This document shows, piece after piece, positions 1 to 64,000 of a stretch of 64,000 nucleotides of DNA (position 1 is its first letter; every line of letters begins with the position of its first letter). A program made the position numbers and the translations under genes. The stretch lies in NCBI GenBank assembly GCA_037189845.1, contig JBBCIS010000001.1, forward strand, positions 327,654 to 391,653, read 5' to 3'. Under the pieces are notes generated by a model, which searched no databases, had not been told where the DNA came from, and saw nothing but the letters and a program-made list of their open reading frames with translations. Source of the stretch: a bacterium. Its GTDB lineage: Bacteria > Bacteroidota > Bacteroidia > Chitinophagales > JADIYW01.

Positions 1-702
1 ACTCTCCAAATTACTCATTACAACTAACTGTTCTATTGTGGCTTCATCCCTGATATTTCCTTTAGCATTGGGGGTTTGCTCTCTCCATTCTTTAGCTGTT
101 TTACCGAATAGGGCTACATTCAGCAAATCAGCTTCATTAGCGTAGATATAACCTGCCTGTTGCGGTGTAATTTCCTTAGGTATAAGGTTCTCTTTGACAG
201 CATCAGTGTGTATCCGGTAATTAATTTTAGAAATCGTTCTTTGTATATTCCATTCTAATTGCTGGTGATTGTTTTCTTCTTCTTTGAGCCGTTGGAATTC
301 TTTGATGAGATACAATTTGAAACTTGGAGAAATCCACGATGCAAATTCAAAAGCTATATCTTTGTGAGCAAAAGTTCCTCCTCCATATCTTCCTGTTTTT
401 GATACGATACCTATTGCCTTGGTTTTTTCAATCCACTGCTTTGAAGACAAAACAAATCCGTTACTGCCTGATGCATTTTTAATGTTACTGAATTCAGTAA
501 CATTAAAATCGGAATTATGAATTTGCTCCCACAATCCCATGAATTCAACTGTAAATCTAGTACTTAACCAATGTGAAATAACTAAACCTGTAATCTCCTC
601 ATTCTTGTGGCGAGCAATATCAGTTAGTGATATATAATCATCCAACCTGTCAGATGCAATTGATATTTCTCTTCCTTCGACTGTAATTTTCCTGTTCTTC
701 AT
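1..702 (-). CDS. KilA-N domain DNA-binding protein (partial; C-terminus lies beyond the window start)
   Basis: Absent from the ORF track because no stop falls in the window. My translation from the ATG at 702..700 gives MKNRKITVEGREISIASDRLDDYISLTDIARHKN..FMGLWEQIHNSDFNVTEF..TGRYGGGTFAHKDIAFEFASWISPSFKLYLIKEFQRLKEEE. The YISLTDIA, GLWE and GTFAHKDIAxEFAxWISP pattern is typical of KilA-N proteins. Confidence 0.8.
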   Translation of the reverse strand, partial: MKNRKITVEGREISIASDRLDDYISLTDIARHKNEEITGLVISHWLSTRFTVEFMGLWEQIHNSDFNVTEFSNIKNASGSNGFVLSSKQWIEKTKAIGIVSKTGRYGGGTFAHKDIAFEFASWISPSFKLYLIKEFQRLKEEENNHQQLEWNIQRTISKINYRIHTDAVKENLIPKEITPQQAGYIYANEADLLNVALFGKTAKEWREQTPNAKGNIRDEATIEQLVVMSNLES

Positions 703-930
703 CACGATAAAATTTTCCTGCTTTCATATTAAGATGCAGCAACCGTGATAATTCCATAAAATGACAGAAAGGTTTGTGCTATTTCTTCTTCAAAAGGCTT
801 AGCAATAAACCGGTTGCCACAACGACATCCACTATATTACATAACTCTCTGCCTAAGGCTATTTTGAAAAATGGTTGAAAGGCACTGTTATAATTTGAGT
901 GTATTTGTTGTTGCTTACTGAAAAGTAATG

Positions 931-1665
931 CTACTCTTTAATTATCTGAATGAATTTTTCTTTTCCTGTCCGATATCTGTTTAGAGTTTCGTCTTTTCCG
1001 TAGTTTTTAGATTTTTTGTTCCACCAGGCACTTCCAGGATGCGGAATGTTTTCAATCTTTATTTTTTCAAATAATAGATTGTCTTTATCATTATGTCTGC
1101 TGTGCATAAATGTATGATAAGATAAACGGCTGGCAAAGATGATTTTTTCCGGTGAAATGATTTGTATCAGGCTCTTTATAGTCTGATACGCTACATCTTT
1201 GTCTTTCGGAGTCAATTCGTTGATGATGCTCGCTGTCTGTGTGGATGCAGGTCGTTGAAAATAATTGTAAAAGGCAAAATGAGGAAAAACGTGCTGTTCG
1301 TCCTGTATTTGGGGCAGGTGTTTTCTGACCTCTTTGATGATGTTGTAATATAAAAGAAGTGGTTTTCTGAACCCAAACTCTTTTGTGTTTTCGGCAATGT
1401 TGACTACAATGCGAGTATTGATATAATCCGTCCAATAATTGCCTTTGAATTTAAAATCTTTGGACGAAGTTGAATACCAGTCATTGAAATGGGCTTCTGT
1501 ATAACATTCTGTGTCAGCATAATGGCTTTCGGCTATTATGAGTGTTTTTATACTGCTTTCGTTCCATTTGCTTCCTATGAACGGTAACATTTCAGGATAG
1601 TTGTGCAAATGTGGAATTTGCTGTTGTAGGGCAGTGTCAAACTTGGTAGTGTATTGGGTTTCCAT
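931..1665 (-). CDS. hypothetical protein with motifs in uracil-DNA-glycosylase-superfamily order
   Basis: 244-aa ORF. It has KTLIIAESHY (position of the first UDG motif), FYNYFQRPA (N...RP as in family-4 UDGs) and IPHPGSAWW (HP[S/G] C-terminal motif). Assigned by eye only. Confidence 0.55.
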   Translation of the reverse strand: METQYTTKFDTALQQQIPHLHNYPEMLPFIGSKWNESSIKTLIIAESHYADTECYTEAHFNDWYSTSSKDFKFKGNYWTDYINTRIVVNIAENTKEFGFRKPLLLYYNIIKEVRKHLPQIQDEQHVFPHFAFYNYFQRPASTQTASIINELTPKDKDVAYQTIKSLIQIISPEKIIFASRLSYHTFMHSRHNDKDNLLFEKIKIENIPHPGSAWWNKKSKNYGKDETLNRYRTGKEKFIQIIKE

Positions 1666-1671
1666 GCTTGT

Positions 1672-1902
1672 TTAGCTTCTCTTATGCCAAGACTTGCCTT
1701 CGTTGGTTGAGTAGTAAAGTCCTTTGGATGTAGTTGCCAAAATTTCTTTTCCGTTGTCAGCTAAGTCTTTAAAATCTCCGTAAGAACTACCTAAAAAACG
1801 AGTGTGCCAAGACTGTCCGTTATTGGTAGAATACTCTATTTTGTTTGTTTGCTTCGGGCTTATTCGGATAATTTCCTTTCCCCTGTTAATCAATTTTCCC
1901 AT
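1672..1902 (-). CDS. small protein with two Asp-box/BNR-like repeats
   Basis: 76-aa ORF ending 6 nt upstream of the 931..1665 start codon. It has two copies of YSTNxGxSWH, which resembles the S-x-D-x-G-x-T-W Asp-box. Confidence 0.5.
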   Translation of the reverse strand: MGKLINRGKEIIRISPKQTNKIEYSTNNGQSWHTRFLGSSYGDFKDLADNGKEILATTSKGLYYSTNEGKSWHKRS

Positions 1903-1956
1903 AATATATAATGAATGTTAGTATAATTGTGTCGTTATGATTTTTCTGTATTGGTA

Positions 1957-3075
1957 TTACTGCTTTGTATATCTACCAGAACCTCTGGTTAAATTAAATG
2001 TGCCCAATGGAGTAACAGCGGTGCCGGAAGTAACATTGATAGTTATAGATAGATTGTTATTACAGAGAGAACCTGTTATCTGCCCTGCGAAATTATTGAC
2101 TGTAATATTGCCGAGTATTCTGTTGATACCACTAAAACTGCCTGTGAAAATCCGTCCGTTTCTCGTACAAACAATCTCTCCTAATAATTCAGAATTTACA
2201 GTGATGTAATTATCATTATTAGCAGGGTTTGTAATCAGCAGAGTGTCTCGAATATCTAAACCAAAAGACAAACTTCCATAATAAGTTCCAACGAAATCAT
2301 TTTCTACACTTATGTTGCATGACGCTATAGATATGTAATGGGTCTTGCTTTTTCCTCTGCCCCTTGAGTTGCTTGCCGTCAGTGTTATTGGATATACCCC
2401 GGTTGGTGTGGCATCTGAAATAAATAAACTACCGGAAAGATAGCAAGTGCTATCAGGATGATATGTTTGTGGCATATTTGTAAAGTAAATGTAATCATTT
2501 GTGCCTGTGGCTGTAATCGTAAGTTCTTCCGGCTCCCCACCCAAATTCTCGACAAAACAATCTAAACCAATACCACCTCCTCTTGCTTCTGTGTACAACG
2601 TATCATTACGAAAAGAAAGATTGCCATCAGAACCAATATGACCTTTGCTGAAAAAATCTCCCACTCTGAAAATCATTGCTACGTTTTCGGCAAAAAGTGC
2701 GTATGGCGTACTTAGAAATTGCGTAGTTCCTATGGTTAGGTAGTTAGTGCCGCCGTTGACGTCTATGTCTATTTTTGCAAAATGTGGCTGTGCGTACCAT
2801 TGTATGTTGGGGAAATTTCCGCTCTGCACACTGCCTCTGCCTATTTCTACATTGAAAATTCCATTGGCAGAAGTGTTAGTTGTATGAGTTTCTGTATATA
2901 CATTTGTGCCTACGGCATTTCCTGTCAGAATACTGATGCGAACGCCGATACTTTTATTGGCAATGGGCGTGCCGCTGCTGTTGGTCGCTACTGCCTGATA
3001 ATTGATAGCTTGCGGTGTTTGTGCCATTGCCGTGCCAAGCACTATAAAACATAAAATGCTAAGGATTTTTTTCAT
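1957..3075 (-). CDS. secreted hypothetical protein (signal peptide)
   Basis: Long ORF. I moved the start to the internal ATG at 3075 (MKKILSILCFIVLGTAMAQTP, a clean signal peptide). That start lies 1 nt after the stop of the upstream gene. Confidence 0.7.
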   Translation of the reverse strand: MKKILSILCFIVLGTAMAQTPQAINYQAVATNSSGTPIANKSIGVRISILTGNAVGTNVYTETHTTNTSANGIFNVEIGRGSVQSGNFPNIQWYAQPHFAKIDIDVNGGTNYLTIGTTQFLSTPYALFAENVAMIFRVGDFFSKGHIGSDGNLSFRNDTLYTEARGGGIGLDCFVENLGGEPEELTITATGTNDYIYFTNMPQTYHPDSTCYLSGSLFISDATPTGVYPITLTASNSRGRGKSKTHYISIASCNISVENDFVGTYYGSLSFGLDIRDTLLITNPANNDNYITVNSELLGEIVCTRNGRIFTGSFSGINRILGNITVNNFAGQITGSLCNNNLSITINVTSGTAVTPLGTFNLTRGSGRYTKQ

Positions 3076-3076
3076 A

Positions 3077-3559
3077 CTATTGGATGATTTGGATTTTGTA
3101 AGTGTTAAATTGTTGTTTGTCTGCATCCGTCACAGACAGAAGATATACACCGTTTGAAAGCTGAGTTAAATTGATTTGTTCCGATTTTAAGTCTATATAA
3201 TTTCTGTGAAAGACCTCTTGTCCCTGCAAATTGAAAACCTGTATTTGCAGGTTGGTATTCGTTGCCTTATTTTCGATATTTAGCATACCTGCGCTTGGAT
3301 TGGGATACACCAATAAGTCGTTTCGGTTCAGTGAATTGTTTTTTATTTCTGTTACCATGTTGAAAATCAATGTATTTTGAAATCCACTGGACAAAACAAT
3401 ATCTCCGTTGATTTCTTTGGATACCAAGGGCTCTCCGATAGTGTATGATAAACTGATATTGCCACTTGTAATGACTTTACCAGATGAAGAAAAAGCCTGC
3501 TGCGCATTAGCAAAATGACCCAGTGCGGAAAACAAAAACAGAAAGTATATTTTTTTCAT
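3077..3559 (-). CDS. T9SS C-terminal sorting domain (type A CTD) secreted protein
   Basis: Signal peptide MKKIYFLFLFSALGHFANAQ. The C-terminus LLVYPNPSAGMLNIE...VFNLQGQEV...LSNGVYLLSVTDADKQQFNTYKIQIIQ is the canonical Por/T9SS secretion tail. Confidence 0.85.
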   Translation of the reverse strand: MKKIYFLFLFSALGHFANAQQAFSSSGKVITSGNISLSYTIGEPLVSKEINGDIVLSSGFQNTLIFNMVTEIKNNSLNRNDLLVYPNPSAGMLNIENKATNTNLQIQVFNLQGQEVFHRNYIDLKSEQINLTQLSNGVYLLSVTDADKQQFNTYKIQIIQ

Positions 3560-3677
3560 AGTTCAAACGAATGGGTCAAATATAGTATAAAAAGGATTAT
3601 AGGCATATATGCCTAATATAAGTTTTTTTATTCGTTTAAATTTTGTCTTGGTGATACACATTAAAGACAGGGAATTG

Positions 3678-3887
3678 ATGCTTAAATTTGGTGCTACATT
3701 GAGGAGTATCCGAAAGTCTAAAAATCTATCTCAGCAAGCATTGGCTAATGATGCAGAAATAGAATTAAGTCAGGTATATCGCATAGAAAAAGGAAAGGTA
3801 AATCCTACTCTCAGTACTATCAGCAATCTCGCAAAAGCATTAGAAATAGATATAAAAGATTTATTTGAGTTTTCTAAAGGAGCTTAA
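3678..3887 (+). CDS. XRE-family helix-turn-helix transcriptional regulator
   Basis: MLKFGATLRSIRKSKNLSQQALANDAEIELSQVYRIEKGKVNPTLSTISNLAKALEIDIKDLF is a typical HTH_3/Cro-C1 pattern. The start is moved to the internal ATG. Confidence 0.8.
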   Translation: MLKFGATLRSIRKSKNLSQQALANDAEIELSQVYRIEKGKVNPTLSTISNLAKALEIDIKDLFEFSKGA

Positions 3888-3968
3888 AAAATAGAATACA
3901 GAATATTCCTGAGCTATGTATACTCGTTAGGATTCAAAGCTACAAGTTTGTTATAGTATTGCGTCAGC

Positions 3969-4058
3969 ACAGCCCGGATAGAGGCGGGTAGCCCGCAGTG
4001 AATTCCGAATCCTTTCGGAAGGAGCGAGGATTATGAGCCGAAAGCCGGATAAGCTGCC
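3969..4058 (+). repeat. GC-rich ~90-nt intergenic repeat, family R, copy 1
   Basis: cagcccggatagagg...gccgaaagccggataagctgcc. The same ends recur at 14241..14333 (same orientation) and 35146..35213 (inverted). Confidence 0.7.
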
Positions 4059-4084
4059 AAAATAGTATAGAGTTTCTGATTAGA

Positions 4085-4112
4085 CTGCGGCTTCGACTTC
4101 GCTCAGCCACCG
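4085..4112 (+). repeat. partial copy of intergenic repeat family S (cggcttcg-ctcag-cca core)
   Basis: ctgcggcttcgacttcgctcagccaccg resembles caggcttcgctcagtagccac (41661-) and cttcggcttcactcagtgacc (41871-). Confidence 0.5.
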
Positions 4113-4159
4113 TTATATCAGCAAAATCGTCATTCGTACTTCTAAAATCGTACTTATGA

Positions 4160-7015
4160 TTACTTCAACTCTTCCTTCAAAAACTTGCCGGTAATAGATT
4201 TTTTTGATTTGGCGACCTCTTCGGGAGTACCTTCCGCTACGACAGTACCGCCGTTGCGCCCGCCCTCAGGGCCGATGTCCACGATATAATCTGCGACCTT
4301 GATGACATCGAGATTGTGCTCGATGATGACCATAGTATTGCCACGGTTGACGAGCTTCTGGATGACTTCCAAAAGGATGCGGATATCTTCGAAATGCAGA
4401 CCAGTAGTCGGTTCATCGAGGATGTAAAAGGTATTTCCTGTGTCTTTTTTGGCGAGCTCCTCAGCGAGCTTGACCCTTTGCGCTTCACCGCCGGAAAGAG
4501 TAGTCGCCTGCTGGCCGAGCTTGATGTATCCGAGACCGACATCTACGAGCGTGTTGAGCCTGCGGCTGATTTGCGGGATAGCTTCGAAAAACTCCGCCGC
4601 TTCGGCAATCGTCATTTCCAGTACCTGATAGATGGTTTTGCCTTTGTATTTGATTTCCAGCGTCTCACGATTGTAGCGTTTGCCCATGCATTTGGTGCAT
4701 TCGACATAGACATCCGGAAGAAAATTCATCTCTATCAGTTTCATACCGCCGCCCTGACATTCCTCACAGCGTCCGCCTTTGACATTGAAAGAAAAACGTC
4801 CCTGCTTGTAACCACGGATTTGAGATTCAGGTACCTGTGCAAACAATGCACGGATATTGTCGAATACGCCTGTATAAGTAGCCGGATTGGAACGTGGTGT
4901 ACGTCCGATAGGCGACTGGTCGATTTCAATCACTTTGTCGACGTGTTCCAGTCCTTCGATGGATTTGTAGGGAAGCGGATTGTGCGGCGAACGATAGATG
5001 TGCTGATTGAGAATCGGGTACAAAGTATCGTTGATGAGCGTGGATTTACCACTGCCGGATACTCCCGAGATACAGGTCAGTGTGCCCAAAGGAATACTGA
5101 GATTGACATTTTTTAGATTGTTACCCGTAGCACCTTTGAGGTGAATATAGTGACCGTTGCCTTTTCTTCTTTCTTTGGGGATGTCAATATTTTTGACACC
5201 TTTGAGATAATCAGAAGTAATCGTGCCGCTGTTGACAAAAGTTTCAGGAGTGCCTTCGCCTACGATTTCGCCACCGTGAGCACCTGCGCCGGGACCTAAA
5301 TCGAGAATATAATCTGCGGCAAGCATAATGTCTTTGTCGTGCTCTACCACGAGAATGGTATTGCCGATATCTGTCAGATTTCTTAAAGATTTTATCAACC
5401 TGTTGTTGTCTCTCTGGTGCAGACCGATGCTGGGTTCATCCAGAATATAGGTAATGCCCATGAGCTGTGAACCTATCTGAGTAGCGAGACGGATACGCTG
5501 ACTTTCACCGCCGGAAAGTGTACCTGTAGCGCGATTCAGCGAAAGATATCCCAAGCCGACTTCCAGCAAGAATTGTGTGCGTTCTTTCAGCTCTTTCAGA
5601 ATATCTCTGGCTATGACTGCCTGGTTGTCTTTGAAATAATTGTCCAGACTTTCTACCCAGTCGTAAAAATCAGTCAAATCTTTCTGAGAAACTTCCCCGA
5701 TGTGCTGGTTGTCTATTTTGAATGAAAGAGATTCTCTTTTCAGGCGGAATCCGTGACAGGAAGAGCAGGTATAATCGCTGATATAGTTGGCTGCCCAGTT
5801 TTTGAGCGCTTCCGACATTTCATCGTGATAGCTTCTTTCTATCTGAGTGGCGATGCCTTCATATCTGACAGCGTATTTGGTATCGCTTTTTTCTACCAGT
5901 TCAACTTCAGTATCAGTCTCCGTTCCATGGAGCAATACTTTCAGGCTTTCTTCCGAAAGCTCTTTGATGGGCTTTTTGATATCGTCACCATTTTGCTGAA
6001 TCAGCTCTTTGACGACCTTGTAGGTATTGTTGTTTTTGTAAGGTCCCAACGCTACTATACCGCCTTGTTCGATAGATAATTCATTGTCAGGAATAATCTT
6101 TTTCAGGTCGGCTTTTTTCTCGGTACCCAATCCTTTACAGGCAGGGCAGGAGCCGTAAGGCGTGTTGAATGAGAAAGAATTTGGCGATGGTTCTTCGTAG
6201 GAGATTCCTGTAGTAGGGCAGATGAGGGACTTGCTGAAGGTTTCGACCTTTTTCGTTTCATGATCTTCTATGAAAATCAAATCATTGCCCAGATTCAAAG
6301 CTGTCTGTACGGATGAACGCAGTCGCTGAATATCTTTATCCTGTATCTTCAATCTGTCCACCACCAGCTCGATGTCGTGGATTTTGTACCTGTCCAGCTG
6401 AAGTTTGGGTGTAATATCTATAATCTCACCATCCACACGGACTTTCAGGTAACCTCTTTTGGTCAGATCCTGGAAAAGCTCTCTGTAGTGGCCTTTTCTA
6501 CCTCTGATGAGCGGTGCCAGTACCACGACTGCCTTGCCTTCGTATTGTTGCAAAAGGTGGTCGATGATTTGCTCTTCGGTAAATCTGACCATTCGCTCGC
6601 CAGTGTTGTAGGAGTATGCTTCTCCCAGTCTGGCATATAGCAGACGCAGGAAATCATACAGCTCAGTAGTCGTTCCTACAGTAGAGCGCGGGTTTCTATT
6701 GGTCGTTTTCTGTTCGATAGAGATGACAGGGCTCAGGCCGGTAATTTGTTCCACATCAGGCCTTTCTATGCTGCCGATGAATTGTCTGGCGTAGTTGGAA
6801 AGACTTTCCATATACCTCCTCTGACCTTCTGCAAAGATGGTATCAAATGCAAGAGATGATTTGCCGCTGCCGCTCAGGCCTGTAATGACAGTCATCTTAT
6901 TGCGGGGGATCCGGAGGGAGATATTTTTGAGATTGTGGACTCTCGCTCCTGAAATTTCTAAAAACTCGACTTCTCCATCCTGTAAATCAGGCAGCTGGTA
7001 ACCGGAATTCATCAC
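4160..7015 (-). CDS. uvrA: excinuclease ABC subunit A
   Basis: 951 aa with two ABC ATPase modules (GLSGSGKSS and GVSGSGKST Walker A; LSGGE signatures), Zn-finger CxxC pairs and full-length UvrA organisation. Confidence 0.97.
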
Positions 7016-7026
7016 CGAAAAAATAT

Positions 7027-7344
7027 TTATTTGTTAGAAAGCAATTGCTGAATAGAATAGTCCTGGATTTTCTGTTTCAAATCCCTGATAATATCCTCTG
7101 CTTTTTGCTGAATGGGTGCCTGAATGCTGGTTTTGGTTTCTTCTATCTGCATGGCGATGCGTGTCTGGAGGTCTTTTTTGAATGCATCCATCTGGTGCAT
7201 GAAATCCATTGTGATGCGTTTGCCTTCATCTTCAGTGTATTGCTGATTCTGGATCAAATCTTCCATGAGTTCCTGAAACTTATCTTTACTCAGCTTGATA
7301 GTGCCGACTACAGTATAAAGTATTTGTTGGTGTAAAGAGTTCAT
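7027..7344 (-). CDS. hypothetical coiled-coil protein
   Basis: 105-aa ORF, Q/E/K-rich with helical character, lying directly downstream of uvrA. No family recognised. Confidence 0.5.
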   Translation of the reverse strand: MNSLHQQILYTVVGTIKLSKDKFQELMEDLIQNQQYTEDEGKRITMDFMHQMDAFKKDLQTRIAMQIEETKTSIQAPIQQKAEDIIRDLKQKIQDYSIQQLLSNK

Positions 7345-7780
7345 CCCTGCTTATTCAAGTCTCTAAAATTATCAAATTTCAAACGATTCTCCGAATGAAA
7401 AACCTATAATGATAATGTTAAAAGATGTCATAAACAACGAAATGAATGGTTAAAAAGCAAAGGATAGCTCCTTTCGATTGAACAATTTCTGAGAATGTGG
7501 ATTACTTTTATAGAGATATACCAAGTAATATAATTCAAGTAAAATGAATGATAATCTATTTTAGATTTTGAAAAATCACAAAAGTATGTCAAAATTTTAG
7601 AGTAAATATGTAGGATATAAGAGCTGTTTTCTACAACTATAATAGATAAATTATTGAAATAGCAAAACCTGATTTTATGAATAAATGTGGAAAACTTTCA
7701 AAGGTAAAAATGCACTCAAATCGTCATATCTGATCTGTTGAATGCATAAAATCCATCCTATATGAGTATTTTAGCGAGTT

Positions 7781-9499
7781 ATGTCAGAGTCTTTGATTAT
7801 TACCCCTAAATTCAAAAACTGGTTGTTTCTGCAGCCGGATGATTCTGTCGTTCAAAATTTACAGGAAGAACTTAAAATCCACCCGTCTATTTGCAGGTTG
7901 CTGGCGTTGCGTGGCATAAAGAATAAGGAAGAAGCTATCCGTTTTTTTTATCCTTCGATGGAGCATCTTCATGATCCGTTTCTGATGAAAGACATGGATA
8001 AAGCCGTGTCGAGAATCCATGCGGCGATTCAGTCCGGAGAGAAGATTCTGATTTACGGAGATTATGATGTGGACGGGATCACTGCTGTAGCTTTGCTATA
8101 TACTTTTTTTAGCAGCTTTTACAGTAATATCGGATATTATGTGCCTGACAGAAATAAAGAGGGCTGCGGAATATCCTTTGATGGTATCGATCATGCTGAG
8201 CAAGAGAAGTATTCGTTGCTGATAGCGTTGGATTGCGGAGTAAAAGACCATAGTAAGATATCTTATGCGAAAGAAAAAGGAATAGATGTCATCATCTGCG
8301 ACCACCATTTGCCGGAAGATAAATTGCCGGAGGCTGTAGCTGTTTTGAATCCCAAAAGACCGGACTGCAATTATCCGTTCAAAGAGCTGAGTGGTTGCGG
8401 CGTTGGCTTTAAGCTATTGCAGGCTTATACACAGAAATATGAGCTGGAAAGAGAAATATTGCATCAGCTGCTGGATTTTGTAGCAGTGAGCATTGCTGCG
8501 GATACAGTATCTCTCACCGGCGAAAACAGGATTCTGGCATACTATGGAATGAAGCTGATCAATGACAAAACCAGAGTCGGCTTTAAAGCGATTCTGGATA
8601 TTGTAAAGGCTAAAAAGAAGCTGGAGCTGATGGATCTGGTATTTACTATCAGTCCCAGAATCAATGCTGCCGGGCGAATATTGCACGCATCTTATGCTGT
8701 GGAATTACTGATAGAAACGGATGCTAAAAAAGCCAGAGAAAAAGCGCAGCTTATTCACGATAATAATTCTGATCGCCAGGTTCTGGATAAAGATATTACC
8801 TCATCAGCATTGGACATTATTTATGACGATGACGATTTCGAAGACAAAAGAGCAATTGTTATTTATCAGCCGCACTGGCACCAGGGAGTAATTGCGATTG
8901 TTGCTTCCCGCATGGTAGATCAGTTTCATAAGCCCACCATTATTCTTACCGAGTCTAATGGATTGGTTGTGGGTTCCGGAAGATCGGTCCCCGGATTTGA
9001 TCTGCACGATGCAATCAATGCCTGTAGTCAGTATGTCATACAATTTGGAGGGCATAAGTATGCTGCCGGATTCAGTATGGAAAAGGAGCATGTAGAGGAT
9101 TTTATGGAAGCTTTTGAGCAGATAGTTCAGGAACGAATTCAGGAAGATCAGCTCGAGCCTAAAATAGAGGTAGATGATATTATTGAGCTGGACGATATCA
9201 ATGAAAAATTCTTTGATCTGATAGAAAAAATGGCACCTTTCGGTAGTGGAAATCACAAGCCTGTTTTTGTTACCAGAGATGTAAAAGATACCGGGAACAA
9301 TGGTTTTGTAGGTAAATCTCATTTGAAACTGCATGTTTCCAAACCCGGACAAATGCCGAAGTCTGGAATAGGCTTTAATATGTGGGATTATATTCCTTAT
9401 CTGAGAAGTAAAGGGACCTTTGATATTTGTTATCAGATGTATGTCAATGAGTGGAATGGCCAGAGAAATATTGAGATTAGATTAAAAGATTTGAAATAA
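7781..9499 (+). CDS. recJ: single-stranded-DNA-specific exonuclease RecJ
   Basis: 572 aa with DHH-family motifs ([20 protein letters not shown]) and a DHHA1 region (GGHKYAAG). Confidence 0.95.
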
Positions 9500-9500
9500 G

Positions 9501-10250
9501 GTGATTTTAAGATCTGAAAAACTCATCAAGACATACAGTTCCCGTACTGTCGTTAATCAGGTTTCTATAGAAGTAAACCAGGGAGAAATTGTTGGTCTTT
9601 TGGGACCGAATGGCGCAGGGAAAACGACATCGTTTTATATGATCACCGGACTGCTCACACCGGATAAGGGTAAAATATATCTTGATCAGAAGGATATATC
9701 CAAAATGCCTATGTACAAAAGAGCGCAGCTGGGTATTGGTTATCTTCCACAGGAAAACTCGGTATTCAGAAGCCTGAGTGTAGAAGATAATATCAGAGCG
9801 ATTCTGGAATTTACATCTTTGAACAAGATGCAAAGAATGGATAAGCTGGAACAATTGCTGGAAGAATTCAGCCTGAAGCATGTTCGTAAAAATCTGGGCA
9901 AAGTTCTTTCAGGAGGAGAGCGCAGGAGAACGGAAATCGCGCGTGCATTGGCATCTGACCCTAAGTTTATTCTGCTGGATGAACCTTTTGCGGGAATTGA
10001 CCCGATTGCTGTGGAAGATATTCAATCTATCGTCGCAGATCTTAAAAACAGAAATATTGGTATCCTGATTACCGATCACAATGTACAGGAGACTTTGTCG
10101 ATTACTGACAGAGCCTATCTTTTATTTGAAGGAAAAATACTGATGCACGGTACAGCCGAAGAGCTTGCATCAGATGCAACCGTTCGAAAAGTATATCTGG
10201 GAGAAAGCTTTGAGCTGAGAAGAAGAGTTCCCAGATCCATCAATGAGTGA
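9501..10250 (+). CDS. lptB: LPS export ABC transporter ATP-binding protein LptB
   Basis: GTG start 1 nt after the recJ stop. Features are [37 protein letters not shown] and [12 protein letters not shown], with the length and motifs of LptB. Confidence 0.85.
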
Positions 10251-10333
10251 TATTATACTTATCATGCAGAAAATTATTTCGGATAATCATTTATAGATTA
10301 AGTTTGAGATTATTGCTCGTTTTCTTCATTAGA

Positions 10334-10555
10334 TTATTCCTTTTTTAAAATTGCCACATATCCACGCCACAGTGCAGAAGATATAACACTGCTTTTGGAT
10401 TTTTTGTCAGGATTCTTTTCAAAATAGGCTTCTAATGGATTGCTGTGCAAGTCATAAGTAGTTCCGTTGTAGATAATTTTGTCAGGCTGCTGTGCTGTAG
10501 CAAAAGTATCTACTGCTAAAAATAATACCAATACAAATGTGAAAAATGTTTTCAT
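10334..10555 (-). CDS. small secreted protein, possibly a C-terminally truncated gene fragment (cassette 4 of the island)
   Basis: 73 aa with signal peptide MKTFFTFVLVLFLAVDTFATAQ. It ends abruptly after SALWRGYVAILKKE and is preceded by intergenic motif copy A. Confidence 0.5.
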   Translation of the reverse strand: MKTFFTFVLVLFLAVDTFATAQQPDKIIYNGTTYDLHSNPLEAYFEKNPDKKSKSSVISSALWRGYVAILKKE

Positions 10556-10598
10556 ATTCTTGATTGTTTACTGTCTGATAAATTACTGCCAAATTGCC

Positions 10599-10645
10599 GA
10601 AGATGGAAATTTTTAATGCAAAAGTTCAATCGAAGAACGAAAGTT
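10599..10645 (-). repeat. island intergenic motif, copy A (promoter-like cassette junction)
   Basis: gaagatggaaatttttaatgcaaaagttcaatcgaagaacgaaagtt is nearly identical to 11620..11667 (a few substitutions and one indel) and more distantly related to 12785..12830. Confidence 0.75.
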
Positions 10646-10703
10646 GAACATTCAAAAATATCCAATCAAAACCGTCCACATAGTATATGTGGTGATATTC
10701 TAG

Positions 10704-11594
10704 TTAGTTGCCTAAATCCATAAAGAATTTTTCTTTTTTTATTTTCTCTTTCATTTTGACTACAGTTTCTATTCTTCCAAATTCTGAGTATGTACTTGGA
10801 ATTTGAATAGTATGTCCAAATAAATTCATTTCGAACCAACTGTACTTTTTGTCATTGACGACTTTTTCCTGTTGATGAATGCTATTAATTGCATTGTTTA
10901 CTTCTGCGAGTATTTGCTCAGGTGTATATTTTAAAAATAAAAGTGTTTTTAGAGATTGAATTATTTCGCTATGACCTACTTCAATTGTGAAAATTTCATT
11001 TGATAATTCTTTGATTGCCGCGTTGGTGTCGACTTTTAAAAGATAGATTTCTTTATATCGCAAAGCCATTGCAATTTTTATCATATTATTCCCATTGCCA
11101 CTAAATGTATTGTATATGTATTTTTTGTCAGCTAGTTGAAGATACTCGAGTGACTTGTCATATTGTTTTTCCTTTTTAAATATTTCAAACAAGTCAAGAC
11201 ATGCCAGGTGTTGGAGATGAGTGTATGGTTCAGGGAAAACTATTCGCATACATTTGAAATTGCTACTGTCATAATTAGTGACACATTCAAGAGCTTTGTA
11301 TTCATCATTTACCTCTCCGATCGGTTTTCCGTTTATTAAAGTTGTCAACTCCATTTTTGATTTTTCAAAATCGAGTTTTAAAAAATACAGATGTCCGATT
11401 TGTTGGTTTACTTCCTCTATCAAAGCATGTTTTGGGAACTTTTCTCTGAATTCAAGAAGGTTTTTAATAGAAGTATTATAATCATTATTACAATATGAAA
11501 TGGAAGCATTTTTCAAAAGATCACATTGTGGAAGTTGTCCAGATACTTTTAAGGTAAGCGTCAGTAATAGTATGGTCAATAGTTTCGCTTTCAT
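10704..11594 (-). CDS. secreted hypothetical protein (cassette 3)
   Basis: 296 aa with signal peptide MKAKLLTILLLTLTLKVSGQ, AT-rich, helical-repeat-like composition. No family recognised. Confidence 0.65.
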   Translation of the reverse strand: MKAKLLTILLLTLTLKVSGQLPQCDLLKNASISYCNNDYNTSIKNLLEFREKFPKHALIEEVNQQIGHLYFLKLDFEKSKMELTTLINGKPIGEVNDEYKALECVTNYDSSNFKCMRIVFPEPYTHLQHLACLDLFEIFKKEKQYDKSLEYLQLADKKYIYNTFSGNGNNMIKIAMALRYKEIYLLKVDTNAAIKELSNEIFTIEVGHSEIIQSLKTLLFLKYTPEQILAEVNNAINSIHQQEKVVNDKKYSWFEMNLFGHTIQIPSTYSEFGRIETVVKMKEKIKKEKFFMDLGN

Positions 11595-11619
11595 GGTACG
11601 TAAGGATTAGGGTAGTGCA

Positions 11620-11667
11620 GAAGATGGGAATTTTTAAAGCAAAAGTTCAATTGAAGAACGAGAAGTT
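11620..11667 (-). repeat. island intergenic motif, copy B
   Basis: gaagatgggaatttttaaagcaaaagttcaattgaagaacgagaagtt. See copy A. Confidence 0.75.
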
Positions 11668-11748
11668 CTTCTGCTTGTTGCGTCTATCCAAGAAGTCTTC
11701 TAAATACATAACTATAGAGATCAGAAAAATGCTAAAAATTGATGGTTT

Positions 11749-12768
11749 TTAGAAAAATGGGAGTTGAGAAACGGTTACACGTTTTGCCGGTAGTTTTCTT
11801 CTTATTCTTCTATAGTAGAAACGAAATGTAATAATACCCATCAAGATATATATTCCTCCCATTATTCGACAAAACAATGTAGATTGAGAAATTGTTCTAT
11901 TAACTTTTAATATTTTGTAATTTTTATTAAAGTCGTTGATTTTTTTTTCAATTTTTGAATCATCATTTTTTAAAGTAATTGTATTTTCTTTTTTTGAATA
12001 TAAAACAGCATTCATTGTATCTTTTTTATTCAGAATGTCAAATTGTATTTCTTTTTTCGAATAAATTAAAGCTGTGTTTTCGGGTAATTCTGGATTGAAA
12101 AAAGTGTAAAATCCTGTAAGAAATATAAATATTGATAGATATAACATTATATTTAGTAATATTGAATTTCTTTTTTCTATAGTATTTATTTCCGTTAATT
12201 TATCTATTTGATTTATGTCAGTTATTCTAAAATCAAATTCTATTGAGTTGTAAAAATCATCACTTATTTCATCAATTTCAATATTATTTGGAACTTCAAT
12301 CAAAGATTCAATTTCTATTTTTTCTCCAGTTTTTAATAAATCCCAAGTTAATTCTATAGTTGTATCATTCAGCTTATTTAATGTTATTGAGGAACCTTCT
12401 GGTTTTTCGTAAACATTTGTTTCTAACCATTTATATTTTTTTTTAGTTTTTAATTGAAGAGGTTTATAAATCCTCGATTTATCTATATCGGTTTTGCCAT
12501 TATTTATTAAAATACCTTTAAATAGAATCAAATAGTTTTCAACTGTTTGATTTTTATATTTAACATCAATTTTTAATCTATTTATATCTTGTTTAAACAA
12601 GCTATAACATTCTTTTTTTTCTAAACCTAATGATACTTTTTTATTGGTTTTTTTTGCAATCCACATACTATAAAAACCGAAGATGAGTGTGAAAATTAAA
12701 CCAATAATTCCTAATATATTTCCAAGCATGTATTTATTTAAATTTAGTTTTTTTGTTAAAATTACCAC
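11749..12768 (-). CDS. hypothetical membrane protein, about three TM segments (cassette 2)
   Basis: Very AT-rich ORF. Hydrophobic segments are ILGIIGLIFTLIFGFYSMWI, ILLNIMLYLSIFIFLTGFYTFF and IMGGIYILMGIITFRFYY. The track start is a GTG at 12768, with an alternative ATG at 12729. Confidence 0.65.
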   Translation of the reverse strand: MVILTKKLNLNKYMLGNILGIIGLIFTLIFGFYSMWIAKKTNKKVSLGLEKKECYSLFKQDINRLKIDVKYKNQTVENYLILFKGILINNGKTDIDKSRIYKPLQLKTKKKYKWLETNVYEKPEGSSITLNKLNDTTIELTWDLLKTGEKIEIESLIEVPNNIEIDEISDDFYNSIEFDFRITDINQIDKLTEINTIEKRNSILLNIMLYLSIFIFLTGFYTFFNPELPENTALIYSKKEIQFDILNKKDTMNAVLYSKKENTITLKNDDSKIEKKINDFNKNYKILKVNRTISQSTLFCRIMGGIYILMGIITFRFYYRRIRRKLPAKRVTVSQLPFF

Positions 12769-12784
12769 CTACGTTTCGGGTATT

Positions 12785-12830
12785 GCCGAAGGCGGGGAAT
12801 TTTAGCACCCAAGCTCAATAGAAATACCAC
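12785..12830 (-). repeat. island intergenic motif, diverged copy C
   Basis: gccgaaggcggggaattttagcacccaagctcaatagaaatacc has the same skeleton as copies A and B. Confidence 0.5.
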
Positions 12831-12861
12831 AGTTTAAATATAGAAAAAATGTTCAATAGAA

Positions 12862-13701
12862 TTACTTCAGTCCCGCTTTTGGCAATAGCACAACAAGGTA
12901 TTGCCCTTTGTTTTTACTTTCAATATTTACATCATTAATAATTACAATTTCCCAATTTGCAGGAAAGTGTAAATTATTCCATTCTTCTTTAATTTCCTTT
13001 TTAGTCTTGGAAACATCCTTAGAAAGACATAAAACAGCAATACAATGCTTATTGTTTGAATTTCCTGAATACCTTTTTGCATCAATGATTAACTCGTCAA
13101 GTTTAATTCCTATTTCATCATTTTTTCTAATTAGTTTATATTCTATTGCAGTCTTTAATTCTCTGATAATCACATCAGGTTTATAGTGTTTAAATTGATG
13201 TACAAAATATCCTTCCGAAAATGGGATGACACCATTGTAATAGAAATTTGCAACCTCCCTTACAATCCTATTTATATTGTCTTCGTTATTAACTGGTGTA
13301 TTTGTAATTTTAAGTATTTCATTGGTAAATTCAAGAAATTCAATAATTTTTTTACTACTCTTGTTTTTTTCTCTGTCCCAAAAGAAATCAAATGGAGCTA
13401 AATATTTTTTCCATTCAATAAGTAAATAGAGTTCTTCATCTGTATCTCCATATTTAAGTAAAGTAGATGAAATTTGGGTTGACCTTTTTTCATCACTAAT
13501 GATTGGAAAAAACGTTTGTTTAAATTCTAATAGATAATTATTTATATTTAATGTTTCAAAATAAACGCATAAAATATTATACATTCTATGTAAATATTCT
13601 TGTGTCCAGTATTCAGAAAAGTCTTTCTGTTCACGGTCAATTTTATCTAACATTCCATATGATATGTCAAATAAATAAGAGAAAACATCTCTTAAATACA
13701 T
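12862..13701 (-). CDS. hypothetical protein with a C-terminal PD-(D/E)XK-like nuclease motif (cassette 1)
   Basis: 279 aa. HYKPDVIIRELKTAIEYKLIR fits PD-x(n)-(D/E)xK. The N-terminal ~170 aa are unrecognised. The gene starts 23 nt downstream of the recombinase remnant. Confidence 0.55.
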   Translation of the reverse strand: MYLRDVFSYLFDISYGMLDKIDREQKDFSEYWTQEYLHRMYNILCVYFETLNINNYLLEFKQTFFPIISDEKRSTQISSTLLKYGDTDEELYLLIEWKKYLAPFDFFWDREKNKSSKKIIEFLEFTNEILKITNTPVNNEDNINRIVREVANFYYNGVIPFSEGYFVHQFKHYKPDVIIRELKTAIEYKLIRKNDEIGIKLDELIIDAKRYSGNSNNKHCIAVLCLSKDVSKTKKEIKEEWNNLHFPANWEIVIINDVNIESKNKGQYLVVLLPKAGLK

Positions 13702-13724
13702 ATAGTATAAATTAAACTATGTTT

Positions 13725-14162
13725 CTAAATATTTAATCCTTTCTTCCATTTAGAGTTTGGTTTTAGGGTATCGCACAACGTTTGTGTTTGCGCCATATGG
13801 TGTTCATCTACCATATCGATGTGGTCAAGTGGTCTGATAATAGCCGCTTTTTTAACATCTGAGATATGGGTGTAAATCTCTTTGGTTTTGATAGACTCAT
13901 GTCCCAATACATTTTGGATGTATCGAATATCTGTTCCCCTTTCCAAAAGATGGGTAGCGAAGCTGTATCTGAGTGTATGTACTGTTGCATAAGGATCTAA
14001 ACTACTTTTTCAATTGCCTTTCTGAATATGTTTTGAATACTTCTGGCATCATATTGTCCTCCAAATTCCCCTTCAAATAACCCATATTGCGGCTGATACA
14101 TCTGTATGTGTTTTTTAAAATATAACAAACATTTTTCTGACAACAATGTGTATCGGTCTTTT
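13725..14162 (-). pseudogene. tyrosine recombinase / site-specific integrase remnant (5'-truncated and frameshifted)
   Basis: Two frames read [52 protein letters not shown] and then [47 protein letters not shown] (HxxR...H...Y catalytic region). The frames join if the T5 run at 14006..14010 had one more base. An in-frame stop lies immediately upstream of KDRY, so the N-terminal domain is missing. Confidence 0.85.
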
Positions 14163-14240
14163 TATATCTATAAGTTTTTTCCTTTAATGATTTTAAAATT
14201 TAAAGAATAATTACTTCAACATTTAGCAAGCAGCTCCGCT

Positions 14241-14333
14241 GCAGCCGGGATAGAACAAAGAATCGCCTGAATTACCACGTGGTTTTAACCCGTGGTGATG
14301 AAGGAAGTCGAAGTGATAGCCGGAATAGCTGCC
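14241..14333 (+). repeat. GC-rich intergenic repeat, family R, copy 2
   Basis: gcagccgggatagaac...gatagccggaatagctgcc has the same ends as 3969..4058. Confidence 0.65.
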
Positions 14334-14334
14334 T

Positions 14335-14366
14335 CAAAACAAAAAGGCTACCCATACGGATAGCCT
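14335..14366 (-). terminator. rho-independent terminator of pckA
   Basis: On the minus strand, AGGCTATCC-GTAT-GGGTAGCCT (one mismatch) is followed by TTTTTGTTTTG, directly after the pckA stop. Confidence 0.7.
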
Positions 14367-14387
14367 CTATTTTTTAGCTTCAAAAGT

Positions 14388-15992
14388 TTATTTAACCTGA
14401 GGTGCTGCGCTTAAAATATCTGCGTTAGAACCTGCTTCGTATTTTTTGAAGTTCTGGATGAATTTATGACCTAGTTCGTTAGCAGTTTTGTCATACTCTT
14501 CTGCTACTGCCCATGTGTTTCTCGGGTTAAGGATTTCAGATGGGACACCTGCACAAGCTGTAGGAATTTCAAAGCCGAATACCGGAATTTTTTCAAAAGT
14601 TTCCTTCTCTAATTCTCCACTCAATGCAGCCGTAATCAATGCACGGGTATATTTTAAGCTCATACGTTTTCCGACTCCGTATACACCGCCAGTCATACCT
14701 GTATTGATCAACCAGACGTTAGAGCCGCTTTCATCTAATTTCTGACCTAATTTCTCAGCATATTTTGCAGGGTGTAATGGCAGGAACGCTGCTCCGAAAC
14801 AAGCAGAGAATGTAGTTTGTGGTTCAGTAACACCTGCTTCTGTACCGGCTACTTTGGAAGTATAGCCGCTGATGAACAGATACATTGCCTGAGATCTTGT
14901 CAGTTTAGAGATAGGAGGCATTACACCAAAAGCGTCATAGCAAAGGAAGAAGATGTTTTTTGGAGTAGTACCTACAGACGGGACTGCAATATTATCGATA
15001 TGGAATAAAGGATAAGATACACGGGTATTTTCAGTGATGCTTACATCCTCATAGTTTACCGTGTTTGTACCTTCGTAGAAACCAATGTTTTCTAAGATAG
15101 CTCCGTGTTTGATTGCGCGGAAGATATCTGGTTCTTTTTCTTCTGTCAGGTCAATACATTTTGCATAGCAACCGCCTTCAAAGTTAAAGACACCTTCAGG
15201 GCTCCAGCCGTGCTCATCGTCCCCGATCAGCTTTCTGTTTGGATCTGCAGATAAAGTAGTTTTTCCTGTGCCTGAAAGACCAAAGAACAGCGCAGTATCT
15301 CCGTCCTTGCCGATGTTTGCAGAACAGTGCATGGAAAGTACATTTCTCAGGTGAGGAAGTACAAAATTCAATACAGTGAAAATTCCTTTTTTGATTTCTC
15401 CGGTATAACCGCTACCACCTACTAAAATCACTTTTTTAGTAAAATTGATGATGGAGAAGTTATGTTGACGCGTGCCATCTACTGCAGGATCTGCATGGAA
15501 AGACGGAGCACAAAGGATCAACCAGTCATTTTCAAAAGTAGAAAGTTCTTCCGGAGTCGGTCTCAGGAACATATTGTCGGCAAACAAGTTTGCCCATGGA
15601 GTTTCAGTTATAACTCTTACATTGAGCTGATAGGTAGGATCAGCACAAGCAGCCACATCTCTTACATACACTTCAGGTTGAGCGTCTAAGTGTTTTACAA
15701 CTTTTGCCTGTAATGCATCAAACTGCTCAGGGGAATAAGGTTGATTGATATTATTCCAGTCTACTGAATCTGCTGTTAACTCGTCCTTAACTGTAAACTT
15801 GTCTTTAGGAGAACGTCCGGTGAACTCACCTGTCTGGATGCATAAAGCACCGGTATCGTTTAAAACACCTTGTCCTGATTCTACTGTTTTACTGACCAAC
15901 TCATCTCTCGTGAGGTTCCATAAAGCAGTTGTATTGCTAAATCCAAGATTGGCGAGTGTAGCTTTGGGATTTTTATCACCCTGCTCTTTCAT
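14388..15992 (-). CDS. pckA: phosphoenolpyruvate carboxykinase (ATP)
   Basis: 534 aa with FFGLSGTGKTTLS kinase-1a motif, IGDDEHGW and full-length ATP-dependent PEPCK organisation. Confidence 0.96.
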   Translation of the reverse strand: MKEQGDKNPKATLANLGFSNTTALWNLTRDELVSKTVESGQGVLNDTGALCIQTGEFTGRSPKDKFTVKDELTADSVDWNNINQPYSPEQFDALQAKVVKHLDAQPEVYVRDVAACADPTYQLNVRVITETPWANLFADNMFLRPTPEELSTFENDWLILCAPSFHADPAVDGTRQHNFSIINFTKKVILVGGSGYTGEIKKGIFTVLNFVLPHLRNVLSMHCSANIGKDGDTALFFGLSGTGKTTLSADPNRKLIGDDEHGWSPEGVFNFEGGCYAKCIDLTEEKEPDIFRAIKHGAILENIGFYEGTNTVNYEDVSITENTRVSYPLFHIDNIAVPSVGTTPKNIFFLCYDAFGVMPPISKLTRSQAMYLFISGYTSKVAGTEAGVTEPQTTFSACFGAAFLPLHPAKYAEKLGQKLDESGSNVWLINTGMTGGVYGVGKRMSLKYTRALITAALSGELEKETFEKIPVFGFEIPTACAGVPSEILNPRNTWAVAEEYDKTANELGHKFIQNFKKYEAGSNADILSAAPQVK

Positions 15993-16098
15993 AAATCGTT
16001 GTATTATCTGATTTTAAAAAACGTGGTGCAAAAATAGCCAAAAATTAAATCAAATCTTATTAGAATTGAGAATTGTGCATAAAAATGACAAAATGTGC

Positions 16099-17211
16099 TT
16101 ATTTCAGTTGGAATCGCTTGCCTGGAAGTGCTTTTATGACTCCTTTGAACTCCATAGAGAGTAAAATAGAAGACAGCTGATTCATCGGTATATCTGTAGC
16201 ATAGTATATTGTATCTATTGACACTGAATCATTTGTATCCATAAAGCCGACTATTTTGATTTCTTCTTCTTCAAGATGCTGATATTTCGATTTCCGATCG
16301 TAAAATGTATCAATAGTTAGCTGCTGCTTGATTTTCCAGCCTAAAATTTCAGAAAGATCATCAGGATGTGTGAGAAGCTGTGCTTTCAGGGATTTTATCA
16401 GCTTGTGAGGCCCCTGTGCAGTAGCATCGCTCCATCTTCCCGGAACAGTTAAAACTTCTCTGCCATAAGAATTGGCAATTTCAGCAGTAATCATTGAACC
16501 GCCTTTTTCACCAGATTCGATCAGGATAGTCGCATCACTCATGCCGGCTACGATCCTGTTGCGCATAGGGAAATTCGTCCTGTCAAAATCTGAGTTTCTG
16601 GAAAATTCTGAAAGCAATGCACCATTGTTCAGCAACTTCTGAGCGAGTGACTTATGTTGCCTCGGATATAATTGGTTCAGTGGATGCCCCAATACGCCAA
16701 TGGTAGGGATACCAAGCTCGACACATTTTTTGTGAGCAATGCCGTCTATTCCTACCGCAAGCCCGCTGACGATAGTGACATTCATAGGCGCTATAGCTTC
16801 TATAATTTTCTCTGTTACGGATTGGCCGTAATCAGTAGAATTTCTTGTCCCGACTATACTGATGATCTTATCAGGATTCAGATCTGCATTTCCTTTACTG
16901 AATAAAAGAAGCGGGGCATCATGACACTCTGTAAGTCTTTCAGGATACTTTTCGTCCGAAAAAGGTATGATGTCTATAGATTCTTTTTCACACCATTCTA
17001 TCTCTTTCTCTATCTGATCAAAAGACGAAAAAGAAACTATTTCCTTTGTTAGCTTTTCAGATATTTTCGGGATTTTCAGAAGCTTCCCTGCAGAAAGTTT
17101 AAAGATCTCCTGTGCTGAACCGACTTCATTGATCAGAAGCTTTGCCAAAATATCTCCGACACCCTTGACTTCTTTCAGTGCAAGCAGATATTTCAGATCT
17201 TCATGTGTCAT
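16099..17211 (-). CDS. dprA: DNA-processing protein DprA (Smf)
   Basis: 370 aa with IVGTRNSTDYG, SGLAVGIDGIAHK, the Rossmann-like DprA core and a C-terminal winged-helix-like tail. Confidence 0.9.
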   Translation of the reverse strand: MTHEDLKYLLALKEVKGVGDILAKLLINEVGSAQEIFKLSAGKLLKIPKISEKLTKEIVSFSSFDQIEKEIEWCEKESIDIIPFSDEKYPERLTECHDAPLLLFSKGNADLNPDKIISIVGTRNSTDYGQSVTEKIIEAIAPMNVTIVSGLAVGIDGIAHKKCVELGIPTIGVLGHPLNQLYPRQHKSLAQKLLNNGALLSEFSRNSDFDRTNFPMRNRIVAGMSDATILIESGEKGGSMITAEIANSYGREVLTVPGRWSDATAQGPHKLIKSLKAQLLTHPDDLSEILGWKIKQQLTIDTFYDRKSKYQHLEEEEIKIVGFMDTNDSVSIDTIYYATDIPMNQLSSILLSMEFKGVIKALPGKRFQLK

Positions 17212-17212
17212 T

Positions 17213-18865
17213 TTAGAAATCCTTATACCTGTTGAATAAGTTAGATCTTAAGCCGATGCCAATGAATGCGTTGCTTTGATTCTGTAGCTCAGAAGATAAT
17301 TTTCTATAGTTCAGAATCAGCTCTGCTGAAAGATTTGTTCTTGGGTTGACTCTGTACCCGGCTCTGACTTCTGTGTTGAAGATATTTGTTTTAACACCCT
17401 GGAGAAAACTGTTGTTGAATGCAAAATCCAGATTTGGTGCAATGTCAAAATCAGAGCGGTAGATATTGCTTCCTTTATGCTCGTCTCCGGCATCTCTCCC
17501 TTGTTTAGCATACTGGATTTTGGCAGAACCATAGAATTTATTTTTCTCGTATCTCAAAATAGCAAGGAATTCAAGGAAGTTGGCACCCAAAGGATGTGCG
17601 AGCGGCATATTCATATGCGTGTAGTTCTGAGAAGGTACTTTATGTGCAAAAACATAAGGTCTGACTGCATTCATCTCTAATTGTAAATCCAGCATAGGAA
17701 TTTTAAACAAGTCAAATGTTTTTAAACCTGCCTGAATTGCAAATTTATTTCTGTAAAATCCTTTACCTAACCTTGCGAACTTAATATCTAAGTCATCCAG
17801 CAAGAATTGAGTATAAATGTTTGCATGCCTGGAAAGCTTGAATTTCATATTGATACCTAACGTGATGTTGTCAGGCGATCCTACCGCAAATTCGACTGGC
17901 CTGAAGAAAACGACAGGGTTCAGATAGTTGACTTCCAGCCCTCTTGTTCCTGAACTGTCACCGTGTTCCCATACCACACTTTCAAAGAAGCTGAATTCAA
18001 ACCATTTGGCAATGTCTACGCTCACCATGTGCAAAACACTATATTTTGTACTGAAGTCAAAATCATTCAACGCGGTAGCAGTAGAGCCGTCTTTCAGAAC
18101 ATTGAAAAGGAAACTGTATTTGATTCTCCAGAAATTGGCATTCATGGCAAAATAAGGATAGGAAGGAGCATAATCACTCAAAAACATGCTTCTGTAGCCA
18201 TCACCCCAGAAGTGTTTGCCGTAACCTGCCTGAAGATTGAAAAATTTAGCAGGTTTGTAGCTGATGTATCCGGTGAAATCGTTGGTGCGCATTGAAGTTC
18301 CGTCCCAGCTGACTCTGCTGAAGCCCGGCATGACACCTTTGGAAGCCGCCAGATCTCTGATATATTCGGATGTGTTTTCTGATAATCCTCTGTAAGAAAA
18401 GCCTATAGATACTTTTTTGCCTAAATGGGCATTCATCTGAGCGCCGTACTGGCTGCCTATGTAAGCTTCTTTTGCACTGACATCATATCCTGCAGAAAAA
18501 TCGACAATAGGATTGATCCCCAGATAGAATTTATCTTTTTGAAATTGTAAAAGATCACCTCTCTTTAGCCCGAAAGTAAATCCATCTTTACCTTTCCGGA
18601 GGACGACTCTTCCTATACTGTCAACTTTTGGGCGGAAATTTTCATTATAATCAGCGATGCCCATGTTAGCCCACGCACTGTCGGGAATGGCTTCCAGTAC
18701 TTCACTTTCCAGGTACGGCTTGATGGAAGTATGAAATTTTACATTCGGGTCACTCAGATATCTTTCCAGTCTGTTCAGATACTCGTGTTCTAATGGTATT
18801 TGGGACTGCTGTGCAGTAGCAGAAAAAGCTGCTGTGCTAAAGAGTATGGCGAGTAGTTTCCTCAT
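17213..18865 (-). CDS. outer-membrane beta-barrel protein (family not resolved)
   Basis: 550 aa with signal peptide MRKLLAILFSTAAFSATAQQ, alternating aromatic/polar beta-strand pattern and a C-terminal ...RYKDF (terminal Phe). Confidence 0.7.
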   Translation of the reverse strand: MRKLLAILFSTAAFSATAQQSQIPLEHEYLNRLERYLSDPNVKFHTSIKPYLESEVLEAIPDSAWANMGIADYNENFRPKVDSIGRVVLRKGKDGFTFGLKRGDLLQFQKDKFYLGINPIVDFSAGYDVSAKEAYIGSQYGAQMNAHLGKKVSIGFSYRGLSENTSEYIRDLAASKGVMPGFSRVSWDGTSMRTNDFTGYISYKPAKFFNLQAGYGKHFWGDGYRSMFLSDYAPSYPYFAMNANFWRIKYSFLFNVLKDGSTATALNDFDFSTKYSVLHMVSVDIAKWFEFSFFESVVWEHGDSSGTRGLEVNYLNPVVFFRPVEFAVGSPDNITLGINMKFKLSRHANIYTQFLLDDLDIKFARLGKGFYRNKFAIQAGLKTFDLFKIPMLDLQLEMNAVRPYVFAHKVPSQNYTHMNMPLAHPLGANFLEFLAILRYEKNKFYGSAKIQYAKQGRDAGDEHKGSNIYRSDFDIAPNLDFAFNNSFLQGVKTNIFNTEVRAGYRVNPRTNLSAELILNYRKLSSELQNQSNAFIGIGLRSNLFNRYKDF

Positions 18866-19277
18866 GAAATCTTGATCTGTTTATATTTCAGGCGTTACAA
18901 AGAAACCTGAATATTTTATATTTTCTTCACTAAAATAGTAAGATTCCAAAGAAACCTTTACCGTTGCACATAGATTGTTGAAATTATGCTATTAATATTT
19001 TTTGAAAGATGTGATAGTGAGCAAGAAATGCAATTACGATTTTGATGACACAATTGAGAACTAAGTGAGTTACACGGTGGTTGAGGAGCTCATTGAGTCC
19101 ATCAAAATGTGACTCGAAACCACTCGTAATGAGCAAGAATGCAACAGGCAAATGCTGACGCAGTGGCGGCTGAGATTATTTTTAACCATGACAGGGAAAT
19201 ACAGAAACAATTTTATATAGTGGAATGCAGAATTTTTAATAATCATTTTAAGTTAACTCAATTTCTGCCTTAGATAA

Positions 19278-19757
19278 TTGATGGTACTTTGGGAAATGGA
19301 ATGGTTTAAGATATCAAACAAGACAAAAGCAAAGCTGCTCAATTTTTACCCGCCTTATATTGGTGCTAATATCAGGATTACAGATTGTAATGACAGCCTG
19401 ACGTGGATCAAGGTCAGTATGAAGCTGAATTCGTTGAATAAAAATGTCATGGGAGTTCACTTCGGAGGCTCATTGTATGCAATGTGTGATCCTTTTTATA
19501 TGTGGATACTGATGGATAATCTTGGGAAAGATTTTATCGTATGGGACAAAGCTGCTACTATCCGATTCAGAAAACCGGGCACCGGAACTGTATCTGCAAA
19601 ATTTGAAATTTCTCCCGATGAAATAGAATCTATCAGAGCTGAGGTAATGGAAAAAGAAAAGAATGATTATTTTTTCTCAACGGTAATAACCAATGAACAA
19701 GGCGTGGTAGTCGCTGAAGTAGATAAAGTTGTGTACGTCAGGTATAAGAAAAAATAA
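19278..19757 (+). CDS. DUF4442-like hotdog-fold (thioesterase-like) protein
   Basis: 159 aa. YPPYIGANIRIT...GVHFGGSLYAMCDPFYMWIL...WDKAATIRFRKPG is as I recall it for DUF4442/PaaI-like proteins. The ATG at 19281 is an alternative start. Confidence 0.6.
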   Translation: MMVLWEMEWFKISNKTKAKLLNFYPPYIGANIRITDCNDSLTWIKVSMKLNSLNKNVMGVHFGGSLYAMCDPFYMWILMDNLGKDFIVWDKAATIRFRKPGTGTVSAKFEISPDEIESIRAEVMEKEKNDYFFSTVITNEQGVVVAEVDKVVYVRYKKK

Positions 19758-19942
19758 AATTGCAAACGTATTTTTGAAATCTGTATAATCTGTCTGCTTA
19801 TTCTGTTTCGTATAATTGACTGGCTATCAATATATCTATACTCCCAAAGGTCAATATAAACAAGAACTTTTGAAGAGTTGCAGCCAAAAAGTTAAACTAA
19901 ACGGCATCCGGGTGAAAAAATATAACTTTCTATTGTAATTTA

Positions 19943-20524
19943 GTGTGTAGTATGTTAGCATCCAGTTTCATATCTAAGCTCAATTTATTTGAGCAGCTTC
20001 CTGATGATGTCGTTAAGGATATTTTGGCCCGTCTCAGAAAAGAGAATTTTCATAAAAGGTCATTTCTGTTGAAACCTGGTCAGGTCTGTGAATACTTTTA
20101 TTTTGTAGACAAGGGATTGGCAAGAACGTATTATATTAATGAAGGGAAGGAGTATACGACTGATATCTTTATTGATGGGGAATTTCTGGGAGAATTTTCC
20201 AGCTTTTTTTCAAGAACTCCTTCACATCAATACATCGAAATGCTGGAAGATAGCACGCTGTTTTTTATGCATTATGATGATTTGCAGGCTCTGTACAGCA
20301 AATATCCGATCATGGAGCGTATAGGTCGGCTGATAGCGGAATACCATTACAAATCATTATCTGCCCATACTTATCTTTTGAAATTCAATACAACAGCTGA
20401 GCGTTATGAGCATCTTTTTGAAAGAAAGATAGAAATCATCCGCCGTGCACCATTAGGTGTAATAGCATCTTATCTCGGTATGAGTATCGAGAACCTCAGT
20501 CGTATCCGAAGAAAAGTAGAATAA
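19943..20524 (+). CDS. Crp/Fnr-family transcriptional regulator
   Basis: It has a cNMP-binding-like N-terminal domain (KRSFLLKPGQVCEYFYFVDKGLAR) and a C-terminal HTH (IASYLGMSIENLSRIRRK). The track start is GTG, and an ATG at 19952 is also possible. Confidence 0.85.
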   Translation: MCSMLASSFISKLNLFEQLPDDVVKDILARLRKENFHKRSFLLKPGQVCEYFYFVDKGLARTYYINEGKEYTTDIFIDGEFLGEFSSFFSRTPSHQYIEMLEDSTLFFMHYDDLQALYSKYPIMERIGRLIAEYHYKSLSAHTYLLKFNTTAERYEHLFERKIEIIRRAPLGVIASYLGMSIENLSRIRRKVE

Positions 20525-20821
20525 ATTATTGTATTTCAGTAATATAAAGTATTTTCCGGAACTAATAGTTGATTCTTAAATGGAAGCAATGATGCTGATA
20601 TTCAATTATAATTGAAAGGCTTGGTCTAAAGATTTTTGTACAGATTTTGTTTCGAATCATCTCCTGAATTATAGCTGCAGATATTCCTGAAAGCAGACAT
20701 AATTTAATTAACTGAACAGGAAAGTTGTTCTTTGAATATTTAAAAGGAAATAGAGTTTATTAGTGTCATATCAGGGAATATCGGAATTATTGCTATTTTC
20801 GGCTAATTATTTTTTAGTACT

Positions 20822-22255
20822 ATGAGTCGTGTTTTTTCAATTGTCAGCATTCTGCTTTTATTAACCATGGTTGCCTGCAAAAAGGATAATAAAACCACTG
20901 AAATAGAAGAGGAGATTATTAATGACCAGCTAGGTCTGTTTATTTCAGATGAGTATGGAAGACAGTTGATCCTGCACGGATTGAATACTGCATCCAATGC
21001 AAAAGGCGCGCCTGATAGAATGCCATGGATAGGTGAGCATGATGTGGAAAGAGAAGCTACTCAATTTGGGTTTAATTTTGTGCGATATCTGATTTTCTGG
21101 GATTTTATTGAGCCGGAAAAAGGTGTATTTAATTCCCAATATCTGGATGAAGTACAAAGGAGAGTCGAATGGTACACTTCCAGAGGAATGTATGTGATGC
21201 TGGACATGCATCAGGATATTTATTCTATCGAATTTGGTGGTGACGGGGCTCCTGCATGGGCAATAGAATCCGATGGGGCTTCATGGGAAGTAGATATGGA
21301 AGGCCCATGGTGGCTGAAAAATATTTCTCCGGCTGTCATTAATTCATGGAAGAATTTCTGGGGATATACCAGGCACAAGCACCTGCAGGACCATTATATC
21401 CAGTCATGGAAATTTGTGGCAGAGAGATTTAAAAGTAATCCGAGAGTGATTGGTTACGACCTGATGAACGAACCGTGGGCCGGCGATTTGATAAAAGCAT
21501 TTGTCACGGGTGCATTTGAAAGAAATCAGCTGACGGCATTTTATAACAGGCTCATTCCTGAATTAAGAAAGGTAGAAACCCAAAAATACTTGTTCTTTGA
21601 ACCTGCACCCGCACCGGTAACATTTGGTATGCCGTCCCATCTGCAAAAAATTAACGACGCTATTCCCGGTAATAAATTAGTCTATGCTCCACATTGCTAT
21701 CCGTTGAGCACACATGAAGGCGGCCCGTACAATGCAGCAGATAAGAAGAATGTGAAGGATTGGCTTCGTGAAAGAAAAAAAGAAGTGAAAAAACACGGAG
21801 GTGTGCCGTTGCTGTGCGGCGAATTCGGACTTTCTCCGGGTAGTGAAGGTTATGATATTTATCTGAAAGAAATCAACCAGATTTTTGATGAAAATTTATG
21901 GCATTGGGCATATTGGAGCAATGACAATGGTGGCTGGTCTCCGATTCACCATGATGGTACTGAAACCAATATTCTGCAATATCTTGTAAGAGCTTATCCA
22001 AAAGCTACTGCTGGAAGAATCCGTTCTTTCTCATATAATCCTGATGAGAAAGTATTTATGATGGACTTTGTCAGTAATCCTTCACTTGGTCAGCCGACTG
22101 AGATTTTTGTTCCGAAAAGACACTTTGTGAACGGATTTGATATTCAGATAGAGACATCAGCACCTAATACATACGAATACGATGAAACCAGGCAAGTGAT
22201 TTCATTGAAAGTAGATAAAAAAGCAGAAGTGAAAGTTACAATATCTGCGAAATAA
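20822..22255 (+). CDS. glycoside hydrolase family 5 lipoprotein (cellulase/endoglycoceramidase-like)
   Basis: Lipoprotein signal LLLLTMVACKKD, then FNFVRYLIFW, GYDLMNEPW (acid/base Glu) and LLCGEFG (nucleophile Glu). Confidence 0.85.
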   Translation: MSRVFSIVSILLLLTMVACKKDNKTTEIEEEIINDQLGLFISDEYGRQLILHGLNTASNAKGAPDRMPWIGEHDVEREATQFGFNFVRYLIFWDFIEPEKGVFNSQYLDEVQRRVEWYTSRGMYVMLDMHQDIYSIEFGGDGAPAWAIESDGASWEVDMEGPWWLKNISPAVINSWKNFWGYTRHKHLQDHYIQSWKFVAERFKSNPRVIGYDLMNEPWAGDLIKAFVTGAFERNQLTAFYNRLIPELRKVETQKYLFFEPAPAPVTFGMPSHLQKINDAIPGNKLVYAPHCYPLSTHEGGPYNAADKKNVKDWLRERKKEVKKHGGVPLLCGEFGLSPGSEGYDIYLKEINQIFDENLWHWAYWSNDNGGWSPIHHDGTETNILQYLVRAYPKATAGRIRSFSYNPDEKVFMMDFVSNPSLGQPTEIFVPKRHFVNGFDIQIETSAPNTYEYDETRQVISLKVDKKAEVKVTISAK

Positions 22256-22751
22256 TATCTGAAGGATCCGTTTTAATATTCTTGCGTTCCTCTTTCAGCT
22301 TTTCAGTATTGGAACGCATTGATTTGATAGCAGAAGCAACATTATTCATGATTTTCAGGATAAGTTGCTTCTCTTCTTTTGTAAGGCTGTTAGTGATCTC
22401 TTTCTCGACTTCCAGTACCGTCTGAATAGCTACAGTACGAAGTTCCAGCCCTAACTGAGTCAGATATACAAGCACTTTTCTCTGATCAGCAGTATCATTC
22501 TCTCTGTAAATAGCGCCTTTATCTTCCAGTGAATTCAATAATCTGGACAAGCTGTTGGGTTCCATCCCTATTCTGGGAGCAATTTTAGTAACAGGAGTAC
22601 CTGTATCATCTATTGCCAGCAGCACAAATGCCATTGCCATTGTGCTTTCATATTCTTTCGCTAAATCGTTAAATAATTTTGATACTGATAACCAATTTGC
22701 TCTTAAGTGATATAGTAAAATCCGGGGTGCCAGCTGTTCAAATAATTCCAT
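22236..22751 (-). CDS. MarR-family transcriptional regulator
   Basis: 171 aa with a winged HTH (TKIAPRIGMEPNSLSRLLNSLEDKGAIYRENDTADQRKVLVYLT). It is divergent from the SDR gene and overlaps the GH5 3' end by 20 nt. Confidence 0.85.
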   Translation of the reverse strand: MELFEQLAPRILLYHLRANWLSVSKLFNDLAKEYESTMAMAFVLLAIDDTGTPVTKIAPRIGMEPNSLSRLLNSLEDKGAIYRENDTADQRKVLVYLTQLGLELRTVAIQTVLEVEKEITNSLTKEEKQLILKIMNNVASAIKSMRSNTEKLKEERKNIKTDPSDIISQIL

Positions 22752-22929
22752 AAGGCAAAGAAAGAAGAAAAATGAAGATTAATTCACATTGCATGATATT
22801 TTTATTGTAATAAATCGAAAAAATTGTTTTTAATTGACGACTGACGATAATTTATAATGAGTTAATAAGGAAAATGAGCAATTCATTGAGAGGAATGATA
22901 TATTTGGATGCTAAAAATAAAATAGAGTC

Positions 22930-24279
22930 ATGAGCGATTATTTACAAAACCCATATCTCAAGCAGGTTTTATCTACATTAAATATTCCTGTTCCAAGTCC
23001 TGAAATCCTTACAAGAAACCAGGCACCTATCAGTTACGATGAATTGAAAGATAAAGTGACTGTAATAGGTACAATAGATGAAAAGGGTGAGTGGTACAAA
23101 GCATTGAATGAAACTTTGGTTTCAAAAGTGAGACTGGAGTATTATTCAGAATCTTTGAATGTTTTGATTTTAGATGCTACAGGAGCCGAAAGCATTGATG
23201 ATCTAGAGAAAATCTATTCTTTTGCTAATGCTAATATCAAAAAGGTAAAAAGAAACGGAAGGATCCTGGTATTATCTACCGCTTCTAAATCTGCATCTGC
23301 CGAAGCAGCTGTAGCTTCCAAAGGTTTGGTAGGTTTCGTAAAATCACTGGCAAAAGAAGCAGGAGGTAAAGGAATCATTGTAAACGGATTGAGATTGCCT
23401 GCGATATCTGAATTGACTGAAAATAGCGCGGTAGAGCAAATCTGGCCATTGATTCACTTCTTTATTTCTGACAGAGGTGTATTTATTACAGGACAGACAT
23501 TGGATGCAAGTTCCGGTATCAAAGCTGTGGATTATACATTGACCGGCAATCTGACCGGTAAATGGGCATTGGTAACAGGTGCGGCCCGCGGTATCGGTGC
23601 TGACACTGCAAGAGCTATTGCTCAGGAAGGTGCTAAAGTGATCGTATTAGACGTAGCTCAGGCAGCGGATGCATTGAAAGAAGTAGCAGCAGAAATTGGT
23701 GGTATTGCATTACCTGTAGATATCACATCTCCTGATGCAGAGGCTGAAGTGAGAGTTATTCTGGACGAGCATAATGCTCAGTTGGATATTCTGGTAAACA
23801 ATGCCGGTATTATCCGTGATAAGACTTTAGCGAAAATGACTCCTGCTCAATGGAATGCAGTATTGAATGTGAACCTGAAATCTGTTATCCGTTTTACAGA
23901 TGCGCTGTTGGAAAAAGGTTTGGCTGACAATGCATCTATCATTGGTTTATCATCTATCGCAGGTATTGCGGGCAACATGGGACAAACCAACTATGCTACA
24001 TCTAAAGCCGGTTTGATAGTATATGCTCAGCAAGTTGCAGAGAAATATGCGGACAGAGGAATTACTTCTAATTGTCTGGCTCCGGGATATATAGAAACTC
24101 CGATGACCGCTGATCTTCCATTCTTTGTGAAAGAAGGAGGACGAAGATTGAGCGCATTGAAACAAGGCGGTTTGCCTATCGATATTGCTCAGGCTGCTAC
24201 ATTCTTTGCAGGACCTGGTGGCAAATTTGTTACTGGCCAGGTGTTGAGAGTATGTGGAGGTAGCTTCCTCGGAGCATAA
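22930..24279 (+). CDS. two-domain short-chain dehydrogenase, 3-oxoacyl-ACP reductase-like (FabG4-type)
   Basis: 449 aa. The C-terminal half has TGAARGIG, NNAG and YxxxK (YATSKAG). The N-terminal half is a degenerate Rossmann-like domain. Confidence 0.8.
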   Translation: MSDYLQNPYLKQVLSTLNIPVPSPEILTRNQAPISYDELKDKVTVIGTIDEKGEWYKALNETLVSKVRLEYYSESLNVLILDATGAESIDDLEKIYSFANANIKKVKRNGRILVLSTASKSASAEAAVASKGLVGFVKSLAKEAGGKGIIVNGLRLPAISELTENSAVEQIWPLIHFFISDRGVFITGQTLDASSGIKAVDYTLTGNLTGKWALVTGAARGIGADTARAIAQEGAKVIVLDVAQAADALKEVAAEIGGIALPVDITSPDAEAEVRVILDEHNAQLDILVNNAGIIRDKTLAKMTPAQWNAVLNVNLKSVIRFTDALLEKGLADNASIIGLSSIAGIAGNMGQTNYATSKAGLIVYAQQVAEKYADRGITSNCLAPGYIETPMTADLPFFVKEGGRRLSALKQGGLPIDIAQAATFFAGPGGKFVTGQVLRVCGGSFLGA

Positions 24280-24307
24280 TCTTTTGAAAAAGAATATACA
24301 TTGAAAA

Positions 24308-24336
24308 GAGGTGCAGGAATTCTGTACCTCTTTTTT
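24308..24336 (+). terminator. rho-independent terminator
   Basis: gaggtgca-ggaattc-tgtacctc followed by tttttt, about 30 nt after the SDR stop. Confidence 0.7.
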
Positions 24337-24555
24337 ATTTCCCCTATATGATTTTCCTGACAATCTGATTATCGGGTGAGTATATATCATAACACATGAT
24401 AAATTTCTCCTGACAGAGTTACTGTTTATGTAAAAAATCTGTCTTGTTAATAGTATTTTAACCTTATGTATCTCAAAAACACACCTTAATTTGAATAAAG
24501 TTTAAATAATTCATTACGGAATGTTAATTTTGGATTCAGAATAAGTGAATCATAT

Positions 24556-25695
24556 ATGTCATTAAAAGCTATCTCATTAAGTGTATTGTCAGCATGCTTC
24601 GTGTCTGCAATATCAGCTCAGGAAGCAGCTGTAACAAATGTAACTGAAGAAGAAGTTATGGTGGAGGAGGTTGCAGATACTGCAACTTTGGCAATCTCTG
24701 ATAACGCATTAGGTAAAGTAAGACCGGAAGGCAAAGGTTGGTACCTGGAAGTTGCCGCTGGTTGGGGTATGCCTTTTTTACCTACTAACAGGAGGTCTCC
24801 TTTGGCTGAAATCGGTGATAAAGATTGGTATCAAAGAGGACAGCGAGAGCTTAGTGTGAAACCTTTATTCGGTACAAATGGTGGTGGATGGGCTGCCAAT
24901 ATCACTATCGGACACATGTTCAATAAAAACATCGGTATTGACGGTACTATTACGATTGCTCAACATCCTGAACAATTAGATGCAAGAATTGATATCGTAG
25001 GGTATACTGCTTCTCAGAAAACTTCTACAAATGCTGCTTATTTTGCCCCGCATCTTGTGATGAGATCCAGCAAAGGCAAATTCGGTGTAACCGGTAAAGC
25101 GGGTTTATTTATTCCGTTTTATGGTAAAACAGTTTCTAATGCAGATATCAGAGATAAATCCGGCAGAATGATGCAAACCTTGATGGGTTTACCTATCCAA
25201 CCTTTGGGTGGAGGCTTATTAGATTTGACATTCCAGGCAAAAACAGTGACTTCTTACAATCCTACAGTTGGGGTGAGTACATCTATTGCTTTGGATTACT
25301 TACTGAATGACAGAGTGAGAATATTTGCTCAGGCAAGAGTGGGAGCTTATACCATCTCTTTGAAAGAAACCAAGTTTGAAGACCTGTATATGAATACTAA
25401 ATTGTTGGGTATAGAAATTCAGGAGCTTGGTCAATTAAAAACCCAGATCAGATCAATAGATGAAGCACCGGAATATTTCAGAAAAATCATCTACAGAAAA
25501 GAAATTACTACAGAATCCAATACTGCACGTTACGGAGGTAAAATAGACTTAAATAAACCAATGGAAGAAGTTGGTCAAAAATATAATGCCTCTTCTTTAT
25601 ATTTCAATATTGGCGTGACATATACTTTTGACAGATTTGCAAAACGCAGCGCGAAAAAAGACAAAAAGAATAACGTTGCTCCGGCGAAAAAATAA
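24556..25695 (+). CDS. secreted/outer-membrane hypothetical protein
   Basis: 379 aa with signal peptide ...VSAISAQE and a beta-rich composition with a basic C-terminal tail. No family recognised. Confidence 0.65.
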   Translation: MSLKAISLSVLSACFVSAISAQEAAVTNVTEEEVMVEEVADTATLAISDNALGKVRPEGKGWYLEVAAGWGMPFLPTNRRSPLAEIGDKDWYQRGQRELSVKPLFGTNGGGWAANITIGHMFNKNIGIDGTITIAQHPEQLDARIDIVGYTASQKTSTNAAYFAPHLVMRSSKGKFGVTGKAGLFIPFYGKTVSNADIRDKSGRMMQTLMGLPIQPLGGGLLDLTFQAKTVTSYNPTVGVSTSIALDYLLNDRVRIFAQARVGAYTISLKETKFEDLYMNTKLLGIEIQELGQLKTQIRSIDEAPEYFRKIIYRKEITTESNTARYGGKIDLNKPMEEVGQKYNASSLYFNIGVTYTFDRFAKRSAKKDKKNNVAPAKK

Positions 25696-25710
25696 ATTTA
25701 TTTGTGATGA

Positions 25711-25749
25711 AAAGCAACGGGCTGTCAATTTTGACAGCCCGTTGCTTTT
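25711..25749. terminator. bidirectional terminator hairpin between convergent genes
   Basis: aaagcaacgggctgtcaa-tt-ttgacagcccgttgcttt is a near-perfect long inverted repeat flanked by A and T runs. Confidence 0.8.
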
Positions 25750-25760
25750 ATAAGAATGTT

Positions 25761-26498
25761 TTACTCCTGGAAAAGTATTGACAGTAATTCCTCTTTTCTT
25801 TGTGGCGAAACCTCTATTTCCGCACCATCAGACATTTCTATCATACCTCCGTTGCCCCGTTTATATTTGGTGACATAGCTGAGATTAATGATAGCAGATC
25901 TGTTGACCCGGATAAAATATGGTTCGTTTAGAATTTGTTCATATTCCTTCAAAGTTCTGGAGATGACAATTTTTTTATTTTCTACCAGGTGAAAAGTACA
26001 GTAATTGCTCATAGCCTCTAGCCGGATGATATTGGTTTTTTCTACGAGATGGATGCCGTCAGAAGTCGGCAAAGGAAGTTTTTTATGTGTCCAGGTAGAT
26101 GCTCCTATAGGTTTAGGTATGACATTATTTTTCTTTCTCAATAATCTTTCCTTGAGTCGGTGCATGGCAGAAGTCAGATCTTCTTCTGTTACTGGTTTGA
26201 GCAGATAATCTACTGCGCTCAATCTTAATGCTTCTAATGTATAGGTATCATACGCAGTGGTGAAAATGACTTCAAAATCAAAATCCTGCAGCTTTTCCAG
26301 AAATTGAAATCCATTCATTCCGGGCATTTCTATATCCAGAAACAATACATCAATTTTATGATTTCGGATCTGTTCAACAGCAATTTTAGGATCATTGAAA
26401 ATAACCTGCAAATCTACTTCACTGTCATGCTCTAATAATTTCTGACTGAGGAGTTTACTGCCGCGGGGCTCATCATCTAAAATTGCAGCTCTGATCAT
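25761..26498 (-). CDS. LytTR-family two-component response regulator
   Basis: Receiver domain (AAILDDEP..., DVLFLDIEMPG, KP) plus a C-terminal LytTR DNA-binding domain (FIRVNRSAIINL). Confidence 0.9.
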   Translation of the reverse strand: MIRAAILDDEPRGSKLLSQKLLEHDSEVDLQVIFNDPKIAVEQIRNHKIDVLFLDIEMPGMNGFQFLEKLQDFDFEVIFTTAYDTYTLEALRLSAVDYLLKPVTEEDLTSAMHRLKERLLRKKNNVIPKPIGASTWTHKKLPLPTSDGIHLVEKTNIIRLEAMSNYCTFHLVENKKIVISRTLKEYEQILNEPYFIRVNRSAIINLSYVTKYKRGNGGMIEMSDGAEIEVSPQRKEELLSILFQE

Positions 26499-26565
26499 AT
26501 CAATTTACGATTACCTGATAAAGTACGATTTTTTTGATTTCAATGATTGGTGTTTTCAGTAGAAT

Positions 26566-27154
26566 TTATTCTGCCAGATTCTTTGATCCACTTGTTTGTA
26601 TAGTATAGGTAAGGTTGTATCTTCCTGATTCATAGTTGTCAATTTTCAGCTTGAGATACTTTTTGTTGTTGGTAAGGATGATATATGTCTGTTCTTTCGG
26701 AGTGGTCTGCAGTGTCGATAAGTCATAATTATACCAGTTACTAAAAGAAGATTTTCTTCCGGTGTCATCATCCTTTTCTCCTTCTCCGTCTTTTAAGTAA
26801 CCACTTGCAGGAGCAGTTGTCACTTCGTCATATAATTTGTTCAGCGCCTGGGCAGTCACATTCCCGCCTCCACTGGTTCCGCTATTGATAAATATTTCAG
26901 AACGTTTGAAAGCAATATCCCAGTTGTTATCATTAATCATAGTGCCTGCTATTTCTGAGCCATTTTCCAGACTATAATATCGTTGTACAGGAGCGGCTAA
27001 GTTGCCTGTACCATTTACATAAATGGAGTTTTCAATAATTTTATCAGGTAGTGAAATTTCTTCTTTAGGAGTTTCTTCATCTTTGCTACAAGCTGCAAAA
27101 TGTGATTAATGAACAACAAAACAAGATACCGAGAAATAATGTATTCGCTTTCAT
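26566..27154 (-). pseudogene. HmuY-like lipoprotein gene, frameshifted inside the signal peptide
   Basis: The ATG at 27154 gives MKANTLFLGILFCCSLITF and then a stop. The adjacent frame continues AACSKDEETPKEEISLPDKIIENSIYVNGTGNLAAPVQRYYSLENGSEIAGTMINDNNWDIAF... (the tracked ORF 26566..26940). One base fewer in the A4/T4 run at 27097..27100 would restore LITFAAC|S, a perfect lipobox. The HmuY-like call is from memory of the NWDIAF-type pattern. Confidence 0.6.
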
Positions 27155-27355
27155 AATTTTTTATTTCAATGTAATCTGTTTCTAAAAATGTATTTAGAGA
27201 AATGAGTGAATCGGGTACTTTTGTGAGTGGATAGCAAGGTTGGGAGAGTGAAGATTTTTGCAGCAATTTTATTCAGATAATAGTTGATATATTATGATTT
27301 TTTCTATTAATATTACCTTATCTTGATGCTGAAAAATTAAGATTTCAGAGGGCTT

Positions 27356-29386
27356 ATGGGCATTTTTACTCGTTTTATTATCGTTGTCATTTCATGTACA
27401 TTATTTCTGTCAACAATTCATGCACAGGACCAAAATCAAAAATATCTGGATTCCTCGCTGGCAGCTTTGGGGGAAATCAAGATCGATACCGTCAAAGTAA
27501 AAGCATATCACAATATTGCTTTTGAGTATTTGACAAAGGATATTGCAAAAGCCGAAAAATATGTAGAGCTCGGTTATCAGCTGGCTAAAAAAATCAAGTG
27601 GAAAAAAGGAGAGTCCGATTTGATGAAGCTGAAAGGAAATATTCTGAATACAAAAGGGGCTTCGGAGGAGGCGATAGAAATATACGAAAAGGCTTTACTC
27701 TTATTGAATCCTGAAGAGGAACGTCTTAAAGTGGTCAAAATTTATAACGATATCGCTGTTGCCCGAGAGTCATTGTCTGATTATGTAAATGCCAGCGCTA
27801 CTTATTTCAAAGTATTGAAAATGGCGGAAGAGTTGAAAGATACTTATACAGTTGCTATTACGACATCGAATATCGGCAGTATCTTTTTCAAGCAGAATGA
27901 TTATGAAAAAGCGTTGAATTATGATTTTAAAGCCTTAAAGCTGTTTGAAAAGCTGAATGACCAAAACCACATTTCCAGATTGAAAACCAATATCGGCAAT
28001 GTCTACCTGGGTCAAGGCGATATCAAAAAGGCAGAGCAGTATTATCTGGACGCTATAAAAGGTTATCAGTTGATAGATAACTATCTGGGAATTGCTACTT
28101 TATATTCGAAAATAGCAGTGCTGTATCAGCCTGATTATGATATAATAATTGATTACCAGTTAAAATCCCAGGCAATCTGGGACAGCTTAAACCCCAAAGA
28201 TTATTACTCTGTGATAAATCTCAGCAATCTGAGCGTTTCTTATTTATTGAAAAAAAGACATTATGATGAACAAGGCTTACCATTGAGCAATGCTATGAAA
28301 AAAATATTACTGGATTCTTCGGAGTATTTTTTATTAAAAGCAAAAGCTATCAATGACGAGCGCAGGAATGTAGAAAATGAGACAACGATATTGAATGTCT
28401 TATCAGAGCTGTATGAAGAGAAAGGCGACTATCAGAAGGCACTTCATTATTTGAAATCCTTCACGAACCTGAATGATTCCTTGTATTCCCAGAGTGTAAA
28501 AAATCAGATAGCCGGACTGGAAAAAGAACGTGCAGTAGAATTGAAAGACAAGGAAATTTTAGTAAAAGAACTAAAACTAAAGCAGTTGTGGATATATGGA
28601 TTTGTGACTGTAGTACTGCTTTTATTGGTGATAGGGTTTTTAATATATCGTTCCCGAATCAGGAGTCTGAATGTGAAGAATGAAATTCAGAAGAAAGATT
28701 TTCTGCGTCAACAGGAAGCCTTGCAATTGGAGCAAAAAATCAGCGAATCAGAATTAAAGGTGATTCGCACCCAGATGAATCCTCATTTTATTTTCAATGT
28801 ACTGAATTCAATAGAGTCTTATATCCTGGACAAGGAACCTCGCGCTGCCAGTAAGCTCATTCAGAAATTTGCAGTATTGAGCAGGCTGATACTGGAAAAT
28901 TCTACTCAGAGCCTTGTCATAGCTGAAAAGGACTGGAAAGCTTTGCAGCTATATGTGGAGTTGGAATCTATCCGTTTTGACCATGCATTTTCATATAGTT
29001 TTCAGGTCGTTCCGCCTTTGAATCTGTCTGAAATATTATTGCCGCCGATGTTGGTACAACCATTGGTGGAAAATGCCATTCATCATGGTCTGCGCATGAG
29101 CAGCGAAAAAGGAAATTTGTTGATCCGCATAGAAGCTGTTTCCGGCGAAGTGATCATTACAGTAGAAGACAATGGGGTAGGACTTCATGCTTCTAAAAAT
29201 GAACAAACATCTTTGGCTTATAAAGAAAAATCGTTTGGGATTTTGGGAATTCAGAACCGTCTGTCTCTCTTCAATCAAATGAACACGAAGCAGTCCTCAT
29301 TGATATTGGAAGAGATAAAAGATAACATCGGAGGAACAAGAGCTATTTTGCGGCTTCCATTGACACTTTTGAGCAAAAAAGAGTAG
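27356..29386 (+). CDS. sensor histidine kinase, LytS/YehU type (His_kinase + HATPase) with N-terminal TPR repeats
   Basis: Signal/TM segment, multiple TPR-like YxxAlxYyxkAL repeats, a TM at WIYGFVTVVLLLLVIGFLIY, then RTQMNPHFIFNVLNSIES (PF06580-type) and a GxG ATPase region. Confidence 0.9.
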   Translation: MGIFTRFIIVVISCTLFLSTIHAQDQNQKYLDSSLAALGEIKIDTVKVKAYHNIAFEYLTKDIAKAEKYVELGYQLAKKIKWKKGESDLMKLKGNILNTKGASEEAIEIYEKALLLLNPEEERLKVVKIYNDIAVARESLSDYVNASATYFKVLKMAEELKDTYTVAITTSNIGSIFFKQNDYEKALNYDFKALKLFEKLNDQNHISRLKTNIGNVYLGQGDIKKAEQYYLDAIKGYQLIDNYLGIATLYSKIAVLYQPDYDIIIDYQLKSQAIWDSLNPKDYYSVINLSNLSVSYLLKKRHYDEQGLPLSNAMKKILLDSSEYFLLKAKAINDERRNVENETTILNVLSELYEEKGDYQKALHYLKSFTNLNDSLYSQSVKNQIAGLEKERAVELKDKEILVKELKLKQLWIYGFVTVVLLLLVIGFLIYRSRIRSLNVKNEIQKKDFLRQQEALQLEQKISESELKVIRTQMNPHFIFNVLNSIESYILDKEPRAASKLIQKFAVLSRLILENSTQSLVIAEKDWKALQLYVELESIRFDHAFSYSFQVVPPLNLSEILLPPMLVQPLVENAIHHGLRMSSEKGNLLIRIEAVSGEVIITVEDNGVGLHASKNEQTSLAYKEKSFGILGIQNRLSLFNQMNTKQSSLILEEIKDNIGGTRAILRLPLTLLSKKE

Positions 29387-29875
29387 AATTATAGTTAAAC
29401 AATGATGAATGAAGCGAACACTCTGATTGCCACAAGCAAAATATCCGTGCGATTCTGCACCATAGGTTTTGCAGACGGGTACTATCTTTGTGAAAAAAGC
29501 CGGATTTCTTCAACTGTTTGACGACGATTAGGAGGAGTTTTGAAGAAATGGCTTTTAAACAAATAGATGGTCGTCGAAAAACCCGGTGCGATTCTTTTGG
29601 TCCTTTTCTTTTAAAGAAACAGGACAGAAGACTATTAATTTGCTTATTGGGCAATGATCTATTTGAAGAAACGATGTTTTCAACGTTAGTAAGCTTCTGA
29701 CAACTCATATTAACTCATTTATATCGTCGATTTCTATTTTGAAAAAAATTAAATAATTGCTGTTGTTTTAGTTGGAAATTATAAATAAGTCCAATGTAAT
29801 TGCTTCGCTCATTACAGGAGCATGCAGCCGCATCATCAACCCGTAAGTCGCTCGGTTGGTAGTAATTTTAGTCCT

Positions 29876-32386
29876 ATGAAAGAGCTGCTGTCAATTATTT
29901 CTACCGTTTTATTTTTTAGTATTCAGGCTAATTCACAAAATATTGGAATCAATTATAACGGAGCTAATCCTGACAATTCAGCCATACTGGATGTCAGCTC
30001 TCCTGACAAAGGATTGCTGATACCAAGAGTCGCACTGGTGGCTACTAATAATGCTTCGCCCGTCGCTTCACCTGCTACAGCTCTTCTGGTGTACAATACT
30101 GCTACAGTAAATGATGTGACTCCGGGATATTACTACAATGCAGGCACTCCGGTTGCACCACTTTGGGTAAGATTACTGATAAAACAGGATACCGGAGAAA
30201 ATTGGTCACTCAATGGCAATTCAGGAACAATTGATGGTACTCATTTCATAGGAACGACGGATGACATTCCTTTGAATTTCAGAGTCAATAATCAGCCTGC
30301 CGGGAGGGTGGATAGCTCAAGCCGAATCACATCATTCGGATTTCAAGCTCTGGAGAACAATATTTCCCGTGACAATACAGCTATAGGATTCAGAGCATTA
30401 AATGCCAATGTATCAGGAGAATACAATACTGCTATGGGAGTTGCTGCGCTTTTATCAAATATTTCCGGTCTGAGAAATACAGCCATTGGCTATACAAGTC
30501 TTTATTGCAATACTACAGGGCACAATAACACGGCTACCGGAATGAGAGCATTAACAGCAAATGTTACAGGAAATGATAATACCGCTACAGGAGCTCTTAC
30601 ATTATCCTATAATACCATAGGAGAGCGGAATACAGCCACAGGTTATGAATCACTTTCTACTAATATTAGTGGGAGCAGGAATACGGCTGCCGGTTACAGA
30701 GCGCTTTATTCTAATACCACCGGGAATGAAAATACAGCTACCGGAGCGAATTCGCTTTCCAGTAATTCTACAGGTGAACGTAATACAGCAAATGGCTATA
30801 TGGTTCTTTATAATAATACTACCGGGGGAAGAAATACAGCTTCAGGCTATGCGTCTCTTTATCACAATACTATTGGGGTGCAAAATGCTGCGACTGGCTA
30901 TCAGGCACTTGGAAATAATACAGAGGGTAATGCTAATACTGCGATGGGTAACAATGTTCTTTTTAGTAATACTACCGGAAGTGACAACACTGCTATAGGT
31001 AGTGGCGCTCTTTATTCCAATACCACAGCGAGCGGAAATACAGCTATAGGCAATGATGCACTTGCCTTTAATACTACAGGAAGTGAAAATCTGGGAATAG
31101 GAGCTAAAGCACTTTATCGCAATTCGACAGGGATTCGGAATACTGCTAGTGGCTACGAAAGTCTTCATTCAAACACCACCGGAGAGTTGAATACAGCTGT
31201 TGGTTTTTCAACGCTTTATTCTAATACTACCGGTAGTGAAAATGTAGCCTCTGGTGCCGGAGCACTTTATAGCAATACTATCGGTGTCAGAAATACGGCT
31301 ACCGGATACAGGGCGTTATATACAAATACTACCAGCAGTCACAATACAGCAGTCGGATTTCAGACACTTACCTTAAATAGAGGTAATGGCAATACAGCCG
31401 TGGGCAATAATGCGCTCAGTGCCAATACTACAGGAAATGATAATGTTGCCATTGGTAGTGGTGCGCTTATGTTGAATACCACGGCAACCGGTAACACAGC
31501 TGTGGGCAATGATGCGCTTTATCAGAATACTTCAGGAATAAACAATACTGCCATCGGTCAAAAAACACTCATGAATAATACCACAGGTGAATCGAATACA
31601 GCTACTGGTAGTTATTCTATGACATTTACCACAGGTACAGGAAATACCGGAAATGGTTATCTGGCACTTTATCTAAATGTTTCAGGGAGCTACAATACTG
31701 CTATGGGTATGCGCGCACTCAATATAAACAGAGCAGGAAGAAATAATTCTGCATTTGGGTGTGAAGCACTCTATAATAATTATGTAGGAATCAATAACAC
31801 TGCTGTGGGTTATCGGGCAGCATACACGCTTCCTGACAATGTAAATAATACCACAGTGATTGGTTCTAATGCAGGATTCAGCACTACAGTAAGTAATCAT
31901 GTTAATATCGGGAATACCAATGTTGTCTGGATAGGTGGCCAGGTCAACTGGGGTACTTATTCTGACAAAAGAATGAAAACAGACATTCAACAAAATGTTC
32001 CGGGACTGGAATTTATTGCAAAACTCAATCCGGTGACCTATCGTCTGGATATTCGTCAGCAGGACAAAATCGGGAATGCCAACAGCTTGAACAGACAAAT
32101 TCTTGAAGAGCAGGATGAAGTCGACTATCCTGAAAAATACGATATAGAAAAAATTATCTTCAGTGGTTTTCTTGCTCAGGAAGTAGAGCAGGCAGCGCAG
32201 GAGGTAGGTTATGATTTCAGTGGAGTAGAAGCTCCCGGAGAAAAAGGAGGTTTATACAGTATCCGATATGCCGAGTTTGTTGTTCCGCTCGTAAAAGCCG
32301 TACAGGAGCTCAAAGCAGAGAATGATGAACTGAAATCTAATTACGAAAAACTATTACAGCGACTGGAAAGAATAGAAAACAGATAA
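29876..32386 (+). CDS. secreted tail-fibre-like repeat protein with C-terminal intramolecular-chaperone (peptidase S74-like) domain
   Basis: The start is moved to MKELLSIISTVLFFSIQANSQ (signal peptide). About 100 consecutive variations of the NTAxGxxALxxNTTG unit follow. The C-terminus SDKRMKTDIQQNVPGLEFIAKLNPVTYRLD...GFLAQEVEQAAQEVGYDFSGV plus a coiled coil is typical of endosialidase-chaperone domains. Confidence 0.8.
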   Translation: MKELLSIISTVLFFSIQANSQNIGINYNGANPDNSAILDVSSPDKGLLIPRVALVATNNASPVASPATALLVYNTATVNDVTPGYYYNAGTPVAPLWVRLLIKQDTGENWSLNGNSGTIDGTHFIGTTDDIPLNFRVNNQPAGRVDSSSRITSFGFQALENNISRDNTAIGFRALNANVSGEYNTAMGVAALLSNISGLRNTAIGYTSLYCNTTGHNNTATGMRALTANVTGNDNTATGALTLSYNTIGERNTATGYESLSTNISGSRNTAAGYRALYSNTTGNENTATGANSLSSNSTGERNTANGYMVLYNNTTGGRNTASGYASLYHNTIGVQNAATGYQALGNNTEGNANTAMGNNVLFSNTTGSDNTAIGSGALYSNTTASGNTAIGNDALAFNTTGSENLGIGAKALYRNSTGIRNTASGYESLHSNTTGELNTAVGFSTLYSNTTGSENVASGAGALYSNTIGVRNTATGYRALYTNTTSSHNTAVGFQTLTLNRGNGNTAVGNNALSANTTGNDNVAIGSGALMLNTTATGNTAVGNDALYQNTSGINNTAIGQKTLMNNTTGESNTATGSYSMTFTTGTGNTGNGYLALYLNVSGSYNTAMGMRALNINRAGRNNSAFGCEALYNNYVGINNTAVGYRAAYTLPDNVNNTTVIGSNAGFSTTVSNHVNIGNTNVVWIGGQVNWGTYSDKRMKTDIQQNVPGLEFIAKLNPVTYRLDIRQQDKIGNANSLNRQILEEQDEVDYPEKYDIEKIIFSGFLAQEVEQAAQEVGYDFSGVEAPGEKGGLYSIRYAEFVVPLVKAVQELKAENDELKSNYEKLLQRLERIENR

Positions 32387-32530
32387 GGGTAAGGAGCTGA
32401 AAGTTATACAGGATAGCGCTTGGGGATACAGGTAAATAGAACTTCCAAAGTTAAAAAATCTCTACAGCACTCACGGAAAACAACAGTTTAAACTCTTTGG
32501 TTGCTCTATAGGTTTTTAAAAAGCTGATAA

Positions 32531-32554
32531 ATAATATACCAATCGGTATATTAT
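32531..32554. promoter_or_regulatory. palindromic operator (candidate TetR site) upstream of the tetR-like gene
   Basis: ataatatacc-aatc-ggtatattat has perfect 10-nt inverted arms, 27 nt upstream of the ATG at 32581. Confidence 0.65.
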
Positions 32555-32580
32555 TTGCGAAAACTTTGTACATTTACACC

Positions 32581-33174
32581 ATGTCCGGCAAAGCAGAGCG
32601 TACCAAACAATTCATCGTAGAAAAAACATCACCTGTTTTCAATCAGAAAGGGTATGCAGGCACCTCTATACAGGATCTGATGCAGGCGACTGGATTGTCC
32701 AAAGGAAGCATTTACGGCAATTTTGACAACAAGGACGAAGTCGCCATTGCAGCATTTGAGCACAACTTCGGAAAAGTAGTGGATCATCTCAAATCACAGA
32801 TATCCGTTCGCAACAATGCTGTTGATAAGCTGCTGGTATATCCTGATACCTACAAACGCTTTTTTCAGATACCATTTTTGCAATATGGATGCCCGTTGCT
32901 GAACACTTCCACAGAAGCAGATGATACCCATCCCATACTCAGAGAGAAAGCGCAGAAAGCACATTTCTACTGGAAAAGATCTTTGATGCATATCGTAGAA
33001 GAAGGAAAAAATGACGGAACTATCCGGACAGACGTTTCCACTGAAGAATTTACCAATATCATGGTCGCATTGATCGAAGGCGGTATCATGCAGGCTAAGC
33101 TCACCGGAAAATCAGAAGACATTTATATCACCATGAAATACCTTGAAAAAATCATACTCGAACTGAAATCATAA
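32581..33174 (+). CDS. TetR/AcrR-family transcriptional regulator
   Basis: N-terminal HTH (FNQKGYAGTSIQDLMQATGLSKGSIYGNFDNKDEV). The start is moved from the TTG (32566) to the ATG. Confidence 0.88.
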   Translation: MSGKAERTKQFIVEKTSPVFNQKGYAGTSIQDLMQATGLSKGSIYGNFDNKDEVAIAAFEHNFGKVVDHLKSQISVRNNAVDKLLVYPDTYKRFFQIPFLQYGCPLLNTSTEADDTHPILREKAQKAHFYWKRSLMHIVEEGKNDGTIRTDVSTEEFTNIMVALIEGGIMQAKLTGKSEDIYITMKYLEKIILELKS

Positions 33175-33186
33175 TTTTTTTACCCA

Positions 33187-33210
33187 AAAATATACCGATT
33201 GGTATATTTT
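33187..33210. promoter_or_regulatory. second copy of the palindromic operator, upstream of the thiolase gene
   Basis: aaaatatacc-gatt-ggtatatttt. Its 20-nt core is the exact reverse complement of the core at 32533..32552. It lies 18 nt upstream of the ATG at 33228. Confidence 0.65.
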
Positions 33211-33227
33211 AAAATAAAACCACAAAA

Positions 33228-34403
33228 ATGAAAGAAGTATATATCGTAGCAGCAAAAAGAACGCCCATCGGCGGTTTTTTGGGTGCGTTGTCTCACATAT
33301 CTGCTACCAGATTAGGTGCGATCGCTATTCAGAGTGCTTTGCAATCCCGGCAGATTCAACCCGAATGGATTCAATCCGTGTACATGGGCAACGTTCTTTC
33401 TGCCAATCTCGGACAGGCGCCAGCCAGGCAGGCTTCGAAATTTGCAGGACTACCCGATACCGTAGAAAGTACGACCATCAATAAAGTCTGCTCTTCCGGT
33501 ATGAAAGCGACCACGATAGGAGCACAGCAGATTCAGCTTGGACTGGAAGATATGGTCGTGACAGGCGGCATGGAAAACATGAGCCAGGTGCCGCACTACA
33601 AAAATCTTCGCTGCATCACCAAGCTGGGACATGAAGAGCTCACAGACGGATTGCTAAAAGATGGTTTGACAGATGTCTATCACCAGTATCACATGGGTCT
33701 TGCAGCCGAATTATGCGTTGATACTTACCATTTTTCCAGAGAACAGCAGGATGCTTATGCCTTACAATCTTATCAGAGAGCGAAAGAAGCGACCGCATCC
33801 GGGAAATTTGAGCAGGAAATCGCACCCGTTCCTCTTTCTTCAAAAGAGGATGGTGAGCAGCTGACCCGGGATGAAGATATCTTCAAGCTGAAAGAAGAAA
33901 AAGTGCCCTCGCTGCCTCCTGCGTTCAAACAGGGTGGAACAGTGACCGCTGCCAATGCCAGCAATTTAAACGACGGCGCAGCAGCTTTGGTACTGGCTTC
34001 AAAAGAAGCAGTAGAAAAATACCGGCTTAAGCCTCTGGCAAAAATCATAGCGTATGCAGATGCAGCGCAGGCGCCTGAGTGGTTCACTACTTCTCCGTCA
34101 GTTGCCATTCAAAAACTGTTGTCCTCCGTACAGATGACGATAGAAGATATCGACTACTTTGAAATCAATGAAGCCTATGCGGCAGTTGCGCTGGCCAATC
34201 AGCAGATACTGAATATCCCTTCCGGAAAGCTGAATATCTACGGCGGAGCAGTTGCGGTAGGACATCCGCTAGGAGCTTCCGGGGCACGCATCATTTGCAC
34301 CTTATTATCCGTACTGAGAAATGAAAAAGGCAGAAACGGAATTGCCGCTATCTGCAACGGCGGGGGTGGAGCGACAGCCATTTTAATCGAAAACTTACAA
34401 TAA
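33228..34403 (+). CDS. acetyl-CoA C-acetyltransferase (thiolase II)
   Basis: 391 aa with INKVCSSGMKA (active-site Cys), NEAYAA, GHPLGASGAR and CNGGGGA, the full thiolase signature set. Confidence 0.93.
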   Translation: MKEVYIVAAKRTPIGGFLGALSHISATRLGAIAIQSALQSRQIQPEWIQSVYMGNVLSANLGQAPARQASKFAGLPDTVESTTINKVCSSGMKATTIGAQQIQLGLEDMVVTGGMENMSQVPHYKNLRCITKLGHEELTDGLLKDGLTDVYHQYHMGLAAELCVDTYHFSREQQDAYALQSYQRAKEATASGKFEQEIAPVPLSSKEDGEQLTRDEDIFKLKEEKVPSLPPAFKQGGTVTAANASNLNDGAAALVLASKEAVEKYRLKPLAKIIAYADAAQAPEWFTTSPSVAIQKLLSSVQMTIEDIDYFEINEAYAAVALANQQILNIPSGKLNIYGGAVAVGHPLGASGARIICTLLSVLRNEKGRNGIAAICNGGGGATAILIENLQ

Positions 34404-34410
34404 TTTTTCC

Positions 34411-34902
34411 ATGACTGCTATAGAAAAACAACCATCCAGCCGGCACAAGATCAGGTTTGTAGACTGCGACCCGTTCAACCATCTGAACAATGCCAAATAC
34501 ATCGACTACATCATAGAAGCCCGCGAAGACCAGATGCTGAAATGCTACGATCTGGATATTTACGCACTGGCGAAAAACACCGGAACATCCTGGGTGGTAG
34601 CACAGAATCAGATCGCCTATCTGTCACCTGCCCGGTTGATGGAGACCGTCATTATCGATACACAGCTGATTGCATTTGACGAGAAAACCATTCTGCTCGA
34701 AGGCACGATGTGGAATGCCGATAAAAGCAAGCTGAAAGCAGTCATGTGGTCAAAGCAGGTACATTTCAATCTCCGTACCCAGCGAAGTCAGCACCATAGC
34801 GATGAAAATCTGCAGTTTTTTGAAAATATACATTCACCTCTATCTGAGCCCATGAATTTTGAGCAGAGAGTTTATACGAATTGTAATTTCAAAACTAAAT
34901 AG
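34411..34902 (+). CDS. acyl-CoA thioesterase, 4HBT/YbgC-like hotdog fold
   Basis: 163 aa. RFVDCDPFNHLNNAKYIDY is the typical 4HBT catalytic-Asp N-terminus. It lies 7 nt after the thiolase. Confidence 0.75.
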   Translation: MTAIEKQPSSRHKIRFVDCDPFNHLNNAKYIDYIIEAREDQMLKCYDLDIYALAKNTGTSWVVAQNQIAYLSPARLMETVIIDTQLIAFDEKTILLEGTMWNADKSKLKAVMWSKQVHFNLRTQRSQHHSDENLQFFENIHSPLSEPMNFEQRVYTNCNFKTK

Positions 34903-35033
34903 TTTTTGAAATTTTACAATCGTTAATGCCGATGTAGCAGTCAAATAGACCAATGAGACAAAGTTGATATTGGTCTATATTGAATGCACAATCGGTACTA
35001 GAGCTTCAGATAAAGTTTTTTGTTAGTTGCCGG

Positions 35034-35071
35034 ACACCGGATGCTTAGTAAGGCTTCGGTGTTTTTTTTTT
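35034..35071 (+). terminator. candidate rho-independent terminator after the thioesterase gene
   Basis: acaccg...cggtgt stem followed by a run of ten T. The loop is long, so the call is only moderate. Confidence 0.5.
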
Positions 35072-35145
35072 ATACGAATTGTAATTTTAAAATAGCCCGA
35101 TATTTTAAAATTTTACAATCGTTAATCGGTATAAGATGAATATTT

Positions 35146-35213
35146 GGACAGCTATTCCGGCTTTCGGTTCCTACCCTCCGTTACACTTCGGATACCACCT
35201 CTATCCGGGCTGC
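35146..35213 (-). repeat. GC-rich intergenic repeat, family R, copy 3 (inverted, shorter)
   Basis: ggacagctattccggctttcgg...cctctatccgggctgc equals the reverse complement of the ends of 3969..4058. It sits at the left border of the Qat island. Confidence 0.65.
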
Positions 35214-35280
35214 GGAAATACAATAGGATGATTTGATTGTTAGAAACTATCAGATTAATTTCTAAGAATAGAATTTGGGA

Positions 35281-36015
35281 TTATTTAACAATGCTTGATA
35301 ACAATCTCTTGAAGTTATTTGAGATAATCTGTTCAACCTCGCTTAAAGGCATATTCCATATAAGAGAAAAATATTTGTAAACCTCAATAACATCCTGAGA
35401 TTTTATAGGTCTCTTGTTTATTTCAATAAAAGGCCCATCTGTCTCAGTTAATAATTTATTTTTGGGAACTCTTTCAATAATATTCTTTCCTGTTTCTGAT
35501 TTTACCATTGCAGGATTAATAGAGAAAAAGTATCCTGCTTTAGCAATAGAGTCAATCAAATTTAAGCCTCCTGAATACCAATGAAAAATTGCAGATTGTA
35601 TATTGTTTTCTATTAAGAGGCCTAAAACTTCTTTCTCTGCTTTTCGGGAATGAATACTCAATATTTTTTTTTGTCCTGAAATAATCTTAAGTATTTTAGA
35701 AAAGGTATCTATCTGAATATCTTTTGTAGATATACCTTCTTTGGAAAAGTCCAAACCAACTTCTCCGATATACGATGTTTTACTAACGTTCTTTAGGAAT
35801 AAATCAAACTCCTTTTTATGCGAATCAGCCATTAAGGGATGCATTCCTAAAGCCAATCTTATTTTTTTCAATGATTGAAAATGAATATATCCCATTTCAA
35901 AATGGCTTGGTAGATTGGTCATTGCTAATACAGTCATATCAGCGTTTACACAGTCTTGCAAAACCTTTTTAGGATTTGGATATAAATCTATATGGCAATG
36001 TGTATCAATAATCAT
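35281..36015 (-). CDS. qatD: TatD-family metal-dependent hydrolase/DNase (QatD-like)
   Basis: 244 aa with MIIDTHCHID (HxH), GEVGLD, SIHSR and TETDGPF, the TatD motif series. It overlaps the upstream gene by 4 nt. Confidence 0.85.
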   Translation of the reverse strand: MIIDTHCHIDLYPNPKKVLQDCVNADMTVLAMTNLPSHFEMGYIHFQSLKKIRLALGMHPLMADSHKKEFDLFLKNVSKTSYIGEVGLDFSKEGISTKDIQIDTFSKILKIISGQKKILSIHSRKAEKEVLGLLIENNIQSAIFHWYSGGLNLIDSIAKAGYFFSINPAMVKSETGKNIIERVPKNKLLTETDGPFIEINKRPIKSQDVIEVYKYFSLIWNMPLSEVEQIISNNFKRLLSSIVK

Positions 36016-37370
36016 CTTATCCCTAACTCAGATTTTACAAATCTGCTTCCTTTGTCTCTAAATAATTTTAGAACTTCTGTTTTACTTCTTAATACCATTT
36101 CGGCATAATCCGTAAGACTATCAATGTCAATATTACCATTCACTAATAAATCTCTTTTCATTCTTTCCAATGGGATATTTCTTTTCAAGTAACTGAATAA
36201 TGCGGGTAAATCATTATTTCCTAAAGATGATATTTTTGTAATAAAATTTCCATACTGGTTTTCATTGTCCAAACCTGCTTTATTTAACGCCGCTCGCCTA
36301 TATATACAAGGCATACATCTTCCACAATTATGCTTCTCGTCAGGGTTGTCAAAATGAAATTGCCTTCTTCCTCTTTTTCCGCAGGAAACAGAATCTTGAT
36401 AAATATTCCTCAGAAATGGTTGATTTGTACATTCAACAAACATTTCTCCTTTAGTTTTAAATGTATAAGGATTATGTATTCTTGTTGACAACCCTAAATC
36501 TGCAAGTATTTCTTGAGTGTTTTTTAAAACATAAGGATGAGTTGTTCGTGTACTCAAAGAACTTACTCTTGACGGTGTAAGGGGGTAATTGATTGAAATT
36601 GTACCATTCTCAGGTATTATTAATTCATTAATTGGAGATAGATAGCAACCTAAGCCAATGAAAAATAGAGAGCGACTACGGTAATTGTTTTCTATAGTTA
36701 CTCTATTTCCATCAGTATCTTTTCTTGATAGTGCTAATTTTGATTGTACCCAATATATTTTATTGGGATATTGAATCGTTAAACGCCTTAATAATGTTCT
36801 TTGGTCTCCATTCGGACCTGGTGATTTTGAATCAAAATGAGAAACTAAAAGTATTCTTTCATTATGACTAAGTTTTTCCAATTCATCAATAACTCCAATT
36901 AAAGAATCTAAACCACCTGAAAATAAACTTACGGATGCGATAGTGTCTTTTTCATAACGTGGAATTTTCCTTCTATTAGTACGTGGTTGAAACAAATCAA
37001 CATCTTCTATTTCTCGGAAAGAAATTTGCCAATTATCTCCTGTTAGAAAATCTAAAATCTGTTTTAATTTTTCTTCTTTACCACTCCAAACAGCTAAATT
37101 ATTCACAGGAAACTCTACTTCTATATCTCTTGTCCAACCATCATTTGAATAAATAGCCCGACTAAGTAAATTATCTACGCCATAAACTATTGCAGATACA
37201 AGAAAGAAATCAAATTTTACAGAAGTAAAATCAGTCGTGAAATCAAAAACTCTTTCGTAACCTAAGAAAGATAATGGAACTTTTCTATCCACTCCGTTGT
37301 CTATATAACAAAGCTGCAAATCTGAGAACTTGCCATAATCAGCGTCCTCAATAACTACGTTAACTCTCAT
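36012..37370 (-). CDS. qatC: QueC-like PP-loop ATPase with long N-terminal extension (QatC-like)
   Basis: 452 aa. SLFSGGLDS is the SGGxDS PP-loop, and HNCGRCMPCIYRR is the CxxCxxC Zn cluster of QueC. It is about twice the length of housekeeping QueC, and no queD/queE/folE neighbours are present. Confidence 0.85.
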   Translation of the reverse strand: MRVNVVIEDADYGKFSDLQLCYIDNGVDRKVPLSFLGYERVFDFTTDFTSVKFDFFLVSAIVYGVDNLLSRAIYSNDGWTRDIEVEFPVNNLAVWSGKEEKLKQILDFLTGDNWQISFREIEDVDLFQPRTNRRKIPRYEKDTIASVSLFSGGLDSLIGVIDELEKLSHNERILLVSHFDSKSPGPNGDQRTLLRRLTIQYPNKIYWVQSKLALSRKDTDGNRVTIENNYRSRSLFFIGLGCYLSPINELIIPENGTISINYPLTPSRVSSLSTRTTHPYVLKNTQEILADLGLSTRIHNPYTFKTKGEMFVECTNQPFLRNIYQDSVSCGKRGRRQFHFDNPDEKHNCGRCMPCIYRRAALNKAGLDNENQYGNFITKISSLGNNDLPALFSYLKRNIPLERMKRDLLVNGNIDIDSLTDYAEMVLRSKTEVLKLFRDKGSRFVKSELGIR

Positions 37371-37372
37371 AA

Positions 37373-38112
37373 CTATTCAAATACGGTTAATACATCTTGT
37401 TGAATATTTTTCACAAGCCTATCAGCTTCATCAGAACCCCAATCAATGTTTTGCAATGGATTTCTTTTGTGCATATCACCAACCCTTTCAACTATGAAAT
37501 TTTTTATTTGACTGAAAAGATTATTACAATCACTTTCGTTCTTGTTTTTTATTAAATTTTCATAGAACCACTTTGATAAAAGTTCATTAATGTAATACCC
37601 AAAATATTTATTATTACATCTTCCAAAGTATTGGTTGTAAATGTTTCTTGTAATAAAGTTTGCACTTCATCAATGGATTCAGCTTGTCCCATTAGTTCCT
37701 CCAATAGTAATCTTGTAGCTTCTTTCGCAGCGTTATCATCAATAGATGTTGCACTACCGGAACAATATTCAATCAAATGATTAATTACATCACCAACTGT
37801 TTTATTATCAATATCAGAAAGTCCTGTAGACTCAAGAGTTTCTCTAATATTGTTACCAGAACTAATAAACTTTGAAAAGACTCCTCCAATTTTCTTAGCG
37901 GTTCTAATACTGCTTCGTCCTCCTGCTTTTGAACCACCACGTCCTCCTGTTGATGCTCCGCCCAATGCAGAAACAAAATGCCCCATAATGTTTTGTAGCT
38001 TCTGAGTTGGAAGAACAGAAGAATCACAATTTGACGTAAGCGAAGAACTAAGCGTACCCCAATTCGGAACCATTGAGTGTTTCACATCAGAAAATGATTT
38101 AGATGTTCCCAT
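37373..38112 (-). CDS. qatB: QatB-like small protein, interrupted by a -1 frameshift (two frames: 37552..38112 and 37373..~37603)
   Basis: The 186-aa tracked ORF (MGTSKSF...) stops at 37552. The -1 frame is open from 37669 to the TAG at 37373 and reads ...GYYINELLSKWFYENLIKNKNESDCNNLFSQIKNFIVERVGDMHKRNPLQNIDWGSDEADRLVKNIQQDVLTVFE. It ends 2 nt before the qatC ATG. Position in the operon is the main basis for the QatB call. Confidence 0.6.
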
Positions 38113-38114
38113 TT

Positions 38115-40013
38115 CTATTTTTTTAAATTAAATGCTTTACTTGCTTTTGACTTTCCATCTTTGAAATAATCAGTTAAAAATTCTCCTATCTCAGGTTCTG
38201 ATTTAAAATCAGATAATCTCGTTGCAACTGCTGGTTCAATATCCGATACACTAATTATTTTAAGAGTTTCCATATAATGATAAACTGTATTTTCTATTTT
38301 ATCTTCTGTCATTGCATTGAAAATGTCATACAACCGCTTTTGCTGAGGATTCCTCTTCAAATTTGAAGATAGAAGATTGAAAAACGCATCTTTTTCAATA
38401 TCGCTAAATGGCTGAAACTTTTGAGTAAGTAAAGATTTGGTAACTGTTGCCGTCATATTATTGGGTAATAACTCATTAAACAATGCCCTTACTACTGGTG
38501 GAATCATACTTGTTGCAGTGATAGAATTTTCTAACTTATCACGGGCAATCCAATAATAATCCCGTAAATCAACTCCTGATAACAATGGTTCTATTTGAAA
38601 CCATTTTATTATTTTGGGTTTACTCCATTCTTTGAAATCAGTATCTTTTATTTCCAATAGAACATCCTCAATGCCTTTATCCTTACATATAGATTCTATT
38701 TCTGTTATTTCTTTTGACATTCCGTCTTGGGAAATTTGCCACTCAAATAATTTTTTGAACAGCTTAGGTTCTGAATATTCAAGTATCATCATTTTTGCAA
38801 GAACAGCATCATTAAAACTTTGTAACGAGGCAACTTCGGCAAGTCTTTTTCTAATTGTATAAGTATTTAGAAACCGTTTAATCTGTCGGGGATTTCCATA
38901 CAAACTATTTGTAATTAACGGTACTAATGCAGGAATCGTAATTACATTATCTTTAACTTTTCCAAATTCCTCTGCTTCTAAAATCTTTTCAAAATTTGAT
39001 AATCCAAATGCAGAATATTTATTCGTTAATCTATACTTCTGAAATTCATCAAGCACATTTTCAAATCTGGTATCGCCAACCTCTTTTTTACAGATAAGCA
39101 TTGATATATAAGTTTCAACTTCTGATTCCGAAAGTCTTGGCAAAGAATAAGGAAGCTGAATTAATTTTTCTAAGTAATCAATAACAATCCGGTTGTTATC
39201 TTCTTCGATTTCTTTATTGTTTTTGTATTTATGCTCAATAGCATATTTTACTATTCGAGGGTCTGCTCCAATGATAAATGCTGTTTTTGGCACATTTAGA
39301 AAAAGTTTAATTGCTTCAAGATTCTCAATAATTCTTTCAGGACTACACCTATCTAAATCATCAATAATGACAACTAATCTTTTAAATTTTGTAGCTTCTA
39401 AGAGGTCAGCAAAATCTTTTCTAAATTCCGCTACTGCATTAGTAGAGTTTTTATCCTCTTCTTTACTTTCTTTTACAAATGCTTTAAATATTTCTTGACC
39501 TTCTTCCGATTTTAGCTTTTCTATTATTTTTTCCGGATTATCTCCCCATTCGGTCAGCTTTTGAACTGCAAAAGGAAGTAAGCTAAGACCTCCTGTGAAG
39601 TATGCAGATACAGCGGGTAAGGCAACATTCTTCATAACCATACCTGCACCACGCATCCAATCAATAGCTTTCCAAAGCTTCTTTGCTTTTTCTTTTATAG
39701 AATCCTTTATTTCTGCTGAAACCTTTTTGTTACCCTCCAATTCTTTAAGAATTGAATTTAGCAATGCGGCTTTAGCATCATCATATCCTTCAAAAGTCCA
39801 TCCATTGAAATATATACAAAGAGAATCCTTATCATCCTCTTTGTCAAATTCTTCTTTTACTATTTGCAGGATACTGGATTTTCCACTTCCCCAATCACCA
39901 AAAACGCCTATTGTAATCGGCAAAACCGATTCATCTTTGATAATATTGATTAATAAATCTGCGTGTACTTTAAATCCCAATAGGTCTTCTGATGTTTCAT
40001 TATCTGCCCACAT
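38115..40013 (-). CDS. qatA: KAP-family P-loop NTPase (QatA-like)
   Basis: 632 aa with DLLGFKVHADLLINII, Walker A GVFGDWGSGKSS and VVIIDDLDRCSPERIIENLEAIKLFL, the hallmark KAP NTPase motifs. Confidence 0.88.
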   Translation of the reverse strand: MWADNETSEDLLGFKVHADLLINIIKDESVLPITIGVFGDWGSGKSSILQIVKEEFDKEDDKDSLCIYFNGWTFEGYDDAKAALLNSILKELEGNKKVSAEIKDSIKEKAKKLWKAIDWMRGAGMVMKNVALPAVSAYFTGGLSLLPFAVQKLTEWGDNPEKIIEKLKSEEGQEIFKAFVKESKEEDKNSTNAVAEFRKDFADLLEATKFKRLVVIIDDLDRCSPERIIENLEAIKLFLNVPKTAFIIGADPRIVKYAIEHKYKNNKEIEEDNNRIVIDYLEKLIQLPYSLPRLSESEVETYISMLICKKEVGDTRFENVLDEFQKYRLTNKYSAFGLSNFEKILEAEEFGKVKDNVITIPALVPLITNSLYGNPRQIKRFLNTYTIRKRLAEVASLQSFNDAVLAKMMILEYSEPKLFKKLFEWQISQDGMSKEITEIESICKDKGIEDVLLEIKDTDFKEWSKPKIIKWFQIEPLLSGVDLRDYYWIARDKLENSITATSMIPPVVRALFNELLPNNMTATVTKSLLTQKFQPFSDIEKDAFFNLLSSNLKRNPQQKRLYDIFNAMTEDKIENTVYHYMETLKIISVSDIEPAVATRLSDFKSEPEIGEFLTDYFKDGKSKASKAFNLKK

Positions 40014-40244
40014 ATTTATGAATATATTATAAATATAGTATTTTTGGTTTATTGATTAAAATGGATATGACTATAAACTTGATATTCGTTATTATTGCTT
40101 TTATATCATTTTAGGAAGCCAAGAATACTTTATTCAGTTTTTTGAATAGACTCATTAATAATAAAGCTTTTAAAATTATTTATTTATAAATAATTATATA
40201 TAATTTAATAATCGCTGTCGCTCATTTGTATTATCACAAGCCCA

Positions 40245-40730
40245 TCACATTTCTTTCAATACTGCAGCAAATTGAGAGAGTATATAATTCGTAAAAGCGA
40301 TCTGGGTTTGAAGAGGATTTTTACCGGTGATAGAAGTGTAGTCTGTCCGGATGATTTTGCCCCGGAAAGCAAACGAATAATAGATGTGAGGAATAGTAAT
40401 GTTTAAAGGCGGATAAGGTGCTGCATATCCCGTTACACTGACACCCCAATCGCTTGCAAACAGAGAGATTGCTCCCAGTGCCATTTGTCCGGCAACTGTT
40501 GGAGAGACGCAGTTGCATTGTAAAGCATGAATCGGATTGACGGAGAGATGCCGTGTTTTCTGACCGAGATTGTAAGCAGTGATTCCTCCCTGAAAAAACA
40601 ACATGGCATCCTCCGCCTGAGAGAATGCCGCCTGCAGATGTCCTGAAGTGACACTCTCAGCCACTGCAACAGTTTGTGAGGACTGCAGCAGATGTTCTTT
40701 GATGATATCGATTTGTTCAGAAAAATACAT
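40245..40730 (-). CDS. CinA-family C-terminal domain protein (nicotinamide-nucleotide amidohydrolase PncC-like)
   Basis: 161 aa with TVAVAESVTSGHL (AESxTGG-type motif) and VSVTGYAAP. Confidence 0.8.
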   Translation of the reverse strand: MYFSEQIDIIKEHLLQSSQTVAVAESVTSGHLQAAFSQAEDAMLFFQGGITAYNLGQKTRHLSVNPIHALQCNCVSPTVAGQMALGAISLFASDWGVSVTGYAAPYPPLNITIPHIYYSFAFRGKIIRTDYTSITGKNPLQTQIAFTNYILSQFAAVLKEM

Positions 40731-40908
40731 GATCAGTAAAATAATGATAAAATTCTCATTCTGTCAATCACATTCAGGAGACGTCCGGAGAAAGAATCTT
40801 TTGAGTTGCAAGAGGCTCAGGACATTATTAGCTGAATGCCCCCTATAGACAAATTGCAGATAATGCTATAAATTAAATTCATAGGTCGTCGTCTTCGGGT
40901 CAATAGGT

Positions 40909-41640
40909 ATGAATGACAGGAGAGATGATTGTATAGTTATAAAGCCCAAAAATTTGGTGATGGATTTTGTTAAAATGATGTCAGAAGGAGCAGAGCTGGA
41001 CTTTGCTATTGAAATAGTCGGCAGGACCGTCTTTATGTTCCTGCTCATATTGTTTATCCTGCGTCTGTCGGGCAGGCGGGGAGTGAGGCAACTTACTTTA
41101 TTTGAAGTAGCTATTATATTAGGACTCGGCTCTGCGGCAGGAGACCCGATGTTTCAGGAGGATATACCCATACTGTATGGGATTATTGTTCTTTCGTCCG
41201 TGATTATCTTATACAAATTCATCACTTTTCTTTCTTCCAGGTTTTTGCTGTTCAATCGCTTAATGGAAGGCAAAGAAATGATTGTTGTTCAGGAAGGAAA
41301 GTTCAGTCTGGAAGGAAATAAGAAAATGGATTTTTCCCAGCGGGAGTTTTTTGCAGAACTGCGCAACAAGGGAATAGAACATCTGGGACAGGTGCGCATG
41401 GGAGTGCTGGAAATAGACGGAAGCTTAAGCGTACTGTTTTATGATAAGGAACATATTCGTTACGGATTGCCGCTTTTCCCGTTAGACTATGTAAAAGTCA
41501 ATACCGGTGATTTCACAGGACCTTTCGCGTGTATGTATTGCGGGCTGGTCGTCGAAAATGTAAATACAGATGCTCCTCAGTGTCCGTACTGTGGAAAAGA
41601 AGAATGGACAAAAGCGATTAATACTCCTTTAGTGAGTTGA
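40909..41640 (+). CDS. DUF421 (YetF-like) membrane protein with C-terminal zinc-ribbon
   Basis: RLSGRRGVRQLTLFEVAIILGLGSAAGDPMF is the typical DUF421 core, and the C-terminus carries CMYCG...CPYCG. The real start is probably an internal Met (about 40960). Confidence 0.7.
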   Translation: MNDRRDDCIVIKPKNLVMDFVKMMSEGAELDFAIEIVGRTVFMFLLILFILRLSGRRGVRQLTLFEVAIILGLGSAAGDPMFQEDIPILYGIIVLSSVIILYKFITFLSSRFLLFNRLMEGKEMIVVQEGKFSLEGNKKMDFSQREFFAELRNKGIEHLGQVRMGVLEIDGSLSVLFYDKEHIRYGLPLFPLDYVKVNTGDFTGPFACMYCGLVVENVNTDAPQCPYCGKEEWTKAINTPLVS

Positions 41641-41655
41641 GGGGGCGATAGGTTT

Positions 41656-41765
41656 GCACTCAGGCTTCGCTCAGTAGCCACAGTATCGGTTGAGAACAAT
41701 TTAAGTTGTAGAAAATCCGGTGTATAGTTGCTACGGTGGTTTGAGCGTAGTCGAAATCATCAGAG
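41656..41765 (+). repeat. intergenic repeat family S, full copy 1
   Basis: gcactcaggcttcgctcagtagcca...atttaagttgtagaaaatccggtgtatagttgctacggtggtttgagcgtagtcgaaatcat. Confidence 0.7.
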
Positions 41766-41875
41766 TCTTTTGTCTTACTTTTTCTAAAAGGATAGCTGGT
41801 TTTCATTGACATCTATCTGGTGATACTTTCTACGAATTGACAATTTGCAGTGTACTACAACTGTCTGCACTTCGG

Positions 41876-41970
41876 CTTCACTCAGTGACCTTGAAATAAT
41901 TTAAGTCATAGAAAATCCGGTATATAATTGCCAGGTGGTTGAGCGTAGTCGAAACCATTGGATCATTCCT
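41876..41970 (+). repeat. intergenic repeat family S, full copy 2
   Basis: gcacttcggcttcactcagtgacc...atttaagtcatagaaaatccggtatataattgccaggtggttgagcgtagtcgaaaccatt is colinear with copy 1. Confidence 0.7.
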
Positions 41971-41994
41971 TTTTCTAAGCTTCTACCGGACTCA

Positions 41995-42846
41995 TCAGGA
42001 TACTATCTCACCGCCATTGGGGTGTAAGACCTGTCCCGTCATATAGCTGTTTTCTTCCAATACCAGGAACAGGTAAGAAGGAGCCACCTCGACAGGCTGG
42101 CCGGGGCGACCCAGCTTCGTATCTTTCCCGAATTCAGATACATGCTTTGCATCAAATGAGCCGTCAATCAATGGTGTAATGATAGGTCCCGGAGCTACAG
42201 CGTTTACCCGTATCTGCTTTTTGGCCAGCTGCATGGCCATTGATCTCGTAAATCCTATGATCGCAGCTTTGGTAGCTGCATAATCCACCAGGTGCTCACT
42301 GCCTCTGAATGCCGTGACAGATGAGGTATTGATAATACAGCTGCCTTTTTTCATATGAGGGAGAGCTGCCTGCGTTAAGTAAAACATGCCGAAAACGTTG
42401 ACCGAAAATGTTTGAAGCAGCTGCTTTTCAGAGATGTTACAAATATCATCCTGCGGATACTGTACGCTGGCATTATTCACCAGGATATCAATACGGCCAA
42501 ACTCTTTTATTGTGCTGCTGACTATCTTTTTGCAAAAATCAGCAGAACGAATATCTCCTTTCAGCGCGATACCTGCAGAGCCACAGCTTTGTACCTGTTC
42601 CAGCGTATATTGAGCATCTTCATCTTCATTATAGTAAACGATAACGCTTTTAATGCCGTACTGTGCATACAGAATTGCTACAGCCTGACCGATACCGCTG
42701 TCTCCTCCTGTGATGATGGCTACCTTGTTCTTTAGTTTTGAGCCCGGGAGATGCTTATCTTTAGGGTGTGTAACAGGTTGATTGTCCATTTCCTGAGTAA
42801 GTGCGGGCTGTTCTTCCAGTTTGCTATTTTGAGAATAATTTTTCAT
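41995..42846 (-). CDS. SDR-family oxidoreductase, YghA/YhdF general-stress type
   Basis: Start at MKNYSQNS. An N-terminal hydrophilic leader is followed by KVAIITGGDSGIG, NNAS and YAATKAA. The overall pattern resembles the YghA/GS39 subgroup. Confidence 0.85.
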   Translation of the reverse strand: MKNYSQNSKLEEQPALTQEMDNQPVTHPKDKHLPGSKLKNKVAIITGGDSGIGQAVAILYAQYGIKSVIVYYNEDEDAQYTLEQVQSCGSAGIALKGDIRSADFCKKIVSSTIKEFGRIDILVNNASVQYPQDDICNISEKQLLQTFSVNVFGMFYLTQAALPHMKKGSCIINTSSVTAFRGSEHLVDYAATKAAIIGFTRSMAMQLAKKQIRVNAVAPGPIITPLIDGSFDAKHVSEFGKDTKLGRPGQPVEVAPSYLFLVLEENSYMTGQVLHPNGGEIVS

Positions 42847-43246
42847 CAGCTTAATTTTTATGATTTTCCGGAATATGCAAGAGACCACCCGTTGTTGTTC
42901 TTCCAGGTAATAATTAAACTTTTGCTCTCAGAAATCAGATTTCCGAAAGCAAAAGCTTAACAAGAAGCAATGTGTGATTAAATAATATCAGACATCACGA
43001 AATCAGATCCTTGCTCTAAAAAGAACGTAAGTATGCGTTTCAGGTTACCGGACTTATGATGGATATTATAGTTGATGATGAGATGCCGGTGCTAACCGAT
43101 ATTTGCATGTTCTGATTTCTGACTGCCAGATTTCCTCCGGAATATGTAGTTGTGGATACACCCGGAAGGAGCATTAACCGTAGATTCTGCGACATATAAA
43201 ATTCTGATACGAGGCAATCGCCTGAGAAAGATGCTTAGCTTCCCAC

Positions 43247-43465
43247 TTAATTATCTGTTTCATACTCTTTCCTGTCAATATCACGGGACTCTTCGGATTT
43301 ATCCTCATGACGTGGCCCGTTATACAGATCTTCATTGCCTGTTTGTTCTTTGGGATCATTAGGTACTTCTTGCTCATGTTGCTTATCCTTTGGCTGCTCC
43401 TCTGCTGGTATAGGATTAATAGGGTAATCCGGATCTATTGGTTTTTTGTTTTCTGGATTTGACAT
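43247..43465 (-). CDS. small highly hydrophilic protein (possible stress protein)
   Basis: 72 aa, rich in P/E/D/K/N with no hydrophobic core. It is supported only by ORF length, context and composition. Confidence 0.35.
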   Translation of the reverse strand: MSNPENKKPIDPDYPINPIPAEEQPKDKQHEQEVPNDPKEQTGNEDLYNGPRHEDKSEESRDIDRKEYETDN

Positions 43466-43890
43466 ACAGTTAAATTTTTGTAGTGAATAATAAACAATAA
43501 AGCAGATTCAATTCTCAGGCCAGAGAAGAGATGTTAAATAATAAATTTGTAAATGTTTTATATTGTGTTATTTATGATTTAATCTTATTTATGTTTCAGT
43601 TGAAATTTATTTAAAGTGTGTATAATTGTTCATTTTTTGGGTAAAAAAATCCCCTTTTGTTCTATATATGTGAAAAATCCCTGAATTTTTGTTAAATTAT
43701 AAAAGTATAGAGATAGATATTTTTATTAGCTATTTATAATCAGTCTATATTGTGAGAGATTAGTCTAAATATGCTATAATCCTGCTTTTTTTTAAATGTT
43801 AATAATTGACTTATACAGTCCGGAGTTCCCTTAAAGCTTAACTTTCAATCTTATTTTTACGTTAACTTACTACACTAATGATATGTAAGT

Positions 43891-45285
43891 ATGGATATTT
43901 TATTACTGAGTGGTGACGCACTGCTAAGCAAAATTTTTGTTTCCAGGGCAAAAATGATGTCAATGAAAGTAGAGATAAGTGAGGAAATTACTTCGGGATT
44001 AGAAAATATTCGAAAAGGTTTATACAAGGCAGTAGTTGCCACTATCTCTATGCATTCAGAATTCTGTCCTCAGAAAATGATTAAAAAAGTGCAGGAAATG
44101 AATCCTTATCTTCCTGTTTTTTTTCTGTTGGATCAGCAGGATTTTTCTCAGGTGATTAAATTAACCAAGCTGGGTGCGGAATATTGTTTTTCCAAGCCAT
44201 TTGTCATCGAAAATGTTCTGGAAAATATAGAACGGACCCTAAATAATTTACCTGCCCCTCCTTTAGTGAAGAAGGATGTAGTGCTGGAAAATAGTTCCGG
44301 GTACTTAAATACTAACAGCATCGCAGCTCACGTATTATCTCATCAGATAGACCTGGTGGCAGATACAAATTTTAAAGTAATTATCTATGGGGAAACCGGT
44401 ACCGGTAAAGAATCTGTGGCGCGAAGATTAAGCAGCGGTATATATAAGGACAAGCCTTTTATTGCAGTCGATTGCGGATGCTTAAGTAAGGAGCTGGCAG
44501 CCAGTGAATTGTTTGGCCATAAAAAAGGCAGCTTCAGCGGAGCTTATGAGGACAAGACCGGAGCATTTGAAGCAGCCAATAACGGTACCATTTTTTTAGA
44601 TGAAATCGGGAATCTGGATTATTCGGTGCAGATATTACTTTTGCGCGCTATACAGGAAATGAAAATAAAAAAAATCGGCTGCAATAAAGAAATTGATATA
44701 AATGTAAGAATTATAGTAGCTTCCAATGAACGTTTAACCGACGCGATACAGGCAGGTAAGTTCAGAGAAGATCTATTTTATCGATTAAATGAATTTGAAA
44801 TCAGTATTCCTTCCTTGCGGGAACGTGTGGATGATCTGGAAAGTTTTATAGATTTCTTTATTGAAGGAGCCAATCATGATCTGAATAAGCGAATTACAGG
44901 CGTAGAACCGGCATTGCTTGCAAAAATGCAGCATTACGACTGGCCCGGAAATATCAGAGAGCTCAAGAATGTAATAAGGCGGGGGTGCCTGATCGCAGAT
45001 ACCATCATCACCGAAGATTGTATGTCATCCGAATTTATAGCCAAGCTTTCAGATTATAAGTTTAAAGCTGAATATGCAAAAGAGCTGGCTCCGGAATTAT
45101 TGCTGAAAGATGACCTGAAGTATAAAAGCATCCAGGCCGAATATGAAGAGATCGTGAAAATTCTTAAAGAGGAAAATTATAATAAATCCCGGACAGCCCA
45201 ACGATTAAATATCAATAGAAAAACGCTCTACAATAAAATCAAAATTTTCAGAGATATTGCCATCAATAACAACTTAAAAAACTAA
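43891..45285 (+). CDS. sigma-54-dependent transcriptional activator (bEBP) with degenerate receiver domain
   Basis: AAA+ domain (GETGTGKE, ELFGHKKGSFSGA as the GAFTGA variant, FLDEIG, RELKN) and a C-terminal Fis-type HTH (RTAQRLNINRKTLYNKIK). In the N-terminal receiver-like fold the phospho-acceptor position reads VVATISM (no Asp). Confidence 0.88.
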   Translation: MDILLLSGDALLSKIFVSRAKMMSMKVEISEEITSGLENIRKGLYKAVVATISMHSEFCPQKMIKKVQEMNPYLPVFFLLDQQDFSQVIKLTKLGAEYCFSKPFVIENVLENIERTLNNLPAPPLVKKDVVLENSSGYLNTNSIAAHVLSHQIDLVADTNFKVIIYGETGTGKESVARRLSSGIYKDKPFIAVDCGCLSKELAASELFGHKKGSFSGAYEDKTGAFEAANNGTIFLDEIGNLDYSVQILLLRAIQEMKIKKIGCNKEIDINVRIIVASNERLTDAIQAGKFREDLFYRLNEFEISIPSLRERVDDLESFIDFFIEGANHDLNKRITGVEPALLAKMQHYDWPGNIRELKNVIRRGCLIADTIITEDCMSSEFIAKLSDYKFKAEYAKELAPELLLKDDLKYKSIQAEYEEIVKILKEENYNKSRTAQRLNINRKTLYNKIKIFRDIAINNNLKN

Positions 45286-45432
45286 GTAATTAATTTTCTC
45301 ACCTTTATAGCAGTTTATCTTATGTAATCGCCTGTAAGGTTTCAATTTCATAGTGCAATTTGTCATCCTGCTCTTTACCGGAGAGTAAGGATTTAAACAG
45401 GAAAAGAATATAGCTTAAAGCAAGCTATACAT

Positions 45433-45485
45433 AAAATACAGAGAGCGTCTTTACAACATTGTTGTAAAGACGCTCTCTGTATTTT
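45433..45485. terminator. 25-bp perfect inverted repeat (bidirectional terminator-like hairpin)
   Basis: The arms aaaatacagagagcgtctttacaac (45433..45457) and gttgtaaagacgctctctgtatttt (45461..45485) flank a 3-nt spacer, with an A-run on the left and a T-run on the right. Confidence 0.7.
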
Positions 45486-45842
45486 TCAGATAAAGTATGT
45501 AAAATACTTTGATGGTTTCGACTAAGCTTAATTACCAGATAAAACGATACCTGTTTTTCGGTGATCTACATTTTTGTCAATAGCTAAAGCCCATTTCATT
45601 TTAAATGGAATAGCTTCAGGCATCCTTCACTGGATATTACAATAAAAAACAACCCGGGAATGTGTGGTCATCTCAATTCAAACAGAGTTGGGTAAGTGGG
45701 AAAAATAAGCAACATGTTGAGCAAATAGTTTTACAATTTTTATAAAAAAATATGTTGTAATTTATTGATAATCATATTGTTGATTGTTTGGCATGCAAAA
45801 TGGCTTATTGTCCTATATTATTAAACCATAAATTTTTTACTT

Positions 45843-46751
45843 ATGAAAAGAGGCACATCCCGTTCCGGTAACAGGAACAGTTCCAGCAACAATCAGTCTT
45901 CTTCAAGAAGCAGCCATTCAGGTTATAGCAATCGCTCTCACAATGACCATGATAATGATGATGAAGATTATGAAGATTATGAATCTGCATATGAAGAAGG
46001 TTATCAGCATGGGTATGAAGATGCCATGAATGAAGAAGATTATGATGATGACTATGAAGATGATGATTTTGATGATGATGACGATTATGATGATTATGAC
46101 GAGGATGAAGATGATGATTTTGATGATGATGGCGAGGATGATGATGAAGATGACGACGACGATGATGATGATCGTGACAGCGATGGACGCGGTCGCTCAG
46201 GAAGAGGGGGAAGCGGGCGTTCCGGTTCCGGTCGCAGCAGTTCAGGAAGAAGCACATCAGGCAATCGTTCCAGCAGCTCAAATGTAGGACGTTCCGGTAG
46301 TTCCCGAAGCAGTTCCGGCTCAGGAAGCAGTTCAGGAAGAGGACGTTCCGGTAGTTCCCGAAGCAGTTCCGGCTCAGGAAGCAGTTCAGGAAGAGGGCGC
46401 TCCGGTAGCTCTGGTAGCCGTTCCGGTTCAGGCAGCACAGGAAGAGGTGGATCCGGTACCGGCAGTCGCTCAAACTCCGGAGGAAGTCGTTCCGGAAGCA
46501 GCAGCAGTTCAGGAAGAAGCTCATCAAGCAATCGTTCAGGTTCACAAAGCTCAACATCAGGCAGCAGAGGAAGCAGCAGATCCGGGGGTAGATCAAGCAG
46601 TCAATCTTCGGGCAATTCATCAGGTTCAGGTGCATCCAAGAGAGGATTTGCATCTATGTCTAAGGCTCAAAGAACGAAAATAGCACGCATGGGTGGTGAA
46701 GCATCCGGCAAATCCAGATCAAGAGGTGGCTTTGGCAGTAGAAACCGATAA
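45843..46751 (+). CDS. low-complexity stress protein: S/N-rich head, poly-acidic D/E/Y block, S/G/R-rich block, C-terminal KGG-type motif
   Basis: 302 aa. The C-terminus KRGFASMSKAQRTKIARMGGEASGKSRSRGGFG resembles the YciG/Con-10 KGG stress motif. It sits next to a DUF892 gene, as in the E. coli yciGFE arrangement. Confidence 0.7.
   Translation: MKRGTSRSGNRNSSSNNQSSSRSSHSGYSNRSHNDHDNDDEDYEDYESAYEEGYQHGYEDAMNEEDYDDDYEDDDFDDDDDYDDYDEDEDDDFDDDGEDDDEDDDDDDDDRDSDGRGRSGRGGSGRSGSGRSSSGRSTSGNRSSSSNVGRSGSSRSSSGSGSSSGRGRSGSSRSSSGSGSSSGRGRSGSSGSRSGSGSTGRGGSGTGSRSNSGGSRSGSSSSSGRSSSSNRSGSQSSTSGSRGSSRSGGRSSSQSSGNSSGSGASKRGFASMSKAQRTKIARMGGEASGKSRSRGGFGSRNR
46287..46394 (+). repeat. two perfect 54-nt tandem repeats inside the low-complexity CDS (a degenerate third unit follows)
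   Basis: ggacgttccggtagttcccgaagcagttccggctcaggaagcagttcaggaaga occurs at 46287 and again at 46341, encoding GRSGSSRSSSGSGSSSGR twice. Confidence 0.85.
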
Positions 46752-46879
46752 GCGGTTTTTAAGGTTCATAACCAACCGAATGGGCCGTCTCTGAGGCAAA
46801 GTACCTGAAATTCGATGTTCTGAAGGTGCCGATCCTTGAAGACGGCCCCATTAATAAATATCATAAATAATATACCTGT

Positions 46880-47533
46880 ATGGAAAATGCAAATTCAATG
46901 TCCAACCTTACACAATCTGTTTTGGAAAATAAAAACAAGCCTTTGTTTGAGTTTTTTACAGATGGATTGAAAGATATCTATTGGGCAGAAAAAGCAATAG
47001 AAGCATTGCTGAAAAAAAACAAATCTCTGGCGCATACCGAAGAGTTGAAAGAAGCATTGGAAGATCATGAGCTTCAGACTCAAAAGCATGCTTTACGCCT
47101 GGAGAAAATTTTTAACCGGATGAAAATGAAGGCTGAAGCCAAAAAGTGTGAAGCTGTTGCCGGAATTATAAAAGAGGCGGAAGAGGTGATTGGCAAGACG
47201 CCTGAAAAGTCTATGACAAGAGATGCTGTGATCATTATTGCTGCGCAGAAAATCGAGCATTATGAAATTGCAACCTATGGCGGTTTGCTGCAAATTGCTT
47301 TAACGTTCAACATGGATGCTATTGCGGACCTGCTGGAGAAAACGCTGGAGGAAGAAGAAGAAACAGATCTGTTGCTTTCTGATATCGCCGAGTCTTTTAT
47401 CAACCTGGAAGCATCTCAGGAAGATGAGGACAATGAAAGTAATAAAGATGATGAAGATGAAGCTCAAAAAGAGAGCGACAAAAAGAAAGCGGCCGGTTCA
47501 AAATCATTGTCCTCCGAAAAAGTAAAAGGATAG
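46880..47533 (+). CDS. DUF892 (YciE/YciF-like) ferritin-like stress protein with acidic C-terminal tail
   Basis: FTDGLKDIYWAEKAIEALL..., EDHELQTQKHALRLEKIF and IEHYEIATYGGL match the DUF892 four-helix pattern. Confidence 0.8.
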   Translation: MENANSMSNLTQSVLENKNKPLFEFFTDGLKDIYWAEKAIEALLKKNKSLAHTEELKEALEDHELQTQKHALRLEKIFNRMKMKAEAKKCEAVAGIIKEAEEVIGKTPEKSMTRDAVIIIAAQKIEHYEIATYGGLLQIALTFNMDAIADLLEKTLEEEEETDLLLSDIAESFINLEASQEDEDNESNKDDEDEAQKESDKKKAAGSKSLSSEKVKG

Positions 47534-47570
47534 AATAGAAAGAAGCCAATCATCTGTAAAACAGGGATAG

Positions 47571-47600
47571 GAGGTGGGTGAATAGGCTCACCTCTTTTTT
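47571..47600 (+). terminator. rho-independent terminator
   Basis: gaggtg...cacctc followed by tttttt, about 40 nt after the DUF892 stop. Confidence 0.6.
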
Positions 47601-47628
47601 ATATTATTGGTCTATAGATTGGAGTATC

Positions 47629-47727
47629 TTATGCTATGCCCTCACAATCTTCGTTCAAGATTGGTACAAGCACCAACTTAGAACTTATTGAGTTTTTCAG
47701 AGTATAAGATGTAGAGCAATATGGCAT
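47629..47727 (-). pseudogene. duplicated, frameshifted 5' fragment of the GIY-YIG gene
   Basis: 47625..47775 is a near-copy of 47985..48125 and includes the hairpin and the tRNA 3' end. A 2-nt insertion (atgtagAGcaatatgg) breaks the frame after MPYC. Confidence 0.7.
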
Positions 47728-47761
47728 AAAATAAGAAAGCCACTCTTTTGGAGTGGCTTTG

Positions 47762-47849
47762 TGATCCCGCTGGTCCCGAAATCTTTCGGGAGTACCCAGG
47801 ACCTTCACGATTACAAATCGGGATGCTCTACCAGCTGAGCTACGAAATG
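47762..47849 (-). pseudogene. tRNA-derived chimeric pseudogene (Phe-like 5' part, UGU anticodon loop, Lys-like 3' end, T-loop replaced by a hairpin)
   Basis: The minus strand reads CATTTCGTAGCTCAGCTGGTAGAGCATCCCGATTTGTAATCGTGAAGGTCCTGGGTACTCCCGAAAGATTTCGGGACCAGCGGGATCA. It has a C1:C72 mismatch and a mismatch in the anticodon stem, and TTCGAAT is replaced by TCCCGAAA-GA-TTTCGGGA. Confidence 0.6.
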
Positions 47850-48079
47850 AGTGATTCGATATATTTTCTGGATTTCTTCTTTTTGATTTCTCGTTCCCGT
47901 TTTTTAGCATCTTCCAGCGTTTCAAATTCTTCCTTGTAAACTAGATTCCACGGTAGTCCGAGAGATGTAAATTTGGAATGTCCGATGCTATGCTCATATA
48001 ATCTTCGCTCAAGATTGGTACAAGCTCCAACATAGAACTTATTGAGTTTTTCAGAGTATAAGATGTAGCAATATGGCAT
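47840..48079 (-). CDS. GIY-YIG nuclease-family small protein
   Basis: MPYCYILYSEKLNKFYVGACTNLERRLYEHSIGHSKFTSLGLPWNLVYKEEFETLEDAKKREREIKKKKSRKYIESLIS carries the YILYS...FYVG...R...EH...E...A...RE..IK GIY-YIG (URI) pattern. The start is moved to the Met after the tRNA terminator. The stop lies inside the pseudo-tRNA. Confidence 0.85.
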   Translation of the reverse strand: MPYCYILYSEKLNKFYVGACTNLERRLYEHSIGHSKFTSLGLPWNLVYKEEFETLEDAKKREREIKKKKSRKYIESLIS

Positions 48080-48087
48080 AAATAAGA

Positions 48088-48111
48088 AAGCCACCCTTTT
48101 GGAGTGGCTTT
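48088..48111 (-). terminator. hairpin terminator after the tRNA-Lys variant
   Basis: The minus strand reads AAGCCACTCC-AAAA-GGGTGGCTT followed by TCTTATTTAT. The same hairpin is duplicated at 47738..47760. Confidence 0.6.
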
Positions 48112-48112
48112 G

Positions 48113-48185
48113 TGATCCCGCTGGGATTCGAACCCAGGACCCATACATTAAAAGTGTCTTGCTCTACCAGCTGAGCTACGAAATC
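48113..48185 (-). tRNA. tRNA-Lys(UUU), divergent copy
   Basis: GATTTCGTAGCTCAGCTGGTAGAGCAAGACACTTTTAATGTATGGGTCCTGGGTTCGAATCCCAGCGGGATCA forms a cloverleaf. It differs from the 48480..48552 copy at 2 positions, one of which creates a G:A mismatch in the anticodon stem. Confidence 0.75.
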
Positions 48186-48230
48186 CTTTTTGTTAATTTT
48201 ATAGATGCTAACATCATCTTGAAATCGCTT

Positions 48231-48291
48231 TTCGAACCTATGACCCTCCCGATTTTCAATCGGGATGCTCTACCAGCTGAGCTACGAAATC
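48231..48291 (-). pseudogene. tRNA-Phe(GAA) lacking a pairable T-stem 3' strand and acceptor 3' strand (truncated or rearranged)
   Basis: In GATTTCGTAGCTCAGCTGGTAGAGCATCCCGATTGAAAATCGGGAGGGTCATAGGTTCGAAA, the acceptor 5' strand, D arm and anticodon arm (loop TTGAAAA) are perfect. The sequence after the T-loop (AGCGATTTCAAG) cannot pair with ATAGG or GATTTCG. Confidence 0.6.
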
Positions 48292-48357
48292 TTTCCTGAT
48301 AATTTTTAGAGATGTTTATCACATCTTTTACTTTGTTTCCTGTTCGGATTGCTGTTG

Positions 48358-48440
48358 TGCCCACGACTGGACTCGAACCAGCACATCCGTAGGAAACCAC
48401 CCCCTCAAGATGGCGTGTCTACCAATTTCACCACGTGGGC
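48358..48440 (-). tRNA. tRNA-Leu(GAG), type II with long variable arm
   Basis: GCCCACG-TG-GTG-AAATTGGTAGA-CAC-G-CCATC-TTGAGGG-GGTGG-TTTCCTACGGATGTG-GCTGG... Acceptor GCCCACG/CGTGGGC, T arm GCTGG-TTCGAGT-CCAGT, discriminator A. Confidence 0.9.
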
Positions 48441-48479
48441 AGTAGTTTCTTAAAGAACTTTTATCCTTCCGGATTTTTG

Positions 48480-48552
48480 TGATCCCGCTGGGATTCGAAC
48501 CCAGGACCCATACATTAAAAGTGTATTGCTCTACCAGCTGAGCTACGGAATC
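48480..48552 (-). tRNA. tRNA-Lys(UUU)
   Basis: GATTCCG-TA-GCTC-AGCTGGTA-GAGC-A-ATACA-CTTTTAA-TGTAT-GGGTC-CTGGG-TTCGAAT-CCCAG-CGGGATC-A folds as a perfect cloverleaf. Confidence 0.92.
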
Positions 48553-48574
48553 TTGTGCTTTTTCAAAGCGTGTG

Positions 48575-48606
48575 CAAATATATGAACTTATGACTTAAAT
48601 GCAATA
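48575..48606 (-). promoter_or_regulatory. candidate Bacteroidota-type promoter for the tRNA cluster
   Basis: The minus strand reads TTGCATTTAAGTCATAAGTTCATATATTTG. A -33-like TTG lies about 19 nt upstream of TAtaTTTG (-7 consensus TAnnTTTG), about 22 nt upstream of the tRNA-Lys 5' end. Confidence 0.4.
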
Positions 48607-48729
48607 GTTCCCGGGAAATTATTCGACTTTTTTCAAGGTTTTTTTCTTTTCAGATAATGAATGAAATCCTGGTTATAATTCATCAAAAAAGTAATTAGCA
48701 GAAAACTAAAGGTCTATGTATATCTGTTT

Positions 48730-49116
48730 TTAATTCAGAATAACACCGTCTGCCACAAATTCATACTGATCTTTTTCAGTATTATGGCTTCCGTTCCCGA
48801 TCAGGGTCACCTTTTTACCATCTATTTTCTTAGCTGTAGTAAAAGCATCGTCCTTATACGAAACAAAGAGTTTTTTGCCGGCTTCGTTTTCTAATGTCAT
48901 CCAGCATCCTCTGTGTGAGCAGGATTTTTCAATGATACCGCTTACCTGAGTTTTTGCAGTATCGTTATTGTCGATTGCTGTAATCAGCTGATCGGTGGTG
49001 ACAGGTGCATTTACATCAAATTTTTCTCCGTAAAAGATTTTTACACCTTCACTGTTGCTGCTGCATGCTGTCATAATAGCTGCAGCAACCAGACTTAATA
49101 TCCAGGTTCTCATCAT
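48730..49116 (-). CDS. DUF4920-like lipoprotein
   Basis: 128 aa with lipobox AAIMTAC|S and the central SCSHRGCWMTL motif, as I recall it for DUF4920. Confidence 0.65.
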   Translation of the reverse strand: MMRTWILSLVAAAIMTACSSNSEGVKIFYGEKFDVNAPVTTDQLITAIDNNDTAKTQVSGIIEKSCSHRGCWMTLENEAGKKLFVSYKDDAFTTAKKIDGKKVTLIGNGSHNTEKDQYEFVADGVILN

Positions 49117-49119
49117 GTT

Positions 49120-49809
49120 CTAGTCTCTTATTTTTATAGTTTCTACCGGTCGTTTGTCTTTAAAGACATAAATTTTTATCAATGTGCCGGTAGTGTCAAA
49201 AATTTTAATTTCTCCGTCCTCAATGTCATTCAGATAATTACCTTCAGCTGAAATGTTCCCATTGGTATGGTATTCCTTGAAGCTACCTTCTTTTAATCCA
49301 TTTGTATATGTGCCTTCTGCTTCTGTTTGCCCATCCGGGTAATATTGCTTAAAAGGCCCGTTTTCAACTCCATTGCTCATAAAAACGGATTCCTTCAATC
49401 TCCCGGCCGGCTCTTTATAGTAGGTTTTTAATTCACCATCGAATTGTCCGTCTTTAAATGTTCCAAACTGTCTGGGCGCTCCATCTTCATAAAATGACTG
49501 ATATGGGCCGTTGTATTGATTCTGAATATAATTTTCGACAATGCTGATCTGGCCATTGGGATAGTATAAAACTCTTTGTCCCTCGATATTTCCATCAGAA
49601 TACTGTATTCTTTCCAGAGTATCTCCTTTGGGAGATATTCTTACATAAAGCCCGTCTTTTTTATTTGTGTCAGCTTTTAAAACAGAGTATAATTCAGTAT
49701 CACCGTTTTGAGATTTTTTTTCAATCTTTTTTGTTTTCTCCTGTTTACAATTAAGCAACAGGAAAATGCTGAGGCCAATAACAGGTATGAGGATGCGAGG
49801 TTTTCTCAT
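49120..49809 (-). CDS. MORN-variant repeat (YwqK-like) lipoprotein
   Basis: 229 aa with a signal/lipobox (LLLNCKQ) and repeated G-x-[YF]-x-x-[YF]-Y-x-[ND]-G-x units (GPYQSFYEDGAP, GELKTYYKEPAG, GPFKQYYPDGQT, GSFKEYHTNGNI). Confidence 0.75.
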   Translation of the reverse strand: MRKPRILIPVIGLSIFLLLNCKQEKTKKIEKKSQNGDTELYSVLKADTNKKDGLYVRISPKGDTLERIQYSDGNIEGQRVLYYPNGQISIVENYIQNQYNGPYQSFYEDGAPRQFGTFKDGQFDGELKTYYKEPAGRLKESVFMSNGVENGPFKQYYPDGQTEAEGTYTNGLKEGSFKEYHTNGNISAEGNYLNDIEDGEIKIFDTTGTLIKIYVFKDKRPVETIKIRD

Positions 49810-49916
49810 GGTTTGTCTTTAGAAAAACAACGTTAAAATAGCTGATAACTTTTATGATTACAAATAAAAAATGCCCAAGACAGTGCCTGGGCATTTAAGT
49901 TTATTGTTTTGGATGA

Positions 49917-51866
49917 TTAATCGTTGGGAATTGCTCCTTCCGCATGATGTTCAATTTCTGAAGGTCGTATTCCTATTAAATCTTCAAGGTCGGATTTGAA
50001 CAGAATTTCTTTTTTGAGCAAAGCCTGAGCGATGATTTCCAGCTGCTCTCTTTTTTCGTTCAGCAATACCTTGGTTCTTTCATAAGCAACTTGTACTATA
50101 TTTCTCACTTCTTCATCAATCTCCCGTGCAGTAGCTTCTGAATATGGCTTGGTAAATGCATTTTCATTGGCAGGATCGTAGAATGAAAGATTTCCGATTT
50201 TTTCATTCATACCGTATACCGTCACCATCCCATAAGCCATGTTTGTGATGCGCTGTAAGTCGTTTTGTGCTCCGGTAGAGATCTTATTAAAGACAATATC
50301 TTCTGCAACTCTGCCTCCAAGCGTCATACACATCATATCGTACAGCTGCTCTGTACGGTACAGGTATTGCTCTTTCGGCAGATATTGGGCGTATCCTAAA
50401 GCAGCTTCTCCTCTAGGGATGATCGTCACTTTCAGCAATGGATCAGCATGTTCCAGATACCAGCCGCAGATAGCGTGTCCGGCTTCGTGGTATGCGATGA
50501 TTTCTTTTTCCTGAGGAGAGATGATTTTATTTTTCTTCTCCAGACCGCCGATCACTCTGTCGATAGCGTTATTGAAGTCATCTATCTGCACCAAAGATTT
50601 ATTTTTTCTCGCAGCAATTAAAGCTGCCTCATTACATACGTTAGCAATATCAGCTCCTGCAAATCCCGGTGTAAGAGAAGCCAGCTTTTCAGGCCTTACT
50701 TCCGGGTCAAGCTTTAATTTTTTCAGGTGAACTTTAAAGATTTGCTCTCTTCCTTTCTGATCAGGCTTGTCGATAGAGATCTGCCTGTCGAATCTTCCCG
50801 GTCTCAGCAATGCAGGGTCGAGTACATCCGGTCTGTTGGTAGCTGCAAGTATAATGATGCCTGTGTCACCACCGAAACCGTCCATTTCTACTAGCATCTG
50901 GTTGAGCGTGTTTTCACGTTCGTCATTGCTTTGGAGCATGTTTTTACCTCTGGCACGACCGATAGCATCTATCTCGTCAATAAATATGATACAAGGTGCT
51001 TTTTCACGTGCCTGCTTGAATAAATCTCTTACTCTTGATGCACCAACCCCTACGAACATTTCTACGAAGTCAGAACCTGATAATGAGAAGAATGGTACCT
51101 TTGCTTCACCTGCTACAGCTTTTGCAAGTAAGGTTTTACCTGTCCCCGGAGAACCTACGAGTAACATCCCTTTAGGAATACTACCTCCCAGATTTGTATA
51201 TTTTTGAGGATTTTTGAGGAAATCTACGACTTCTTTTACTTCTTCTTTGGCTTCATCCAAACCAGCAACATCATCAAAAGTAATGCTCACCTGAGTAGAA
51301 TCTTTATCGTAAAGCGATGCTTTGGATTTACCGATATTAAAGATTTGTCCGCCCGGACCGCCCATGTTATTACCTACCCGGCGCATCATGAACATCCATA
51401 ATGCCACCAACAGCAGTATAGGCAAGACCCATGAAAGGATAATACCCAGCATGTTTTCTCTTTTGACATATTCTACATTAATGCTTTTGTCAGCTGGCAG
51501 CGTTTCCAGTTTTTTATCTACCTGTTCCTGAAAATAATCTTTGGAAGGAATCGTAAATGTGTAATGAGGGCCGGAATTATTCATGCCCATTTTAGATTTT
51601 CCTACCTTTTCATATTTCTTGTTTTCAAGCGCTTTTTCTGTTAAATAGACTTCTACATTGTCTTCATTGACAACTACAACTCTTTTAATATCACCGCTGG
51701 GTAATAGCTCGTTTAAAAATTTACTGGTTGAGATTTTATTGGTGCTGTTGTTCATTGAGAACATCTGCGATCCAAGAATCAGGACAATCACAATGGCGTA
51801 AATCCAATAAAAATTGAATTTACTCTTCTTTGGAGATTTGTTGTTTTTATCAGGTAGTCCTTCCAT
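49917..51866 (-). CDS. ftsH: ATP-dependent zinc metalloprotease FtsH
   Basis: 649 aa with two TM segments, an AAA module ([41 protein letters not shown]) and the HEAGH Zn site. Confidence 0.97.
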
Positions 51867-51886
51867 TTATACTTAAAGATTCGTTA

Positions 51887-52270
51887 TTAAAGATTTTCAT
51901 ATATTTTGATAGTTGCATCGTTCCATAGATCTTCCAGCTGGTAATGTTCTCTGGCTTCGGTTTGAAAAACATGTACTACAATGTCTCCCGTATCTGCCAA
52001 TGCCCATTGTCCGTTACTTCTACCTTCTATATGTACGTTATTTAATCCAACAATATTTATTAATTCATGTTCAACATTATCTACAATTGCTCTGACTTGT
52101 GTTGTAGAATCTGCATGACAAATTATGAAATAATCTGCAACTGCCTCAGGAATGTTGGTAAGATTTAAGCTAATAATATCCTTTCCCTTTTTATCCTGAA
52201 TGAAACCTACTATCAGCTCAGCAATTGCATCTGTATTGAGTGGTTTTATGATTGATTTTATTACAGTCAA
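51887..52270 (-). CDS. rsfS: ribosome silencing factor RsfS
   Basis: 127 aa with ADYFIICHADSTTQVRAI and WALADTGDIVVHVFQTEAREHYQLEDLW, the canonical RsfS/Iojap pattern, downstream of ftsH. Confidence 0.92.
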   Translation of the reverse strand: MTVIKSIIKPLNTDAIAELIVGFIQDKKGKDIISLNLTNIPEAVADYFIICHADSTTQVRAIVDNVEHELINIVGLNNVHIEGRSNGQWALADTGDIVVHVFQTEAREHYQLEDLWNDATIKIYENL

Positions 52271-52322
52271 ATTTTTCGTTTAAAGTTGCTAAATATATAA
52301 TTTCACAAAAAGCAAAATAAAA

Positions 52323-53084
52323 TTGGATTCTACCTCATTTAACACATTATTTACGGGAAAGTTCCTTATAAATCTAAGTGAAATTGATTCTACAAACAAT
52401 TTTATGAAAAACTGGATGTCAAATAATGCGCCAATAGAAGGAACTGTCATATTGGCTGAAAGCCAAACAGCCGGTAGGGGACAAGCCGGTACTTCTTGGC
52501 AGAGCAAGCCCGGAGATAATATCACAATGTCACTTTTGTATCAGCCTAAGTTTATTCCGGCACGTGATCAGTTTGTTTTAAGCGCGATGGTTGCTTTGTC
52601 TGTTTTTGAGCTGATCAGTGAATTTTTACCTCAGAGCCGGATAGAGGTGAAGTGGCCCAACGATATCATGGCGGACAGGCAGAAAATCTGTGGTATTCTG
52701 ATCGAAAACAGCATTCAGGGGAGCAGTCTGCAGAATAGTATTATTGGTATCGGTCTGAATGTTTTACAGGAAGATTTTGGAGAATTGTCTACAGCCACGT
52801 CTATGTATCTGAAAGGTTTTACAGGAAAAAAGGAGCAGATCTTAACAAGAATGCTTGAATTGCTGGAAAAAAACTACTTGTTGCTGAAAGCGGGAAAAGG
52901 CAATCAGCTTTTAGAAGAATATCATCAGGTACTATTGGGAAAAGATGAAATATTAAAATTTTCTGACCATCAGACCGAGTTTTATGGCGTGATTCAGGGA
53001 GTAGAGGACGATGGACGTCTGGCGATTTCTTCAGGAGACGGAGTACGGCATTTTTATCATAAAGAAGTCGTATTTCTGATCTAG
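52323..53084 (+). CDS. birA: biotin--[acetyl-CoA-carboxylase] ligase (group I BirA, no HTH)
   Basis: TTG start. Features are SQTAGRGQAGTSWQS (the GRGRxGRxW-type biotin loop), KWPNDI and ICGILIE. Confidence 0.88.
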   Translation: MDSTSFNTLFTGKFLINLSEIDSTNNFMKNWMSNNAPIEGTVILAESQTAGRGQAGTSWQSKPGDNITMSLLYQPKFIPARDQFVLSAMVALSVFELISEFLPQSRIEVKWPNDIMADRQKICGILIENSIQGSSLQNSIIGIGLNVLQEDFGELSTATSMYLKGFTGKKEQILTRMLELLEKNYLLLKAGKGNQLLEEYHQVLLGKDEILKFSDHQTEFYGVIQGVEDDGRLAISSGDGVRHFYHKEVVFLI

Positions 53085-53089
53085 TGTTA

Positions 53090-54004
53090 TTATTTTGGTT
53101 GGATTTCAATGATTCTTGTATCTCTTTTGTATTGGGTCAGAGAGGTATTGATTTTTGAATTAACGCTCATCAACGGCCAGCCGCTGTTATGTATCTGATT
53201 GACCAGAGTGGTGATTTGCTGTAAATGAGACAAATCATAGTTGTCAATTTCCTGTTGGGATTCCGGCGGGAATACTTTTCTGAGATATTGCTTGGCTGCC
53301 TGATCAATTACCTGTGGCTCTATAGCTTGTACACTCACAAGCGTATAAGTGTCTTTCCCCAATTCATTGATATAGGAAATGAACTTCGCATCAGTAAGGG
53401 ATGCATCAAAATTATTGGGAATTTTCACATCCAGCGCTATTGTGTCCTGGCTGGAATATTTTATTCCGTAAAAATTGTGGATCTGTAAAATATCCTGAAT
53501 CGTATTACGGGTAAATGCTTCTTTTGTACCCAATATATTCTGAATGGTAGTTTCAAAGAACTGCTGCTCGTCAGGTGTCAGCTTGCTTTTGACTTCCTTG
53601 GTATATTGTTCCAGCTTTTCCTTGATAGCAGGATAATTGAGTACATCTCTGTATTCTCCCAGCTCATTCGTGCTGTAAACGATGGTCAGGTTATTATTGA
53701 ATTCAGATAACGCTTTTAAAACAGGAATGGGCGTTTGAAAATGATACTGATTGATTTTCCATTCCAGCGTATAACTTTTATCATCAGCATCCAGAACTGT
53801 CAGAGCTGCTAAATAATGGATGGTCTCATTGGATAAAGTATCGCTTCCTTTCATTTTTAAGGTATTATAAGTGACTTTGTAATTTTGGACGTCACCTTTT
53901 TGACCATAAAATATTGCCTGAACAGATTGACCTGTACTGTCGATCTGTGCCTGAGCTAATGAAAGAAAGAAGACTGTAGTGAGTATTGTAATAAAATGTT
54001 TCAT
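53090..54004 (-). CDS. secreted hypothetical protein
   Basis: 304 aa with signal peptide MKHFITILTTVFFLSLAQAQ. No family recognised. Confidence 0.65.
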   Translation of the reverse strand: MKHFITILTTVFFLSLAQAQIDSTGQSVQAIFYGQKGDVQNYKVTYNTLKMKGSDTLSNETIHYLAALTVLDADDKSYTLEWKINQYHFQTPIPVLKALSEFNNNLTIVYSTNELGEYRDVLNYPAIKEKLEQYTKEVKSKLTPDEQQFFETTIQNILGTKEAFTRNTIQDILQIHNFYGIKYSSQDTIALDVKIPNNFDASLTDAKFISYINELGKDTYTLVSVQAIEPQVIDQAAKQYLRKVFPPESQQEIDNYDLSHLQQITTLVNQIHNSGWPLMSVNSKINTSLTQYKRDTRIIEIQPK

Positions 54005-54109
54005 GATTTTGTGCGTGTATGAGTGTTTTTGAGGAAAGCGAATATATAGCTAATATGTAAGAATGTCGATGAATTAACTAACTTCGTTTGGAATCAAATC
54101 GTCTTCGTA

Positions 54110-54766
54110 ATGCCAACGAATACAGTAGAAAATTATCTGAAAGCAATTTATCATCTTTCCAATGAATCCAATGCTAAGGTGCAAACCAATCATCTGGCCA
54201 ATCATCTGGATGTAAAATCTTCTACTGTTACTGATATGATCAAAAAGCTGGAAGCGTCAGGATGGGTAACTTATGAGCCTTATCGCGGAGTGAGCCTCAC
54301 TGAATCGGGCAGAAAGGAAGCTGTGAATGTGATCCGTAAGCACAGGCTGTGGGAAGTTTTTCTGGTAGAGAAGCTTAAATTCAGCTGGAGTGATGTACAT
54401 CCGGTAGCCGAGCAGCTGGAACATGTAAATTCGCCTGAGCTGATTGACCAGCTGGATGCTTTTCTGGGATATCCTAAATGGGACCCGCACGGTGATCCTA
54501 TTCCGGATAAAAACGGAGTCATCATCCAAAGAGATTATGTAAAGCTTTCTGAAGCCGGCAAAGGCAAAGAAGTGGTAATGCTGGGAGTTTCGGAGGATAA
54601 TAAAAGCTTATTGGAATATCTTGAATTTTTACATTTGAAATTAGGTGTAAAAATAAAAGTGCTGGATGTAATGGAATTCGATGGTACGATGACCATTCAG
54701 ATTGATGACCAGAAAGTACAGATTTCACCTAAAGCTGCCGGTAAAGTTTTGGTGGCACATCAATAG
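54110..54766 (+). CDS. DtxR/MntR-family metal-dependent repressor with C-terminal FeoA-like domain
   Basis: TVENYLKAIYHL..., VTDMIKKLEASGWVTYEPYRGVSLTESGRKEAVNVIRKHRLWEVFL and HPVAEQLEH form the canonical DtxR N-terminus and dimerisation domain. Confidence 0.88.
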   Translation: MPTNTVENYLKAIYHLSNESNAKVQTNHLANHLDVKSSTVTDMIKKLEASGWVTYEPYRGVSLTESGRKEAVNVIRKHRLWEVFLVEKLKFSWSDVHPVAEQLEHVNSPELIDQLDAFLGYPKWDPHGDPIPDKNGVIIQRDYVKLSEAGKGKEVVMLGVSEDNKSLLEYLEFLHLKLGVKIKVLDVMEFDGTMTIQIDDQKVQISPKAAGKVLVAHQ

Positions 54767-54812
54767 GCTTTTGTCTCAAAGTCGATTGGCTTAACTTCTC
54801 AATAGCTGGTAC

Positions 54813-55358
54813 TCAATATTCAATACCTGTTGCTAATTCCTCCCGGATAATATTGAGTTCTGTCGCAGCTTGAAAAATAGTTTCTTTGAATACATCCAGA
54901 GAAATCTGATGTCCGTTTGAGGGATGTTCGATAATGTGAACCTGGTCAATAATATTCTGCTGGTGCAGCCATCGTCTGGTAGACAGAGGATCTACAGTAG
55001 TATCCTGCATGCCGAGAAAAATCACCTGCTTATGATTTGTGATCTCAATTTTTTCAGAAACAAGTCCCGGATCTATTCTTCTGAATGCTAATGCAGGATT
55101 GAAAAGTAAAGCAGGGATCTGAAGATATTGACTGAGCCAGAAAGCAGAATATCCGCCTAATGAGCTTCCGATGAGCCAGTCGGCTTTGAATTCCGTGGCC
55201 AGCTGCTTTAATCTGCTGAATGTACCTGTCGCCTCTTTGTAATGGATCTGAGGAGCTATGACGGCGCATCCCAGATCAGCAATTGCAGAGGTCTTTGATG
55301 CTATCGGGCTACTTTCAAATCCATGAATGTAGAGTACACATGGTTTACCTTGGTACAT
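54813..55358 (-). CDS. YqiA/YcfP-like alpha/beta hydrolase (esterase)
   Basis: 181 aa with VLYIHGFESSP, GSSLGG (nucleophile elbow) and a C-terminal His region. Confidence 0.7.
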   Translation of the reverse strand: MYQGKPCVLYIHGFESSPIASKTSAIADLGCAVIAPQIHYKEATGTFSRLKQLATEFKADWLIGSSLGGYSAFWLSQYLQIPALLFNPALAFRRIDPGLVSEKIEITNHKQVIFLGMQDTTVDPLSTRRWLHQQNIIDQVHIIEHPSNGHQISLDVFKETIFQAATELNIIREELATGIEY

Positions 55359-55363
55359 ACCTT

Positions 55364-56299
55364 TTACTTGATTCCTTTGTAATAATTAAAAATGTCTTCC
55401 AGCGATTTCCTGGGTTGAAAATTAAATGTTTTAGCAAAAAGGCTTCCGTCGAGAATGACCGGATATTTATAGTAATTCAATAAAAACGGAGGTAAAGTGT
55501 CCCATTTTAGAAATTTGCTGATGGATTCAGTCAGGCCGGCAGGGACTGATGGTATCTGAATCATCTGGCAGTCTGATTTTTTTACAGCATCCTGGAAACC
55601 GATGTAATCAGCCGGAGCTACATTGTACAATCCCGGCACATTTTTCTCAAATGCAGTACAGATCGCATCTCTCATATCATCAATATGGATGAATTGCATC
55701 AGCGGCGAAAATCCCCATAGCACGGGAGCTGCTTTGGATGCGAGCAATTTGGAAAAAGTATTTCTTACACCTGGTCCGGCAATATTGCAAGGTCTTAAAA
55801 TGGTAATGTTCAGCTCAGGATGTTTGTACAAATAGATATTTGCAAGATTATCCAGCTCTACTGTGTCTACCATATCCATGGTCAGGTCAGCGGCTTTTAT
55901 CGGAGTTTTTTCATCCAGTAAGGATGGATTATAAGGACTTGCTCCGTATACGAAATAAGTAGAGAGTACTAAAACGCGTGGAACTTTGTATTTTTTACAA
56001 AGATCAAACATTTTCTGAGTACCTACCACATTGGCATTGTATCTGGTAAATCTGTTGGATTCACTGGCAGTAATTCTTCCTAAATGAATGATCCCGTCGA
56101 TTTCATGCTCTCTGAAGATATCTTCAAAGATTCTTTTGTTGAAATCCACCTTGTAGCTTTCTACAGGAATCCCTAAATCGACTTTAGTACGAAAGTCAAC
56201 AGCGATCACTTTATAATCTCTTTTGAGGCGATCAATTACTTTTTTGGCTAGGGCACCGGCAGCACCTGTTACCATTATCTGTTTTTTCTTAGGTTCCAT
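55364..56299 (-). CDS. NAD-dependent epimerase/dehydratase-family protein
   Basis: 311 aa with VTGAAGALA (GxxGxxG) and an extended-SDR layout with YxxxK-like YGASPYNPS. Confidence 0.8.
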   Translation of the reverse strand: MEPKKKQIMVTGAAGALAKKVIDRLKRDYKVIAVDFRTKVDLGIPVESYKVDFNKRIFEDIFREHEIDGIIHLGRITASESNRFTRYNANVVGTQKMFDLCKKYKVPRVLVLSTYFVYGASPYNPSLLDEKTPIKAADLTMDMVDTVELDNLANIYLYKHPELNITILRPCNIAGPGVRNTFSKLLASKAAPVLWGFSPLMQFIHIDDMRDAICTAFEKNVPGLYNVAPADYIGFQDAVKKSDCQMIQIPSVPAGLTESISKFLKWDTLPPFLLNYYKYPVILDGSLFAKTFNFQPRKSLEDIFNYYKGIK

Positions 56300-56304
56300 T
56301 AGTG

Positions 56305-57126
56305 TTAAAATAGAGATTTACGTTTGGATAAACCAGTATCTATGAGTTTTTTAATCTCACTCTTGACAATATTTACCCTTGCTTTGACTTCATATTCATT
56401 TTGTATATCATTTTCAAACATCAAAGGCTTGCCAAAATGGATATATACTTTGGTGGGTAGAATGGCGGGGATGACGAGTGGTGCATAAGGAATGCCTAAT
56501 GCTTTTGCCAGAGGTTTGATATCAGCAAATGAAATAACGGATTCCTCACATCCGACTATGCCTACCGGAATAATAGGTGTTTCGTGCTTCATGGCTAAGT
56601 GCATAAATCCGTTACCGAATCTTTGCAGCTTATATCTATCTTTGAAGAGCTTTCCGGAGCCTCTGACACCTTCCGGGAAAACTATAATGGCTTCATCCTT
56701 TTCAAGTAGTTTTTCACAATTGTATGGGTCTCCTATGATAGAGCCGATGCTTCCGAGCCAGTTCCCTACGAACGGCAGGGTAGGGAAAAATCTTTCTACC
56801 ATCGCTTTGGGTACTCTTGGTCCTTCAGGATTAGTGAGCATGGCATAGCCGGTAAGAATTCCATCCAGAGGAAGCTGTCCGCTATGATTGGGAATGACTA
56901 AAACCCGTCCTTCTTTGGGAATGTTTTCAAGACCAAATGCTTCTACTCTGAAATACTTTTCGTACAACAGCTTGGCAAAGCCGATCGTATTTCTGACCCC
57001 GTTGATATTAAATCCCCACGGATCATAGCCGGATGAGCCAATATTGTTAGGAAAAAGGCTGATGTATTTTTCTAATTCTTCAGTTTCCAGTAAGCTTTGG
57101 ATGAAATTGGTTTTCTTTTTAGTCAT
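56305..57126 (-). CDS. lysophospholipid/glycerol-phosphate acyltransferase-family protein
   Basis: 273 aa with VIPNHSGQLPLD (HxxxxD block), FPEGVRGSG and IIPVGIVG, the PlsC-type motif blocks. Confidence 0.8.
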   Translation of the reverse strand: MTKKKTNFIQSLLETEELEKYISLFPNNIGSSGYDPWGFNINGVRNTIGFAKLLYEKYFRVEAFGLENIPKEGRVLVIPNHSGQLPLDGILTGYAMLTNPEGPRVPKAMVERFFPTLPFVGNWLGSIGSIIGDPYNCEKLLEKDEAIIVFPEGVRGSGKLFKDRYKLQRFGNGFMHLAMKHETPIIPVGIVGCEESVISFADIKPLAKALGIPYAPLVIPAILPTKVYIHFGKPLMFENDIQNEYEVKARVNIVKSEIKKLIDTGLSKRKSLF

Positions 57127-57224
57127 AGATCATGGTGTAGAATAAAATTAACTAAAAAAATAATGAATAAAGCGCAACTGTCAGACAGATAACAACAAAT
57201 TAATTTTTGTATTTTTAAATATTC

Positions 57225-58148
57225 ATGTTGTATTGCGTTTTCGATAAGAAAAGATTTGTATGTTGCTTTTTTATAATGAATCTGGTACTCGCATCCTGTA
57301 GCAGAAATCACGATTTTATCCGTCAGGATGTATCAATAGTTAACCAAGCTGAGCCTGGCGACACTCTGAAATGCAATGGTTTCAGTGAATTGTGCGATAA
57401 AAGACTGGATGAGATTGCAATACTGATGACTCATAATTCATTTAACAGCAAAGCATATAAACTGAAATTTCCCAATCAATCCTATTCCATATACCGGCAG
57501 CTGACAGATGGGGTGAGGGGATTGATGCTGGATGTTTATCCGACTAAAAAAGGACTGATGCTGTATCATGGTTATTCATTTCTGGGTAAGCGACCATTAG
57601 CCTCCGTTTTAAAAGAGATCCGGAAATTCCTGAAAGAACAGCCTCATGAAGTGATTGTCATTATTTTTGAAGATTACTGCTCTCATCAGGAAATTATTGC
57701 CGATTTCAGGTCTGCTGGTCTGGAAGAAATGATTTATAATCATCAGGGCGCCTGGCCGGTATTGGCAGAAATGATAGAGCAAAATAAGAGAATTGTATTA
57801 TTTACAGAGGAAAGTAGTGAAGAGAAAACGCCCGGTTTACATAATGCATGGCAATATATCTTTGATACCAGATACACTTTTTCCAATATAGCCTCTATGA
57901 ATTGTGCAGCAAACAGAGGCTGCCAGGGTGATCAGACTTTTTACTTATTTAATCACTGGATCACCAATAAGCTTGGGTTGGGGCAAAAATCAAAAGCAGC
58001 AGAAGTAAATAGTCGTAAAGTATTGTCAGACAGGTTATTGCAAAGCTATCAGGAGCATCACAGGAATATTAATTTTTTAGGAGTAGATTTTTATCATATC
58101 GGAGATGCATTACAGATTGTAGATAGTATAAATGGGGTTTTAAGGTGA
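57225..58148 (+). CDS. PI-PLC X-domain-like (phospholipase C-like) lipoprotein
   Basis: Lipobox LVLASC, ILMTHNSFNS (catalytic His region), GVRGLMLDVY and a TIM-barrel PLC-like pattern. Confidence 0.7.
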   Translation: MLYCVFDKKRFVCCFFIMNLVLASCSRNHDFIRQDVSIVNQAEPGDTLKCNGFSELCDKRLDEIAILMTHNSFNSKAYKLKFPNQSYSIYRQLTDGVRGLMLDVYPTKKGLMLYHGYSFLGKRPLASVLKEIRKFLKEQPHEVIVIIFEDYCSHQEIIADFRSAGLEEMIYNHQGAWPVLAEMIEQNKRIVLFTEESSEEKTPGLHNAWQYIFDTRYTFSNIASMNCAANRGCQGDQTFYLFNHWITNKLGLGQKSKAAEVNSRKVLSDRLLQSYQEHHRNINFLGVDFYHIGDALQIVDSINGVLR

Positions 58149-58216
58149 AATTTGCGCGGTTTCAGGTCATTCTAAAGTACTTAATAAGTTAATTTTTTTG
58201 AGGTTAGCCCAAAAAA

Positions 58217-61200
58217 ATGTTTCTTTATAGGATGAGATACTTTGTGTCAGTATTGTTTATTTTGGGAATACTTCAAACATATGCTCAGACTTCTCCTGTT
58301 GCGCATAGATTATCAGTGTCCCCCTATTATTTAAGTTCCTGGTCTCCTAATTCTACTCCTGGTACTTATCCACCAAGTATGACTTTTCAACAATTTGTTT
58401 CAGGTGAAGATCCGGATATGCAATCTGAGCCGATAGGAGACTGGCTATGTGCTTATAATATTGATAGCCGTTCCCGGTTTGTCGGATTGGGAAGTTCTTG
58501 TATCGGTATGATAAATTCCGGAAATGAGCAGGATGATACGGTCCGGTGTGGCAATGGAAAGGCACTGGGAGGGAGAGTTGGAGCTGTGGTATTAGCTATA
58601 AATACTTTAGAAATGACTGATATTGAATTGTCGTGGAAAATCAGAATGATTGAAAGTGGCAATGGATATCCTGAGCCAAGAGTATATAAGATCATGGTTC
58701 AGTACAGAGTAGGGAATAATGGAGAGTGGTCTGACTTCCCGGCAAGCGCTGTGTATTCATCTATTGGTAAAAATAATGGCGATGTACAGGAATTTACGGT
58801 TGTTCTTCCTGAAAGTCTGGAAAATCAGGAATATGTACAGCTGAGATGGAAATACTATCAGGAAAGTTCCAATGATGGTGGAACAAGACCATTTTTAGCA
58901 TTGGATGATGTAAAGGTGCTGGGAGCAAATATACGAACTGGCTACAGACCATTTCTGTTCTTCAGTGAAACCAGTTTAGACGTTTTTGGGTGTATACTGG
59001 ATGATTTTTCTGAACCTGATTCAATTGTATTTTCAGGAATTGCATTGAAGGAGGATTTAATAATTACTGCTCCAAAGGATTTTTATATTTCTTTATCGAA
59101 AGAAGCTGAGTTTGAAACTGAGCTGGTTGTACCTACAGTAAATGGATATATTCCTGAAACAAAATTGTATATTAAGAAAAAATGTACGCAGCTTGAAACA
59201 GAATATTTAAATTTAATATTTCAGGCAGGTACATACAACAGAACATTTCCTTTGAGAGGAGAAGGATATTATAATATGTATATCAATGAAATTGTATCTT
59301 CTAATTTTATTTCGTATTTCGATCCGGTATCATCAGACTATCCTGACTGGATAGAGATTTATAATCCTAATGAAGAAGAAGTAATATTGGAGGGGTATTA
59401 TTTATCTGATAATAAAAATTATTTGAATAAACACCGGATAATCACACAATCTGAAAGTAAGGTAGCAGGAAAAGGGTTTAAATTGTTTTTCGCCAGTGGA
59501 GTTACTACACGTCGATTCAGTCATTTGAATTTTTCACTTTCAAGCGCGGGAGAATCAATTTATCTGGTTGGTAAAAACGGTAAAACCATTATTGATAGTC
59601 TTACATTTGGTCAGATAGATACGGATGTTTCTTATGGTAGGGTAACTGATGGTGGGGAGGCATGGACAATTTTTCCTAAATCTACTCCAGGGGCAACCAA
59701 TACTTTGTCAGTAGGCGTCTCCGGTAAGGCTTCGTCTCCGGTATTTTCTCATAAAGGAGGGTATTACGATTCTACTTTTGTATTATCACTGCAGGCGAAT
59801 AATCCGGATGCTAAAATTTACTACACACTGGATGGGTCTGATCCAACACCAGATAATGTAGGAGGCTTTGTTTATGAGTATAAACAAAACTATAGTAGGG
59901 AAGTAGGATTAATTTTTCACGGTGATTCTTATTATAGGCCATATCGCTCCTACTTTTATTTTGAGCCTATAGACTTGATGGTATATCGTTCTAAATATTT
60001 TTGGCTAACGGATGTAAATTCAACTGTTAGTTTGATGCCCTATTCGCCCAGATATAAGAGAGAGCATGCAGTTATTGTTAGGGCAGTTGCAATTGAACAA
60101 GGTAAATCTCCCAGTAATATTGTCTCCAATACTTATTTCTTTACTAACGATGATACTATAAAAGATAAGCTTCCTGTCATTTCAATTGTGTTGAATGAAG
60201 ATAAATTGGTAGGGTTTGATGATGGGATTGGTGTACCGGGAATTGATTATGAAAATTGGCGTAATAATGATTTTATTGCTAATACAACTAAAGAGTCGCC
60301 GGCAAATTACAGGAGAAGTGGTCGGATGTCTGAAATACCTGCAAATATAGAAGTTTTTGATAATAAAAAACAGATTATTAATCAGTCGGTTGGGTTAAGA
60401 AATCATGGGGCTTCATCCAGAGCATTCAGACATAGAAGCTTTAGACTATATGCGAGGAATTATTATGGAAAAGATAGAATAACATATCCTTTTTTTAAAA
60501 ATTTAGCTTATGAAGATTTTTCACGATTCATCCTTAGAAATTCAGGAGTTGATTATGAAAAGACCTTTTTTAAAGATGCCTTTATTCAACAAATAATGGC
60601 TTTTTCAAATATGGATTACCAGGAGTATAATCCATATGTTATATATGTAAATGGAGAGTATTGGGGAATGTTGAATGCCAGAGAGAGAATCGATAAATAC
60701 TATTTAGGAAGAAAGTATGGACTGGATGAGGATAATATTGATTTTTTGCAAAACAATAGAATTGTAATCGAAGGAACATCTGCAAATTATACGTTATTAC
60801 TAAATTTTTTATCAGAAAATGACATGAGCTCGGATGAAGCTTATAATGAAGTAAATAAGAGAATAGATGTTGAAAACTATATTGATTTTCAGTCTTTGAA
60901 GATTTATACTGCTGAATATGATTGGCCTAACAATAACGTCAGATACTGGAGATACAAAACAGATCAATACGATCCCAAAGCCCCATATGGATTAGATGGA
61001 AGATGGAGATGGGTGAATTTTGATAACGACTATGGTTTCAGATTAGATAGATTAAACTTAAACACTTTTGAATGGGCTCTGTCTTTTTATGACCCTAGAT
61101 TTGATCCTGAAGGTCAGGAAGAGTGGTGGGCCACTTTTTTATTCAGAACATTGATGAAAAATGATGATTTTAAACTTAAATTGATTACCAGATTTTCGGA

Positions 61201-62812
61201 TTTGTTAAATACAGCTTTTAAGTCCTCAAGAGTTCTGGCAAAAATAGATTGGCACAAAAATCTTATTGAGCATGATATGCAAAATCATGTTGTTAGATGG
61301 GATGCTCCTGGGTCAATGCAGAACTGGAATGCTAATGTTGATGAATTAAAAACATTTGCTACAGAGCGTCCTGCTTTATGCTATAATCACATGAGAGAAT
61401 CTTTTGGTCTTACTGATTTGTATACTGTGACGATTGATGTGGATGATATGGCCAGAGGTCATGTTAAGTTAAATACGATGGAGTTCACTAAGCAAACTCC
61501 GGGAGTGGATACTACTCAAGTGTATCCGTGGCAGGGGCAATATTTTAAAGACCTGCCGGTATCATTTATACCAATACCGCACGAAGGCTATAAATTTTCT
61601 CATTGGGAATTGACGGACAGCAATTCTTATATTGATACGTTGGTTTTTGATTTAAAGAAAGATGTAAAAGCCAAAGCTTTTTTTATTGTTGATGATAATT
61701 ATGTGTATAATCCCGAACCAGCTATAATTACAGATTGTCCTTATGAATTTAATGAATGGGCGAGGAAACAAAGAGTAGGAGATAAGCCTGCCAATATGGC
61801 TTTTTATTACACAAAATTCCCTGATTCAAAAGCTAATGGCCCGCTGGAGGGAAGATTGGACAGTATTCGTTACGATTACAGCACAAGAACCAGAATCAAT
61901 GGATTAGGCGCTAATGGAATTTCTTTAATTAATACAGCGGATGCAAATGAAAACTATTACCAGACCAGATTAGGAGCTGTGGCTGTAGCTTTCAAAACAG
62001 AAAATGTGCCTGCTGCAGAAGTTTCATTCACATTGGGAACTGTAACTCCTCAGTCAAAGAAATATAGTATCAGATTACAATACAGGCTCAGCGATAAAGG
62101 AGATGCATTTGATTTTTATGATAAAAACGGAAACCTTGTAGAATATCATGGTGACTATGAAGCTGATCATGAACAAAGGTTTAATAAGATTGAACTCCCG
62201 GGAGAATTGTTAAATCAAAAGTATGTTCAGCTGATCTGGAGATATTATTATAATGGACAACAAGTAGATGCAGGATCTAATACCAGAGATGAGCTGAGAA
62301 TTGATGATATTAAGATCAGGCAGAAAGATATTGTAGATGTCCTATCAAATGAAGCGTATGTAAGCTCTCTGGTGGGAAATCCTAATAGCCAGTCTTTCCA
62401 ATGGTACAGATGTGAAGGAGATTCTCTTGTGCTGCTGGAAAATGAAACCAGGCAGCTATTAAGGATAACAGCTCCGGGTACCTATGCGGTGGCAGTAAAT
62501 TATGGTGAATGTACCCACACTTCCGCTTGTGAGTATTTCTTCGTAAAAGAACGTAAAGAATTTGCACCGAGTATTTTCAGTAAAATTCATCCTAATCCGT
62601 CTAATGGTATTTTTGATCTTGTATTTGATGAGACATTGAAAGATGTCAGAATATCTATGGCGGATGCAACCGGGAAAGTTGTAAATGTGAAAAATGTTTC
62701 CGAAGCAAAAGCAATTAATTATCAGGTGAAAAACCTGGCTGCCGGTGTCTATATTCTGGATATTACCACGAAAGACGGCAGACAGGCTACTCAAAAAGTG
62801 ATGATTCAGTGA
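58217..62812 (+). CDS. 1531-aa T9SS-secreted multidomain protein: lamin-tail (LTD)-like domain, CotH kinase-like domain, C-terminal sorting domain
   Basis: Signal peptide, then INEIVSSN...DWIEIYNP...YYLSD (LTD-like), YNPYVIYVNGEYWGMLNARERIDKYYL and YDWPNNNVRYWR (CotH-like). The C-terminus is KIHPNPSNGIFDLVF...GVYILDITTKDGRQATQKVMIQ (T9SS CTD). Confidence 0.85.
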   Translation: MFLYRMRYFVSVLFILGILQTYAQTSPVAHRLSVSPYYLSSWSPNSTPGTYPPSMTFQQFVSGEDPDMQSEPIGDWLCAYNIDSRSRFVGLGSSCIGMINSGNEQDDTVRCGNGKALGGRVGAVVLAINTLEMTDIELSWKIRMIESGNGYPEPRVYKIMVQYRVGNNGEWSDFPASAVYSSIGKNNGDVQEFTVVLPESLENQEYVQLRWKYYQESSNDGGTRPFLALDDVKVLGANIRTGYRPFLFFSETSLDVFGCILDDFSEPDSIVFSGIALKEDLIITAPKDFYISLSKEAEFETELVVPTVNGYIPETKLYIKKKCTQLETEYLNLIFQAGTYNRTFPLRGEGYYNMYINEIVSSNFISYFDPVSSDYPDWIEIYNPNEEEVILEGYYLSDNKNYLNKHRIITQSESKVAGKGFKLFFASGVTTRRFSHLNFSLSSAGESIYLVGKNGKTIIDSLTFGQIDTDVSYGRVTDGGEAWTIFPKSTPGATNTLSVGVSGKASSPVFSHKGGYYDSTFVLSLQANNPDAKIYYTLDGSDPTPDNVGGFVYEYKQNYSREVGLIFHGDSYYRPYRSYFYFEPIDLMVYRSKYFWLTDVNSTVSLMPYSPRYKREHAVIVRAVAIEQGKSPSNIVSNTYFFTNDDTIKDKLPVISIVLNEDKLVGFDDGIGVPGIDYENWRNNDFIANTTKESPANYRRSGRMSEIPANIEVFDNKKQIINQSVGLRNHGASSRAFRHRSFRLYARNYYGKDRITYPFFKNLAYEDFSRFILRNSGVDYEKTFFKDAFIQQIMAFSNMDYQEYNPYVIYVNGEYWGMLNARERIDKYYLGRKYGLDEDNIDFLQNNRIVIEGTSANYTLLLNFLSENDMSSDEAYNEVNKRIDVENYIDFQSLKIYTAEYDWPNNNVRYWRYKTDQYDPKAPYGLDGRWRWVNFDNDYGFRLDRLNLNTFEWALSFYDPRFDPEGQEEWWATFLFRTLMKNDDFKLKLITRFSDLLNTAFKSSRVLAKIDWHKNLIEHDMQNHVVRWDAPGSMQNWNANVDELKTFATERPALCYNHMRESFGLTDLYTVTIDVDDMARGHVKLNTMEFTKQTPGVDTTQVYPWQGQYFKDLPVSFIPIPHEGYKFSHWELTDSNSYIDTLVFDLKKDVKAKAFFIVDDNYVYNPEPAIITDCPYEFNEWARKQRVGDKPANMAFYYTKFPDSKANGPLEGRLDSIRYDYSTRTRINGLGANGISLINTADANENYYQTRLGAVAVAFKTENVPAAEVSFTLGTVTPQSKKYSIRLQYRLSDKGDAFDFYDKNGNLVEYHGDYEADHEQRFNKIELPGELLNQKYVQLIWRYYYNGQQVDAGSNTRDELRIDDIKIRQKDIVDVLSNEAYVSSLVGNPNSQSFQWYRCEGDSLVLLENETRQLLRITAPGTYAVAVNYGECTHTSACEYFFVKERKEFAPSIFSKIHPNPSNGIFDLVFDETLKDVRISMADATGKVVNVKNVSEAKAINYQVKNLAAGVYILDITTKDGRQATQKVMIQ

Positions 62813-62838
62813 TAGAGGTTATTTTGTAGATTTGCTGC

Positions 62839-63735
62839 ATGTATATTCCTGCAAGTTTGAAAAATGGTGATACGATCGGTTTAATATGTACTGCCAGAAA
62901 GATAGATCGAAGTCTGATAGAGCCAGCCATTCAGCTATTTGAGCAGCAAGGATTCAGAGTGAAAATAGGAGAGTCTGTGGGGGCTGAACATCATCAGTAT
63001 GCGGGTCCGGATGAGCTGAGAAGGAGAGATCTGCAGAAAATGCTGGATGATCCGGAAGTGAAAGCTGTTATCTCCTGCAGAGGCGGATATGGCACGGTCC
63101 GGATAATTGATGATATACATTATGGCAATTTTCTGGAAAAACCGAAATGGATCATAGGTTATTCGGATATTACGGCTATTCATAGTCATCTGAACCATGT
63201 CATGGGTATCGGCACATTGCATGCTACAATGCCGGTAAACTTTACTACTAATACAAATGAGGCAGTTCAATCCCTGTTGGATGTCCTGGCTGGAAAACGC
63301 TTGAACTATGAGGTAAGCCCGCATCCGCTGAACAGAACCGGTATTGCAAGCGGTGAATTGGCAGGAGGGAATTTATCTATTCTTTATAGCTTGTTAGGGA
63401 CAAAAACGCTCTTACATACTGCGGGAAAAATTCTTTTTCTCGAAGATCTGGATGAATATCTGTATCATATCGACAGAATGATGATGGCACTCAAACGAGG
63501 CGGTAAATTACAGAATCTGGCCGGATTGATAATTGGAGGGATGACTGACATGAAAGACAATGCTGTCCCTTACGGAAAAACAGCCGAAGAAATTATACTG
63601 GAGCATGTACAGGAGTATAATTATCCGGTGTGTTTCGGATTTCCCGCAGGACACATAGATGACAACAGAGCTATAAAGCTGGGAGCAGTTGCACAGTTAG
63701 ATGTTACAGAAAGTACTGTAAGATTTACACAATAA
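62839..63735 (+). CDS. LD-carboxypeptidase (peptidase S66, LdcA-like)
   Basis: 298 aa with AVISCRGGYG, IIGYSDITAIH (Ser nucleophile), FLEDLDE and GFPAGH. Confidence 0.9.
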   Translation: MYIPASLKNGDTIGLICTARKIDRSLIEPAIQLFEQQGFRVKIGESVGAEHHQYAGPDELRRRDLQKMLDDPEVKAVISCRGGYGTVRIIDDIHYGNFLEKPKWIIGYSDITAIHSHLNHVMGIGTLHATMPVNFTTNTNEAVQSLLDVLAGKRLNYEVSPHPLNRTGIASGELAGGNLSILYSLLGTKTLLHTAGKILFLEDLDEYLYHIDRMMMALKRGGKLQNLAGLIIGGMTDMKDNAVPYGKTAEEIILEHVQEYNYPVCFGFPAGHIDDNRAIKLGAVAQLDVTESTVRFTQ

Positions 63736-64000
63736 CAGGATTATTTCCTTTGTCAAACCAAACAGGTGTCTGATCATCAGATTCATAGTTGTAGTTGACA
63801 GTGATTTCTGTATGTGCCGGAATCTCTTTTATTGAAATAAACCGGATAATTTGTTCTTCGTAATAGGTTTCATAGCGTGCATTAGGCTGATAACTGTGGT
63901 TATACAGACTGCCATATCCTAATGCTATAGCTGTGCTTTTATGATCATCTTCCCATAGAAAATAATAGTTATACAGATACGATTCATCTATCAGTTTCCT
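63725..64000 (-). CDS. SET-domain protein (partial; N-terminus beyond the window end)
   Basis: Not in the track. My translation is ...AIALGYGSLYNHSYQPNARYETYYEEQIIRFISIKEIPAHTEITVNYNYESDDQTPVWFDKGNNPVIV*. NHSxxPN and E[IL]TxxY are the SET signatures. The stop at 63725..63727 overlaps the LdcA 3' end by 11 nt. Confidence 0.75.
   Translation of the reverse strand, partial: RKLIDESYLYNYYFLWEDDHKSTAIALGYGSLYNHSYQPNARYETYYEEQIIRFISIKEIPAHTEITVNYNYESDDQTPVWFDKGNNPVIV

What the first reader, a model, noticed from the sequence alone, without database searches (positions are those of the whole stretch)
35281..40013. QatABCD-type four-gene operon (KAP NTPase, QatB-like, long QueC-like, TatD-like) in an AT-rich insert: candidate anti-phage system
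Four minus-strand genes are packed with 2-nt gaps or a 4-nt overlap.
- Gene 1 is a 632-aa KAP P-loop NTPase (GDWGSGKSS; VVIIDDLDRCSPERIIENLEAIKLFL).
- Gene 2 is a ~245-aa unrecognised protein.
- Gene 3 is a 452-aa QueC-like PP-loop enzyme (SLFSGGLDS and CGRCMPC). It is about twice the size of biosynthetic QueC, and no queD, queE, queF or folE neighbours are present.
- Gene 4 is a TatD-like hydrolase (IIDTHCHID).

This content and order match what I recall as the Qat system (QueC-like associated with ATPase and TatD) from the 2020 Gao et al. defence-island screen. Its mechanism is still poorly understood. The block is visibly more AT-rich than the flanking thiolase/thioesterase and cinA-like genes. 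Repeats border it on the left, which is consistent with horizontal acquisition. The QatB-like protein begins Met-Gly. That may matter if, as I recall being reported for related QueC-like defence enzymes, the QueC homologue conjugates a 7-deazaguanine derivative to a partner protein N-terminus. That link is speculation here.
Basis: partly seen in the sequence, partly recalled or inferred. Interest (0 to 1): 0.85.

Follow-up and report, generated by a model that had tools for sequence, protein, structure and literature searches.

The report
Known QatABCD defence cassette, qatB frameshifted
This is a horizontally acquired copy of the already described QatABCD anti-phage defence operon in a Bacteroidota chromosome, ordinary except that a one-base deletion truncates its essential qatB gene, so this copy is probably disabled.

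Summary
The four minus-strand genes are a genuine QatABCD operon. PADLOC hits are QatA 9e-113, QatC 2.5e-91 and QatD 5e-64. QatC matches solved QatC structures at 1.5e-54. A model of an intact close relative of QatB matches only the solved QatB chains. All published signature motifs are present.

Gene 2 is not an intact ~245-aa ORF. One A is missing from an A-run at 37607-37609, where relatives have AAAA. The reading frame stops at 37552, giving 186 aa and leaving 181 nt before qatC. More than 100 Bacteroidota relatives encode an intact protein of about 246 aa. The truncated product would lose the last three helices. An independent read-based assembly, 100% identical over 16.7 kb, carries the same deletion.

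Horizontal acquisition is supported. GC3 is 0.19-0.26 in the Qat genes against 0.41-0.54 in the neighbours. The four genes alone share 82-91% nucleotide identity with cassettes labelled Sphingobacterium, Pedobacter, Arcicella and Dysgonomonas. The left-border repeats, however, are native host sequence.

Verdict: a new, probably inactivated member of a known system. Low interest.

The parts
38115..40013 (-). qatA: KAP-family P-loop NTPase, 632 aa, intact
   Evidence: PADLOC QatA 9.1e-113. Pfam KAP_NTPase 9.6e-54. Walker A GDWGSGKS at 39-46 and Walker B VVIIDDLD at 214-221. Same length (631-632 aa) as in all related cassettes.
37552..38112 (-). qatB as encoded: a 186-aa ORF. Residues 1-168 are authentic QatB, followed by 18 out-of-frame residues and a premature stop.
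   Evidence: ORF list. Alignment to intact relatives diverges after ...EDVII. MGTS at 1-4, P16 and W18 are present. PADLOC QatB 2.9e-6. The identical 186-aa product is annotated PF28083:QatB.
37607..37609 (-). Frameshift site: the A-run is AAA here and AAAA in intact relatives (1-nt deletion).
   Evidence: DNA alignment of qatB with L002, L004 and L005 has a single internal gap column at this run; the two extra columns at the very end only reflect the longer L001 slice. Coordinates derived from the output. The deletion is also present in the read-based Logan contig L001, which is 100% identical to window 29599..46315.
37373..37606 (-). Orphaned 3' part of qatB (codons ~169-246 of the ancestral gene). 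It is now out of frame, still free of stop codons, and ends 2 nt before the qatC ATG.
   Evidence: Three-frame translation. The repaired protein is 97% identical to P0001, with one difference (G226S) after the junction.
36012..37370 (-). qatC: QueC-family PP-loop enzyme with Qat-specific extensions, 452 aa, intact
   Evidence: PADLOC QatC 2.5e-91. Solved QatC 9vlk_A 1.5e-54 and 9zee_B 1.5e-52. SGGLDS at 151-156, STRTTHP at 273-279, and C330/C349/C352/C355. Pfam QueC scores only 20.6 bits, below its cut-off of 22.
35281..36015 (-). qatD: type II TatD-family metal-dependent nuclease, 244 aa, intact; overlaps qatC by 4 nt
   Evidence: PADLOC QatD 5.3e-64. Pfam TatD_DNase 3.1e-47. PDB 3gg7_A 3.7e-45 and 9xsn_A 4.3e-43. 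HCH at 6-8, GMHP at 57-60, GEVGLD at 84-89, SIHS at 120-123, FHW at 144-146 and TETDGP at 190-195.
40014..40244 (-). AT-rich non-coding region upstream of qatA. It presumably holds the operon's promoter and the right-hand junction of the insert.
   Evidence: Nucleotide homology to other cassettes ends between 40014 and 40035. The sigma-70-type scan is at background level and there is no exact TAnnTTTG motif, so the promoter is inferred, not shown.

Best explanation
This is a chromosomal copy of the QatABCD anti-phage defence cassette (qatA, qatB, qatC, qatD). It was acquired horizontally as a bare four-gene unit by an unidentified Bacteroidota host.

In characterised Qat systems, QatB loses Met1 and inserts its Gly2 N-terminus into the ATP-dependent PP-loop active site of QatC. 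The two proteins form a 1:1 complex. QatC is proposed, with partial mass-spectrometry support, to attach a 7-deazaguanine-derived group to that N-terminus. The QatB tail also tethers the TatD-type nuclease QatD. The KAP NTPase QatA broadens the phage range. I infer that this copy was built to work the same way, because every signature residue is conserved.

In this genome, however, a one-base deletion in qatB replaces the last 78 residues (three helices of the globular domain) with 18 unrelated residues. It also uncouples the qatB stop from the qatC start. The QatBC-dependent core of the system is therefore most likely non-functional. The deletion is very recent, because the orphaned frame has not decayed.

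Shown here: gene identities, motifs, the frameshift, and the composition and mobility of the cassette. Inferred: the biochemical mechanism (by homology), loss of function, and any polar effect on qatC and qatD.
For: Identity:
- PADLOC QatA 9e-113, QatC 2.5e-91, QatD 5e-64, and QatB 2.9e-6 as encoded or 1.9e-8 repaired.
- QatC against solved QatC structures gives 1.5e-54 and 1.5e-52, with SGGxDS, STRTTHP and CxxCxxC aligned.
All other PDB hits are noise.
- The QatB N-terminus MGTSKSF with P16 and W18 is invariant across 38 relatives. These are the residues shown to be essential in PMC13279940 and PMC13639016.

Frameshift:
- The gene span is 740 nt.
- There is a single-base gap in an A-run relative to L002, L004 and L005.
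- Nearly all of the 120 listed relatives are intact at 244-250 aa, and none shares this truncation.
- The deletion is reproduced in a Logan read-based contig that is 100% identical over 16,717 nt.
- The truncation point, residue 169, lies inside helix 163-187. Helices 193-212 and 228-243 are also lost.
- Published E. coli QatB interface residues M200, I208, D212, I214 and V218 lie beyond the aligned truncation point (alignment; PMC13639016).
- Deleting qatB abolishes defence (PMC13279940).

Acquisition:
- GC3 is 0.19-0.26 against 0.41-0.54 in neighbours.
- Nucleotide identity of 82-91% to other cassettes is confined to 35401..40035, while the flanking host genes are at most 62% identical in protein to any other species.
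- Elsewhere the same cassette sits in unrelated contexts, including an integrative-element-like defence island.
Against: - The deletion lies in a homopolymer. The remaining frame is pristine (no stop codons, one amino-acid difference from the nearest relative), and the other three genes are intact. That pattern also fits a sequencing or consensus error.
- I could not inspect read pile-ups, and the Logan contig may derive from the same reads as the deposited assembly.
- Loss of function is inferred, not measured. The truncated protein keeps the whole N-terminal tail, which carries the QatC-substrate and QatD-binding determinants.
- QatD alone gave some protection in E. coli (PMC13434339).
- The last ~87 residues of QatC did not align to solved QatC chains, and their fold could not be modelled.
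- No phage assay exists for any Bacteroidota Qat system.
Confidence: 0.72

Rival explanations
1. The one-base deletion is a sequencing or assembly artefact. The organism carries an intact 246-aa qatB and a fully functional QatABCD system.
For: The change is a one-base length difference in a homopolymer (AAA versus AAAA). After the shift, the old frame has no stop codons over 78 codons and differs from the closest relative at one residue. qatA, qatC and qatD are full length.
Against: A Logan contig assembled directly from the reads of SRR27999908 shows the same deletion and is identical to the window at all 16,717 positions. A 3-4 base run is short for homopolymer miscalling. The 186-aa product is recorded from both NCBI and Logan sources.
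Confidence: 0.2
2. The qatB lesion is real, but the locus still gives partial defence. This would come from QatD (with or without QatA), or from the truncated QatB, whose N-terminal tail can still enter QatC and bind QatD.
For: QatD alone protected E. coli against lambda and P1 (PMC13434339). QatB-QatD binding depends almost exclusively on QatB residues 2-46 (PMC13639016), which are retained here. qatA, qatC and qatD are intact with all catalytic motifs.
Against: Deleting qatB abolished defence in P. aeruginosa Qat, and QatBC interface mutants lose defence (PMC13279940, PMC13639016). Losing three of the core helices probably destabilises the fold. The premature stop lies 181 nt upstream of qatC and may lower qatC and qatD translation (inference). 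The QatD-alone results came from over-expression in E. coli.
Confidence: 0.15
3. The frame change is bypassed by programmed -1 ribosomal frameshifting at U_UUG_GGU, or it acts as a reversible phase-variation switch, so full-length QatB is made conditionally.
For: The zero-frame sequence T_TTG_GGT formally fits the X_XXY_YYZ pattern. A -1 slip there restores the family C-terminus. The lesion lies in a mononucleotide run.
Against: There is no stable structure downstream (minimum free energy -9.6 kcal/mol, z-score 0.25). The slip product would read N-I-L where the family has K-Y-F, and Y170 and F171 are invariant. From general knowledge, GGG is not a usual second triplet of efficient slippery sites. 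None of the 120 listed relatives is split at this point. A 3-4 base run is far shorter than known phase-variable tracts (established knowledge).
Confidence: 0.03
4. The genes are housekeeping: a queuosine / 7-deazaguanine biosynthesis QueC with an associated TatD repair nuclease, not a defence system.
For: QatC belongs to the QueC superfamily, with a weak Pfam QueC hit of 20.6 bits. TatD enzymes also act in DNA repair.
Against: The Pfam QueC score is below its cut-off. The CDG-recognition Tyr/Asp pair of QueC is replaced by the Qat-specific Thr-x-Thr at T274/T276 (PMC13279940). E. coli QatC does not complement a queC deletion (PMC13329287). No queD, queE, queF or folE is found in the window. 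The cassette has foreign composition and occurs in defence islands in other genomes.
Confidence: 0.01

Closest known systems
QatABCD anti-phage defence system (Gao et al. 2020 screen; structures and function of the P. aeruginosa, E. coli and A. baumannii systems in PMC13279940, PMC13376578, PMC13639016, PMC13434339)
   Same: - Same four genes in the same order and tight packing.
- QatA is a KAP NTPase with Walker A and B motifs.
- QatB has the MGTS N-terminus plus P16 and W18, and the QatB fold.
- QatC has SGGxDS, four Zn cysteines and the invariant Thr-x-Thr.
- QatD has the type II TatD HxH motif and metal-ligand motifs.
   Different: - qatB carries a 1-nt deletion that truncates the protein at residue 168.
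- It belongs to a Bacteroidota clade. In Foldseek alignments, a model of its close relative is only 18-19% identical to the solved QatB chains.
- This clade's QatB is shorter, at 246 aa against 282-287-residue solved chains.
- The last ~87 residues of QatC show no detectable sequence similarity to solved QatC.
- No member of this clade has been tested experimentally.
Type IV CBASS Cap9 (QueC-like) with Cap10 and a CD-NTase
   Same: A QueC-family PP-loop enzyme that accepts the Gly2 N-terminus of a partner protein (MGGS in CD-NTases, MGTS in QatB) for ATP-dependent nucleobase conjugation (PMC13279940, PMC13376578).
   Different: - Cap9 is a minimal protein of ~185 aa that keeps the canonical QueC Tyr/Asp substrate residues. 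This protein is 452 aa, has extensions, and has Thr-x-Thr instead (PMC13329287).
- No CD-NTase or TGT-like Cap10 gene was found in the window.
- The partner is QatB, which is structurally unrelated to CD-NTases.
Canonical QueC (7-cyano-7-deazaguanine synthase, PF06508)
   Same: Rossmann-like PP-loop core, an SGGxDS pyrophosphate loop, and a CxxCxxC zinc site.
   Different: - It scores below the Pfam QueC cut-off (20.6 against 22 bits).
- It is about twice the size.
- The substrate-recognition residues are remodelled.
- It has no que-gene neighbours.
- The tested E. coli QatC cannot make preQ0 (PMC13329287).

Membership tests
QatABCD | Four co-directional, tightly packed genes in the order qatA-qatB-qatC-qatD | tested here: met
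   ORFs at 40013..38115, 38112.., 37370..36012 and 36015..35281 on the minus strand, with a 2-nt gap and a 4-nt overlap. The ancestral qatB stop lies 2 nt before qatC.
QatABCD | QatA: KAP-family P-loop NTPase with Walker A and B | tested here: met
   PADLOC QatA 9.1e-113. Pfam KAP_NTPase 9.6e-54. GDWGSGKS at 39-46 and VVIIDDLD at 214-221.
QatABCD | QatB: all-helical QatB fold (PF28083) | tested here: met
   Precomputed PF28083:QatB on the window's own product and on all relatives. PADLOC QatB 2.9e-6, or 1.9e-8 repaired.
QatABCD | QatB N-terminal MGTS motif with Gly2, plus conserved Pro16 and Trp18 in the tail | tested here: met
   MGTSKSFSDVKHSMVPNW. M1, G2, T3, S4, P16 and W18 are invariant in 38 relatives. 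These residues were shown to be essential in PMC13279940 and PMC13639016.
QatABCD | QatB encoded as one intact full-length ORF | tested here: not met
   A 1-nt deletion at 37607-37609 gives a 186-aa product that lacks residues 169-246 of the family. This affects function of this copy, not its ancestry.
QatABCD | QatC: SGGxDS pyrophosphate-binding loop | tested here: met
   SGGLDS at 151-156, aligned to S156-S161 of the solved QatC chains.
QatABCD | QatC: four zinc-binding cysteines (C...CxxCxxC) | tested here: met
   C330, C349, C352 and C355, aligned to the Zn cysteines of 9vlk_A and 9zee_B.
QatABCD | QatC: invariant Thr-x-Thr replacing the Tyr/Asp CDG-recognition pair of QueC and Cap9 | tested here: met
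   STRTTHP at 273-279 (T274, T276) is identical to the same heptapeptide in both solved QatC chains (PMC13279940).
QatABCD | QatC: N- and C-terminal extensions flanking the QueC core | tested here: inconclusive
   Residues 50-145 align to the N-terminal extension of solved QatC, and the total length is similar (452 against 465-466-residue chains). Residues 366-452 gave no sequence alignment.
QatABCD | QatD: type II TatD nuclease with N-terminal HxH and binuclear metal ligands | tested here: met
   PADLOC QatD 5.3e-64. TatD_DNase 3.1e-47. PDB 9xsn_A 4.3e-43. The motifs HCH 6-8, GMHP, GEVGLD, SIHS, FHW and TETDGP match by pattern the classes of ligands listed in PMC13434339; this correspondence was not checked by alignment.
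QatABCD | Confers resistance to phage infection | not testable with these tools
   Needs cloning and plaque assays. The qatB frameshift predicts reduced or absent activity.
QatABCD | QatB-QatC 1:1 complex and N-terminal modification of QatB | not testable with these tools
   Needs co-purification and LC-MS/MS of the N-terminal peptide (here GTSKSF). No complex prediction tool was available.
Canonical QueC (queuosine biosynthesis) | Passes the Pfam QueC threshold, keeps the Tyr/Asp CDG-binding residues, and has que-gene neighbours | tested here: not met
   PF06508 scores 20.6 bits against a cut-off of 22. Thr-x-Thr sits at the substrate site. No QueD, QueE, QueF or FolE families were found in the window.
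Type IV CBASS (Cap9/Cap10/CD-NTase) | Minimal ~185-aa QueC-like Cap9 next to a CD-NTase and a TGT-like Cap10 | tested here: not met
   The protein is 452 aa. Its neighbours are a KAP NTPase, QatB and TatD. No CD-NTase or TGT families were found in the window.

The most novel reading that the evidence does not exclude
The truncated qatB may be a natural separation-of-function allele rather than a dead gene. The 168-residue fragment keeps the MGTS tail, P16/W18 and the QatD-binding loop. It might still be modified by QatC or still tether QatD. That would give a mode of Qat defence or regulation that does not need the C-terminal QatB helices. Alternatively, the A-run might toggle the system on and off.
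Probability: 0.04. Interest if true: 0.4.

Novelty: new member of a known kind. Interest (0 to 1): 0.15.

Why it matters
It matters little beyond annotation. The locus shows that a well-conserved QatABCD cassette circulates widely among Bacteroidota; a published QatD survey describes that phylum as only sporadically represented (PMC13434339). In one search, all 120 listed relatives were at least 54% identical to the repaired QatB. The locus also offers a natural qatB C-terminal truncation that could be compared with a one-base repair, to test whether the QatB globular domain is needed for defence. It is also a caution for automated defence-system calls: the four family hits are all present, although the essential substrate protein is frameshifted.

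Tried and rejected
- Empty-site synteny test. A genome-contig scan with the flanking thioesterase found only relatives at 62% or lower. They keep the TetR-thioesterase pair but have no cinA or Qat genes downstream. One close host relative (L034, 86% nucleotide identity) ends just before the junction. A search with the cinA-like protein found no relative above 56%. The test could not be completed.
- QatC C-terminal extension. The single-sequence model had pLDDT 31.6 and was discarded. A profile search aligned only residues 50-365.
- Promoter and terminator scan. Counts were at shuffle background (26 found against 28.0 expected), and there is no exact Bacteroidota TAnnTTTG motif upstream of qatA.
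- Rfam on the borders gave only a sub-threshold Flavo-1 hit on the left and nothing on the right.
- Plasmid and phage collections hold no record with the cassette, only marginal 2-12% fragments. No vehicle was identified.
- Mobile-element ends. Homology to other cassettes stops at the coding block. No shared flanks, no integrase and no flanking direct repeats were found.
- Programmed frameshifting, a biosynthetic QueC reading and a type IV CBASS reading were each considered and rejected (see the rival explanations and the membership tests).
- Host identity was not resolved beyond Bacteroidota. The evidence is T9SS sorting domains and nearest homologues labelled Flavobacterium, Sphingobacteriaceae and Ohtaekwangia.

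Full report
**Observation**

The stated interval holds four co-directional minus-strand ORFs.
- A 632-aa protein is encoded at 38115..40013.
- A 186-aa protein is encoded at 37552..38112.
- A 452-aa protein is encoded at 36012..37370.
- A 244-aa protein is encoded at 35281..36015.

The first and second genes are 2 nt apart, and the third and fourth overlap by 4 nt.

The block is clearly more AT-rich than its surroundings. GC is 0.30-0.33 per 500-nt window across 35000-40500, with one window at 0.36. The flanking genes are at 0.41-0.49. Third-position GC is 0.19-0.26 for the three intact Qat genes, against 0.41-0.54 for the thiolase, thioesterase, CinA-like, DUF421 and SDR neighbours.

Gene 2 is not an intact ORF of about 245 aa.
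- From the Met-Gly start at 38112 to the stop codon that lies 2 nt before the qatC ATG (37373) is 740 nt, which is not a multiple of three.
- The starting frame ends at 37552 with ...NILGITLMNFYQSGSMKI*.
- A second frame is open from about 37615 to 37373 and reads ...KYFGYYINELLSKWFYENLIKNK...DVLTVFE*.

A database search with the spliced 246-aa sequence returned 201 relatives.
- The best 120 are 54-97% identical.
- Nearly all are 244-250 aa long.
- All carry the precomputed Pfam family PF28083 (QatB).
- Where a source names an organism, it is a Bacteroidota taxon (Sphingobacterium, Dysgonomonas, Pedobacter, Arcicella, Chryseobacterium, Aquirufa, Kordia, Zobellia, Tenacibaculum).

In the alignment, the window's product follows the family exactly up to ...TLEDVII and then diverges. 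The spliced sequence matches ...EDVI[IV]KYFGYYINELLSKWFYENLI....

At the DNA level the only internal gap against three intact relatives is one missing A. The relatives read GTA AAA TAT TTT GG; the window reads ATA-AAA-T. The run lies at window 37607-37609.

Shorter relatives in the hit list are explained by contig ends, mis-called starts or in-frame deletions. None shares this truncation.

**Is the deletion real?**

The identical 186-aa product is recorded from both NCBI and Logan sources. A Logan contig built from the reads of SRR27999908 (L001, 16,717 nt) is identical to window 29599..46315 at every position, including the deletion. That argues against an error introduced by one assembler. 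A 3-4 base run is also short for homopolymer miscalling.

I could not inspect read pile-ups, and the two assemblies may share reads. After the shift the ancestral frame has no stop codons over 78 codons. It has one amino-acid difference (G226S) from the closest relative. The other three genes are full length. The event is therefore either very recent or an artefact. I put a real lesion at roughly 0.75-0.8 and an artefact at 0.2.

**What the genes are**

PADLOC models hit all four proteins.
- QatA scores 9.1e-113.
- QatB scores 2.9e-6.
- QatC scores 2.5e-91.
- QatD scores 5.3e-64.

The repaired QatB scores 1.9e-8 and aligns through profile position 283 of 294. Pfam gives KAP_NTPase 9.6e-54 and TatD_DNase 3.1e-47. 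Its QueC hit is only sub-threshold, at 20.6 bits against a cut-off of 22.

QatC matches the two solved QatC chains at 1.5e-54 (9vlk_A) and 1.5e-52 (9zee_B). Three motifs align:
- SGGLDS;
- the heptapeptide STRTTHP;
- the cysteines C330, C349, C352 and C355.

QatD matches 3gg7_A at 3.7e-45 and 9xsn_A at 4.3e-43. It has the HxH motif and motifs that match by pattern the classes of metal ligands described for A. baumannii QatD (PMC13434339).

QatB is too divergent for pairwise sequence detection against the solved QatB (E 0.17; profile E 0.005). The model has mean pLDDT 89.4 and pTM 0.89. A Foldseek search of the PDB returned only the QatB chains of the QatB-QatC complex, 9y02_A and 9y01_A. Their probability is 1.00 and TM is 0.63-0.74. 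The next hits have E above 0.6.

No QueD, QueE, QueF, FolE, CD-NTase or TGT families occur among the window's ORFs of 130 aa or more. None occur among the called genes within about 8 kb either. The surroundings are ordinary chromosomal genes, including UvrA, RecJ, PEPCK, DprA and FtsH.

**How it works, by homology to published systems**

- QatB and QatC form a 1:1 complex that is sufficient for defence against some phages. QatA and QatD broaden the range (PMC13279940).
- Met1 of QatB is removed, and Gly2 sits in the QatC active site next to ATP (PMC13376578, PMC13639016).
- Several changes abolish or severely reduce defence: G2D, deletion of the tail segment containing P16 and W18, the QatC SGGxDS mutations, the zinc-cysteine mutations and the Thr-x-Thr mutations (PMC13279940, PMC13639016).
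[quoted passage not shown] In-vitro activity has not been reconstituted, and the first substrate of QatC is still debated (PMC13639016, PMC13376578).
- The QatB tail (residues 2-46) tethers QatD, which is a nuclease acting on single-stranded DNA (PMC13639016). For A. baumannii QatD, a 3'-5' exonuclease and AP-endonuclease activity inhibited by NTPs was reported (PMC13434339).
- QatC does not complement a queC deletion (PMC13329287).

The window's proteins carry every one of these signature residues. The QatB N-terminus is MGTSKSF...P16-N-W18. I therefore infer that the ancestral cassette worked the same way.

**Predicted consequence of the frameshift**

Residue 169 falls inside the long helix 163-187 of the model. 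That helix and helices 193-212 and 228-243 are replaced by 18 unrelated residues.

By the profile alignment to E. coli QatB (query 51-181 against chain 85-201), the published interface residues M200, I208, D212, I214 and V218 lie beyond the truncation (PMC13639016). That alignment is weak, so the mapping is approximate.

The premature stop is 181 nt upstream of the qatC ATG instead of 2 nt. Translational coupling is probably lost; this is an inference. Deleting qatB abolishes defence (PMC13279940), so the QatBC core is most likely non-functional here. Residual activity from QatD, or from the retained QatB tail, cannot be excluded.

Programmed recoding is unlikely. T_TTG_GGT formally fits a -1 slippery pattern, and a slip there would restore the frame. 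But the product would read NIL where the family has KYF, and Y170 and F171 are invariant. There is also no downstream structure, with a z-score of 0.25.

**Acquisition**

Nucleotide identity of 82-91% to cassettes in other genomes and metagenomes is confined to about 35401..40035. The Sphingobacterium-, Pedobacter-, Arcicella- and Dysgonomonas-type loci are L004, L030, L032 and L027. The shared region is just the four genes, with no shared flanks.

By contrast, the flanking thioesterase and CinA-like proteins are at most 62% and 56% identical to anything outside one metagenomic relative.

In other genomes the cassette sits in unrelated contexts.
- In L027-L029 it lies beside AbiEii and SIR2-HerA, in a region with ParA, DUF3408 and two integrases.
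- In Pedobacter it follows an SbcCD-like gene pair.
- In Arcicella it stands alone.

No plasmid or phage record carries it. Together with the composition, this supports recent horizontal transfer of a bare cassette.

The left-border repeats do not support acquisition. The 57-nt duplicated, internally palindromic segment, the terminator hairpin and a GC-rich Flavo-1-like element all recur downstream of the thioesterase in a host relative at 86% nucleotide identity (L034). Host sequence therefore reaches about 35215, leaving at most ~65 nt before the qatD stop.

**Verdict**

This is a correctly recognised QatABCD cassette. What this analysis adds is minor:
- this copy's qatB is frameshifted;
- the cassette belongs to a conserved, mobile Bacteroidota clade;
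- the supposed insertion repeats are native host sequence.

It is a new member of a known kind, of low interest.

Noticed in passing
window 34871-34927 and 35069-35126: A ~57-nt direct duplication, 96% identical in the two 24-nt cores. The first copy includes the last 32 nt of the thioesterase gene. Each copy is itself palindromic (TTGTAATTTCAAAA...TTTTGAAATTTTACAA). Both copies, and the terminator-like hairpin at about 35030-35068, also occur downstream of the thioesterase in the host relative L034. They are therefore host features of unknown role, possibly operator or terminator elements of the TetR-thiolase-thioesterase unit.
   Followed up: partly
window 35150-35215 (-); L034 2845-2916 (-): A GC-rich element matches Rfam Flavo-1 RNA below threshold: 24.0 bits with E 0.0076 in the window, and 21.8 bits with E 0.032 in the relative, against a gathering score of 42. 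It sits at the same position relative to the thioesterase in both sequences. In the window it lies directly downstream of qatD on the same strand. It could be a divergent Flavo-1-like sRNA or motif.
   Followed up: partly
window 45843-46751 (+), overlapped by an ORF on the opposite strand at 45841-46653: A 302-aa low-complexity protein with no Pfam hit. It has an N-terminal S/N/R-rich part, a long Asp/Glu block, then Ser/Gly/Arg repeats and a C-terminal '...KRGFASMSKAQRTKIARMGGEASGKS...' tail. It produces a local GC peak of 0.52 and sits next to a DUF892 gene (46880-47533). It may be a disordered stress or desiccation-type protein.
   Followed up: partly
window 29822-32386 (+): An 854-aa protein made of many short 'NTA.G..AL..NT.G' repeats, with a C-terminal Peptidase_S74 intramolecular-chaperone domain (1.7e-08). 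This is a tail-fibre-like architecture encoded in the chromosome.
   Followed up: no
window 48112-48552 (-): A tRNA cluster of Lys(ttt), Leu(gag) and Lys(ttt). A fourth Rfam tRNA hit at 48220-48291 just reaches threshold (30.0 bits against 29) and is not called by ARAGORN. It may be a degenerate or unusual tRNA.
   Followed up: no
L027-L029 (1-17700); L003/L004 (6517-7719); L030 (3093-8064): In other Bacteroidota the same Qat cassette lies next to other defence-type genes. In L027-L029 these are DUF6922-AbiEii, SIR2_2 plus a HerA/DUF87 ATPase and a NERD protein, within a region carrying ParA, DUF3408, HTH_17 and two tyrosine integrases (integrative-element-like). In Pedobacter a large SbcCD-like gene pair ends 35 nt upstream of qatA.
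   Followed up: partly
protein P0121 (ENA metagenome contig, 2742 nt): A close QatB relative, 98% identical to P0001, has an in-frame 8-residue deletion (ELLSKWFY) in the same long helix, a few residues after the window's frameshift point. This is a second independent lesion in that helix.
   Followed up: no
window 58217-62812 (+): A 1531-aa secreted protein combining a CotH kinase domain, lamin-tail and Fn3-associated domains, and a T9SS C-terminal sorting domain. Together with the Por_Secre_tail ORF at 3077-3559, it supports a Bacteroidota host.
   Followed up: no
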